Positions 1 through 64,000 of a DNA stretch of 64,000 nt are shown in pieces. The DNA lies in assembly GCF_028641065.1 (NCBI RefSeq), contig NC_073401.1:22320001-22384000 (forward strand), read 5' to 3'. Each line of letters begins with the position of its first letter. Position 1 is the first letter of the stretch. A program made the translations under genes and the position numbers. The notes under the pieces were generated by a model. The model was given only the letters and a program-made list of their open reading frames with translations, made no database searches and was not told the DNA's origin. The stretch comes from Leucoraja erinacea. Its lineage: Eukaryota.

Positions 1-199
1 ATATTTAAAACTCGCAATCTGTTTAGTGTATATATGCGGGGGGTTCATACAGAACATTATAGATTATTTATTTATAAAGAAGGGACAACTGTGACAACCC
101 TTTTCATTCTGCTGGATGTATGAAGCTTTTTAGAAACACAAGTCTCTAAAATAAGACCTGCGTGTTTCACAGGGGCGAATATTTTGAGGAAGAATCTGG

Positions 200-290
200 C
201 AATTTCTGATTGGCTTCGACGAGCATACCGGTTTGATTGGTTTGGATAATTAAACACACGGTGACATATCGTCATTCCATTTATAAATAG
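200..290 (+). promoter_or_regulatory. Ig light-chain promoter, cluster c1 (two reverse CCAAT boxes, degenerate octamer-like GTTTGGAT at 240-247, TATAAAT at 282-288)
   Basis: Lies ~75-160 nt upstream of the leader ATG. ATTTCTGATTGG and TATA are conserved in c2 and c3, and ATTTCTGATTGG also in c4. Confidence 0.65.
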
Positions 291-363
291 AGCCAGAGAG
301 CAAGATTACACGCCACTTGTCCTGGAAACTGCCGCCCCATCGGAGCTCAGTCGGGTAATGAAC

Positions 364-412
364 ATGTCTTATTGGATCCGTGTGGTCGGTGCGTTGGTGT
401 TTTGCGCAGTTT
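364..412 (+). CDS. IGL: Ig light chain c1 leader exon (MSYWIRVVGALVFCAV)
   Basis: Hydrophobic signal peptide ending in a phase-1 GTGAGT donor at 413. An in-frame upstream ATG exists at 358. Confidence 0.9.
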
Positions 413-533
413 GTGAGTATTTTACTTTCCTGGATATTATACTTATTTCTGTTCACCATTAATTTGGGATTATCTCCCACACTTCAACAAACTTAATATT
501 TTCTCTTTTTTTCTGATATTTCTCCTTTCTCAG

Positions 534-878
534 ACTTAAGCGCGGCTGTTACAGTAACTCAGCCGCCTTCGATGTCCACCTCTACGGGACAGAACATACA
601 AATACCCTGCACCATATCGGGTACCAGTTCAGGCGCTAACTATGTCTCGTGGTACCAACAGATTCCTGGCAAAACTCCCAAGTATCTATTCGGCCATACT
701 ACCGGCGGCAGCATTTATAAAGGCACGGACATTCCAGACCGTTTTTCCATCTCGGTGTCAGGCAGCTCTGTAACATTCGCAATATCTAGCGTTCAATCGG
801 TGGATGCTGCTGACTATTACTGTGCCAAATGGGATAGTGGTTTACATTTCGGTAAAGGAACGAGGCTGGGTATTGGCG
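534..878 (+). CDS. IGL: Ig light chain c1 germline-joined VJ exon (type II/lambda-like)
   Basis: Pyrimidine tract and CAG acceptor at 531-533. Reads VTQPPS..C..WYQQ..DAADYYC-AKWDSGLH-FGKGTRL with no interruption, then a GTAAGT donor at 879. No RSS. Confidence 0.95.
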
Positions 879-1873
879 GTAAGTAAAATATATTCTTCGA
901 ACAGCGCGCTGTTTTCTTTTTATTTTAATGCAGATATTGTTTGATTTAATGTCCTGAGTTCACATGATACGTGATTGGGCCAGTTGTATTTCAGTGCAGA
1001 TGGTGCGATCTTGCTGTACAGATGTTCCGAGTTCACTTGGACATAACTCAGTGAAATGACTGGGAAAGCGAGCTAATGCTTTGTCTTGAGCTTCGTTCAC
1101 TAACTTGCGGAAATATTTGCAGTGATTGTCCAGATATGAAAGGAAATTGCTTGGGTAACGGGGTTCACCAACGTCAATATTCAACACTGTCAAAAATCCG
1201 GTTGACGGGTTGAACAAGGATATCAAAATGCCAAATGCGAAAGGAGAAAGTTTCGCACATTTCCTTCAGAAATTGTGTTTAATACGTAGAGCAGCTTTTC
1301 GTGGACGCAGCCGTGTATTTCACATTTAAATGAACATTCGAACTACAATGTAATTCTTGCTTGTGAACTATATCTGCGAATCGGTGACCGTGGCCTTCGA
1401 AGACTAGTTTCCATATATTTTTGCCGAACATAAATGGCGTCACGCTCCATCTCAATGGGTGCCGACAATTAAATAAGTTTAAATCTGTTATTATAAATGT
1501 CGCGACCGCGAATCGTTTATATCTGCTGATATATTTAAATAAATGTAAACCCGGAAATGTGTAGTAAAATGAACATTATAAAAGTTATAATAATGTATTC
1601 AGTTTTATAAAATACTGCAGCCATGATCTATCACAGATGGTTTCCCGGTGTTTATACAGAGGGTAGACAGGATCTATTTTAGTTGCTTTCACGCACTTTA
1701 TTTATTGTTCACCCAATTAAAATAAACACACTATAATGGTTTGAAAAAGGTCGAGAATAAAACGACATTTCTATAAATGAATAAATGAGTGCTTTAATGA
1801 GATGTATTTTCGGTAAATAATGATATCTCAACGACAGCATTTCTCCAATTAAATGTGACTTCTTATTAAACAG

Positions 1874-2196
1874 ATCCTCGGGCACCGATCGTGACGGTCC
1901 TGCCGCCTTCAGCCGATGAAGTTACCTCAAAGGGCACCGCCACCCTGGTGTGTTTGGTGAACGGCTTTAATCCGGGCTCGGTCGCCGTTGAATGGAGCGT
2001 TGACGGCAGTGCAAAAAATAGCGACGTTGACACCAGCCCGATCCAGCAGGATAAGGACAACACGTTCAGTCTCAGCAGTTACCTGACTCTGACAGCCTCA
2101 GACTGGAACTTACACGACCTTTACTCCTGTGTGGTTAAACACCAGGCTCAGGCAAACCCACTTAAGACAACTATCGAGAGATCCAGCTGTATCTGA
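1874..2196 (+). CDS. IGL: Ig light chain c1 constant exon
   Basis: CAG acceptor; DPRAPIVTVLPPS..ATLVCLV..W..YSCVVKH..RSSCI-stop (C1-set domain with interchain Cys). Splice phase matches the VJ exon. Confidence 0.95.
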
Positions 2197-2461
2197 TGTT
2201 GGAAACGTGAGGCTGACCTGACTAAGTTAGTTTATCATCATTGGGTTCGTTCATGTGACAAAGTTAGTAATGTATTGGACTTCGGTGTTTTCGCTCAGAA
2301 ATGCCATTTGTAGTTGAAACTTCGATTTTTATGACTTGTTCACTTTAAATGTAGTTCTTTCGAAAGAATGTCGTTCTTGAATGAAGCATCAAATAGATTC
2401 AATTGCGTTATCCAACAGCATGGATGTTGTTATTGTACCCATGGTATCTTTGTAGCCGTTG

Positions 2462-2467
2462 AATAAA
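2462..2467 (+). terminator. poly(A) signal of c1
   Basis: AATAAA ~265 nt after the stop; conserved in c2. Confidence 0.65.
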
Positions 2468-3574
2468 GTTTAAAAAACGCATTTCAAATGCATTGTTGAT
2501 TCCCTCAGTTTTATTTGTGACCCGAACCATGATGGCTTAACACGGGTTGTGTTGTCTCGTAGATTTGAGCTAGCAACACTGATTTTGATTCTCTATTTCG
2601 ATCACTAATTACAATCGTACAACAGTCGTGGGCCACTCGTCCATTTATACCACGCGTTCTACAGCGCTTTGTCAGTTCTTGTGCAACATGAATCAGACAA
2701 AGAACCGTACAAACCAAGCAGGGCAAACGTGGTCTTAAACCCCAAAATATCACAGAAATAAACAGAAAATACTATTAATACTCAGTAAGTCGGGCGGTAT
2801 GTGGGAAGTGAGAAATAGATTAGACGTTTCAGGCTGTTTAAAAAAATAAATAAAACAAACGTCCCTACCAGCCTCGTGCGTTCAGGGTTTGTTAAATATG
2901 TCTTTGTTCATAATGTGCCCGGTTACATAATTAAATAAAATACGTGTGCATACGTGGAAATCAGGAAATTTGGAAACGCCATTAATTCCCAACATATCAG
3001 CAGGTTTCTGTAAACTGATGGGTTGTTCGCACCTGCACTTTACACCCCTCGCACTAAGCATGGCACCTCCATCCTTCATCACAGAAGGCCGTGACTTTCA
3101 CACTAATCGGTGACGGGGTTTGTATTTAAATATTTACAATCATTAAACTTTATTTCTTCTTTATTTCTTCTGATTGTCAGCTTTAAAGAAACGGAGTGAT
3201 TATTGGCGTTAGCAGAACTGCCACTGAGTTTGTATGTGGCGTGCACGTGTCTCACGGTGGTATTACACTAGAACTGGGCAACAACACTCTCAATAAAGCA
3301 GGATAATATCTACAGAAAGATGCGATGAGTGCACGGCAGCTTCATATAGACCACGTGCAGAAAGAGAGAGAGAGAGAGGGGAGGGGGGAGAGAGAATAGG
3401 ACGGGGGCGGGGTTAATAGCGAACAATGAGGGAACTATATGCTATAGTTAGAGGACAATCAGTCCCGGACAAACCCCTGACCTCTGTCACAAATCGCTTT
3501 TCACTTATTCCAAGCTTTATTACCAATTATTTTCACGTTACATGAGCAACCTGGGCTTAAGTCTTAATGAATGG

Positions 3575-3795
3575 GAAGGAGCTGCAGATGCTGGTTTAAA
3601 GCAAAGATAAACACAAACATCTGGAGTAACTCAGCGGGTCAGAATGCATCTCTGGAGAAAAGGAATCGGTGACGTTTTGGGGCGAGACCCTTCTTCAGAC
3701 TGTTTGAAGAAGGGTCTCGATCCGAAATGTCACGTATTCATTTTCTCCAGAGATGCTGTCTGACCCACTAAGTTACTCCAGCTTTATGTGCCTTA
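3575..3795. mobile_element. Penelope-derived palindromic non-autonomous repeat
   Basis: GAAGGAGCTGCAGATGCTGG..CTTCTTCAGAC followed by an inverted GAAGAAGGGTCTCG..AGTTACTCCAGC half. Same family as the tail of the Penelope-like element at 62.8 kb. Confidence 0.6.
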
Positions 3796-4229
3796 TTTTT
3801 CTAAATGATCCGGATTGTAGGCATTATTTGCTGATTCTAATAAATCGTCACATATCTGCAATTGCTCACCTGATCGTTAGTTATTTTGGAAATTCCTCTA
3901 AATCTGTAACTTGTAAATACTGAGCATTCTTTCGCTCGGAACAAATTGGTCAATTGAAAAGCCTTGACTATGCACCTCATTCAAATCACCATTATACCTT
4001 CCATGTTCAAAGGAACCAGTTCCGATTACACGAGCTGCCATTATTATGCCCATTTTCTTCCCAATTTCTTCTGCTGCTTCTAATTTTTATGAAGGAGCCA
4101 ACAGCAAAGATTTGAGTCTTCCCATCCTTGCCTTTTCCTTCCGTTCTCCTAGTGTCTTGGTTATCTATTGTGAACTGCACCTTTCCCAGGTGATCGATAT
4201 CGGGTCTCATTTGTTCTGAATCTTTTCAT

Positions 4230-5070
4230 AGAAAAATAGAAACATTGATAATAGGCGCAGAGGAGGCCATTCGGCCCTTCGAGCCAGCACCAACATTCGG
4301 TGTGATCATGGCTGATCGTCCCCAATCAATAACCCGAGCCTTTTCTCTCCCCATATCCCTTGATTCCACTAGCCTCTAGAGCTCTATCTAACTCTCTCTT
4401 AAATCCATCCAGTGATTTGGCCTCCAGTGCCCTCTGTGGCAGGGAGTTCCACAAATTCACAACTCTCTTGGAGAAAAAGTTTTTCTCACCTCTGTCTTAA
4501 ATGGCCTCCCCTTTATTCTAAGACTCTGGCCCCTGGTTCTGGACTTGCCCCGCGTTGGGAACATTTTTCCTGCATCTAGCTTGTCCAGTCCTTTTATAAT
4601 TTTATATGTTTCTAAACTCCAGTGAATACAAGCCTAGTCTTTTCAATCTTTCCTCATAGGACACTCCCGCCATCCCAGGGGTCAATCTCGTTAACCTACG
4701 CTGCACTGCCTCAATCACAAGGATATCCTTCCTCAAATTAGATCGAAACAGCACACAATACTCCAGATGTGGTCTTACCAGAGCTCTATACAACTGCAGA
4801 AGAACCTCTTTACTCCTATACTGAAATCCTCTTGTTATGAAGGCCAACATTCCATTAGCTTTCTTCACTGCCTGCTGTACCTGCACGCCAACTTTCAGTG
4901 ACTGGTGTACAAGGGCGCCCACGTCTCGCTGCACATCCCCTTTACCTAACCTAACCCCATAGAGATAATAATATTTTCCCTTGTTGTTGTCGCCAAAGTG
5001 GATAACCTCACATGTATCTATATTATACTGCACCTGCCACGCATCTGCCCACTCACTCAACCTGCCCAGG
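4230..5070 (-). mobile_element. CR1-type LINE 3' fragment
   Basis: ORF 4602-5060 has CR1 RT C-terminal motifs (LYRALVRPHLEYC, YEERLKRLGLYSLE) and a (CATAGAAA)-type tail. Confidence 0.85.
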
Positions 5071-5940
5071 CAGGGCCGGCCTTAGGGTGTGCGGGGCCCA
5101 ATTGGGAACAATTTTAGTGGGCCCCAGGTTCCCAGCCAAGGTGTGTCAGCCCTGTTATTTAGTATATTTTATGAAATTGTACACTAGGTGCTATGGATTA
5201 TACACGGTGTGAATCTCTCCTGCTCCCTCCCGTTTGACTGTCAGTAGCTCCACTGGCTTCCAACCTTTACCGTAGCAGTTAATTACCATAAAACTGCATT
5301 ATGTGCTTGGACACAATGCCCTTGGAGACAGCGGTTGATTGGACGGGAGGAGACCGAATTGTTGATTGGACGGGAATTGTAAGGCAAGCTGGTTGGTGAT
5401 TGGACGCAACCACTTTAGAGACAGCGATTGATTGGCCACCAAATAATCGGGCACAAATTGACAAATAGGAAAATAATAAAATCGCTGGTTGGTGCGAACT
5501 CAGTAAACTATCTGCGCTGTATCTCCAAACTAAACAGTCTAACATGCAGGTACATTCATTACAATACAATATAGTGATTATTTCACATGATTTCTCACTG
5601 TATCTGATCAATCTCTGTTTAAGATGTTCGGTCTGCCTTCGGCATTGACCCTGAACTAAAAACCTAAACCAGACTCAATTGTATCATCACATTGTTCTCA
5701 GTAAACTCACACATCTCTGCATTCAGGAGGCTGCTGTGGTTGGAATCACTGGCTCTGAGACCAGAGTGGGTAAAGCGACCTGAGATCAATACATAAGATG
5801 ATAGCTCTTCTCAATAAAAAAAAACTGTGACGTTTTTCACTCTAACCATGATGGCTAGAGCTTCATTGCAAGGTGATCTATGACCTCACTAAGTAAATAT
5901 TGTCGTAACGCTCAGTTGAGGTCAAATGAAGAAGATATCA
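5071..5940. mobile_element. Probable hAT-like non-autonomous DNA transposon, one end only
   Basis: Interrupts the CR1 abruptly with CAGGGCCGGCCTTAGG, a typical hAT-like terminus. Internal GATTGGAC repeats. The opposite terminal repeat was not found. Confidence 0.45.
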
Positions 5941-5949
5941 ACCATGTAA

Positions 5950-7470
5950 CCATAACAATTACAGGCCATCTCGGCCCTTCAAGTCCGTGCCGAACACTTA
6001 TTCTCACCTAGTCCCATCTACCTGCACTCAGACCATACCCTCCATCCCTTTCCCGTCCATGAACCTATCCAATTTATTTTTAAATGATAAAATCGAACCT
6101 GCCTCCACCAGTTGCACTGGAAGCTCATTCCACACAGCTACCACTCTCTGAGAAAAGAAGTTCCCCCTCATGTTACCCCTAAACCTCTGTCCCTTAATTC
6201 TCAAGTCATGTCCTCTTGTTTGAATCTTCCCTACTCTCAATGAGGAAATCCTTATCCACGTCAACTCTGTCTACCCCCTCATCATTTTAAAGACCTCTAT
6301 CAAGTCCCCCCTTAACCTTCTGCGCTCCAAAGAATAAAGACCTAACTTGTTCAACCTTTCTCTGTAACTTAGTTGCTGAAACCCAGGCAACATTTTAGTA
6401 AATCTCCTCTGTGCTCTCTCTCTATTTTGTTGACATCGTTCCTATAATTAGGCGACCAAAATTGTGCACCATACTCCAAAATTGCCCTCACCAATGCCTT
6501 GTACAATTTTAACATTACATCCCATCTTCTATACTCAATGCTCTGATGTATAAAGGCCAGCACACCAAAAGCTTTCTTTAACACCCCATTTACATGAGAT
6601 TCCACCTTCAGGGAACTATGCACAGTTATACCTAGATCCCTCTGTTCAACTGCATTCCTCAATTTGCTACCATTTACCATGTACGTCCTACTTTGATTTG
6701 TCCTGTCAAGATGTAGCACCTCACAGTTATCAGCATTAAACTCCATCTGCCATCTTTCAGCCCACTCTTCCAAATGGCCTAAATCTCTCTGTAGACTTTG
6801 AAAAACTACTTCATTATCCACAACACCACCTATCTTAGTATCATGTGCATACTTACTAATCCAATTTATCCAGATCGTTGATGTACATGACAAACAACAG
6901 TGGACCCAACACAGATCCCTGTGGCACCCCACTGGTCACCGGCCTCCAACCTGCCAAACAGCCATCCACCATTACTCTCAGGCATCTCTCATTCAGCCAC
7001 TGTTGAATCCATCTTGCTACTCCACCATTAATACCCAACAATTGAACCTTCTTAACCAACCTTCCATGAGGAACCTTGTCAACGGCCTTACTGAAGTCCA
7101 TATAGACAACATCCACTGCTTTACACTCATCAATTGCCCTAGTAACCTCTTTAAAAAATTCAAGAAGATTAGTCAAACATGACCTTCCAGGCACAAATCC
7201 ATGTTGACTGTTCTTAATCAGACCCTGCTTATCCAGATGCTTATATATATTATCTCTAAGTATCCTTTTCCTTTAATTTGCCCACCACTGACTAACAGGC
7301 CTACAATTGCTAGATTCACTCTTAGAACCCTTTTTAAACAATGGAACAACATGCGCAGTACGCCAATCCTCCGGCGCTATCCCCGTTTCTAATGACATTT
7401 GAAATATTTCTGTCATAGCCCCGGCTATTTCTACACTAACTTCCCTCAATGTCCTAGGGAATATCCTGTC
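5950..7470 (-). mobile_element. CR1-type LINE fragment (frameshifted RT)
   Basis: ORFs with [34 protein letters not shown]. Confidence 0.9.
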
Positions 7471-7741
7471 AGGAAGGACCTTGTTCGGTGGAGCCCATGG
7501 ATGTGTCACTGAAAGCAGTGAAGAAGGCAATCTCCACACTGCTTGTCCCCGCGTTTAATGAAGTGACTTAAATTACTTGAAATAAAAGTTGATTTCTCAT
7601 TGTAACAAATGTCAAACGTTCTTCTGATGAAAGAGAAATCAATACACTTCTTTCTCTAACCTTCCGTAATTCAGTCGACTTTTATTTAAAGTGGAAGATG
7701 CAAACATTGTCACCTCCATCTGGACTTCATCCAGAGTGACT

Positions 7742-8057
7742 GGGGAGTCCAGAACAAGGGGCCAAGTTTAAGAATAAGGGGTCGGCCATTTAGGACTGAG
7801 ATGAGGAAACACCTTTTCACCCAGAGAGTTGTGAATCTGTGCAATTCTCTGCCACAGAAGGCAGTGGTGGACAATTCACTGGATGTTTTCAAGAGAGACT
7901 TAGATTTAGCTCTTAGGGCTAACAGAATCAAGGGATATGGGGAGAAAGCAGGAACGGGGATACTGATTTTAGATGATCAGCCATGATCATATAGAATGGC
8001 GGTGCTGGCTCGAAGGGCCGAATGGCCTACTCCTGCACCTATGTTCTATGTTTCTAT
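7742..8057 (+). mobile_element. CR1-type LINE 3' end
   Basis: FTQRVVNL..NSLPQKAV and a TTCTATGTTTCTATG tail. Confidence 0.8.
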
Positions 8058-8172
8058 GACTGATAGAAATGCATACTCCATTCTTGAAGGTATCTCGTGC
8101 GGGATTTGAAATCCCCGTCGTCATAATGTACCAATAAAGATGCTCTGCTTTCTTTCCATAGATTATCTGCTC

Positions 8173-8512
8173 TAGTTTAGTTTAATTTAGTGATATAGCA
8201 CGGAAACAGGCCCTTCGGTCCACCAAGTCCACACCGACCAGCAATCCCCACACACAAACACTATCCCACACACACCTAGTGACAATTTACATTTGTACCA
8301 AGCCACTTAACCTACAACCTGTACGTCTTTGAAGAGCGGGAGGAAATGGAAGATATCGAAGAAAACCAATGCAGGTCACCGGGAGAACGTATAAACTCCG
8401 GACAGACAGCACCGTCATCTGTTTAGTTTGGTTGAGAGACACAGCGCGGAAACAGGCCCTTCGGCCCACCGAGTCCGCACCGACCCCTGCATACTAACAC
8501 TATCCTGCACAC
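8173..8512 (-). mobile_element. SINE copies (V-SINE/HE1-like with LINE-derived tail), one larger plus one partial
   Basis: (AGTTT)n tail and CGGAAACAGGCCCTTCGG body, present twice. Related copies at ~38070-38270 and ~55270-55420. Confidence 0.55.
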
Positions 8513-8767
8513 AATTCTTCAGACTGAGTCAAGGGAGAGGGAAACTAGAGGCATGAAAAGATACAGAACAAACCCCAGAACAGAATGATCTGTTCTGCAC
8601 CTTTTCTCACCTCTAGTTTTCCTAATAATATGGAAACCTTTGAACCGGGAAGGAACCGCAGATGCAGCCGTCACCGCAAAACGTCGATGATTCCGGGAAT
8701 GCCTAGGCGACAAGGTGAGAGAGAGGGTGTGAGAGACCGTGAGAGAGCGCGAGAGAGACGAAATGGG

Positions 8768-8770
<3 letters not shown>

Positions 8771-8812
<42 letters not shown>
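8771..8812 (+). repeat. (GA)n microsatellite, 5' flank of the Tx1 insertion
   Basis: ~21 GA units; the repeat resumes after the element's poly(A) at 15560-15586. Confidence 0.95.
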
Positions 8813-8814
<2 letters not shown>

Positions 8815-9327
8815 CTGTGTCTTTCTCAGCTCCAGTGGCTGAGAGGTATTAAGTGGCCTTTCAAGGTTTTTTGGTGGAAGGAGAACGAACAGAGGCAGAG
8901 GGGCTTCATAGTTTAACTTATTGTTGGACCGTTGAAACTTTCCTGTGCTTTAAAAATGCCTCCACAAGTGTGAAAAGCCCTGAGATTTCTCTACATTGTC
9001 GAGGGAGCGGCTGCCATTGGCGGACTGCCAAGAGTGCCTGGAGAGCGAGGGTATGAAGTTTTCGGTGTCTTTGTCGTGTTTTTGGCACTGTTTCTCTGCC
9101 CTAAAGTCATTTTGCACAGTGCGGCTGCCTGGCTTAATGTGAAGAAGGTGCTTTTGCGTTCGGCAAGACAAGGCGAGGTGTTCTCGGCAGTGGATTGAAC
9201 TTGGAGACTTTCCTACTTTCAGCTGGAGGACTTTGCTTTTTGAGGATTGCTTTGGACTGTGACTGTCCCTGGGAATTGATTTGCTGAGCTGCTGGAGTGC
9301 CGGGAGCTGGTTTGTGCCTCTGCCCGG

Positions 9328-11784
9328 ATGGCGATGGCGGGGGCGCGGCAGAAGGCGAGGAGCTACGCAGTAGTGACATCAGCAGCGGAAGCGAGGACAT
9401 CTGAACATGAGCCTCATGTTGACTTGGACTGGGACAGTTTTGGTATCTCGGTTCAAACTGGGCCCCAGATGTCCAGGGGATCAATTACGAAGGCTATGAA
9501 TGCCCTTCTTGGTAGGGGGGCTATTGTCTCTTCCGAGCTCGAGAGGGGAAAGGTTGAGATGATACTGAAGAACCGGGAGGATGTGGCCATAGCGGTGGAG
9601 AGAGGGGGATTGGGGGGGGGGGGGGGATGGGTGTCCAGGGTGAGACGGTTCTGCGGAGTTGCCCCACATGGGGGGGGGGGGGGGTCCATATCACAGGGGG
9701 ACCCCATGGGTGTCCGAGGTGGGAGGGTGAGACCGGTTCTCCTGCGGAGTTGCCCCAAATGTATTCCGGATGCGACACTCTTTCCACACCTGTCTCAGAT
9801 TGGGGAGGTGCGGTCTAAGTGCTTTAGGCTCATGCACCCTGGGGGGGACCCGGAGGAAAAAGGGATTCTCAGTTTCAAAAGGAGGGTGTTCGTGAAGGTG
9901 GGGGAGGGGGAAGGTGATGAGGGGAGTTTCGAGGTGGAGTGTAGGGGTCTCCCCAGAACCGTGCGTTGGAGTTGGGGAAAGGCACGGTGTCATGCGTGCG
10001 GTGGTTATGGACATCTCCGAAGGGAATGTCCTAATCAAGGGGTCGCTGCTAGAACTTCTCACGCAGCGGCCCAGGAATGCACTGCTGGCCCATCAGGGGC
10101 TGCTCGTCATGTCTCGGAGGGGCGGGGTGGAATCGCTGACCTGGCAGGGGCTGCCGGCTCTGCCTCGGTGATCCGGGGCAGCGGGGATAGCCCTTCTGGG
10201 TCTGTAGTTTCAGCCTTGGGGACCCGGGGCAGCAAGGGCCCCCGCCCCCTACATCCTGAACCTGAGGGGGTGGCTGAAGGTGAGGCACAGGGGGAGGGGG
10301 GAGAGAAATGGGAGCAGCAGAAGAAGAAGAAGAATAAGCTGAAAAAGACCACCCAAGCGAGTCAAAAGCAAGCGGGTGTGCTACTGCCGAGTGCGGAGAT
10401 CACCCAAGGGGCGCCTGTCAGCTCCAGGGGGGTCCAGAGTGAAACTGCCGTGGCCCAGCAAGGAGCTGAGGTGGCTCTGAAGGGGGTAGGGAAGGCAAAA
10501 CGCGCGGGTGGTAAGGAGGCGGGGGGTAGTGTGGAGGAGGAAGACCCTCTCCTTATGGAGGTTACCACACCGCCGCATGCTAGTGGGACAAAAAGGAGGA
10601 TTGGGCCTGGTGAGGAAGAGCAGGGACGTGAGTCCAAAGTTAGGGGGGTGGATTTTTCCAGATCTTCCACCACCGATGTGGTTGGAGGTCAGGAAATGAC
10701 GTCGTCTGGGTTGGAGGTTGAGCATCCACCTCAGGGATCTCTCGAGGGTACCACAGGGTCAGGTGAGGGGGTAGACCCCTCTGGAGTTGTGTCCTCTGGG
10801 CGGGGGGATGTCGTTTTGTCTCAGGGGCCCTCCGAGGGGGGGATCTCATCGTGTGTTGATCTTGGCTCCCCTGGGAGTGTGTCTTCTGGGTCGGAGGAGG
10901 TCCCCTCGTTTCAGAGGCCTACTGAGGGTGTTAGCACACAGGAGGGTGGGGTAAGCTCCCCTGGTAGTGCGGACCCTGAGACGGGGGATGAGCAGAGTCA
11001 GCCCGAGGGGGGAGTGGTGTTCCAATCAGTGCTCAATTTTAGAGCCAATGGTGGTTCTGAGGTGTGTATTGTATTGCCGGTTGATTTAGCAGGGGAGGGG
11101 AAAAAAACTAGTGGAGAGCCTCTGGGTGTTGCCAGTGGAGGGGGTGCTTTCGGTGCTGTGGAGGTCGGAGTTATTTCAGGCAGCGACCTTCTTTCAGATT
11201 CTGGGGGTGCCAGTTTACCACAGACCCTGGGGGTGCCTCTTGTTTACTCTTCCCCAGGCCCAGGTATAGAGGGTGAGAACAGAGCGCAGGAGCCCAGCCA
11301 GTCAGTGGGCTGCGTGATGTGGAGAGGGGCTTCGGGACCCTTCGCCGGTATTGATCCTGGGGGTGGTAGCATGCCGGAGGAGAGGGACAGTGGTGGGGCC
11401 GATTTGTGTGGAGGGGTTGGCGAAATTCCAGAGAGCTCTGGTTTTTCGAATTCTGAAAATGACCTTGGGGATGCTGAGCGTGTTGTGTCAGGTGCGAGTA
11501 ACTTGGACGATAGCCCAGGATCCAGGGTCGAGTCTCATGAAATTGTTATCTGTGAGGTGCGAGAGTTTCTAAAGATAAGCCACACCAACAGAACAAGGTT
11601 AGAGACGGCTAAGAGACGGTGGGCTGATCTGTCGTCCTTAGTTAAAACTCTCGAGGCTATCCTTGCGACCAAGGATAGTGATCTTCCTGGCTCTGAGCAG
11701 TGTCAGTTTAGGGACTTTTTGGAGTTCCTAAAAAGAGAGAGGGCTACAGAGCCCAGGAGGAGAAGTATGAGGATTTCAATTTAA
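9328..11784 (+). CDS. Tx1 ORF1 (gag-like nucleic-acid-binding protein, 818 aa)
   Basis: Long ORF with a CHACGGYGHLRREC (CX2CX4HX4C) knuckle, a basic KKKKNKLKK stretch and a low-complexity G/S/E-rich region. Confidence 0.8.
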   Translation: MAMAGARQKARSYAVVTSAAEARTSEHEPHVDLDWDSFGISVQTGPQMSRGSITKAMNALLGRGAIVSSELERGKVEMILKNREDVAIAVERGGLGGGGGWVSRVRRFCGVAPHGGGGGSISQGDPMGVRGGRVRPVLLRSCPKCIPDATLFPHLSQIGEVRSKCFRLMHPGGDPEEKGILSFKRRVFVKVGEGEGDEGSFEVECRGLPRTVRWSWGKARCHACGGYGHLRRECPNQGVAARTSHAAAQECTAGPSGAARHVSEGRGGIADLAGAAGSASVIRGSGDSPSGSVVSALGTRGSKGPRPLHPEPEGVAEGEAQGEGGEKWEQQKKKKNKLKKTTQASQKQAGVLLPSAEITQGAPVSSRGVQSETAVAQQGAEVALKGVGKAKRAGGKEAGGSVEEEDPLLMEVTTPPHASGTKRRIGPGEEEQGRESKVRGVDFSRSSTTDVVGGQEMTSSGLEVEHPPQGSLEGTTGSGEGVDPSGVVSSGRGDVVLSQGPSEGGISSCVDLGSPGSVSSGSEEVPSFQRPTEGVSTQEGGVSSPGSADPETGDEQSQPEGGVVFQSVLNFRANGGSEVCIVLPVDLAGEGKKTSGEPLGVASGGGAFGAVEVGVISGSDLLSDSGGASLPQTLGVPLVYSSPGPGIEGENRAQEPSQSVGCVMWRGASGPFAGIDPGGGSMPEERDSGGADLCGGVGEIPESSGFSNSENDLGDAERVVSGASNLDDSPGSRVESHEIVICEVREFLKISHTNRTRLETAKRRWADLSSLVKTLEAILATKDSDLPGSEQCQFRDFLEFLKRERATEPRRRSMRISI

Positions 11785-14700
11785 TGTACCAGTGCATTCA
11801 CGTTAGCTACCCTAAACTTAAACGGGAGTAGAGCGAGTTTTCGCAGGTTCCAGCTTTTATCGGTCCTTAGGGAGGGGAAATTTGCAGTGTGTTTTCTGCA
11901 GGAGACGCATACTGTTGTCAAGGATGAACCCACTTGGAGGTTGGAGTGGGAAGGAGAGGTCTATATGAGTCATCTTAGCTCAAATTCGAGTGGGGTGGCC
12001 ATTCTGTTGGCTCAGAATTTCCTGCCCAATATTATAAAAGTGCAAGAAGTTGTGCCAGGACGTTTGCTCCATCTGGCCGTGAGCCTGGATGGCATGCCGT
12101 TGCATTTCATTAACGTGTATGCCCCCAGCTCCGGCACGATGCAGGCCGGCCTAATTCAGGAAGTGAATGCTCTGTTGAGCACTATTGATCGGGGAGAGTG
12201 TGTCTTCCTTGGGGGGGACTTTAACTGCACACTTGAGGTGCGAGATCGTTCTGGTACTCAGTGTGCTCCTGCTGTAGCAAAGAAGCTGAGAGGGTTGATT
12301 GATTCTTTTGAGTTGGTTGATGCGTGGCGGGACCTCAACCCAGACTCCACTGCTTTTTCGCGGAGGTCTGAGGGCGGTGGTTCCCGCATTGATCGAATAT
12401 ATATCTCCCGAGCGTTTGTTTCCCGTGTCTCAGCGGCCTCAATGCAGATGGTGCCATGCTCGGACCACTGTCTGGTGCGTGTGGATTTTAATCCAGCACG
12501 CGTTCGGGCTGGGTCTGCGTACTGGCACTTTAATAACCGGCTGCTGGAGGATCGGTGTTTCCGGGAGTCATTCACTCGGTTTTGGGTGCGGTGGAGAGAG
12601 AGGCAGAGATGCTTCTCTTCCCTAAGGCAGTGGTGGGATGTGGGAAAAGCTCACATCCGTATTTTTTGTAAGGAATACACGTGGGGGTCGACCGGGCGGC
12701 GGGACTCAGCGGTTGAGAAGCTTGAGAGGGAGCTGATGGACGCAGAGTCTCGCCTGGGTCAGGCTGGAGGTGACTCTTGCGAATGGGGTGTGTTTCATGA
12801 GAAGAAGGAAGCCTTGAGGAACCTGCAACTTGAGCGGTCCCGAGGCGCTTACGTGAGGGCGCGGGTCCAGATGCTGCATGATCTGGATCGAGCATCGCCC
12901 TTCTTTTTCTCTCTGGAGAAAGGGCGGGGAGCCCGCAAGCAGCTCGTGGAGCTGCTCGCAGATGATGGCTCCTCTGTCACAGATCCGGAGAGGATTAGTG
13001 CCTTGGTCAGGTCCTTTTATGGTTCCCTGTTCTCCGCAGGTGGAGTCAGCGGGGAAGCTCAGCAGGACCTGTGGGAGAGTCTACCGGTTATAGATAGGGA
13101 GGTGGCCGATCTTCTTGATGGCCCTTTATCTTTGGAGGAGTTGACTTGTGCACTGCATCAGCTCAGGAGGGGTAAGTCCCCCGGGCTGGATGGGCTGACG
13201 GTAGATTACATGTTGGTTCTGGGGGATAGCCTGGCGACAGGGGAGATGCCCCTTTCGTGGCGTCGAACAGTGGTTGTCCTGCTGCCCAAGAAGGGGGAAC
13301 TCCGCCTGCTGAAAAACTGGCGCCCGGTCTCTCTCCTATGCACAGAGTATAAAGTATTTGCACGGGCGATGGCAAATCTCCTGGGCTCTGTGCTGTCTCA
13401 GCTGATTCACCATGACCAGTCTTACACAGTCCCTGGTCGGTCCATTCAGGATAACATCCACCTGGTTAGGGACCTGATTCATCTAGCACAGGGAACTGGT
13501 CAGTCAGCTGCGTTTCTGTCTCTTGATCAGGAGAAGGCTTTTGATAGGGTAGAGCATGAATACCTGTTCGGAACGTTGCAAGCGTTTGGATTTGGACCGC
13601 ATTTTGTGGCCCGGGTCCACCTCTTGTATGCTGCAGCGGAGTGCCTTGTGAAGGTTAATGGTGCGTTGTTGGTTCCCTTTCATTTTGGGAGGGGGGTCCA
13701 TCAGGGGTGCCCCATGTCAGGTCAGTTGTACTCGGTCTGTGTGGAGCCATTCCTGTGTCTTCTTCGGAGGAGGTTGACAGGCCTGGCCCTACCGGGCCCA
13801 GGGGTGGAGTTGGTTCTTTCGGCCTATGCCGATGATGTACTCCTTATGTTCACCGATCCTGGTGACCTGCGGAGGATGCGTGATTGCCAGAAGATTTTCT
13901 CGGATGCATCGTCTGCCAGGATTAATTGGAGCAAGTGCTCTGGACTTTTAGTGGGTCAGTGGCAGGTGGACTCCCTGCCAGAGAAGATGGCAATGTTTGC
14001 GTGGAGCACCACGCACCTCCTCTATCTGGGGGTGTACCTGAGTCCCACTGAGGATGATTGGCCGGCAAATTGGCAGGAGTTGGAGACGAAAGTGGTTGCC
14101 AGGCTGGGGCGCTGGTCAGGCCTGCTTGGAGTTCTTTCTTTTCAGGGGAGGGTGTTGGTCATAAACCAGCTGGTGGCCTCCATGTTATGGTACCGGCTGG
14201 CTACTCTTGTCCCGCCTCCCACTTTTGTGAATGCTTTACAGAAGAAGCTGGTGGACTTCTTTTGGGGAAATAGGAAGCACTGGGTTTCCGCAGCTGTCCT
14301 GAGTCTCCCGTTAGAGGAGGGCGGCCAGTCCTTGGTATGCGTGCGTACCCAGGTGGCGGCTCTCCGCCTCAGGACTCTGAGGAGGTATATGTATATAGAG
14401 AACCCCCCCAGATGGCACGTTTTGGCCACGTATTTTTTCCGACGGAGTCGTTGTCTAAGGGGAGTCTCGCGGCTCCTGGTGGCGGGCATCAGTCGACCCG
14501 CCCTAAGGGGCTTGCCTGTTTTCTACCAGGATGTGTTAAGAGTGAGGAATCTGGTTGTTTTCAGCCAGCGTGTTGCTCCACGAGGGGAGGGGGATGTTGC
14601 GGCTGCGGGAGTGGCCGGTCCTCAACAAATCATGGTGGGTGTCGAGGAGAGGCGTGTGCCTAGAGTGGTTTTAAATGAGCTCTTACCACCTCCGTCAGAT

Positions 14701-15456
14701 CTGCTCATTGGGCCTCAGTTCCGGGATATATCTAGGGCACCGGTTCCAGACAACCTGAGCCGCCTTTCGGAGATGATTAGCGTGCCGTTTCGTGACGCAA
14801 AGAGACGCTCACTGTATAGAATGTTCCTGCACATTCTGCACCTCCTTGCCTTCGTCTCCCGTCCCGACACACCATGGCGGACGGTGTTACCACCTGAAGG
14901 CAGAAAAGGTCCCCAGTGGGGGTCCCTCTACAAGGGAGTTGTCCCCCTTTACGTGGGGGACCTGGGGTGGAGAGTGCTGCACAGAGCGGTGGCGTGTAAC
15001 AAACTTTTGAGTCGGTTCACGGACTCGTCCGCTGCCTGTATTTTTTGTGGCGAGGAAGAGACCGTGTTCCACATTTATACGGAGTGTGAGAGGCTACTGC
15101 CCCTATATCAATATCTGAAGGGGTTGTTCCTAAAGTTCTGGTTACATTTTAGTCCTACGATTCTTGTGTTTGGACACAAGGCAGGGTGTGGGGAGAGCCA
15201 AGTGGGAGGGTGGGACCTACCTGTCGGTCTACTCCTGGGCCTGGCCAAGATGGCCATATGCGGGTCCAGGCAGCAGGCGATGGATGGTCAGGCAAGAGTC
15301 GGCTGCCTGCCCCTCTTTCGGGCCTACGTCCGTGCACGTGTGTCCCTGGAGAGGGAACATGCGGTGCTCACGGGGACTTTGGAGGTATTCCGTGGGCGCT
15401 GGTCACCGCGTGGGGTTGAGAGTATTGTGAATAATGATTGTAATGTTGTACTATAA
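11785..15456 (+). CDS. Tx1 ORF2 (APE endonuclease, reverse transcriptase, C-terminal Zn finger); start codon uncertain
   Basis: TLATLNLNG, FLQETH, GGDFN, RIDRIY, SDH (APE); NWRPVSLL, LDQEKAFDRV, QGCPMS, YADD (RT); CIFC..H....C. Closely follows Xenopus Tx1 ORF2 as recalled. Confidence 0.88.
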   Translation, partial: CTSAFTLATLNLNGSRASFRRFQLLSVLREGKFAVCFLQETHTVVKDEPTWRLEWEGEVYMSHLSSNSSGVAILLAQNFLPNIIKVQEVVPGRLLHLAVSLDGMPLHFINVYAPSSGTMQAGLIQEVNALLSTIDRGECVFLGGDFNCTLEVRDRSGTQCAPAVAKKLRGLIDSFELVDAWRDLNPDSTAFSRRSEGGGSRIDRIYISRAFVSRVSAASMQMVPCSDHCLVRVDFNPARVRAGSAYWHFNNRLLEDRCFRESFTRFWVRWRERQRCFSSLRQWWDVGKAHIRIFCKEYTWGSTGRRDSAVEKLERELMDAESRLGQAGGDSCEWGVFHEKKEALRNLQLERSRGAYVRARVQMLHDLDRASPFFFSLEKGRGARKQLVELLADDGSSVTDPERISALVRSFYGSLFSAGGVSGEAQQDLWESLPVIDREVADLLDGPLSLEELTCALHQLRRGKSPGLDGLTVDYMLVLGDSLATGEMPLSWRRTVVVLLPKKGELRLLKNWRPVSLLCTEYKVFARAMANLLGSVLSQLIHHDQSYTVPGRSIQDNIHLVRDLIHLAQGTGQSAAFLSLDQEKAFDRVEHEYLFGTLQAFGFGPHFVARVHLLYAAAECLVKVNGALLVPFHFGRGVHQGCPMSGQLYSVCVEPFLCLLRRRLTGLALPGPGVELVLSAYADDVLLMFTDPGDLRRMRDCQKIFSDASSARINWSKCSGLLVGQWQVDSLPEKMAMFAWSTTHLLYLGVYLSPTEDDWPANWQELETKVVARLGRWSGLLGVLSFQGRVLVINQLVASMLWYRLATLVPPPTFVNALQKKLVDFFWGNRKHWVSAAVLSLPLEEGGQSLVCVRTQVAALRLRTLRRYMYIENPPRWHVLATYFFRRSRCLRGVSRLLVAGISRPALRGLPVFYQDVLRVRNLVVFSQRVAPRGEGDVAAAGVAGPQQIMVGVEERRVPRVVLNELLPPPSDLLIGPQFRDISRAPVPDNLSRLSEMISVPFRDAKRRSLYRMFLHILHLLAFVSRPDTPWRTVLPPEGRKGPQWGSLYKGVVPLYVGDLGWRVLHRAVACNKLLSRFTDSSAACIFCGEEETVFHIYTECERLLPLYQYLKGLFLKFWLHFSPTILVFGHKAGCGESQVGGWDLPVGLLLGLAKMAICGSRQQAMDGQARVGCLPLFRAYVRARVSLEREHAVLTGTLEVFRGRWSPRGVESIVNNDCNVVL

Positions 15457-15550
15457 TGACACGATATAATGTAAGTCCGTTTTGTGTATGACTTGATCTG
15501 TTGTAGTATTTGATGTGTTGAATAAAGTCTTTGAAAAAAAAAAAAAAAAA

Positions 15551-15589
<39 letters not shown>

Positions 15590-15706
15590 GACCGAAAGAC
15601 AGATAGACACAACGTGGGTCCGTAGGTAAATGACTAACCTGCACACCAAGAAGAAGCTCGCGGTCTGAGCCCTCAACCATGATGATGAGTTTTAAGAAAT
15701 TCTCAA

Positions 15707-15864
15707 TGTCGTCAATGCATCGATCTAAATTCCTCAGTGTAATTGTGTTTGACCAAGTATTAATGACGTCGCGTTCCTTTGAATACAATTCACAGGGCGT
15801 CATTAATACTTGGTCAAAACACAATTACATTTACCGAGGAATGTAGATCGATTAATTGATGACA
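15707..15864. repeat. Long imperfect inverted repeat (hairpin), ~62-bp arms with a 29-nt loop
   Basis: 15738-15768 is the reverse complement of 15798-15829 (one indel). Pairing extends outward with a few mismatches. Confidence 0.85.
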
Positions 15865-15979
15865 CATCGTATACACGTGATGACACGTGATAACTACTGG
15901 CTGTTAACGTGCTAGTAGTTAACACATCGTGTTTGTCTGATGGCCGGTGCAGTGGTTTTTATCCATGTTCGTTTAAAAA

Positions 15980-16950
15980 AAGGACCCGTTCACTCCTACT
16001 CTTTGCTTCTTGTCTGCCAACCAATTTTCTATCCATGTCAACACCCTATCCCCAATACCATGTGCTCTAATTTTAGTCACCAGTCTCCCGTGCGGGACCT
16101 TATCAAAGGCTTTCTGAAAGTCTAAATACACTACATCCACTGGCTCCCCTTCATCCATTTTATTTGTCATATCCTCAAAAAAATTCAGAAGATTAGGCAA
16201 GCATGATTTCCCTTTCATAAATCCATGTTGACTTGGACTAATCCTTTTACTGCTATCCAAATGCCCCATTATTACCTCTTTAATAATTGACTCCAGCATC
16301 TTTCCCACCACCGACGTCAGGCTAACTGGTCTGTAATTCCCCGTTTTCTCTCTCACTCCTTTCTTGAAAAGTGGGATAACATTAGCAATCCTCCAATCCA
16401 CAGGAACTGATCCTCAATCTATTGAACATTGGAAAAGAACATCCTTGTGATTGACGCAATGCAGCGTAGGTTCACGAGATTGATCCCTGGGATGGCGGGA
16501 CTGTCCGATGAGGAAAGATTGAAAAGACTAGGCTTGTATTCGCTGGAGTTTAGAAGGATGAGGGGTTCTTATAGAAACATATAAAATTATAAAAAGACTG
16601 CACAAGCTAGATGCAGGAAAAATGCTCCCAATGCTGGGCGAGTCCAGAACCAGGGGGCCACAGTCTTAGAGGCCATTTAAGACTGAGGTGAGAAAACACT
16701 TTTTCACCCAGAGAGTTCTGAATTTATGGAATTCCCTGCCACAGCGGGCAGTGGAGGCCAAATCACTGGATGGATTTGAGAGAGAGTTAGACAGAGCTCT
16801 AGAGGCTAGTGGAATCAAGGGATATGGGGAGAAGGCAGGCACGGGTTATTGATTGGGGACGATCAGGCATGATCACAATGAATGGCGGTGCTGGCTCGAC
16901 GGCCGAATGGCCTCCTTCTGCACCTATTTTCTATGTTTCTATGTTTCTAT
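15980..16950. mobile_element. Two abutting CR1-type fragments (15980-16435 on -, 16436-16950 on +)
   Basis: Minus ORF with NYRPVSLTS and VYLDFQKAFDKVPH. The plus piece is the inverted paralogue of 4230-4730. Confidence 0.85.
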
Positions 16951-17980
16951 GGAAATATTCCGAACAAATGAGACCCGATATCGATGACCGGGGAACGGTG
17001 AAGTTCACAATGGAGAACCAGGACACTAGGGGAACGGAAGGAAAAGGCAAGGCCGGGAAGATTCAAATGTCTGCTGTTGGACCCTTCATAAAAATTACGC
17101 CGCAGAAGAAATTGGGAAGAAATTGGGCATAATAATGGCAGCTCGACTGTAATCGGAATTGGTTCCTTTGAACAGGGAAGGTATAATGGTGATTTGAATG
17201 AGGGGCATAGTCAAGGTGTTTTAATTGACCAATTTGTTCCGAGTGAAAGAATGCTCAGTATTTACAAGTACAGATTTAGAGGAATTTCCAAAATAACTAA
17301 CCATCAGGTGAACAATTGCAGATATGTGACGCTGTATTCGAATCAGAAAAAAATGCCTACAATCCGGATCATTTAGAAAAGATAACACACATAAAGCTGG
17401 AGTAACTTAGTGGGTCAGACAGCATCTCTGGAGAAAACTGTCTGAAGAAGGGTCTCGCCCCAAAGAGACCCATCTCTTCACCTATGCCTATCCTTAGCCC
17501 CACGTCCCCCTCCCTTTTCATCTGTGCATTAATTCCCTCATATTGTGTTTTGTATTGAATTCTGTCTTTACTTTGTGTACTAGTCATGTCTCTACTATTT
17601 ATTTCATTCACCTTACATGTTTTTCCTCTACCTGCTATTTTTTTGTAAGGTGTCCTTGAGACTCTTGAAAGGCGCCCATAAATAAAATGTATTATTATTA
17701 TTATTATTAAAACGTCACCGATTCCTTTTCTCCAGAGATGCTTTCTGACCCGCTGAGTTACTCCAGCTTTTTGTGTTTATCTTTGGTTTAAACCAGCATC
17801 TGCAGCTCCTTCCCATTCATTAATACTTAAGCCCAGGTTGCTCATGTAATGTGACAATAATTGGGAATAAAGCTTGGAATAAGTGAAAAGCGATTTGTGA
17901 CAGAGGTCAGGGGTTTGTCCGTGACTTATTGTCCTCTAACTATAGCATATAGTTCCCTCATTGTTCGCTATTAACCCCGC

Positions 17981-18139
17981 NNNNNNNNNNNNNNNNNNNN
18001 NNNNNNNNNNNNNNNNNNNNNNNNNNNNNNNNNNNNNNNNNNNNNNNNNNNNNNNNNNNNNNNNNNNNNNNNNNNNNNNNNNNNNNNNNNNNNNNNNNNN
18101 NNNNNNNNNNNNNNNNNNNNNNNNNNNNNNNNNNNNNNN
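17981..18139. other. Assembly gap (N run)
   Basis: 159 N. Confidence 0.99.
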
Positions 18140-18796
18140 TGAAGCTGCCGTGCACTCATCGCATCTTTCTGTAGATATTATCTTGCTTTATTGAGAGTGT
18201 TGTTGCCCAGTTCCAGTGTAATACCACCGTGAGACACGTGCACGCCACATACAAACTCAGTGGCAGTTCTGCTAACGCCAATAATCACCCCGTTTCTTTA
18301 AAGCTGACAATCAGAAGAAATAAAGAAGAAATAAAGTGTAATGTTTGTAAATATTTAAATACAAACCCCGTCACCGATTAGTGTGAAAGTCACGGCCTTC
18401 TGTGATGAAGGATGGAGGTGCCATGCTTAGTGCGAGGGGTGTAAAGGGGAGGTGCGAACAACCCATCAGTTTACAGAAACCTGCTGATATGTTGGGAATT
18501 AATGGCGTTTCCAAATTTCCAGATTTCCACGTATGCACACGTATTATATTTAATTATGTAACGGTACACCTTATGAACGAAGACATATTTAACAAACCAT
18601 GAACGCATGAGGCTGGTAGGGACGTTTTTTTTGGGGGGGGGGGGGGTTTAAACAGCCTGAAACCGCCAATCTATTTCTCACTTCCCACATACCGCCCGAC
18701 TTACTGAGTATTAACAGTATTTGCTGTTTATTTCTGTGATATTTTTGGTATTAAGACCACGTTTGCCATGCTTGGTTTACATGGTTCTTTGTCTGG

Positions 18797-18994
18797 TGTA
18801 CCTGAACAGAAACCTCTGGAGACTTTGCGCCCCACCCAAAGTTTCTGTGCGGTTCCCGGAGGTTGCAGGTGGTTGCCGGAGGTTGCAGGTAGTGGAAGCA
18901 GGTAGGGAAACTGACAAAAACCTCCGGGAACCGCATGGAAACCATGGGTGGGGCGCAAAGTCTCCAGTTCAGGTTTCCTAAGTGGGACAGGGGC
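18797..18994. mobile_element. Palindromic MITE, partial
   Basis: Internal inverted repeat CTGGAGACTTTGCGCCCCACCCA (18816-18838 / 18945-18967) and end AAGTGGGACAGGGGC. Absent at the paralogous site near 2690. Confidence 0.7.
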
Positions 18995-19219
18995 ATAATG
19001 TTGCACACGGACTGACAGAGCGCTGTATAACACATGGTATAAATCGACGAGTGGCTCACTAGAGTTGTACGATTGTAATTAGTGATCGAAATAGAGAAAC
19101 AAAATCAGTGTTGCTAGCTCAAATCTACGAGACAACACAACCCGTGTTAAGCCATCATGGTTCGGGTCAGAAATAAAACTGAGGGAATCAACAATGCATT
19201 TGAAATGCGTTTTATAAAC

Positions 19220-19225
19220 TTTATT
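19220..19225 (-). terminator. poly(A) signal of c2
   Basis: AATAAA on the minus strand at the position paralogous to c1. Confidence 0.65.
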
Positions 19226-19486
19226 GAACGGCTACAAAGATACCATGGGTACAATAGCAACATCCATGCTGTTGGGTAACGCAATTGAATCTACTTGATG
19301 CTTCATTGAAGAACGACATTCTTTCGAAAGAACTACATTTAAAGTGAACAAGTCATAAAAATCGAAGTTTCAACTACAAATGACATTTCCGAACGAAAAC
19401 ATCGAAGTCCAATACATTACTAACTTTGTCACATGGACGAACCCAATGATGATAAACTAACTTAGGTCAGCCTCACGTTTCCAACA

Positions 19487-19809
19487 TCAGATACAGCTGG
19501 ATCTCTCGATATTTGTCTTAAGTGGGTTTGCCTGAGCCTGGTGTGTAACCACACAGGAGTAAAGGTCGTGTAAGTTCCAGTCTGAGGCTGTCAGAGTCAG
19601 GTAACTGCTGAGACTGAACGTGTTGTCCTTATCCTGCTGGATCGGGCTGGTCTCAACGCCGCTATTTCTTGCACTGCCGTCGACTGTCCACTCAACGGCC
19701 ACCGAGCCCGGATTAAAGCCGTTCACCAAACACACCAGGGTGGCGGTGCCCTTTGAGGTAACTTCATCGGCTGAAGGCGGCAGGACCGTCACGATCGGTG
19801 CCCGAGGAT
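19487..19809 (-). CDS. IGL: Ig light chain c2 constant exon
   Basis: CAG acceptor; DPRAPIVTVLPPS..RSSCI-stop. Confidence 0.95.
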
Positions 19810-21334
19810 CTGTTTAATAAGAAGTCACATTTAATTGGAGAATTGCTGTCGTTGAGATATCATATTTCAGAAAATGCATTCCATTAGAGCACTCATTTAT
19901 TAATTTGTAGAACATCGTTTTATTCTCGACCTATTTCAAACCAATGAATGTGTGTTTTTGTTTAATTCGGATAAACAATGAATAAACAACGTGAAAGCAA
20001 CTAGGATAGATGTTGTCTGTCCTATCCATAAACACCACAGAAACAACTGTGATATATCATTTCTGTACAGTTTAATAACATTGAACACATTGATATAACT
20101 TTATAAAAGTGATTTTCACTACACGTCTCCAGCTTTACTTCCATTACCGTCTATTTAAATGTAGCAGATGTCAATAAGTTACTTCGCGGAATTTACATAT
20201 TAACAGATTGACACTTATTTGATTGTGTGCACCCATTGAGATAGAGGGTGACGCTATTTAAGTACCGCAGGAATATTAGGAAGAGATTCTCCGAACCGCC
20301 ACGGTACAGGTTCGCAGATTTGGATTTCATTATAGTTCGAATGTTAATTTATATTTGACATGTATTGTTGCGATCACCAAAGTCTGTTACACGCATTATA
20401 CAAAAGTAACCTATTTCTTGAAGGAAATGTGCGAAACGTTATATTTTCACATTTTGAGGAGAAACTATAAACCCGTTAGACATGTCCACCAGAATTTCGG
20501 CAAAGTTGAATGTCAACGTTGCTGAACCCAGTTAACCAAGCAGTTTACTTTCACATCTGCACAATTATTCTCGCGCGTTGAAGATTTCTGCAAATTATTT
20601 AACAAACCGCATTTTAGTTCGGGGGCACTTGAACTCTACGTCAATCCTTATATACATGGCTACTTCAAAATCCCGAAAAAAGTGCCAATAATTCGCATTG
20701 GGAAACACGCGATAATTATTGGGCGAGAATGAAAAATTGGAGAGTCGCCTCACATTTTCGAGAACATTAAAGTTCTTGAAGTGCTGCCTAAATAATTTGG
20801 TAAATTGTGAACTGTAAACACACATAAAGCTTGGAATCACAGGTACGCGATTTCTACTCTAATATTGAGTGTGTATTGAACGGGCAAGTCTTGCTCGGGT
20901 CCTGAATAATTTGAAATGGCTTTGAGATAGAAATATGGCTCTCATCTGCGAAAACAATGACATCAATTATTTTTGTTATTCAACTAAAATGTAAAGGGAT
21001 TCAGAGTGAAACACTTGTTTAAATATCAAACAAAAACACCGTGGAACTAATTATTCCCTGGCATCCCTGCACGGTGCGGTCGGATATCAATGCGTAAAAA
21101 GGATAGAAACTAGCTACAGTCCCAAATAATTTAATTCGCCCAAAGTAGTTAAAGTCTATGAGTTCATTCGCCCGCTCAGGTTTACTGGGCGCCGAGTTGA
21201 GAAATTTATTTTTAGCTCCATTTTCCAGTTATTTCACTGAGCTATGACTAAGTGAACTCGGAGCGTGAGCGTCTGTAAAACAGGAATCAATACACTGCAC
21301 CAACTACATCGACATAAACCTGTCAAAATTAAGT

Positions 21335-21770
21335 ATAATGTGAAGATAGGCACAAAACGCTGGAGTAACTTAGCGAATCTCTGCAGAAAAGGAATAGGTT
21401 ACGTTTCGGGTCGAGACCCTTCTTCAGACTGGGAGTCAGGGGAAAGGGACGCGAGATATATACACGGTGTAGAGAGATAAAGAAAAATGATAGAGAGATA
21501 AAGAAAAAGTTACGATGATAAAGGAAATAGACCATGGTTTACTGTGGGCTCGGTGAAAACGAGTATCAAAGCCCTGTCACACGGTACGAGTACATTTCAA
21601 GAGCTCTCCCGAGTTTAAAAAAAAAAATCAAACTCGTGGTAAGCACGGAGAATGAACGTAGCGAGTACGTCGGAGTTACTTGAAGTTAGAGAAATCAAGT
21701 CATGCCGCTGTATTGTAAGCTGGCCAAGTGAAATATGAGCTGCTGTTCCTCCAATTTGCGTGAATTACGA
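21335..21770. mobile_element. Penelope-derived repeat with a nested MITE fragment (~21571-21675), in the c2 J-C intron
   Basis: GGAATAGGTTACGTTTCGGGTCGAGACCCTTCTTCAGACT family sequence, plus a GCCCTGTCACACGGTACGAG MITE-like end. Confidence 0.55.
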
Positions 21771-21845
21771 CGTTAATTCAACAAACATTTCATTTACATT
21801 TACAAAATAATCCAGGGCGCCGTCCAAAGAATATATTTCACTTAC

Positions 21846-22187
21846 CACCAATACCCAGCCTCGTTCCTTTACCGAAATGAACACCACTATCCCATTTTGC
21901 ACAGTAATAGTCCGCAGCATCATCCGCTTGAACGTTAGATATTGCGAATGTCGCAGTGTTGCCTGACATTGAGACGGAGAAACGGTCTGGAATGTTCGTG
22001 CCTTTATCAATGCTGCCGGAATAATAGTAGAATAAATACTTTGGAGTTTTGCCAGGGATCTGTTGGTACCAGGAGACATAGTTACCGCCTGAACTGGAGC
22101 CCGATATGGTGCAGGTTATTTCTATGTTCTGTCCCGTAGAGGTGGACATCGAAGGCTGTTGACTTATTGTCATTGCCGCGTTTACAT
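21846..22187 (-). CDS. IGL: Ig light chain c2 germline-joined VJ exon
   Basis: CAG acceptor; MTISQQPS..C..WYQQ..DYYC-AKWDSGVH-FGKGTRL; GTAAGT donor. Confidence 0.95.
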
Positions 22188-22307
22188 CTGAGAAAAGATC
22201 AAGATCAGAAAAATATAAAATCATTGAGATAGTTGAAGTGTGGGAGAAGATGCCAATGTAATGGTGCACGGAAATAAATCTATTGCCCGGGGAAGTATAA
22301 TACTCAC

Positions 22308-22356
22308 AAACTGCGCATAACAGCAGAGCGCCAACCACACTGATCCAGCAAGACAT
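22308..22356 (-). CDS. IGL: Ig light chain c2 leader exon (MSCWISVVGALLLCAV)
   Basis: Signal peptide, phase-1 GTGAGT donor. Confidence 0.9.
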
Positions 22357-22429
22357 TTTAATTAAGCGACTGCACTCAGACAGGGCGTCAGTTTCCTGAT
22401 TAAGTGGCGTCTAAATTTGCTCTAGGGCT

Positions 22430-22520
22430 CGCTTTATAAATGGAATGACGAGTTGGCACCGTGTGTTTATCTTTGCAAACCAATCAAACCAGAATGTTCG
22501 CCGAAGCCAATCAGAAATTG
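22430..22520 (-). promoter_or_regulatory. c2 promoter (CCAAT x2, octamer-like GTTTGCAA, TATAAA)
   Basis: Paralogous to the c1 promoter. Confidence 0.6.
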
Positions 22521-24885
22521 CCAGATCCTTCCTTCGTCGAAATATTCCGCCACTGTGAAGCATGGGGGTCTTATTTTCGTCATTTGTATTTCTAAATAGC
22601 TTGATGCGTTCTCATACATGCAGTGGAATAAAAGGGATTTGCGCACTAGCCCCTTCCCGATAATGAACAATCTATTATTTTCTGTATGATCTTTATGCAA
22701 AAATATAATGAAGAAATTATCTGAGAGTTTTCAATATTATATTTTGTAACTGTTTGGACACGTAAGCGAAACGGTCCAAATAAAACCATATCTCTGAATA
22801 TAACGTGATGGCAGCCACCCTCCTCTGCCCCGTTTTTATTCAGTGTCATCTTAAATCGATATATTTTCGGAATTTTCGAAATGATAATTCCCACAGACAA
22901 TCATCCTTCTTGTGTGAGAATGTTAACTAAGATTAACACTAACAAATGTTAGTGCCGTTGCAGCTTTAGGAAGCAATTCAGACTACGTGGTACGTATGTT
23001 GCTTGGAAGAGCTGCCTGTTTTCACTCCAATACTGTAATGCGCAGTGGACCCTTGCCCAAAGAAGGGCACCTGCATTTAGAAAAACAGAGGTGTTGCATC
23101 TGACTTTAATGAAGTTTGAAATTGGTGATATGTTTGACAACATGTTGATATACTACATACGTATCATTGATAAATAATTTCATCTACAGTTGATGCAGTG
23201 TTTGTATATTCCACACAGCACCAGTGGACGATGAGCATCAGCAATAAGAAGCAACGTCTGCAAGAGCAGCACGAATGGATCGTGATAGTCGTTGTGTCAT
23301 CTGCGCGCCATCCCCGACATTTTGAACGACATTTTCCTTCCATTTGATTAACAACAAAAGTTCCAAACTTAACATCTAGAAATTGTTCGGGATACTTGTT
23401 TTTTCGAAATTAAACTCCAATAACCGGAGTTAGATCTTGGGTGCGCGCGCCACTATTTTTTCCATCCGGGGAGAGCAGACGAAGAACACACAGTCACACA
23501 CTGCTGCCGTCACACAGGTGGCCACAGGCAAAGAAGCCGGGACAATGTTAATGGTTGTTCAGACATTAATATCAATCGAAGGCATTGATTTACACCCGAC
23601 AATATCACTGTTCTGAATATCCTTTAACATCTCTGAATACTCCTTAATATAAATGACGACCTGGCAACTAACGTGAATGCATGGATCATAAATTCCCGTT
23701 AAACCAGATTAATTTAGCAGCCGTCATTATTGCTCGGCCAACCATTAACATAAACGTCCATTCTTTCCAGCACGGCTGGGACGGGAACACAATGTGTACC
23801 ATCTACAGAATCAGTTGCAATAGCGCGCGTAAACCACTCTAAACGTATGCATGTCACTACGACAGGCATGTTTATCACATGTTTATTGGCAGAATCCCCT
23901 CCAAGAGTCTCTCTGGTGCACAATATCCAGGGTTGTAAATATCTCGCATTGCTCTCACCGCTGCCGTTCTTTACTATGCAACGTGCAATGCTGTATGCAA
24001 ATGAACACGGCTCAAGGCTGTTCATCATAATCTTCCCAAATGCCCATCCACAGATGCTGCTTGACCCCCTCAGTTACTCCAGCAGTTTGTGCTTTACTCA
24101 AGATTCCAGTATCTGCAGTTCCTTGTGTCTCTGCGTCCCCAGTTTTGAATGAACAATGAATACTGCGTTCCCAGAGATCCACACATCCCACAAATGTTGG
24201 AGAATTAGATATGATCAAGCGAGAGCGAGCAGAGTGCATTGCTGCATGATTGTTTCATATTTCACATTCGTGGAAAGTGGACACTGTGTACCAATACAAC
24301 AATGTTGACCCCACTGCACGCCCACGTGTGTACTGGGATATCTCCATTTCTTTCCTAGACACGTCTAAGACTAGCTGGGCACATGATTTAATAAATAACC
24401 CCTCACTATTTGAGTACCATGATAAACGGCTAATTCTATAACATAGTTACACTTTCTTTCTTGATCAGACTTATTCATTGAGGTCAAGGAAAGAGCGTTC
24501 ACGCCGCGGCCCTGTTTCCATCAATCTTTCCACCACCACGCACAAGAAGCACAAGACGCGACAAGACAGACACCATTGTGCAGATGCAGAGAGGTGTGTT
24601 CAGCTCTGGTTGAACAACTTCTAATCTTGTGTGTGGACACTCGATAAAAAGACATTCCAGGAACGGAGATTTCTCCAGACTAGCCATGGCAAACAGGAAT
24701 CTGGAAAAGCAGAAATTCATGTGACTCATTATTATTAGCAGTCAAGACTTAATGAGCAATAGGGCGTGAGATTTGATCCTTTATGAGTATTTTCTCGTAT
24801 TTTGCTATGATAAAGATGGTCTTGGAAACAAAAATATCTATCTCCATTCCATCTCATTCCAGCTCCCCACTCAATACTAAATTAT

Positions 24886-27082
24886 AATAGACAATAGACA
24901 ATAGGTGCAGGAGTCATTCAATGTGATCATGACTGATCATCCCCAATCAGTACCCCGTTCCTGCCTTCTCCCCATATCCCCTTACTCCGGTATCTTTAAG
25001 AGCCCTATCTAGCTCTCTTCTGAAAGTATCCAGAGAACCGTTCCCCACCACCCTCTGAGGCAGAGAATTCCACACTCACAACTCTGTTCTAAGTGGCTTA
25101 CACCTTATTCTTAAACTGTGGCCCTGGTTCTGGACTCCCCCAACATCGCGAACATGTTTCCTGCCTCTAGCGTGGCCAAACCCTTAATAATCTTATATGT
25201 TTCAATAAGATAACCTCTCATCCTAAATTCCAGAGTATACAAGCTCACCTATTCCATTCTCTCAGCATATGACAGTCCTGCAATCCTGGGAATTAACCTT
25301 ATAAATCTGCGCTGCACACTCTCAATAGCAAGAATGTCCTTCCACAAATTAGGGGACCAAAACTGCACACAATACTCCAGGTGTGGTCTTACTAGGGCTC
25401 TGTACAACTGCAGAAGGGCCTCTTTTCTACTAGACGCAACTCATCTTGTTATGAAGTCTAACATGACATTGGCTTTCTTCACTGCCTGCTGTATCTGCAT
25501 GCTTACTTTCATTGACTGGTGAACAAGGACCTCCAGATCCCGTTGTCCTTCCTCTTTTCCCAACTTGACACCATTTAGATAATAATCTGCCTTCCTGTTT
25601 TTACTACCAAAGTGGACAACCTCACATCTTTCCACATTAAACTGGATCTGCAATGCATCTGCCCAGTCCCCCAACCTGTCCAAGTCACTCTGCATTGTCA
25701 TAGCATCCTCCTCACAGCTCACACTGCCACCCAGCTTTGTGTCACCTGAAAATTTGCTAATGTTACTTTGAATCCCTTCATCCAAATCATTGATGTATAT
25801 TGTAAATAGCTGTGGTCCTAGCACCGAGCCTTGCTGTACCCCACTAGTCACTGCCTGCCATTCTGAAAGGGCTCGTTAATCCCTACTCTTTGTTTCCTGT
25901 CTGCCAACAATGTTTTACCCCAATACCATGTGCTATAATTTTGCCCACTAATCTCCATGTGGGACCTTATCAAATGCTTTCTGAAAGTCCAGGTACACTA
26001 CATCCACGGGCTCTCCCTTGTCCATTTTCCTAGTTACATCCTAAAAAAATCCAGAAGATTAGTTCAACATGATATTCCCTTCGTAAATCCATGCTGACTC
26101 GGACCGATCCTGTTACTGCTATCCAAATGAGCCGCTATTTCATATTTTATGATTGACTCCAGTATCTTCCCCACCACCGATGTCAGGCTAACTGGTCTAT
26201 AATTCCCTGTTTTTTCTCTCCCGCCTTTCTTAAAATGTGGAATGACATTAGCTACCCTCTCATCCACATGAACTGATCCTGAATCTATAGAACATTGGAA
26301 AATGATCACCAATGCGCCCACAGTTTCTAGAGACACTTCCTTAAGTACCGTGGGGTGCAGACCATCAGGCCCTGGAGATTTATCAGTCCCATCAGTCTAC
26401 CCAACACCATTTCCTGCCTAATGTGGATTTCCTTCAGTTCCTCGGTCACCCCAGATCCTCTGGCCACTAGAACATCAGGACGATTGTTTGTGTCCTCCTT
26501 ATTGAAGACAGGTCCGAAGTACCTGTTCCACTCATCTGCCATTTCCTAGTTCCCCATAATGAAATCACCCCTTTTCAGTCTTCGAGGGTCTTAACTATTT
26601 TATTCCTCTTCACATACCTAATGAAGCTTTTACTATCCTCCTTCATATTCTTGGCTAGTTTACATTCGTACCTCATCTTTTCTCCTCGTATTGCCTTTTT
26701 AGTTGTCTTCTGTTGCTCTCTAAACATTACCCAATCCTCTTGCTTACCAATCATCTTTGCTACGTTGTACTTCTCTTTTATTTTTATACTGTCCCTGGCT
26801 TCCCTTGTCAGCCCCTTACTCCCCTTGGAATCTTTCTTCCTCTTTGGAATGAACTGATCCTGCACCTTCTGTATTATTCCCAGAAATACCTGCCATTGTT
26901 GTTCCACTGTCATCCCTGCTAGGGTATCTTTCCAGCCAACTTTGGCCAGCTCCTCCCTCATGGTTCCATAGACCCATTTGTTCAACTGTAACCGATTCAC
27001 CTCCGATTTTACCCTTCTCCCACTCAAATTGTAGATTAAAACTTACCATATTATGGTCACTACCTCCTAATGGCTCCTTAAC
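24886..27082 (-). mobile_element. 5'-truncated CR1-type LINE with 9-bp TSD
   Basis: RT motifs in fragmented ORFs. CTAAATTAT at 24877-24885 and 27083-27091. Empty site in the paralogous flank near 41305. Confidence 0.9.
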
Positions 27083-27309
27083 CTAAATTATCAAGACTTC
27101 TCTGATATTGTTTTTAAAGAAAGAGCAATACGGCTGTGATTGAATACTCACCACATGTTTCAATGAGCCCGAATAACATTGAAAAAGTTCGACATGTTAC
27201 AGGATGAAGTTTCTTATTTGAATGGTATAAACCTAAACTTTGTCTCTGTCGACCACAAGTGCAACAAGGCCGCAGTATGTGCCGTCTGGAGTCCCTTATG
27301 TATAGCCAA

Positions 27310-27941
27310 CTGCAACATTGTCACCAAAGAATGAAGGCGTAGACTGGTTTCTAAATGCGGAGAGAATCCAGGAGTTGGGACTACTGGTATAGGATCTCCA
27401 ATAAGTTGATTCGCAAGTGGATTCGGTAGTAAAGAAAGCAAACGCAATGATAACATTTATTTGGAGAGGGCTTGTATACGAAAACAGGAATGTCATGCTG
27501 AGGCTCCATAATGCGCCGGTCGGGTCGGATTTGGAATATTGTGAGCAATGCTGGGCACCGTATCTGAGGAAGTGCTGCCTCTGGAAAGGGTCCAGAGGAG
27601 GTTTACAAGAATGATCACAGGAATGAGTGTGTTAACATCTAATGAGCGTTTGACGGCACTGGGACTGTACTCGCTGGAGTTTAGAAGAATGAGATGAGAC
27701 CTCATTGAAACGTACAGAATAGTGAAAGGCTTGGATGGTGTGGATGTGGAGCGGATGTGACCAGTAGTAGTGAGTCCAGGGCGAGACACAGAATTAAAGA
27801 CCGTTCTTTTAGGAAGGAGATGAGGAAGAATTTATTGGTAAATCGGTGGAATTATTTGCCACAGAAGGCTGTGGAGGCCAAGGCAGTGGCTAATTTTAAG
27901 AGATAGATAAATGTATGATTAGTGCGGGTATCACAGTTTAT
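27310..27941 (+). mobile_element. CR1-type 3' fragment, split by a DNA transposon (continues 28903-28960)
   Basis: VVKKANAM..LEYC..WAPYL. The tail sequence resumes TATGGGGAG after the insertion. Confidence 0.75.
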
Positions 27942-28291
27942 TAGGCTGTGGGCCGGGCATCAACAATGTGTCTAGAAATCAGTTTTCGTGACCCAAGTCA
28001 TCAAACTACATGAAACGTTGCACAGATTTAGATTAAATATAATTGAGAAGGAAGTCATAACTCGTCATTGCCGAAAGTTGCACATTCATTAATTAGAAAA
28101 TGAGATCGGGAAAGTAAGCGCCATCTAGTGGCCAATGCCCCTATTACACGATGGGCAGCCTATTTCCGTGTTGCAGTCCATTTCAACTATATATTATTAT
28201 ACCTATATATATTCCAGATAGTAATATAGGTATAATAATATAATATATATGATAATATAATAATAATAATATAATAATATCATATATAGGT

Positions 28292-28322
<31 letters not shown>

Positions 28323-28902
28323 ACCTATATATATTCCAGATAGATATATTCCTCCGTTTTCCTGGAAACGGCCGCTACGGACGGCACTAAGGACGGCACT
28401 ACGGACAGACTTTAGATCTTACCTTTCAGTTTGAGTTGATTCACAAAGTTTCACAACTTTGTGTTGCAGCATCTCAGCATGGACTTTGCTTTCAAGACTT
28501 TCTTCCACTTCTATCCACTTAGCTGCACATATTTCAGACTTCTTAATGCTATTCTCACTAAATTCAATTACCCTGCTGCAAGTTTCCACGACAAAGAACC
28601 TTCATCGGAATCTCCAGTAAAAAACAGGCGTCAGTGAAACCCTCTCTGTGTGGCTAGCCTGAAACAAAGCGCGTGATTGGCCAACTGGCAGACAACTCAA
28701 TGTTAAACGTGCTTTGATTAGACTACAAATTCCCGAATTATTTCCAATTTTTCCTCTAATTTAATTAAAATGTGCAAGTCTTGTTCATGACGAGTTTCAG
28801 GGGTGATTTATATATATGTTTTACACAATATGTGAAAATTTAATGTAGTTCTGTGACTTGGGTCACGAAACACTGGAATAAAGCTCCTCGGCCCACAGCA
28901 TA
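27942..28902. mobile_element. Non-autonomous DNA transposon with terminal inverted repeats (possibly Academ-like)
   Basis: Termini TAGGCTGTGGGCCG / CGGCCCACAGCATA, subterminal inverted TTTCGTGACCCAAGTCA, and a 3-bp TAT duplication inside a CR1. Confidence 0.75.
28116..28134 (-). promoter_or_regulatory. CTCF-like binding motif
   Basis: Minus strand TGGCCACTAGATGGCGCTT closely fits the CTCF core consensus. Confidence 0.55.
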
Positions 28903-29409
28903 TATGGGGAGTAGACTTGATCGGTCATATGGCCTAATTCTGCACCCATCACTTATGATCTTAACACTTATGATCATATAAGGCAGACAAGACCAACAGA
29001 CGCATAATAATGTATAGAATGCGCAAAACAGCTGAATTTGCTGGTTTGCATTGAACGTTTGCTGCAGGAGCTGTCATCCATCCTTTTTCGCTGAGGATGC
29101 GAAATGACTCGCGGAATGACTCCAGTATTTTGTGTCTATCTTCCGCATTATTATATAGTTGTTTGCAAGGTATCACCAGCAAATGGTGTTGGACCAGCCA
29201 TACGGAAGCAATCGCCAAGGATGCACACAACACCTTTATTCCCTTAGGAGGTTTGACGTGTACCCAACATGGTTTGAGAACAGCTCCATTGAAATACGCA
29301 AGAAATTGCAGACAGTTGTGGACATAGCCCAGGCCATCACGCAAACCAATCTACCTTACTTGGACTTCACCTGTACCACGCCACCTTGCTGAGCCACCAG
29401 CATCACCTA

Positions 29410-31105
29410 CGACAGCCTAAAGAGGAAGCCTACAGGATCGGTGATGCAGCCTCTACAGGCAGGCAACGTACAAGCTGAGAAGAGGAATCAGAGCTGCCAA
29501 GGAAAGGTACTCTGAGAAGTTGAGGAGCAAGTTCTCAGCTAGTGACTCTTCTTCAGTTTGGAAGGGCTTGCAAGAAATCACCAGCTACACGAGGAAAGCC
29601 CCCCCGCTCTTTGGACAATCGTCAGCTGACCAACGACCTGAATGAGTTATATTGCAGGTTTGACAAGCAGAAATGTAACCCTAGTACCCCCTCCACCCCA
29701 ACCCCCCGGCCCCCCACCCCCAACCAACACAGACCCCAGTCTACAAAGACTGGACCCTTCTACAAGGTCTCCTCCCCATTCACCACTTCACACCTACTTA
29801 AAGAAAGACTCCAGTCTGAAAAGACTGGACCATTCCCCACCCCAACCAACACTTCACACACACCCGCAACCTGACCCCAGTCTGCAAAGACTGGACCTTT
29901 CTACACCCAATCCTCCCCAATCACCACTTCACACCAACTTAAAACAAGACTTCAGTTTGAAAAAAAATGGACTCTTTCCCACCTACCCCTCTCCCATCGC
30001 CACTTAATATCACGCCCAATTACCCATCCACTCCGTGCTGCACAACATCACTTCTTCATCATCAACAATAAAAATAGAGGATGTGGAGAGGCTGTTCAGA
30101 AGGTAGAAAAGCCAGAAATCTCCAGGACCGGGTAATGTTTCACCCTCTACTCTCAAGCTCTGTGCTGAACAACTGGCACCGGTCTACACACACATTTTTA
30201 ACCAGTCCCTGCAAACATATACTGTCCCTGGCTGCTTCAAAGTCTCCACTGTTGTCCCTTTACCGAAAAAGTCAAGGATTACTGGTCTTACTGACTACAG
30301 GCTTGTCGCACTGACCTCCGTAGTCATGAAGGCCCTTGAAAGGCTTGGGTTGGACAAGCTGAAAATTATGACGAACCATAATGGACCATCTGCAGTTTTC
30401 ATATTGGGCCTATAGATCTGTGGATAACGCAGTCAACCTGGGCCTGCACTTCATCCTCTAGCACCTAGACGGCCTTGGGACCTAAGCGAGGATTTTGTTT
30501 GTTGATTTTAGCTCTGCATTCAACACCATTGTGCCAGAGCTACTACACTCCAAACTTTCCGAGTTGACTGTGCCTGAACCCCTCTGTCGGTGGATCACCG
30601 GCTTCCTGACAGATAGGAAGCAGCATGTGAGGCTGGGAAAGCACATCTCGGACCCGCAAACCCTCAGCATAGGAGCACCGCAAGGCTGCGTATTCTCCCC
30701 TCTCCTCTAATCTCTCTACACCAATGACTGCACCTCCACCGACTCCTCTGTCGAGCTTCTCAAATTTGCGGATGACACAACCCTCATTGGACTAATCTAG
30801 GATGGGGAAGAATCTGCCTATAGATGCCAGCAGGAAGTGACACAGCTGGCGGCCTGGTGCCATCGCAACAACCTGGAGCTCAATGCTCTTAAGACAGTGG
30901 AATTGATAGTAGACTTTAGGAGATCTCCGCCTCCCCTCACCCCACTTATCATCAACAACACCACCGTCCCATCTGTGAAGCCTTTTAACTTCCTGGGAAG
31001 TCTTTTAGGTTCCATCGACTCCACAGTCAAAAAGGCAGAACAGAGGATGTACTTCCTGTGGCAGCTGAGGAAGCACAATTTGCCACAGGCAATGGTGGTC
31101 CAACT
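29410..31105 (+). mobile_element. Rex1/Babar-type LINE fragment (degenerate RT) with internal tandem repeats at ~29720-29990
   Basis: FVDFSSAFNTI, GAPQGCV.SPLL, AWC..NNLELNALKTVELIVDFRR. Confidence 0.8.
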
Positions 31106-31496
31106 CGTCATGCACTGAATGGTTTATCTTGATCCAGTATCTGTACATTGTGGACGGCTTGATTGTAATCATAGAGAGTCCTTTCATTGACCGGTCAGCA
31201 CACATCCAAAACCGTTTTCACTAAAGCTCAATAAATTAAACCAAGATGATGAAGAAAAAAAGATTAGTTAAAAAAAACAGTGACCAGGGGATGTAAATGT
31301 GAACGAAATAAATATGAGATTCCAGGTTGCGGTGACACGGGTGTTTCAGATTTAACATTGTCCATTAGAGCCACGGTTACATAGATGAAGAAGAAATATG
31401 AAGTATTATGGAGCAGAGCAAACTAATTCTGTTTTATGAACTTTGACGCAGAACGCCAATGTATGTGTCAGGTGTGCAGAGCGGAGAGTGAACTTG

Positions 31497-31992
31497 ACTT
31501 AGAGGGAGTACAGAGAAGGTTCACCAGACTGATTCCTGGGATGTCAGGAATTTCATATGAAGAAAGACTGGATAGACTCGGCTTGTGCTCGCTAGAATTT
31601 AGAAGATTGAGGGGGGATCTTATAGAAACGTACAAAATTCTTAGGGGGTTGGACAGGCTAGATGCAGGAAGATTGCTCCCGATGTTGGGGAAGTCCAGGA
31701 CAAGGGGTCACAGGTTAAGGATAAAGGGGAAATCCTTTAGGACCGAGATGAGAAAAACATTTTTCACACAGTGAGTGGTGAGTCTCTGGAACTCTCTGCC
31801 ACAGAAGGTAGTTGAGGCCAGTTCATTGGCTATATTTAAGAGGGAGTTAGATGTGGCCCTTGTGGCGAAAGGGATCAGGGGGTATGGAGACAGGATACTG
31901 AGTTGGATGATCAGCCATGATCATATTGAATGGCGGTGCAGGCTCGAAGGGCCGAATGGCCTACTCCTGCACCTATTTTCTATGTTTCTATG
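31497..31992 (+). mobile_element. CR1-type LINE 3' end
   Basis: LEGVQRRFTRLIPG..YEERLDRLGL and a TTTCTATG tail. Confidence 0.85.
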
Positions 31993-34155
31993 TAACGCAT
32001 CTTCGTGTCTCTGGAGAAATATTGTTGCGGAATTGACATGACACACACATTTAAGTCGGCCTAAGAACTGGCAAGGTTCAAAGCGCCAAATGTGGACTTG
32101 TTCTACGAGAAGTTTGGGAGCGCGGTTTGAAATTAAGATGTTCAGTGTTAATAATCCCAGTGTTCACAGTGCTCTGGGACAGAATCTTATAAGGCAGTTC
32201 AACGCCTGGCGTAGACGGTTTACGTTTTGCAATAGAATAAACGTTTCAATATTTCAATGAGTCCATGGCCATGAGAATCATGCTGGAACCACTTTCTTAC
32301 TAATCGGGTAAAAATGGGGTAGATGAAACTTAAACAAATAGAGGTGTTGTAAGTAAGGAGAACATTGCGTTTTTTTACATCGGAAGATCAAGCCCATGGG
32401 GCAAAATGGTGACAAGTGACAGGAATATCGGGAATATAAAGGTGATATTGCACCTGTTGTTAAAATAGACGGTGTACGGACGCCAATTGAGACAGGTTGA
32501 TTGATTTATTAATAAGTGCAGTAGTGTGGTTAACACAAATACATTTTGGATAAACCAAAAAAGTGCAAGAGGAGTTCTCAGAGTCGATCTCGCGCCGAGG
32601 GGAGGAAGGGCCGTTAAGCAGACTGACTGCGGGAGGGAGTGCACTACCCTGACGGTGAAGAGGGCCGATGAAGTACCTGCAACGCTCCCAGGGCAGCGAA
32701 CCTTCATGGTCAGGTCAAGAACCCTGCATTAACAACAACTGGGATATGAAAATGGCGCCAAATCTGGCGACTCTATATACTGTCTCAGTGTAACACCACG
32801 ATACACTTTTACTGTATTTGAGATGTTTATCTAAGATGTATTTAAGTGCTTATGTATCGTGATACTTGTACTGAACTGTAAACACAAATGAATTACTCTA
32901 TACCATGGTAGATGTGAGAATAACGCACCATTGAACCATTCATAAAAACTCTACGTATTTCTTTGAAGATGGACGTAAAAAGCTGATCAGGCAGCATCTC
33001 TGGAGAAAATTAGTAGGTGACCATTGTGATCTGAAGCGTCTCGACCCGAAACGTCAGCTATTCCTTTTATCCAGAGATGCTGCCTGACCCGAATAAATTA
33101 CTAAAACTGTTTATGTCTAACTTCGGTTTAAACCGGCATCTGCAGTTCCTTCCAACACACTACGTGTTTCTTTAATCTGCAACCGGGCAGTGTATTTCAA
33201 TTGGGCTGCAGAAGATTATCTGAGAGTTTCGAAGAAAGAGAGGAGAACTCATTGAAAATAAATACTTACTGTGAGAGGGATGAAGAAGATAACCCTGGTT
33301 TTGGGGACTTAATATAATTCTGGATTTGGCTATGTAGGGGTGAGATAAAGTGGAATGTCTTCGTGAAGAAGTTTGTGCATCATTGGAATCCTCTCTGTTG
33401 GGTGGCTTTGAATGTACGGTCATTGGAACAATTCATATCTGATCGTCTGATATTGATGGATAGTTGGACACAAGAGGAACAGATGGAAATGCCAAGACCA
33501 GGAAGATTCAATCTTTGCTGTTTCCACAGCGGGGATTGTGATGGGACATGGCATGATAACGACAGCTTAAGCGCAATTGAAATACAAATCCCGTCATCGG
33601 TTAATGTCAATGTCTTCGGTGATAAAGGATGGAGGTGCGGTGCATAGTGTGGATAGAGTAAAGTGGAGGTGGGAACAAACCATCAGTTTTACAGAATCTT
33701 GCTGATTTGTTGGGAATTAATGGCGTTTCCGGTAAATGTCCAGGCATACACATATCTTGCCTTTATTTACAGTATGTAACGGTGAGCCTTACGAACGAAA
33801 ACATATTTAACAAATCCTTTAAACCATGAAGGCGTGGGGTTGCTAGGGACATTTTTTTTTTTTTTTTACCAAAAGAACAACCTGAAACATCAAATCAATT
33901 TCTTACTTCAGGCCGCCTCGCCTGCCGAGAATTTTCGGCCAATTTTGGGGATTCTTATTGGAGTTGAGATCACGTTTGTCATGGTTGGTTTAGAACGCAT
34001 TGTATAACTTGACGAGTGGCACAAACTCACTACTGTTCTCCGATTGTAATTCGAGATCGAGATTGAGGGAAAATAAATCAGCGTTTCTTGCTCAAATGTA
34101 GAAGACAACACATTCCATATTAAGTCGTCATGTTTGGGGTCAGAAATAAATCAAG

Positions 34156-34565
34156 CATAAGGTGCAATAGTAATTTAAAATATAAATGGTACCAGGATCT
34201 GGTAATGGGGGGTATAAAATAATTTTTAAATAAAAACACGGTTGGTATATCCTTTTTTGCGGAGTATTGTGTTACAATAGAGCGATTGTTTTTCCTTTTT
34301 TTAAAAAATAGTTTCTTTCTAGGGTCTTATTTCCTTTCTTTACTTCCTCTCTAATTTCTTCCCTAAGGGGCTTTCTTCTCCCAACACTTTCCTGCACCTT
34401 CACGATTCTTGCTCACTTTCCTTACTTCTTTTATTTCTACCTTTTATAAAGCTCGAAAAACGAAGTGGTACAACAAAATGTAATAAGATTTATGTGAAGT
34501 GTATTAATGTAATTTACTGTACTTCTAATAAAAATTAAAAAAAAAAAATTAAATAAATAAATATC
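34156..34565 (+). mobile_element. 5'-truncated poly(A)-tailed retroposon insertion with 11-bp TSD
   Basis: AATAAATCAAG at 34145-34155 and 34566-34576; AATAAA plus an A-rich tail. Absent from the paralogous c1 and c2 flanks. Confidence 0.75.
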
Positions 34566-34860
34566 AATAAATCAAGGAGAACGAGCAATGCATTTGACAA
34601 TAGTTTTAAAACTTTACTCAACGTCTGCAAAGAATACCTTGGGTACAATAGCAACATACATGCATTTAGTTAACGCAATTGAATCGACGATGCTTTATTC
34701 AACAAAGATGTTCTTTCGAAAGAAGTACATTTAAAGCGAACAAGTAATAAAAATCAAGGTTTCAACTATAAATGGCATTTCTTTATGAAAATTCCGAAAG
34801 ACAAAGACTAACTTTGTCACATGGAAGAACCCAATGGTGAGTCAGCTCACGTTTCCAACA

Positions 34861-35183
34861 TCAGGTACAGCTGGATCTCATGATATTTGTCTTAAGTGGG
34901 TTTGCCTGAGCCTGGTGTGTAACCACACAAGAGTAAAGGTCGTGTAAGTTCCAGTCTGAGGCTGTCAGAGTCAGGTAACTGCTGAGACTGAACGTGTTGT
35001 CCTTATCCTGCTGGATCGGGCTGGTCTCAACGTCGCTATTTCTTGCACTGTCGTCGACTGTCCATTCAACGGCCACCGAGCCCGGATTAAAGCCGTTCAC
35101 CAAACACACCAGGGTGGCTGTGCCCTTTGAGGTAACTTCATCGGCTGAAGGCGGCAGGACCGTCACGATCGGTGCCCGGGGAT
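34861..35183 (-). CDS. IGL: Ig light chain c3 constant exon
   Basis: CAG acceptor; DPRAPIVTVLPPS..MRSSCT-stop. Confidence 0.95.
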
Positions 35184-36397
35184 CTGTTTAATAAGAAGTC
35201 ACATTTAATTGGAGAAATGCTGTCGTTGGGATATCATTATTTGCCGAAAATACATCTCATTAAAGCACTCATTTATTCATTTATAGAAATGTCGTTTTAT
35301 TCGCGACCTATTTCAAACCATTACAGTGTGTTTATTTTAATTGGGTGAACAATAAATAAAGTGCGTGAAAGCAACTAAAATAGATCCTGTCTACCCTCTG
35401 TATAAACACCGGGAAACCATCTGGGATAGATCATGGCGGCACTTTCTAATAAAACGGAATACATTACCATAACTTTTATAATGTTCATTTTACTACACAT
35501 CTCCGGCTTTACATTTATATAAATATATCAGCAGATATAAAGGATTCCCGGTCGGGAAATTTATAATAACAGATTTAAACTTATTTAATTGTCGGCACCC
35601 TTTGAGATGGAGGGTGACGTTATTTAAGTTATGCAAAAATATATGGAATCTAGTCTTCGAAAGCCACGGTTGCCGATTGGTAGATGTCGTTCACAAGCAA
35701 GGATGACATTGTAGTTCGAATGTTCATTTAAATTTGAAATACACGGCTGCGTCCACGAAAAGCTGCTCTACGTATTAAACACAATTTCTGAAGGAAATGT
35801 GAGAAACTTTCTCTTCGCATTTCGCATTTTGATATCCTTGTTAAACCCGCCAACCGGAATTTTGACCGTGTTGAATATTAACGTTGGTGAACCCACGTTA
35901 CCCATGCAATTTCCTTTCATATCTGGACAATCACTGCGAATATTTCTGCAAGTTATTGAACGAACCCTATTCCATGCAACTTCAGTTCTACATCAACCCT
36001 CATCTAATTGACGATTTAAAAATCCGGGAAAAATGATACCATTCGCATTGGGCAGTACGCGTCATTATTAGACGGCGGAAAATTGGAAAATGGAAGATTT
36101 GCATCACATTTTCGAGTGCATTAAATTCATGGCGCGGCGTTAAGTAATTCTGTGAATTGTAAAAATATATATTGTTTGGAATCGCAGCTGCGCGATTTCT
36201 AATCTAATATTGACGCTGTAAGGGTTAGTCTTGCTCCGGTCATGGTTGTTTTGAAATGCTTTGAAGGAATGTGGCTCTGATCAGTGAAAACAATTATATA
36301 CATTATTTTAGTCGCGTATATACATTATTTTCAAGCAATATCTGCATTAAAATAAAAAATAAAACAGCGCGCTGTCCGAAGAATATATTTTACTTAC

Positions 36398-36739
36398 CGC
36401 CAATACCCAGCCTCGTTCCTTTACCGAAATGTAAACCACTATCCCATTTGGCACAGTAATAGTCAGCAGCATCCACCGATTGAACGCTAGATATTGCGAA
36501 TGTTACAGAGCTGCCTGACGCCGAGATGGAAAAACGGTCTGGAATGTCCGTGCCTTTATAAATGCTGCCGGAATAATACCAGAAAAGATACTTGGGACTT
36601 TTGCCAGGAATCTGTTGGTACCACGAGACATCGTTAGCGCCTGAACTGCTACCCGATATGGTGCAGGGTATTTGAATGTTCTGTCCCGTAGAGGTGGACA
36701 TCGAAGGCGGCTGAGTTACTGTAACTGCCGCACTTATGT
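36398..36739 (-). CDS. IGL: Ig light chain c3 germline-joined VJ exon
   Basis: CAG acceptor; VTQPPS..WYQQ..DYYC-AKWDSGLH-FGKGTRL; GTAAGT donor. Confidence 0.95.
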
Positions 36740-36856
36740 CTGAGATAAGAGAAATATCAGGAAAAAAAATTGTTAATTTTGTTGAAGTGTGGGAGATAAT
36801 CCCAAATTAATGGTGAACAGAAATAAGTATAATATCCAGGAAAGTAAAATACTCAC

Positions 36857-36905
36857 AAACTGCGCAAAACACCAACGCACCGACCACACGGATCCAATAA
36901 GACAT
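36857..36905 (-). CDS. IGL: Ig light chain c3 leader exon (MSYWIRVVGALVFCAV)
   Basis: Same leader as c1; GTGAGT donor. Confidence 0.9.
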
Positions 36906-36979
36906 GTTCATTAACCGACTGAGCTCCGATGGGGCGGCAGTTTCCAGGACAAGTGGCGTGTAATCTTGCTCTCTGGCTC

Positions 36980-37070
36980 TCTTTATAAATGGGATGACGA
37001 TATGTCACCGTGTGTTTAATTATCCAAACCAATCAAACCGGTATGCTCGTCGAAGCCAATCAGAAATTGC
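36980..37070 (-). promoter_or_regulatory. c3 promoter
   Basis: Near-identical to the c1 promoter. Confidence 0.6.
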
Positions 37071-38545
37071 CAGATTCTTCCTCAAAATATTCGCCACTGT
37101 GAAACACGCAGGTCTTATTTTAGAGACTTGTGTTTCTAAAAAGCTTCATACATCCAGCAGAATGAAAAGGATTGTCACAGTTGTCCCTTCTTTATAAACA
37201 AACAATCTATAATGTTCTGTATGAACCCTCCGCATATATACACTAAACAGATTGCGGGTTTTAAATATTATATTCGGTAACTGTTTAATCAACAATGAAA
37301 ACGGAATAGAAATATTTTATTTAAACGGACCAGCTGAATCCGTATCGCTGATTTCCTTCGCTCCCTCACTCGCTGAGTTTCTCCAGCATTTTTGTCTACC
37401 TCCGTATCGCTGAACATAACATGATCACAGTCACAGCATTAGCATTGTTTCTTTTTTTAATTAAAAAGCACATTGAATCTATATTTAGATATCTTTGTCA
37501 TTTTAGAAATGATAAACCCCACAGGCTGCCCTTCTACTTGTGTATCAGATCATTTAGAAAGGACCTGGGGAGACAGAACATCACGGACATTAGATGTCCG
37601 TAAATTTGCAGTTTTGGAGGCTATTTTGACTACCCGATGTGTGTCGTGCTTGGAAAAGCGGTCTGTGATACTCTCGTATTGTAATGCGCAGTAATTCACG
37701 AAACTTGCCTCGACTCAAAGTGGAAAGGTTGCCTGTACCAAATTAATGCATGTATGAGTGAAGTAAAAGGGGTCATATTGGCTCTCACCGACCACTTCCA
37801 GAGTTCTTTCGACTTTGTAGTACGACAGGACGACAGGAATTCTACACACAGCACATCCATATTCAATTAAAGTTGTATAGAACACGGGCACTCCAGCTAT
37901 CTGGCAAAACTGACAAGGGACAAACGTGAAGAGCGGTTTACGGGAAATAGCGTGTGAGAAAAAGAATTACCATGAATAATTGTCCTTAAAGTGTAATTAA
38001 ACTAGATTAGTTTAGCAGTGAACATGACTGGTCAGCGATCCATTAACTTAACCGTTCATCCTTTCACCACTACGTTTTCCCCATGACCTGCCTGGGATTT
38101 CCCAGGTAGCTCCGGTTTCCTCCCACACCACAAAGACAGATTGGTAGGTTCATTGGCTTGGTAAAATCATATATTGTCCCTAAAGTGTGTAGGATAATGT
38201 TAATGTGCGGGGACTGTTGATCAGTGGGTAGAAGGGCCTGTTTAGGCGCTGTATCTCCAAATTAAACTAAAGTGACTTCAATGTGTACCATCTACAGAAT
38301 GAGCTGTAATTGCGCGCATAAGCCACTCTGAACGTTGGCATGTCACTACGACTAGCAAGTTTACCTAATGTTTATTTACACTGGTCCATGCTCTCACCGC
38401 CCTCATCCTTCTCTCACTGCTGCATGTTGTCAAGTTGCAACGTGGAATACCGTGAGAAAATGAACACGCGAAAGATTGCATTGGCTCATGGCTGCTCATT
38501 ATTACCTCCCTAAACGCCGATCCGCAGATGCTACACGATCCCCCA

Positions 38546-39460
38546 TAGAGTCAAATAGAGTCACAGAGTGTGGAAACAAGCCCTTCGGTCCATCTTTCCC
38601 ACATCGGCCAACATGTCCTATCTACAGTAGTCCAACCTGCCCCTATTGAGTCCATATCCCTCCAAATCTGTCATTTCCATGTACCGGTCTAAGTGTTTTT
38701 TAAACGTTGGGATAGTCCCTGGCACAACTACCTCCTCTGGCTGCTTGTTCCATACACCCGCAACCCTCTGTGGGAAAACGTTACCCCTCAGATTCCTATT
38801 AAATCTTTGCCCTGTCACCATAAACCTGGTCCTCGATTCACCTACTCTGGACAAGGGACTGTGCATCTACCCGATCTATTCCTCTCACGACCCTGTACAC
38901 CTCTATACGATTTCCCCTCATCTTCTTGCGCTCCAAGGAATAGAGTCCCAGCCTACTCAACCCCTCCCTATACCTCAGACCCTCTAGTCCTGGCAACATC
39001 CTCGTAAATCTTCTCTGTACCATTTCCAGCTTGTCGAAATCTTTCCTATAACATAGTGCCCAGACTGAACACAATAATCTAAATGCGGCGTCACCAACGT
39101 CTTATACATCTGCAACAAGACCTCCCAACCTCTATACTCATTACTCTGGCTGATGAAGGCCAATGTGCGAAAAGCCTTTTTGACCACCCGATCTACCGTC
39201 GACGTAGGTTCTGCCTATGTTAGAATTCCCAAAATGAAACACTTCACATTTCTCTGCATTATATTCCATCAACCATTCCACAGCCTGCCTGGCCAATTGG
39301 TCAAGATCCTGCTGCACAACCATCTCCACTATCCGCAAAACCTCCCACGTTTGTATCATCTGCAAACTTGCTAATCTTACCAAGTATGATCCCATTCAAA
39401 TCATTGATATAGATGACAATCATTAACGGGCCCAGCACCGAACCCTGAGGCACACCCCGT
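38546..39460 (-). mobile_element. CR1-type LINE 3' fragment
   Basis: VQRRFTRMLPGL and YKTLV.PHLDYC. Splits an older repeat that is intact at ~24050-24130. Confidence 0.8.
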
Positions 39461-39614
39461 GTTACTCCAGCACTTTGTGTTTTATCATGATTCCAGCATC
39501 CGCAGTTCCTTGTGTCTCTGTGTTCCCACTTTGGATGGGCAATAAATACTGCGTTCCCAAAGACTCAATCATCATACAAATGAATAACGTTGATGAATTA
39601 GATGTGTCCAAGTT

Positions 39615-40715
39615 AGATAGAAACATAGAAAATAGGTGCAGGAGGAGGCCATTTGGCCCTTTGAGCCTGCACCGCTATTCATTGTGATCATGGCTGATCA
39701 TCCACAATCAGTAACCCGTGCATGCCTTCTCCCCATAACCCTTGATTCCGCTAGCCCCGAGAGCTCTATCTAACTTTTAAATTCGTCCAGTGAATTGGCC
39801 TTTACGGCCTTCTGTGGCAGAGTATTCCACACATTCACAACTGTCTGGGTGAAAGTTTTTTTCTCCTCTCAGTTTTAAATGGCCTCCACTTTATTCTTAG
39901 ATTGTGGCCCCTGGTTCTGGGCTCCCCCATCATTAGGAACATTTTTCCTGCGACTAGCTTGTCCAGTTCTTCTATAATTTGATAAATTTCTATAATCCTC
40001 ATCCTTCTAAATTCCAGTGAATACAAGCCCAATCTTTCTAATCTTTCCTCATATGACAGTCCCGCCATCCCAGGGATTAACCTCTTGAACCTACGCTGCA
40101 CTGCCTCAATAACAAGGATGTCCTTCCTCAAATTAGGAGACCAAAACTGCACACAATACTGAAGATGTGTTCTCACCAGGTCCCTGTACAACTGCAGAAG
40201 GACCTCTTTACTCCTCTACTCAAATCCTCTCGTTATGAAGGCCAACGTGACATTAGCTTTCCTCACTGCCTGGTGTACCTGCATGTTTTATTTCAGTGAC
40301 TGGTGTACAAGGACACCCAGGTCTCACTGCAATTCCCATTTTCCTAATCTGACACCATAGAGATAATAATCTGCCTCCTTGTTCTTGCTACCAAAGTGGA
40401 TAAACGCACAATTATCTACATTATACTGCATCTGCCATGCATCTGCCCACTCACTCAACCTGTCCAAGTCGCCCTGCAACCTCCTAGCATCCTCTTCGCA
40501 GTTCCCAATGCCACCTAACTTTGTGTCATCTGCAAATTTGCTCGTGTTACTTTTAATCCCATCATCTAAATCATTAATATATATTGTAAATAGTTGCAGT
40601 CCCAGCACCGAGCCTTGCGGCACTCCACTCGCCACTGCCTACCATTCTGACAGGGACCCGTTTATTCCTACTCTTTGTTTCCTGTTTCCAAACCAATCCT
40701 CTATCCATGTCAATG
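39615..40715 (-). mobile_element. CR1-type LINE 3' fragment
   Basis: [10 protein letters not shown] and KFADDTKLGG; tail repeat. Confidence 0.85.
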
Positions 40716-41759
40716 CCATGTCAAAGATTGAGCAGAGTGCATTGATGAAGGATTGTTTAAAGTTTAACAGTCAAGAAAGTGGACACGGTGTACGAACAAA
40801 ACAGCGTTGACCCCGCTGCACTTCCAGATGTCTATTGGGATATCTCAATTTCATTCTGAGAGACATCCGAGACTAGCTCGGCCCTTGCTTTAATAACTAG
40901 CTTACTGTTACTTGAGTACAAAGAAGAACAACTAGTTTTAAAACTGAGTTTACTTTTGTTTCGAGATCAGATTTATTCATTGTATAAATGAATGTTTCGA
41001 TCCACCTCACGGAACTCATCTTCATGAGACACAGAGAAAGACTGCACATTAGATCATGACCCAGAAATGTGCAAGGACTTTCGAGTTCTCCAGACCAGCT
41101 ATAGCAAACAGGAATCTGGAAGAGGAGAAATTCATGTGACTTCTTATTATTAACCGCCGTCTCTATCAGTTCAGGCTTAACGAGCAGAAGGGAGTGAGAT
41201 TTCCTGCTTTATGAATATTTTCTCGTATTTTCTATAATAAAGATCGTGTTGGAACCAAAATAATCTATCTCCATTCCATCTCATTCCAGTTCCCCACTCA
41301 ATACCAAATTCTCAAGACTCTGATAATGCATCAAAAATAGCAAAATGGCTGTGATCACTTCCTCGCCACATGTCGTGATGACCTCAGCTCCGAAAACGTT
41401 CAAGAAGTCCGACATTTTACAGGATTAAGTTTTTATTTTAATGACATAATCCCATCCTTTGTCTCTCTTTGCCACAAGTGCAACAAGCCCACAGTCTGTG
41501 CCGTCAACATAATCCATTCTAATCATATTGTATAGCCTCAACAAAATGGTCTCCAAGGCATTCAAGAACCAGACGCATAATTCATGTTCATAAATTCATT
41601 GTTCTAGGAGCAGAATTAGGCCATTCGGCCCATCAAGGTTGCTCCACCATTCAATAATGGCTGATCCAACTTAACCTCTCTACCCCATTCTCATGTCTTA
41701 TTTCCGTACCCCCTGTCACCCATAACCAATGAAGAATCTTCTGTCAATCTCTGGAAACT

Positions 41760-43415
41760 TTAAAATTCAAGTAAATGGAAAAGGGAGATGTGATGTGCAG
41801 CTGTATTTTCAAAAAGCAATGACAGGGATCCCACACAAGAATGTCAGCAGAGGACATTTATGAAGTAGGGCAAATCACAACTTGAGGAAATCTTCTGGAA
41901 ACAAAGAGAGGAATTATGGTATCTTTTAGAATGGAAAAGGTGACTAGTGGGTTGTCGCTGGACTTTCAAAAATCCCCATTGATTTACAATGTATATTAAC
42001 GATCAGATTAGGGATGAGTGTAACATTTCCAATTAGAGGACATGGTCAGTTGGGAGTAGGGTATGGGACTGTAGGATAAGGATAGGTGGTGGTGGCTGGC
42101 AGCAAGCAGAAGAGTATGGAATTAATGGGTCTTTTTCAGAATGGCAGGCAGTGACTAGTGGGGTGTCGCAAGGCTCAGTGCTGGATCCCCATTTATTTAC
42201 AATGTTTATTAACGATCTAGATTAAGGAATTAAAAGTAACATTTCCAAGTTCGCGGATGACACAAAGTGTGAGTTGCGAGGAGGGTGGTATGGGGCTGTA
42301 GGGTGACTTGGATAAGTGGACTGACATATGATGAAAGAATCGGACGACTGGGCTTGGATTCACTAAAATTAGGAGGATGAGAGGGTTTCTTATAGAAACA
42401 TATAAAATCCTGAAGGGATTGGACAAGCTAGAGGCCGAAATGTTTTTCACGATGTTGGGTATGAACAGAACCAGGAGTCACAGATTACCAATGAGGGTAG
42501 GCCATTTAGGACTGATATGAGGAGAATTGTTTTCACAAAGAGAGTTGTGAATCTTTGGAATTCTCTGTCAAAGAAGACAGTGGAGGCCAATTCATTGGAT
42601 TTTTTCAAGAGAGATAGATATAGCTGTTAGGGCTAACGGATTCAAGGCATTAGGCATGATCATATTGGATGGCGGTGCTAGTTCGAAGGGCCAAATGGCC
42701 TTCTACTCCACCTATTTTCTATGTTTCTATGTACAAATATTCACGCCTATCTATGGCAATTGATTCCAAAGATTCACCACCCTCTGACAAAAAACAAATC
42801 CTCCTCATCTCCTTTCTAACGATACGTCCTTTAATGCTGAGTCTATGGGCTCTGGCCCCAGACTCTCGCACCAGTGGAAACATTATCTCCACGTTTACTC
42901 TGTACAAGCCTTTCACTATTCGGTAAGTTTCAATGAGGTGTTCCTTCATCCTTCTAAACTCAAGCGAACACAAGCCCTGTGCCTTCAAGCGCTCATCACG
43001 TATTAACCCAATTAGTCCTGTGATCATTCTCGATAACCTCCTCCGGTTCCTCTCCAAAGCCAACACATATTGCTTCAGATATGGGGTCTAAAACTGCGCA
43101 TAATAACCCAAATCCAGTCTGAGCAGTTCCTTTAAAGCATTACATCCATGTTTTGTATTCTAGCCCTCTCGAAATAAATCCTAGGTTTGCATTCATATTC
43201 CTTCCTACTGATTCGACTTGCAACTTAACTTTTTGGTAATCCTGCAACAGCACTCCCAAGTCCATTTGCATCTCCGATTTGTGAATTATTTCCCCATTTA
43301 GAAAAGAGTCTGAGCCTTTATTCCTGCTTCCCAAATGCATGACTCCGCACTTTGCTGTACTGTATTCCATCTCCCGTTAGTTAGCTCACTCCCCCAATAT
43401 ATCCAAATCCTTCAT
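41760..43415. mobile_element. Degenerate CR1-type fragments (41760-42730 on +, 42745-43415 on -)
   Basis: Remnants of [16 protein letters not shown] and 3' ORF motifs. Confidence 0.7.
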
Positions 43416-43599
43416 GCAGAGCCCAGGAACTGCAGCTGCTGGTTTGCATTGGGCGCTTGGTTCAGAAGCTGCCACCTATCCCGTGTCTCCAGAGATTCTG
43501 CCTGCCCGTTGGTTTATTTCAGCATTTTGTGTTTATCTTCCGCATAATAATGTAGTTGTCTGCAATGTAACTTCTGGAGGAATTTTGGAGGATAATATC

Positions 43600-43850
43600 T
43601 GTTCCTGTCGCGACTGTGGGGCTGGGATACAAGTGCGGAACTGCTGGGTACAGATGCGACACGTGTGAGGGTCTCATTTGTGATTAAAAAAAGGGTGGAA
43701 CTCTAGTTCCCTAAAGAATTAGGACATCTCCGATGTACTTGGCTGGATCATCTCATCTTGGGAGAAAAAGCTGTGGCGACAGAGGAATTGGTAATAGGGG
43801 ATGGAGTATTTGAAAGTGCCAGAGTAAGAAGACGTGTAGGTCAGAACATG
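43600..43850 (-). mobile_element. Degenerate Penelope-like RT fragment
   Basis: Minus-strand similarity to the 61720-61960 region (YTSS..SIPY motif). Confidence 0.5.
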
Positions 43851-44014
43851 AATACCTAACTGTCCCAGACCGCTCAAAATTAACCCACGTGCAAATTGGA
43901 ATAATTCTGAGTATCCACCGTTGATTGAGAGATATTCTGATAATTAAACCGCAAAGCGTAATATTTCAGATGTAGTTTTCCAACGTTTCCTAAACTGGTC
44001 CTTTTTATAACCAG

Positions 44015-44268
44015 ATCCTAAGGTCGGTTCTGCTGCCTTCGCCGAACGAAGTCATGGTAAATGGACCCGCTACCCTGGTGTGTTCGGTGATACGCGGGGT
44101 GTAGAAATTGAGTGGACTGCAGACAAAACTGCGAGAAGGAATGGCGTTGAGACCAACCGGGTCCAGCAGGAGACGGGCAACCTTCTGGAAACTACACAAT
44201 CTGTGTGGTTGAATACGAGACTGAAGGCAAATCCCATTAAGTAAAGAATCCCGATCCATTTTATTTGA
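44015..44268 (+). pseudogene. Orphan Ig light-chain constant-exon pseudogene
   Basis: CAG|ATCCT acceptor; CTGCTGCCTTC, ACCCTGGTGTGTT, GAAATTGAGTGGACT, GTTGAGACC..CCAGCAGGAG, TGTGTGGTT..GCAAATCCC. About 70 nt shorter than the intact exons and frameshifted. Confidence 0.85.
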
Positions 44269-44694
44269 TGGTGAAAAACTTGCACGCTGAGCTGGGTAAC
44301 TTGGATCATTCATTTCTTCCAGGTGACAACAGATCGAAATGTTCCACAAAGTGGTGGGGAGCCCACGGGAGAACATAGGTAGGTGGCGTTTAGAATCGGG
44401 ACCTATCTTCTGACTGATTGTGGAGAAGGTGAAGGAGAAAGCTGGAAGAGAGGGGGGTATGACTAAGCCTGACAAAGGTTGGACAAAGGCCAAATAAGAA
44501 AAGACAATAAGTGTGATCTAAGGATAGCAGTTCGAATCAAAGATCTTAGAGCTCTAAGATCTTTGGTTCGAATCATGAAGACAGAAGAAGGAATATAACG
44601 GGAAGGGGAGGGAGAATGGGGATTAAATATGTGTCAGTACAGGTGGGGCACAAGCAGGGGGGGGGGGGGGAAGAAAGAAAAATCAAAAACAACT

Positions 44695-44696
44695 GA

Positions 44697-44727
<31 letters not shown>

Positions 44728-45270
44728 ATAGACGGATGGACAGATAAATAAATAAANNNNNNNNNNNNNNNNNNNNNNNNNNNNNNNNNNNNNNNNNNNN
44801 NNNNNNNNNNNNNNNNNNNNNNNNNNNNNNNNNNNNNNNNNNNNNNNNNNNNNNNNNNNNNNNNNNNNNNNNNNNNNNNNNNNNNNNNNNNNNNNNNNNN
44901 NNNNNNNNNNNNNNNNNNNNNNNNNNNNNNNNNNNNNNNNNNNNNNNNNNNNNNNNNNNNNNNNNNNNNNNNNNNNNNNNNNNNNNNNNNNNNNNNNNNN
45001 NNNNNNNNNNNNNNNNNNNNNNNNNNNNNNNNNNNNNNNNNNNNNNNNNNNNNNNNNNNNNNNNNNNNNNNNNNNNNNNNNNNNNNNNNNNNNNNGATGG
45101 ATAAATAGATAAATAAATAAATAGATAGGCGAGTAAATAAATAAATAAATAAAGACATAAACGAATACACGAGTAGATAAATAAATAGATAAATAAAAAT
45201 AAAAAATAGATGGGAAAATAGGCGAATATGTAAATAAATGGACGGATGGGTGGATAGATACATAAATAAA
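44695..45270. repeat. (TAAA/TAGA)n microsatellite containing an assembly gap (N 44757-45095)
   Basis: Visible directly. Confidence 0.95.
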
Positions 45271-45962
45271 CAACCAGAATCTTAGCAGTTTTAATTTTCA
45301 TCAACTATTATATATTGGAAACTCTGTTATTGTAAACGCTGTCGATCAAAATAAAGTGCTGTTTCAAGTTTAAGTGACTTTAGTGCTGCATGTTCAGCAA
45401 AATTGAATATAGGCAAATAAGTGATTCGTGCTTCCTCGTTTTTTTGGAGGGGTTTTCCATGAGTCAATGTAATCAATGAACTGATCTCGGATGCAATGTT
45501 TTTTTTCCTTTTCATTTTATTATGATGCAAAGTTCTTGAACATGAATGGTGTTGATTCCCCACGCCTTTTTAATATTGCCACTGATTTCCTCCCAATTTT
45601 TTTTTACCATGTGTCGGGATCGTGCAACAGTCTGGATCTCCAATTGGTTGTCGGGGTCTACAGTGCGGCTTTCGTGGTCGAGCGAATGCTGCGACGGTAA
45701 TTGGCGATGTCATTTCGCAAGGGCGGTTTGATAGCAGCCCTTCCAACACGCTCTGCGTCATCCAGGGGAAGCACCGAGCGTAACACGCACTGGACAATCG
45801 GTCAGGATGAAAAAAAATCCAAATCTCGATTGCCCATCCCCGAACACCTGCATAAAATCATGAGTTTGACACTAAAAGCTGCAGCAACTCAGTGGGTCAA
45901 ACAACGTATCTGGAGAAAGAGATAGAACTATAGAGTCAAGCAGTCAAACAGTATGGGAACAG

Positions 45963-46170
45963 AAGGTACACAAAAATGCTGGAGAAACTCAGCGGGTGCA
46001 GCAGCATCTATGGAGCGAAGGAGATAGGCAACGTTTCGGGCCGAAACCTTATAAGGGTTTCCGCCAGCAACGTTGCCTATCTCCTTCGCTCCATAGATGC
46101 TGCTGCACCCGCTGAGTTTCTCCAGCATTTTTGTGTACCTTCGATTCTCCAGCATCTACAGTTCCTTCTT
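45963..46170 (-). mobile_element. Palindromic Penelope-derived short element with TSD
   Basis: ~180-bp near-perfect palindrome (45962-46142), flanked by AAAC(A/G)GTATGG(G/A)AACAG at 45946-45962 and 46171-46187. Confidence 0.75.
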
Positions 46171-46174
46171 AAAC

Positions 46175-47830
46175 GGTATGGAAACAGGCCCGATGGCCCA
46201 ATTTTCCCACACCGGGCTACACCAGCCCCACCTGCCCACATTTGGCCCATATCCCTACAAACATGTCCTTTCCATGTACCGGTCTAAATGTTTCTTATAT
46301 GTTGGGATAGTGCCTGCCTCAACTTCCTCCTCTGGTAGCTTGTTCCATACACACAACATTATTTGCGTGAAAAAGTAACCCCTCAGATTCCGTTATATAT
46401 TTTTCCGTTAACCGTAAAGCTATGTTCCCTGGTTCTCGATTCACCTACACTGGGCTTGAGATTCTGTGCATGTACTCGATCTATTCCACTCATGATTTTA
46501 TACACCTCTATCAGATCACCCCTCATCTTCCATCGCTCCAAGGAAAATAATCCCAGCCTACTCAATCTCTCCCTATAACTTAGACACCTGGTCCTGGCAA
46601 TGTCCTCGTAAATGTTCTCTGTACACTTTCCATATTTCCTACAGCATGGTGCCCATAACTGAATACAATACACTAAACGTGGCTTCACCAACATCTATAT
46701 AACTGTAACATGACCTCACAGCTTTTACACTAAATACGCTAACTGATGGCCAATTTGTCAAAAGCCTTTTTGACCAGCTATCTGCGACTCCACATTCAAG
46801 GAACCATGCACCTGCAGTCCAGGATCCCTCTGCCTTCTGTACCAGAGAAGATTTGGATCAACTTTTATTCGGTAATTCACATCTCACGTGTTGGTTTTTA
46901 AAAGGCCATCTGGTCATAATTCAGGACTAACTTGTTCCTCAGAAGAACAAGGATGGGACTGTTCTGCGACCTTGGATGAAGAGAGATGTTGCAAAAAAAA
47001 GAAGAAAAGGACGCAAGTGAATGTTTTAGGAAGCTGAAATCGATCTGTGCCATTGAAGAAGAAACAGCAAACGGAGCGTAGGTAAACAGGGAATTAGTAG
47101 GGCCAAGAAGGCCATAGCAGGTCCTTAGCAGGGAGAGAAACATGAGACATTTTCTACATATATTACAAAGAAAATAGCAAGACAACTCAAGGCAAAGGAT
47201 TACAATTATATGTGGAGCCTGAGGAAATTGGCGAAATACTAAACGAGAAGGACAAGCAGGATAGCGAAATCAAGGAGAGGTATGTTAATAGTCCAGGGCA
47301 TGTTGACAGTCAAGAAGGATAAATTCGTTGTCTCTTGAAAAATATCAGCTTGGATAAGTTACCATGGCCGAATGAATGAAGAATCTATCCCACGTTAATG
47401 GGGAATGCATGGACAGGCTAGATGCATGAATGAAGATGAATTTTTCCGATGTTGGGGAAGTGAATGGACAATGGGTCACAGATGCATGAAAGGAATGAAT
47501 GGGAAAACTTTATTGTCATTCAGATATTTAAAACCGAAATTTCGTTGATTTGAGGAGTTAAACTTTTTTCGTCCACAGAGAGTGGTGAATCTCTGGAACT
47601 CTCTGCCACAGAAAATAGAATCTTGAGGCCAGTTCATTGGCTATATTTAAGAGAAAGAGTTAGATGTGCTGTGACCTTGTGGCCAAGGGGATCAGAGGGT
47701 ATGGGGAGACGGCAGGTACGGGATACTGAGTTGGATGATCAGCCATGATCATATTGAATGGCGGTGCAGGCTCGAAGGGCCGAATGGCCTACTCCTGCAC
47801 CTAATTTCTATGTTTCTATGGTTTCTATGT
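46175..47830. mobile_element. CR1-type fragments (46175-46830 on -, ~46850-47830 on +)
   Basis: YRERLSRLGLFSLE motif; 3' tail TTTCTATG. Confidence 0.7.
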
Positions 47831-49194
47831 CATTGAGAGACGCAATAGTGTAGAATACTGGGTTTTGTGGCTGTGACCTTTGTTTCCTCTCCAGTCATAG
47901 GCCAGGTGCCAAAGAACCGGCGAACAGTCAATTGCGTTTCCCTGTTTCTGAAGGACATCGGAGAGAAACCAGAAAGGTATATACCAGTGAGCCTTTCATT
48001 AGTGGTTGGGAAAATATGAAGGGAGCTTCTTCCGTATCGGATCTACTCGCCATCTGGAAAACATTGACTTATTGGCACAAGAGACTGCAGAGGCTTAATG
48101 GAGGGACTGATTGGTAGGTAACATTCAAGTTGGGGGGAGGGGGTGGAAGGGTGAAGATGTGGGATGATATGGAAAAAATCTGTAGGTTCTGTCATCTGAA
48201 AGGAAATGAAGGCGAGGAATGGAACAGAACGAGGAAGGTTGGTAGTTGGGAGCTGAAGAGGGACGGGAAGGGGAGTAATGGGGGAAGGAGATGGAGAGTG
48301 TGGGGGAAGAGGAAGAAACAGTGCGGTGGAGGACTGTGGGATGAGGTGGGAATAAGAGGTGTCAAAAAGGGCCGTGATAGATAGGATGAGAGGGAATGGG
48401 ATAGCAGAGCTTAGGGTAATGGTAAAATGGAAAATTCAATGTTCAAGCAGTTGGGTTGTGGACTGCCTGGTTGGAATACGCGCTCCTGTTGCAACAGTTT
48501 GACTTTAGCTTCTCTCCGGACGTGGAGGACAGAAAATATCCTTGTGGAAATACGATGGAGAATTTAAATGACTGATAACCAGACGATCCGTGTGGCCACA
48601 GCGGACTGAGAGCAGATGCTCGACAAAGCTGTCGCCTAATCTGCTTTGGTTTCACTGATGTATATGTGGCCATATCGGAAACACCAGATGCAGATTTACA
48701 CAAAAGGATACTGGAGTAACTCAGCGGGGCAAGCAGCATCTCTGCAGTACATTGACAGGTGATGTTTCGGGTCGAGCAACTACTTCAGGTCTGAAAAAGA
48801 GACCAGGGCCGAAACGTTACCTGTCCACGTTCTCAAGGAATGCAGCATGACCTGATGGGTTACTCCAGCATTCTGTGTCTTTCCTAGGTTTGCTGTTCCT
48901 AGGTTCTCTATCATTTTCTTATCATGCTTCATCTAATAGGCATTACATTTTCCATTAACTGAGTTACTTCAACGATTTGTGTTGCCGCAGATTTGTTTCA
49001 GTGCTGTGCGATTCTATGTTGTTTGTTGTATTTGTGGTGAAGGGTGTGAATGGTAGATGAATCACTAATCCATTAAGCCATTTTTCCTTCATGATGCCGA
49101 TCTTTCTGAATCATATTGCAGCTGCACATCCAGAGAGACGAAGGGTATTCAAGTACAGTTGAATTGTGCATTTTTAAAATGTACACATGCCATA

Positions 49195-50510
49195 AGATCA
49201 TAAGGGATATGAGTACAATTAAGCCATTTGGCCCATCAAGTCTACTCTGCCATTCAATCATGCCTGGTCTATCTCTCCATCATAACCCTATTCTCCTGCC
49301 TTCTCAACATAACTTCTGACACCCGTACTAATCAAGAATCTATCTATTTCTGCCTTAAAAATATCCACAGGGTTTCCACAGCCTTCTGTGGCAAGGAATT
49401 CCACAGATTCGCCGCCCCCTAACTAAATAACTTTCACCTCACCTCCTTCCTAAAAGAACGTCCTTTAATTCTGAGGTTAAGACCTCTAGCCCTAGACTCC
49501 CACTGGTGGAAACATCCTAGACTCCCACTGGTGGAAACATCCTCTCCACATGTACTCTACCCAAGCCTTTCACTATTCTGTACATTTCAATACGGTCCCC
49601 ACTCATGTAAACTCCAGCATGTAAGGCTCAGTGCCTCCAAACGCTCAACATAGGTTAACCTACTCATTCCTGGGATCATTCTTGCAAGCCTCCCCCAGAC
49701 CATCCAGAGCCAACACATCCTTCCTCAGATATCGTGCCCAAAATTGCTCATAAAATTCCAAATGCGGCCTTATAGAGCCTCAACGCGACACCTCTGTTTT
49801 ATATAGGAGCCCTCTTGAAATAAATGCTAGCATTGAGTTTGTTTCTTTACAACTGACTCGACTTGCAGCTGAACTGCACCAGCACTACCAAGTCCCTTTG
49901 CACCTCCGATTTCTGGATCCTCGCCCCATTTAGAAAATAGTCTATGCCTTTAATCCTATTACGAAAATGCATGACTCCACACTTTGCTACACTAGATTCC
50001 ATCTGCCACTTCTCTGCCCACTCTCCCAACCTGCCAAGTCCTTCTGCAGAGTCCCTGCTATCTCTACACAACCTGCTCCTTCGCCTATTTTTGTATCATC
50101 CGCAAACTTGGCCACAAAGCCTTCAATTCCTTCGTGCAAATTATTACTATACAACGTGAAGAGTAGCGGCCCCAGCACCGATCCTTGCGGAACTCCACTA
50201 GTCACCTGCAGGCAACCAGAAAAAAAACCCTTTATAGCCACTAGTTGTCTTCTACCATCCAGCCAACCTGCTATCCTTTGATACGTGGACACTCATTTTC
50301 CTCAGCAGCCTAACGTGTGGCGCGTTATCAAAGTCTTCTGAAAATCGAAGTAAACACATCTACTGACTCTCCTTTGTCTATCCTGCTATTTACATCTTCA
50401 AAGAATTCCAGCAAATTTGTCAAGCAAGACCTTCCCTTCACAAAGCCACGCTGACTTCGGCATATTTTATCGTGAACTAAGTACCCCCTAACCGCATCCC
50501 TTATAACGGA
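49195..50510 (-). mobile_element. CR1-type LINE fragment
   Basis: [35 protein letters not shown]. Confidence 0.85.
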
Positions 50511-52091
50511 CTCTTGTGACTTTATGGCATGTGTATATTTAAAAAAAATGTGCAATCCAACTGTAATTGAACACCCTTTGTGTCTCTGGATAAGTGCAGC
50601 TGCAATATGATTCTGAAAGATCAGCATCATCAACATCTGTTTAACAAGCGTATTTCAGTTGATTTTAATTAAATTAGACATATCTGGCGGCAATGAATTT
50701 TACTCAAATTATTTCAATGCAATTATCGCCTTCGTTCTGTTCCGCTTCTCCCTGCCATGCTTACAAATCTGTATGTCGCTGGTGATTCTTGCCTAATTAC
50801 CTTTGTTTTAGTAGAAATATACTATTGGGAGTCAGGTCGTTGCAGTAAAAAAAATTTTGCAAGGTCGTGGAAAGGATCACCTCTGAAGAAGGGGCTATAC
50901 CCGAAACGTCCCCCATTCCTTCTCTTCGGAGATGCGGCCTATCCCAGTGTTACTCCAGCATTCTGTGCCTATCTTCGGTTTAAACCAGCATCTGCAGTTC
51001 CATCCTATACACACGACGATGATACACACGACATTCATTTTTGCAAAAGGTGCTTACTATTTGCTTTTTTTTTCACAGTTATCGCGCATGCGAAGTTGTA
51101 AGTGCACTCTGTGTGTGCTTCATCACATCTTATTTTAAGAAAACGCTTTGTTTATGTTGGGGGCAAAGGCCACAACTTCTTATTTATGAATAGAAATGTG
51201 TTTCTCATTTAGTGCACCAGGCCTCTCACATCCTTTGTCCTTGCTTATCTGTTTCAGCATAATTTTCTCATCATTTGTGCCAGGTAGATTTCTCCTTCTG
51301 TGTCCATTTTCAGACAATATATTTGTGTCATCCAGTTCCCAATTCTCTTCCTCCTTTTTTGTGTGTGTCTGAATTCACCATTGTGTTGTGACACAAAAGA
51401 ATGCCGATGTTGTAATCTTGAGTAACACTAACAGGAAAGGATTTAAAAGAAGTAGAGAGATGGAACTACAGATGATGGTTTACAAATTAAAAGATACACG
51501 CTGCTGGTGCACATCAGCAGGCCAGGAAGCATCCCCGAAGAATAGGGATAGGTCATGATTTGGGTATTAGTGGCCTAGTGTAACCTATTAATCACCCAAT
51601 GCTTATTAACCATGACATGCTTTATTTAATTACATGTCGTGAAGATTAATTATTCGGTGCATTTTCATGATGCACTTAGCATTTCAGGCGCCACGGGTCG
51701 AACTTAATATACCCGCCACGTTCAAATGATGTCATTTTGTGGATTTACCAATTGAACATATTTTCCATTGTGCGAGAGAAACCCTCGGATAAATTCCTTT
51801 CATCTGGGATGAAATATATGCCGATGTGCCTATTTAATACCCTCAATACGGTAAATTCAATCTTTGAAGGTTTGTCCGATTTGATGCTCATAATTTATAC
51901 GGAAGTCTGCATAACCGGTCTCGGGAATCCTTGCTAAAGTAGCCCGGCTTTTGTCTGTTGAATTGTTCGCGTATTTCATTTCTGCCAATTGGTCATAGCT
52001 AACATACGTTTAAAAAAAAACCCCAAAGAATTTCTGAATATCATGATTGGAACTCATATATTAACACGATAAAAATATAGAAAATATTTGT

Positions 52092-52267
52092 TTAAGAAGG
52101 ATCTGCAGATGCTGGAAAATCTAAGGTACACAAAAATGCTTGAGAAACTCAGCGGGTGCAGCAGCATCTATGGAGCGAAGGAAATAGGCAACGTTTCGGG
52201 TCGACGTTTCCTTCGTTTCATAAATGCTGCTGCACCCGCTGAGTTTCTCCAGCATTTTTGTGTACCT
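52092..52267 (+). mobile_element. Palindromic Penelope-derived short element with 14-bp TSD
   Basis: Palindrome 52121-52270; TAGAAAATATTTGT at 52078-52091 and 52268-52281. Confidence 0.8.
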
Positions 52268-53194
52268 TAGAAAATATTTGTCCTTGAATCTTGGAATGTT
52301 CTCGCACAGCGGGCAGAAGCCTTGGTATACAGTATACGTCGGCATTTATTAAGGTGTATTTTTGAGCCCCCCCCCTGCCCGCGCACATCATCCGAAGCGA
52401 TCGGCTTGTGCTATATTTTAAATATATACAACGTATATGTAATATTATTGGTTATTTAATTATATTTTAATGCTGCTCCGGTATAGGAATCAACACTGTA
52501 TGGTATTTCAGGTTCTCGTATTTAAAGCAGAGGCACCAGACTTTCTTCCGTTGGGTAAAATAAAGTTACCAGCACCGCGCCAGTTAAACGTATCTTCGTT
52601 TTTACTAACATCAAATGCAATGGCATGATGCATGCGTTTTGTGCAAGGACCGATATTACAGACGCATATTGGGTCGTGGTTTGCTGCACGACAGTACGGT
52701 CAAAGTAGACAATGTACATCGTTGCATCCGTGCACCAAAGTCACAGCTCAAAACTATGGTGTAATGTTGAAACTGATGTTTTTGTGAAGTGAGAGTAAAA
52801 GCAATGGTCCAAGTGCAGAAAAATAGGATTAATGTAGATGAGTACTTGAGAGTCGGCATGGACTTGATAGCCTCCGCGGGGCCTGTTCGCCTTCGACAAG
52901 GACAAAATGACAAAAACCTCAGATCCGCAATCTGCAATGATGTCTCGTCCAATATGCGAATCGTCAGAGTAAGAAAATCTATCTTATGACCGCACATTTG
53001 CTGAATAAACTCGTGTGGACCCTATCTTCCACAACAGCACCATGGGAATAGATGCATATATGAATGGAAAATAAAACAGTAATGCTCTATATTCCTTATT
53101 ATGTTTTATGTTTTAAAAATGTATCGAAGTAACCAAGAAATAGAGAATTCGAAGCCTATTCCGGTTCCAATAGGTCGCAGGGAAAACCATTGAC

Positions 53195-53265
53195 ATTTCT
53201 GATTGGTTACAAGCAGCAATATCATTTGCATTAATCAGGTGACACCTCACCGCACTATTCAAAAG
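53195..53265 (+). promoter_or_regulatory. c4 promoter: reverse CCAAT, canonical octamer ATTTGCAT (53224-53231), E-box CAGGTG (53236-53241)
   Basis: Perfect Ig octamer ~105 nt upstream of the leader ATG. Confidence 0.8.
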
Positions 53266-53335
53266 CGAGACGAAAAATAAGTTAGAAGCCACTGGGAAAC
53301 TGTTGCCTTGCCTGGACTCCAGTCAGTAAAATACA

Positions 53336-53384
53336 ATGACTTACTGCATCCGACTACTCTGTGCGCTGGCTCTTTGCGCGACTT
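53336..53384 (+). CDS. IGL: Ig light chain c4 leader exon (MTYCIRLLCALALCAT)
   Basis: Signal peptide; phase-1 GTGAGT donor; same 49-nt length as c1-c3. Confidence 0.9.
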
Positions 53385-53500
53385 GTGAGTTCCTTTGTTC
53401 ATCAACATTAGATTTATCCTCGAGTACACTTCTCAGCTGGAGGTTTCTCTCGTGTTTTAATTCCAAATGATTGTTATCACTGTGCTCTTTATTTTCCCAG

Positions 53501-53848
53501 ATTTACGCGCAGAAATTACAGTAAGCCAACCGCTTTCGATGTCCATCACTCCGGGGCAGAACTTAGAACTAACCTGCACCATGTCTGGCGCTACTTTAGG
53601 GAACGACAATGTATACTGGTATCAGCAGATTCCTGGACGTACTCCGCGGCTTTTAGTCTATTATTGGTCCAGCAAGAGCACTCCTGGTCGAGGTCCGGGA
53701 GTTTCAGAGAGGTTTTCCGGGTCAGTGTCAGGCAACACGGGGAGTTTCACAATATCTAACGTTCAATCAGACGACGCTGCCGATTATTACTGCGCTATGT
53801 GGAAAAACTTTTTAAGATTTGCAAAAGGAACACGAGTGGCTGTTGGCA
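53501..53848 (+). CDS. IGL: Ig light chain c4 germline-joined VJ exon (divergent V)
   Basis: CAG acceptor; EITVSQP..C..WYQQ..DAADYYC-AMWKNFLR-FAKGTRV; GTAAGT donor. Confidence 0.93.
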
Positions 53849-56034
53849 GTAAGTAAAATATTTATTTCTAACGTTCTGTAAGTTCTTATTAACAATAATT
53901 AATTGCGTTATCTATCAATCAGGTGAGAATATCCATCATTATCCTTCATATGTTTAATCGTGTACTTCTATTGTAAGCTCCCACCCCCCCCCCCCCCCCC
54001 CCCCCTCCATTCCTCTCGACATCGCCACTGGCCCTCTGCGAGGTTTTGCGAATCTTTTGCACAGACAGTTAGCACCCAGACGATCTGTGGTTGCGTCTGA
54101 ATCAACCCTTATTCTGTTCAACTTGTACTGTATTCTGTCCCGATGCAAAACTCACAGTGATCCTGAGATAGATTGCATTAGCTATTAGTAGATGCCATGC
54201 CGTCATGCGTGTCATATGTTGAACCGAGTTTATTTTCAGCATTTGCTCGAACACATTCAATCGAACAAAGCCCAGTTGCACCATTTATTATTGGATTGAC
54301 ATTGCCGAACACACATAATTATTTTACCTACTTACGGAGACCATGCGCCCCAGTCTAAATTGATGATTTTACAAGGGCTCCGTGAAGCCATTCACATTAT
54401 ACGGGTTGTAGTCACCATCACTCCGTCCCACCACTGTCCCAGATTACTAGCTGGTCGTGCTTTTCAAAAACCCAATTGGAATGGAAACTGACTGCTGTGG
54501 ACGACCCTGTAACATAGCTATTCACCCACCAGTCAATCTGCACATTGAGAGGAAACGTTTGATTGAAGGAAGCGAACTACTGAAGCTGACCCGACAATCG
54601 AGTGCTCGCTTTCACACAATTAAAATTCATCATTTGTGGAAAGCGGAACAAGGATATTGTTTCAGCCCCACGACACTACAGAGCCATCCTGTTTTGTTAA
54701 CTGTTTTCTCTCCCCTGAAGCTGTCTATTTTGTTGGGTAACCCCAGCGTTTTCAGTTTTTATATCTGATTTCTAGTTCTTTGTTGAGCAGAAAGGATTTT
54801 ACTCAGCTACGACCGACTATTGAAAGTTTTTTTCTCAAATATCTGAAATTTAAGGTTTAATCTGAACCATCTATTCTCTCTGTGAGCTATGAAAAAATCA
54901 TTGCATCGCGTTAGTCATTTAAAACATCAACTGTTTATTTTAGCTTCAATGTTTTTTCAAATCTTCGGCCAGGTAAAGGATCTGGTGGTCTTCTAACATG
55001 AAAACTTTAAAGAGCAAAAAACCCTTGCAATTATGATCATGCGCATCTGCAAACGTGAAATATGTTGCGTTGTTAATAGCAGTCCGGTATTATATCTGGT
55101 TGATGGAGTGCAGCCCGAACTGTTTCCATATTCAGACAATGAAAGGAGCAGTTCCCTTTCAAAAATGTCAGATTGGTTAGGATGGAACAACACGGCGAGA
55201 GTTGAATGGGTTTAAATATAACTAAGATTATAGTTTAAACTGTGTACAGCACTGCACAGACCACTGGTATAACACGGTGCAGAAGGCTACCTCACAGCTC
55301 CAGCGTTCAATCCCCTCCTAGGGTACTGTCTGTTGGGTTTGCAAGTTATTTCGTCAAAACATCAATGTCCTTGCACTGCTCCAAGACATGCTGTTGGGCT
55401 AATTGATACTCTGTAATTTCTTACTGCAGCAAACTGTAGAAAGAAGAGTTGTTCAGATAAGTTGCTAGACTGCAGTTAAATAATGGAGAGGAAGAAACTG
55501 GTTTATACCGAAGATAGACATGGAATGGAGGGGCAGTATGGAACGGACAGAATTATCTGCTAGGAGTTGGCACGGAGCTGACCGCCCGTTTTCCTCAAGT
55601 GTCCTAATAAATACACAAATCCGCCTTTGCCTAGAGGTCTTTTGCGTGAGAGCTCAAAGGAAATCGAGATCAATCCCTTTCTTGTGTCGCGCGATTCAAA
55701 AATAATGCAAGACTCTCCTGTTCGGAACTGTGCGAATGAAGCAAAATGAGAATTTATTAGATCGAAGATAGACACAAGTCACTCCAGCATTTTGTCTATC
55801 TTCGGTTTAAACCAGCATCTGCAGTTCCTTCCTACATATTACCGAGATTTTATTAAGGTAATGTTTGATTTATCCAGAAATCCTTATTGTAAATTCTATT
55901 TCAGTAGCTAGATACACGATGAGAATTTATTATTTTGAAGCGGGTGGACGTAAAGGCGTTCTGGTTATTACATTGACCTTTGATCCAAAAGTAGTGCTTC
56001 AATTCTTATTTAACTGCGATCTTTTGTTAATCAG

Positions 56035-56357
56035 ATCCTCGGCCCCCTGCCGCATCCGTTTTACTACCTTCAGCAGATGAGATGAGAGTAAAGGGCACCG
56101 CCACCCTGGTGTGTTTGGTGAGCGGGTTTAATCCTGGTGCTGTGGAAATCCAGTGGACTGTGGACGGCAGTGCGAGAAGCGACGGCATTGAGACCAGCCG
56201 AATCCAGCAGGAGAAGGACAACACGTTCAGTGCGAGCAGTTACCTGACTCTGCCAGCCACAGTCTGGAACTCACACGAGTTTTACTCTTGTGTGGTTAAA
56301 CACGAGACTCAGACAACCCCGCTTCGGGTGGATATCGCGAAATCCAGCTGTATGTGA
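56035..56357 (+). CDS. IGL: Ig light chain c4 constant exon
   Basis: CAG acceptor; PRPPAASVLLPS..ATLVCLVSGFNPG..YSCVVKH..KSSCM-stop. Confidence 0.95.
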
Positions 56358-56633
56358 AATGGAAATGTGTTAATCGAGAGCGTTTGTTTATCATGATTAT
56401 TTTCCTTTTATTTGATGCAATCTCGAAATGTATTGGTCTCTGGAGTATTACATTTGCTAGATACATTTCTCAAGTAAAGCTTAATTTCTATGACTTGCTC
56501 ACTTTAAAACTATTCTGTCGACAAAATACCAGTAGTATTTACAGCCTCCAGTTTAATTAATATGAGTTTAGTGCATCCAAATATTTGGAAAATGCCAATA
56601 TGTGACCTTAGTGTTGTTTGTAGCCTTTGAGAA

Positions 56634-56639
56634 AATAAA
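56634..56639 (+). terminator. poly(A) signal of c4
   Basis: AATAAA ~277 nt after the stop, similar spacing to c1. Confidence 0.6.
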
Positions 56640-58753
56640 GAAACTAATCTTAAATGCAATGCAATATCCTTTTTTTCTGATTCAAAATATGTTGACCGGG
56701 AATTAGAAAACTTTTGATGTTTCCACCCTTTTATTTTGGAATCGATCTCCTCCCAATGTACAGTGGATGATTAATTTGAATCCTGTAATTATATTAAGCC
56801 TCGGTTAGTTGGAATGCGATATTGCGTATGACTGTCGGTACCAGGAAATGTGGGAAAGGTAGTTGACGATGGCAGTCATTAAACACCATCAGTTTGATAG
56901 CAGCCCTGCCAACATGTTCTACGTCAACACAGGTGAAGCACTGAATGCACCGAACACTTAGTCTCAGTAGGAAAAAGAATCACAATCTTATTTTCCCCCC
57001 ATCGCATTCTCCTATTCGTCCAGAGACTCAAATTCGCACCAAATACCTCCAAAGATGATTTTTGAAATAAGTATTTCTGCACATTAACGTTTTAACACAA
57101 TCCATTTATACATTTACAATTAGCCAATGCGACTCAATTCAATTAAAAACACTGGAGATAACTAGTCAATAAAATTCAATCGATCCAGATAACACTTTTT
57201 TAAAATATAGCAGAAGAGATAGAATCCACGGAAGGTACACAGAGTAGGAGCAGTATAATTTGTCAGTGAGTGGAGGACAGGTCATATAATGGTTGTGCAC
57301 ATCACACTCATTTATTTACAGCGCTGTGGCTATAAGCTCGATTGATCAAAGAAATAGACAACGGCCACCACTGTGTCCGGCTAATACGCTATTGTTGCTA
57401 CACGCACGTTCAAATTAACTTTACATTAATTCGCATGGTGGATAACACCTTTAGGATCGCCTATATTTTCATTATGCGGAAGTCCCGTGTTGGGCTTAGG
57501 AGGAGGGAAAACAAAAACGATAATCGCCTGTGAGAACCAGGGATATAGTATATTTGTAAAAAACAACATTTGGAAGAATCAAACAGTCATAGAGGTATGC
57601 AGCATGAAAACATAGTTCAACCCGTTCATACCATTCAATACACCCATCGAAGCTCCTCCAATTTGCCCGGTTTCAATCTAGACCTTTTCGGTCTGGATAT
57701 AATTAATGCAATGAAAGCACTGCCGATGAATCTGTTAGGAGACTATGTACTTGTAATGAAACACGGGATATCAAAATGACGTCTCCTTTCTCTGAATGGA
57801 TGTTATAAACGTGGCAGTAACGGAAAGAATTAGCAGAATAGCACGCTGACAGAAAATAATGATTAGAAATTGGCACAACATATCTTCCACTTAATGTGAA
57901 AAGACAATGTTTCAACTAAAATAACGTGTCGTTTAATTTTCAAAATCGTGCGCGTCTTCGGCAAAACTGGGCGGCAACTTCCCAATAGTCGTCAAGAAAG
58001 GAGTCTCATAGAGTCTCTGACCAGGAGGATCCAGTCATATACCGTAGGGAGGTAGAGAGTGCTTCGCCACAACAACACTTATCCCAATACACAGAGCATT
58101 CACATGAATTTACGATTCATCTTGGACGAATACAACGTACTATTATTTTTAATAAATTTTGCCTGTAGGGGGCAAATTCAGTGGGGGCAACTATTAAACA
58201 AATCTTTCGATTTGCAGGCTGGTTCGCTCTCCACGTGTAGCTGGTTTTAGCTAAAGGCCAAAGGAGCAAACTGCGCGATTATCGATGGGAGGGGCGAGGT
58301 TTCAACGGTGTATTGCGTTCATTGTGTGGCTCACTAGACAACTGGTTGAAATTTGCTAATTCATCGTGTCAGATAGCATCATTGAGGCATATGGAGAAGC
58401 GACGGGTTGGGTCGGGACCTTACTTCGAACTGATTGTCGTGCGGAGGGGGGGGGGGGGGGGGGGTGGTCTGAAAGAAACGTGGGGGTGGTGCTGCAAAGC
58501 TAGGTGAGTGATAGATGTATACATGTTAAATACTTTGAACGGCAGCTAGTTGGACACATGTTAGGGACGAATACAGACAGACGGCTGTGAGATAATAAGG
58601 AAATGGCCGTGAAATGTGGAGCCAGAGGAAGGAATAGCGATGGAAGGGGGCAGGGAAAGAGAAAAGGGAGGCGGGATAGAGGGAGAAATTAGCGAACATT
58701 CAGGTGGAACATAGCAAGCGGGTGGGTGGTAGAGGGAGGGGGGTTTGGTGACT

Positions 58754-58811
<58 letters not shown>
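58754..58811. repeat. Poly-G tract (~58 nt)
   Basis: Homopolymer; its length may be unreliable. Confidence 0.9.
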
Positions 58812-58814
<3 letters not shown>

Positions 58815-59239
58815 TGTGTCAGGAGCAACTGTCGATGCTGGTTTAAACCGAAGACAATCACAAAAACCTGGAATAACTCAGCGGTCAGGCAGCATCTCTG
58901 CAGAAAAATAATAGAGGACGCTTGGGCTCGAGACCTTTCTTCAGACTGACATTCAGGGGAAAGGGGAACTTGTATTTGGATAATTCAATGTTCATACAGT
59001 TGGGTTGGTAAGCTACCAACGAGAAATGTAAGATGTTCTTCCTCTCTTATGCGTGTGGCCTCACTGTTGCAATGGATGAGTATCAGGACTGATGGGAAGG
59101 CATAGGAATGAGAATGTGACCCATCTCGGTGTACACCCATTTTTCCCACTATTCCATGTGCCCCGAAGATGCTGCCTCACCAGCTGAGTTACTGCATCAC
59201 TTACTTTTTATGCAAACCAGCATGTGCGGTTCATTGCCA

Positions 59240-59552
59240 TCCGTTGCCAACGGGAAGAAGGAACAGGAGCTTGAAATCTGGACCATCCAGGTTCAGGAAC
59301 ATCTTCTTCCCCACAGCCATCAGGCTATTAAACTCGCCATCAAACAAACTCTGAACAATAGCAGCCTATTGCACTGTATCTGTTTATTTATTGTGTGTGT
59401 ATATATATATATATGGTCTATGGTATATAGACACACTGAACTTTTATCTCCTGTTCCGTATTATGTTTACATATTCTGTTGTGCTGCAGCAAGCAAGAAT
59501 TTCATTGTCCTATCTGGGACACATGACAATAAAACTCTCTTGACTCTTGACT
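59240..59552 (+). mobile_element. Rex1/Babar-type LINE 3' end
   Basis: LPTGRR..SRFRN.FFPTAIRLLN, AATAAA and a (TCTTGAC)n tail. Confidence 0.65.
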
Positions 59553-61509
59553 GTTGGGTATGTAATTAGATAATAGCTGTCACAACCGCTTGCTGCCAGC
59601 AAATAGTGAACCAAAACGTTAAGAAGGTGAGGACATCAGAACATCAATGCCGTCTAAATAGCTATGCAGGCTGGTCAGCACAAGTCCCGGATATAGCATA
59701 TGATACGATATGATAGAACTTTATTAATTCCACGAGCGAAAATGATCTGCCAACAGTCATAAAAACACAAAATAAAGTGACGAGTGAAATTGTAGTGACG
59801 AGTGGAAAAGATTGGGGGATGTGTAAAGATCGGGGGGGGGGGGGGAGAGGGAGTAGGGAGGAGGGAGGAGGGAGGAGGGAGGAGGGAGGGAGGAGGGGGG
59901 AGGGAGGAGGGAGGAGGGAGGAGGGAGGAGGGAGGAGGGAGGAGAAAGGAGGGCGGGGAGCCAGTCTCCGTCTACCCCACGACAGAAGGGGGAGGAGTTG
60001 AACAGTTTGATAGCCACAGGGAAGAAGAATCCCCTGTGGCGTTCAGTGGCGGATAAGTTCGGAACTACATCTAGGACAGTCGTTTTCCGTGTATTCACTT
60101 TCGCAACCGTTCTATCCTTACCCCTTTTGTAGTTTCCACACAGGCCTTTATCCAACCATTTGCTAATCAACCCACCCAGCCTTATCTACATCCACCAATC
60201 ACTTGCCAGATTTTGTCCCGCCAACAGCCCTCTTCCAACATAAAGTGGAGATTGACAGGTTCTTGGAGAATGGAGGTGAGAGGTAAAATAGATCAGCCAT
60301 GATAGAATAGCAAAGCAGGTTCGATTGACCGAATGGCCTAATGCTGCTCCTACGTCTTATGGATTTGTGACCCCCCATCCCCTCTACAATCAGAAACCAG
60401 AAGAAGGGTCCCGACCCAAAACGTCGCATATGTTCTCTAGATGTGATGGCCCACCCACTGATCTACTTCAGCACTTGTATCTTTTTTGTAAGGATGTATG
60501 CCGGTCGTAAGGATTTGGGAATAACCGCGATTCTGCTTTTGTTCGCACCCATGATTCTGATAAAAGCTTATCACTGACAATAGCACTAATTTTGTACTAA
60601 GCAATGGGATGTACTAGATTCTGTATAAATTTAAAAATCATAAACATGCATAAACATTGACGTAAAGTCCTCAAGATTAGTTCTGACATCCAATAACCTG
60701 CAAACTATCTAAATTTTCGATGTTAATTAGTCAATTTCCGACGCCCAAATTTGTTTTATATGGTTCTTAAAAACAGTAATAACCTTAAGCAACATTTTGT
60801 AACATTCATTTGGTTTGGTTCTACTTTCCCTGGCGTATTATGCACCCTCCTGAAACAATCATCCGCCGCAAACAAACCACCTCGCCTTTTGTGGAGTAGC
60901 ACTCGGATATCAGAGCTGAAATTCTCAATTATCTTGAGCCGATGCTTCGATCTTTAGAAATCATGTTCCCTGAATTATTTCCCTCGAAATTCCTTTTTGT
61001 GGAGTAACAAAAATACATAGGTGAAGCATAACTTCGTCATGTTTGTATCCAGTTCCCATAGCGATAAAGGGCACCTTTTGGTATTTTGATGTATACAATC
61101 TACTTGCCAGATCTGTGTCGTCTTAATTTACTATTGGCTGTCACATCTGGTCTCCTTAAGTATCATCAGCACTGATTTTCGGTCAAATTCGAGCCTTCAT
61201 TAAAGTCGTTTTAATGTATGTAAAAGAGTTGTGGGCCCACACCCTTACCCGCGACACAACAGTTTGCATTACAAACCAGAACCACACCTGATTATGCCTA
61301 CTCTCGGTTTCCTGGCAGCTGGTTTTCGATTCACCATAGATATGACCTCTGCACTGCGCGCTTTGATTTTTGTTCAACACGTTGTTGCTGCGGCACGTTA
61401 TCCTAGAAAATCCGAGTGCCTGCACCATTATCCTTATTTGGACAATGCACATCAATTCTTCAAATAATTCTATTGCATTAGTCGAACGTAACCTTACGCC
61501 AAAGTAAAG

Positions 61510-62845
61510 GACAGCTTGAAGGACTGCATCGGTGCTACCTTCTGCTACCCATGCAAAACCCATGGACTTCATCAACTTCACCACTAATTTCCATCCTGCA
61601 CTCAAATTTACTTGGCCATCTCGGGCTACCTCCCTCCCCTTTCTTGATGTCACAATCTCCATCACAGGAAATAGACTATTGACCGACGTCTATTACAAAC
61701 CCACAGACTCACACAACCATCTCGACTACACTTCTTCCCAACCTTCTTCCTGCAAATACTCTATCCCCTACTCCCTATTCCCCATCTACGCCGCATATAC
61801 GCCCAATATGAAGTGTTCCATACAAGGACACCCGAGATGTCCTCGTTGTTTAGAGAACGGGGGGTCCCCTCTTCCATCATAGACGAGGCCCTGACTGGAG
61901 TCTCCTCGGTACCCCTCCGCTCCGCCATTGCTCCCCTCCCAACACAACACTGGAGTCTCCTCGGTACCCATCCGCCATTGCTCCCCTCTAGTCACAGCAG
62001 AGACAGAATCCCGCTGGCCCTTACCTTCCACCCCATCAGCCGTCGCATACAACACATAATGCTCCGAAATTTCCGCCACCACCAACGGGATCCCTCCACT
62101 AGCCACATTTTCCCATCTCCACCCCTTTCCGCCTTCCACATAGAGCGTTCCCTCCGCAACTCCCTGGTTAACTTATCCTTTCCCACCCAAACCACCCTCT
62201 CCCCAGATACCTTGCCCTGTAATCGCAGAAGATGCAACACCTGTCCCTATTCCTCCTCCCTCGTGTCTGTCAAGGGACCCCGACAGTCCTTTCAGGTTAG
62301 GCAGAGATTCACTTGCACCTCCTCCAACCTCATCTACTGTATCCGTTGTTCAAGATGTGGACTCTTATACATCGGTGAGACCAAATGTAGACTGGGCCAT
62401 CTTTTCGCAGAACACTTTCACTCAGCCCGCCTGAACCCACCTGATCTCCCGATTACCGGACACTTTTATTCTCTTTCCCATTCCTACACAGACCTCTCTG
62501 TCCTAGGTCTCCTCCATAGTCAGAGTGAGGCTAAACGCAAATTGGAGGAACAGCATCTCATATTCCGCTTGGGCAGCTTACAGCCCACTGGTATGAATAT
62601 TAATGTATCTCCCTTCAGGTAGCCCCCGTATTCCCTATCTCGCTATCCCTCCCCCCACTCAAGTCGCACTAGCTTCGCGTTTTCACCCCACAAACCGCTA
62701 ACAATGGCCTGTTTCCTTCACCATCTCTACTTTTTGCATATATTTTATTCATTGTTCTTCATCTCTCCACATCATCGTCTATATCTCTCGTGTCCCCAAT
62801 CCCTAACCAGTCTGAAGAAGGTGTCTCGTCCCGAAATTGCAAGTC
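61510..62845 (+). mobile_element. 5'-truncated Penelope-like element (RT C-terminus, GIY-YIG endonuclease, 3' repeat), frameshifted
   Basis: FHPALKFT, LPFLDV, YKPT, then CNRRRCNTC, NLIYCIRC..C..LYIGET..RL...F.EH and P.G.N. Tail CTGAAGAAG..CCGAAA. Confidence 0.88.
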
Positions 62846-62939
62846 AGTTAATCCAACGTCAGAGGTTGGGAATTTAAAAAGGCTTGCGCATTGATGATCA
62901 GCATGTCTTGTTGGTGGAAGATTCTGTCTGACGATGTGA

Positions 62940-63760
62940 ATTTTCAAACTGGTAATTAACATGTTCATGAAGGCAGTGTCCTTAACGCCGCTTGCCTAAG
63001 CTACAGTAAAATGCATGACAGGATTACATTTGGTAAATTGGTGCAAAAGATTGGAGCCCATTGTATCCAAGGCACATTACCAAATTGGATGTAAATTGAT
63101 CTAGGTATTACGATGCAGTAGATAATGGTGGACAATTGCTTTTGCGAATGGAAGCCTGTGACCAGCTTTGTAAGCAACGATCAGTGAGGGCTATTTGTTA
63201 TATGAAGTCTATAATTCAGCCGGGCATGTAGGAGGTATGATTAATAAGGTGGCACGCCAAGCGGTGGTTGATACCGAGAGTGTCAGTCTGCAAAATGATA
63301 TCGATCATCGGGTAAAATGTGAAAGGTAATTACATGTGGAATTTAATCCTGATTATTATGCGGTGTTGCATGATAGGGTTTTACATAATGGTAGGCCATA
63401 CACCATGAATGGTCGGGCCCTGGGGCGTTGAAGAACATAGGGTTCGCAGTCTACGGTTGGAAAGTTCCATGGACATAGCAGTGCACGTATGAAGTGATAA
63501 ATATGGCGTATGAGGTATTGTATTCAACAGCACATGCATCAAATATAAGAGATCGGACTTACTTCAACTTTATAAAACATTGGGTATTCTGTGACGTTCT
63601 ACGAATATTCTGTGCAGTTCTGATCAGTGCACTATAGAACGGACGTGACTATACGGGAGGGTTTGCACTAAATTATTCACTTGGATGTTGCCTGTGATGG
63701 AATGTTTCATTTCCAAGGAAAGACTCGATAGGCCAGCTTCGTTTTCTATGAACTAGTTAA
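62940..63760 (+). mobile_element. Old degenerate CR1-type fragment
   Basis: Eroded remnants of CR1 RT coding sequence. Confidence 0.5.
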
Positions 63761-64000
63761 GTTGGTGCGTGAACATGATTGTGATATACAAAATTACGAG
63801 GAAAATAAATAGTGTAGAAGTAAGCCACTTGGGTACACAGCAGAGGTGTCCAAGCCAGGATCCAAGGGAGTGATTTCTCATCCAACATGCTTTTGCCATT
63901 TGGAATGCTGTGTAGCGTCTGAATGAGCACCGCAGTCATGGTAAGTTAATATCTAATGTTAGTAAACTTCTCTCTGTCTCGCAAAGAGAGATACACTATA

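What the first reader, a model, noticed from the sequence alone, without database searches (positions are those of the whole stretch)
1..4730. Cluster c1 is a chimera: 5' half matches c3, 3' half matches c2, with the switch at the C exon
Seen: the c1 promoter, leader, VJ and most of the J-C intron (1-1870) are near-identical to c3 (35184-37270) and clearly more distant from c2. The c1 3' UTR and downstream flank (2197-4730) are near-identical to c2 (16440-19486) and more distant from c3. The three C exons are all very similar. Inference: germline recombination or conversion used the C exon as the homology block, shuffling VJ/promoter modules against 3' UTR/flank modules and homogenising C while V diverges.
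Basis: partly seen in the sequence, partly recalled or inferred. Interest (0 to 1): 0.7.

Follow-up and report, generated by a model that had tools for sequence, protein, structure and literature searches.

The report
Fused skate antibody light-chain gene
Three neighbouring skate antibody light-chain genes share the front half of one sister gene and the back half of another, likely because an ordinary unequal crossover at their near-identical constant exon fused the two sisters once and the fusion was then copied.

Summary
The mosaic is real. At sites that tell c2 from c3, c1 sides with c3 at 282 of 317 before position 1812-1828 and with c2 at 118 of 140 after it; 0 of 1000 permutations reach this. 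c1 is not alone: two more tandem copies upstream of the window carry the same mosaic, which makes a mis-join very unlikely. All five are intact germline-joined VJ-C light-chain genes of little skate, annotated lambda-like. c2 and c3 differ by 19-23% on both sides but by only 13 of 432 sites over the C exon tract, synonymous sites included. In related skates V trees split by type across species, while C groups by species with moderate support, which points to recurrent C conversion. c3 and c2 lie in tandem, and c1 equals that pair minus the 15 kb between their C exons. Best reading: one Lepore-type crossover at conversion-homogenised C exons, then triplication. The direction of the event is inferred, not shown. 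The mechanism is known from other gene families; my searches found no report of it for skate light chains.

The parts
1..357 (+). c1 promoter region, c3-like (two ATTGG boxes and a TATAAA; no ATTTGCAT octamer within 560 nt of the V exon). The match to c3 continues about 2 kb upstream of the window.
   Evidence: motif names recalled
358..412 (+). c1 leader exon
   Evidence: sequence; agrees with annotated protein P0005
534..878 (+). c1 germline-joined, in-frame VJ exon (Y type, c3-like)
879..1812 (+). c1 J-C intron, c3-like, with a deletion near 1086-1092 shared by the three hybrid copies
1813..2268 (+). Homogenised block: end of intron, C exon (1874-2196) and start of 3' UTR; c2 and c3 differ at 13 of 432 sites here against 197 of 886 outside. 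The switch lies within it.
1992..2031 (+). Short stretch of c1 C exon with five sites not shared by the other four copies; two of its residues (S42, K48) match Amblyraja and Rhinoraja Y-type genes, so likely an unconverted older tract
2197..2495 (+). c1 3' UTR, c2-like, AATAAA at 2462-2467
2496..4730 (+). c1 3' flank, c2-like; c2/c3 homology ends near 3131, the c1/c2 match runs on to 4730 into a shared LINE copy
16435..22755 (-). c2: intact X-type cluster (VJ about 22187-21846, C about 19809-19487); likely donor lineage of the 3' module
19870..34800 (-). About 15 kb between the c2 and c3 C blocks (c3 3' module, spacer, c2 5' module) that has no close counterpart in the hybrid copies; the segment a C-to-C crossover would remove
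33576..39357 (-). c3: intact Y-type cluster (VJ about 36739-36398, C about 35183-34861); likely donor lineage of the 5' module

Best explanation
c1 and two tandem copies upstream carry the 5' half of the c3 lineage and the 3' half of the c2 lineage, likely because one germline unequal crossover between the C exons of a duplicated c3-c2 tandem pair removed the 15 kb between them, and the fused gene was then likely triplicated. Shown: the mosaic, its sharing by three copies, the tandem order c3 then c2, and the low divergence of C. Inferred: recurrent short gene conversion kept the C exons of two old V lineages nearly identical, which would supply the homology; an inverted duplication would place the hybrid on the opposite strand; conversion went on after the fusion. 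The protein result is small (a c3-type V on an almost identical C); the main change is a c3-type promoter and V now followed by a c2-type 3' UTR, poly(A) signal and flank, with untested effect on expression.
For: Switch. Three copies with the same breakpoint interval, 2.5-4.2% apart. Geometry: c3 lies upstream of c2 in their direction of transcription, so a deletion-type hybrid has exactly c3-5' and c2-3'. Both matches extend past the c2/c3 homology limits (to -2079 upstream, to 4730 downstream, against -17 and about 3131), which a patch conversion does not explain. No reciprocal gene found: genome searches returned 5 copies of the 3' UTR, one of c3 type, and 5 copies of the intron, one of c2 type. 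C homogenised beyond purifying selection: c2-c3 synonymous differences 4 of 76 in C against 15.5 of 78 in V; binomial P 0.0003 at 20%. Cross-species: V splits into X and Y lineages across Leucoraja, Amblyraja and Rhinoraja (95/90), C groups the five Leucoraja genes (82/96, unstarred); V distance X-Y within Leucoraja 22.1% against C 3.5%. The c3 pairing (Y-type V with C ending M..T) is in 4 of 7 Amblyraja Y genes and 0 of 6 X genes; one Amblyraja gene shares c3's CDR1, CDR2 and C end. c2 and c3 share a derived residue (T89) absent from the hybrids, so they exchanged directly. Other runs: one X1 contig covers 858-2982 at 25 differences and 6 gaps, an X5 contig covers 1767-2392; in X8 (about 4% diverged) single contigs over the c2 5' module and spacer have depth 168-196 (one at 40) while contigs over the c2-like 3' module have 689-812.
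Against: Trees of the five copies cannot give direction; the rival with the c1 type as donor predicts the same topologies. The cross-species markers are two residues in automatic gene models, with no 3' UTR sequence seen. 2 of 7 Amblyraja Y genes end like that species' X genes and 1 of 7 is mixed, which fits either older or independent hybrids or retention of an ancestral state (Rhinoraja also ends in I). The hybrids are on the opposite strand, so an extra inversion step is needed. The C tree's species clade is not starred, and the DNA C tree is unresolved. Contigs are collapsed short-read graph paths, their depth is no strict copy number, X1 may be the source sample, and no long read was available.
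Confidence: 0.66

Rival explanations
1. The c1 type is a parent, not the product: c2 and c3 are the recombinants, made when a 15 kb block from a now lost gene (c2-type 5' half, c3-type 3' half) was placed between two copies of the C exon of a c1-type gene, or when c1-type sequence overwrote the 5' half of one neighbour and the 3' half of another.
For: Gives the same segment trees and explains identity of C among all five without a separate step; c1-type to c3 (4.6-4.9%) and to c2 (5.5-6.4%) distances are similar; 2 of 7 Amblyraja Y genes already have an X-like C end.
Against: Needs a parent found in neither this assembly nor, by C-terminal markers, in 0 of 6 Amblyraja X genes. The c3 pairing exists in both genera. 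c2 and c3 share a derived site lacking in the c1 type.
Confidence: 0.18
2. Same direction, other mechanism: a replication template switch (break-induced replication) made the inverted copy and the fusion in one step, copying c3 up to C and continuing on c2.
For: The hybrids are inverted relative to c2 and c3; inverted fragments of the 3' flank lie upstream of two of the three hybrids, a sign of complex rearrangement.
Against: No junction signature was resolved; later conversion has blurred the C block; Amblyraja accession order is compatible with whole Y-X pairs being duplicated, though this is a weak proxy for position.
Confidence: 0.13
3. Assembly mis-join of c2 and c3 reads, or mere rate variation along the genes.
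For: Near-identical 450 nt block in five copies is a classic mis-join substrate; no long reads could be laid.
Against: c1 differs from c3 by 4.8% and from c2 by 5.9% in non-coding DNA and has its own indels; three distinct copies share the mosaic; hybrid-specific intron and UTR forms occur in other runs. Rate variation cannot switch the nearest relative.
Confidence: 0.03

Closest known systems
Lepore-type fusion genes from unequal crossover (haemoglobin Lepore; recalled, from no call)
   Same: Hybrid has the 5' part of the upstream gene and the 3' part of the downstream gene of a tandem pair, with the spacer lost.
   Different: Here the parents persist beside the hybrid, which is inverted, fixed enough to be triplicated, and the exchange block is itself kept identical by conversion.
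Human Ig C-lambda complex (PMC2188323, abstract read)
   Same: [quoted passage not shown]
   Different: Human units are J-C in a translocon; here each unit holds its own promoter and pre-joined VJ, so a C crossover re-pairs a whole V module with another 3' module.
Chicken BG hybrid genes (PMC4046983, passages read); KIR hybrid genes (PMC2816608, search listing only)
   Same: Immune multigene arrays with hybrids of one 5' type and another 3' type, ascribed to unequal crossover or deletion.
   Different: Other gene families; in BG the 5' end correlates with expression, here no expression effect is shown.
Somatic cluster-to-cluster switching of shark IgH (described in review PMC4279169, passages read; the primary paper was not held)
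   Same: V of one cluster joined with the downstream part of another cluster.
   Different: That process is somatic, in B cells and in heavy chains; this is a heritable light-chain change shared by three copies and seen in other runs.
Germline-joined lambda (type II, NS3) light-chain clusters of cartilaginous fish (PMC5192425 and PMC4279169, passages read)
   Same: One pre-joined VJ and one C per cluster, many clusters.
   Different: The passages seen do not describe germline hybrids between clusters.

Membership tests
Cartilaginous-fish germline-joined Ig light-chain cluster | Leader, in-frame joined VJ exon and one C1-set exon per cluster | tested here: met
   V-set and C1-set, open frames in 5 of 5 copies; P0005 is 100% identical over the V.
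Lambda (type II / NS3) isotype | Groups with named lambda chains rather than kappa, sigma or sigma-2 | tested here: inconclusive
   C is 65-70% and V 46-47% identical to deposited shark chains named lambda and most named hits say lambda-like, but one close Rhinoraja model is auto-named kappa-like, and no curated kappa, sigma or sigma-2 chain was in hand for a tree. Skate sigma-2 genes are also all joined.
Lepore-type (deletion) hybrid gene | 5' part from the upstream and 3' part from the downstream member of a tandem pair | tested here: met
   c3 precedes c2 on the minus strand; hybrid is c3-5' and c2-3'.
Lepore-type (deletion) hybrid gene | Single switch inside a block of high identity, flanking markers exchanged | tested here: met
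   matches extend beyond c2/c3 homology on both sides.
Lepore-type (deletion) hybrid gene | The hybrid is derived and the two flanking genes are parental | tested here: inconclusive
   Favoured by absence of the reciprocal gene and by Amblyraja C-terminal markers; not shown with orthologous DNA.
Concerted evolution by gene conversion | Paralogues closer within than between species in the tract, synonymous sites included, with normal divergence on both sides | tested here: met
   the species clade in the C protein tree has moderate support only (82/96).
Somatic Ig cluster switching | Junction present only in B cells | tested here: not met
   Three genomic copies share it and hybrid-specific forms appear in contigs of 4 of 4 runs laid on c1.

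The most novel reading that the evidence does not exclude
In germline-joined clusters, which cannot recombine V and J, the conversion-maintained C exon acts as a standing germline exchange hub: it lets old V lineages swap 3' regulatory modules (poly(A) site, possible 3' enhancer), hybrids with a better module are amplified, and short conversions also move CDR2 patches between lineages, so meiotic recombination replaces lost combinatorial joining. The two Amblyraja Y genes with X-like ends would be independent hybrids.
Probability: 0.2. Interest if true: 0.6.

Novelty: new member of a known kind. Interest (0 to 1): 0.33.

Why it matters
It is a clean, datable example of how shark and skate antibody mini-clusters evolve: V lineages older than the split of skate genera are kept apart while C is repeatedly overwritten within species, and that identity then permits whole-module swaps. 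It warns that C-based trees and short-read assemblies of these loci mislead, and it offers a natural test of 3' regulatory elements (nearly the same promoter and V, two different 3' modules). The mechanism itself is well known from other gene families.

Tried and rejected
No RNA holder on record was listed and no long reads. Contigs of guessed RNA runs X16 and X17 hold Y-type V pieces and c1-type C plus UTR pieces, and X16 also a c3-type UTR piece, but no listed contig bridges V to UTR and contig depth cannot rank genes, so expression of the hybrid is not shown; X19 gave nothing useful among the listed pieces; that lay was swamped by repeats. A similar flank swap was looked for in other light-chain subfamilies on the contig (z1-z5, w1-w3 with c4, t1-t3): no comparable deep switch; z5 has a somewhat more distant UTR. 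One cluster, t2, looked unjoined in tblastn but is an out-of-frame joint without recombination signal. The lambda-2 isotype was considered; PMC5985310 (passages) reports none in cartilaginous fish. Prior description sought in 7 paper searches: none listed describes germline hybrids between skate light-chain clusters, but the library lacks most subscription papers; PMC2192082 was seen only as listing and reference passages; three primary papers were not held; no supplements were read. PMC2193156 and PMC12227049 were read as passages; the latter reports C-domain conversion in shark UrIg2. Earlier scan findings: none.
Full report
What the genes are. c1 has a leader exon (358-412), an in-frame joined VJ exon (534-878) and one C exon (1874-2196). 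Its V is 100% identical to an annotated little skate (Leucoraja erinacea) lambda-like light chain. The genome holds five close members of this subfamily, all on contig C25: two upstream of the window (here cA and cB, C exons at 22299745 and 22312638), c1 on the plus strand, c2 and c3 on the minus strand. All five have open V and C frames. Fourteen more distant clusters follow on the same contig, c4 being the first. The lambda label rests on automatic names and on 65-70% C identity to shark chains named lambda; no isotype tree was possible.

The observation. It holds. Distances by segment, c1-c3 against c1-c2, are 2.5/21.8% (promoter), 4.4/12.8% (VJ), 6.7/22.7% (intron), 4.6/3.1% (C), 15.4/3.7% (3' UTR) and 20.0/7.5% (near flank). 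Of 457 informative sites, 35 of 317 are c2-like left of 1812-1828 and 118 of 140 right of it; none of 1000 permutations approached the score. Rooted trees of V and of 3' UTR give opposite, each significantly preferred, groupings; C is unresolved.

Not an artefact, and not only c1. cA and cB show the same switch interval. The three differ from each other by 2.5-4.2% in non-coding DNA, from c3 by 4.6-4.9% in the 5' part and from c2 by 5.5-6.4% in the 3' part, and share a private intron deletion. A mis-join would give near identity to c3 and c2. In other runs, a single X1 contig covers 858-2982 and an X5 contig 1767-2392; the hybrid-type intron junction is covered in all four runs laid. In X8, about 4% diverged from this genome, contigs on the c2 5' module and the spacer have depth 168-196 (one at 40), the c3-type intron 137, and contigs on the c2-like 3' module 689-812; this suggests several hybrids there too. 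These are collapsed short-read contigs and X1 may be the source sample, so they are supporting only.

C is homogenised. c2 and c3 differ by 22.7% (5') and 19.0% (3') in non-coding DNA but at only 13 of 432 sites in 1813-2268, which includes about 60 nt of intron and 70 nt of UTR (score 50.2 against at most 8.9 in 60 shuffles). Synonymous differences are 4 of 76 in C and 15.5 of 78 in V. Proteins of Amblyraja (7 Y-type, 6 X-type gene models) and Rhinoraja (one Y-type) show that the two V lineages are older than these genera, whereas C is closer within species: Leucoraja X-Y 3.5%, Leucoraja-Amblyraja 7.3-8.9%. D82 is in 5 of 5 Leucoraja and 1 of 13 Amblyraja genes; R48 in 4 of 5 and 0 of 13. c1 alone keeps S42 and K48; S42 marks 6 of 7 Amblyraja Y genes and 0 of 6 X genes, so the original crossover probably lay downstream of about 1998 and upstream of about 2176, and later conversion blurred it (inference).

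Mechanism. Read in their own direction, the minus-strand genes run c3 then c2. The hybrids equal this pair minus the roughly 15 kb between the two C blocks. The hybrid-c3 match runs to -2079 and the hybrid-c2 match to 4730, while c2 and c3 are alignable only from -17 to about 3131, so flanking markers were exchanged, as in a crossover. The genome searches found one c3-type UTR and one c2-type intron, and no reciprocal gene. I infer: old tandem duplication into X and Y; recurrent C conversion; inverted duplication; C-to-C crossover; tandem triplication; further conversion. Inverted fragments of the 3' flank upstream of cB and c1 record inversion in this locus.

Direction. Trees of the five copies fit equally a history in which the c1 type is a parent. 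Against it: the c3 pairing of Y-type V with a C ending M..T is found in 4 of 7 Amblyraja Y genes and 0 of 6 X genes, and c2 and c3 share derived T89 without the hybrids. For caution: 2 of 7 Amblyraja Y genes end like X genes, one is mixed, and no Amblyraja UTR was seen.

Consequence. Protein change is slight. The hybrid gains the c2-type UTR with AATAAA about 265 nt after the stop, where c3 has AGTAAA and an earlier AATAAA. Expression of the hybrid is not shown.

Comparison. Unequal crossover or conversion between conserved C regions is proposed for the human C-lambda complex (PMC2188323, abstract); 5'/3' hybrids are common in chicken BG genes (PMC4046983, passages); C-domain conversion is reported for shark UrIg2 (PMC12227049, passages). 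[quoted passage not shown] Seven searches listed no description of such a hybrid in skate light chains, within a library that lacks most subscription papers. Verdict: real, well supported, a new instance of a known mechanism.

Noticed in passing
window 9280-15456 (+): Two long adjacent frames (834 and 1223 aa), the second with endonuclease, reverse transcriptase and zinc-binding domains: a near-intact non-LTR retrotransposon between c1 and c2.
   Followed up: partly
G000:C25:22306829-22307090 and 22317308-22317569: Inverted fragments of the c1/c2 3' flank sit upstream of cB and c1, part of the tandem repeat unit.
   Followed up: partly
window about 685-715 (CDR2) and its counterparts: The three hybrid V exons differ mostly by replacements (cB-c1 10 non-synonymous against 1 synonymous). 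A one-codon shorter CDR2 is in 7 of 7 X-type and 4 of 11 Y-type genes, c3 included, possibly an old X-to-Y patch.
   Followed up: partly
window 15978-16950: The LINE copy in the c2 flank is locally inverted with a deletion at 16435, whereas its near-copy upstream of cB is colinear.
   Followed up: no
G000:C25:22957408-22954353 and 22472924-22474785: Cluster t2 has an out-of-frame germline VJ joint; cluster w2 has a stop in V: likely pseudogenes.
   Followed up: partly
window 53466-56527 (+): c4, a distant intact cluster with an ATTTGCAT octamer upstream; the five X/Y genes lack it within 560 nt of the V exon.
   Followed up: no
window 880-1100, run X2: The c3-type intron joint has depth 30 against about 180-210 for the hybrid-type contigs, more skewed than the 1:3 of the assembly; hybrid copy number may be higher or variable (depth is a rough measure).
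   Followed up: no
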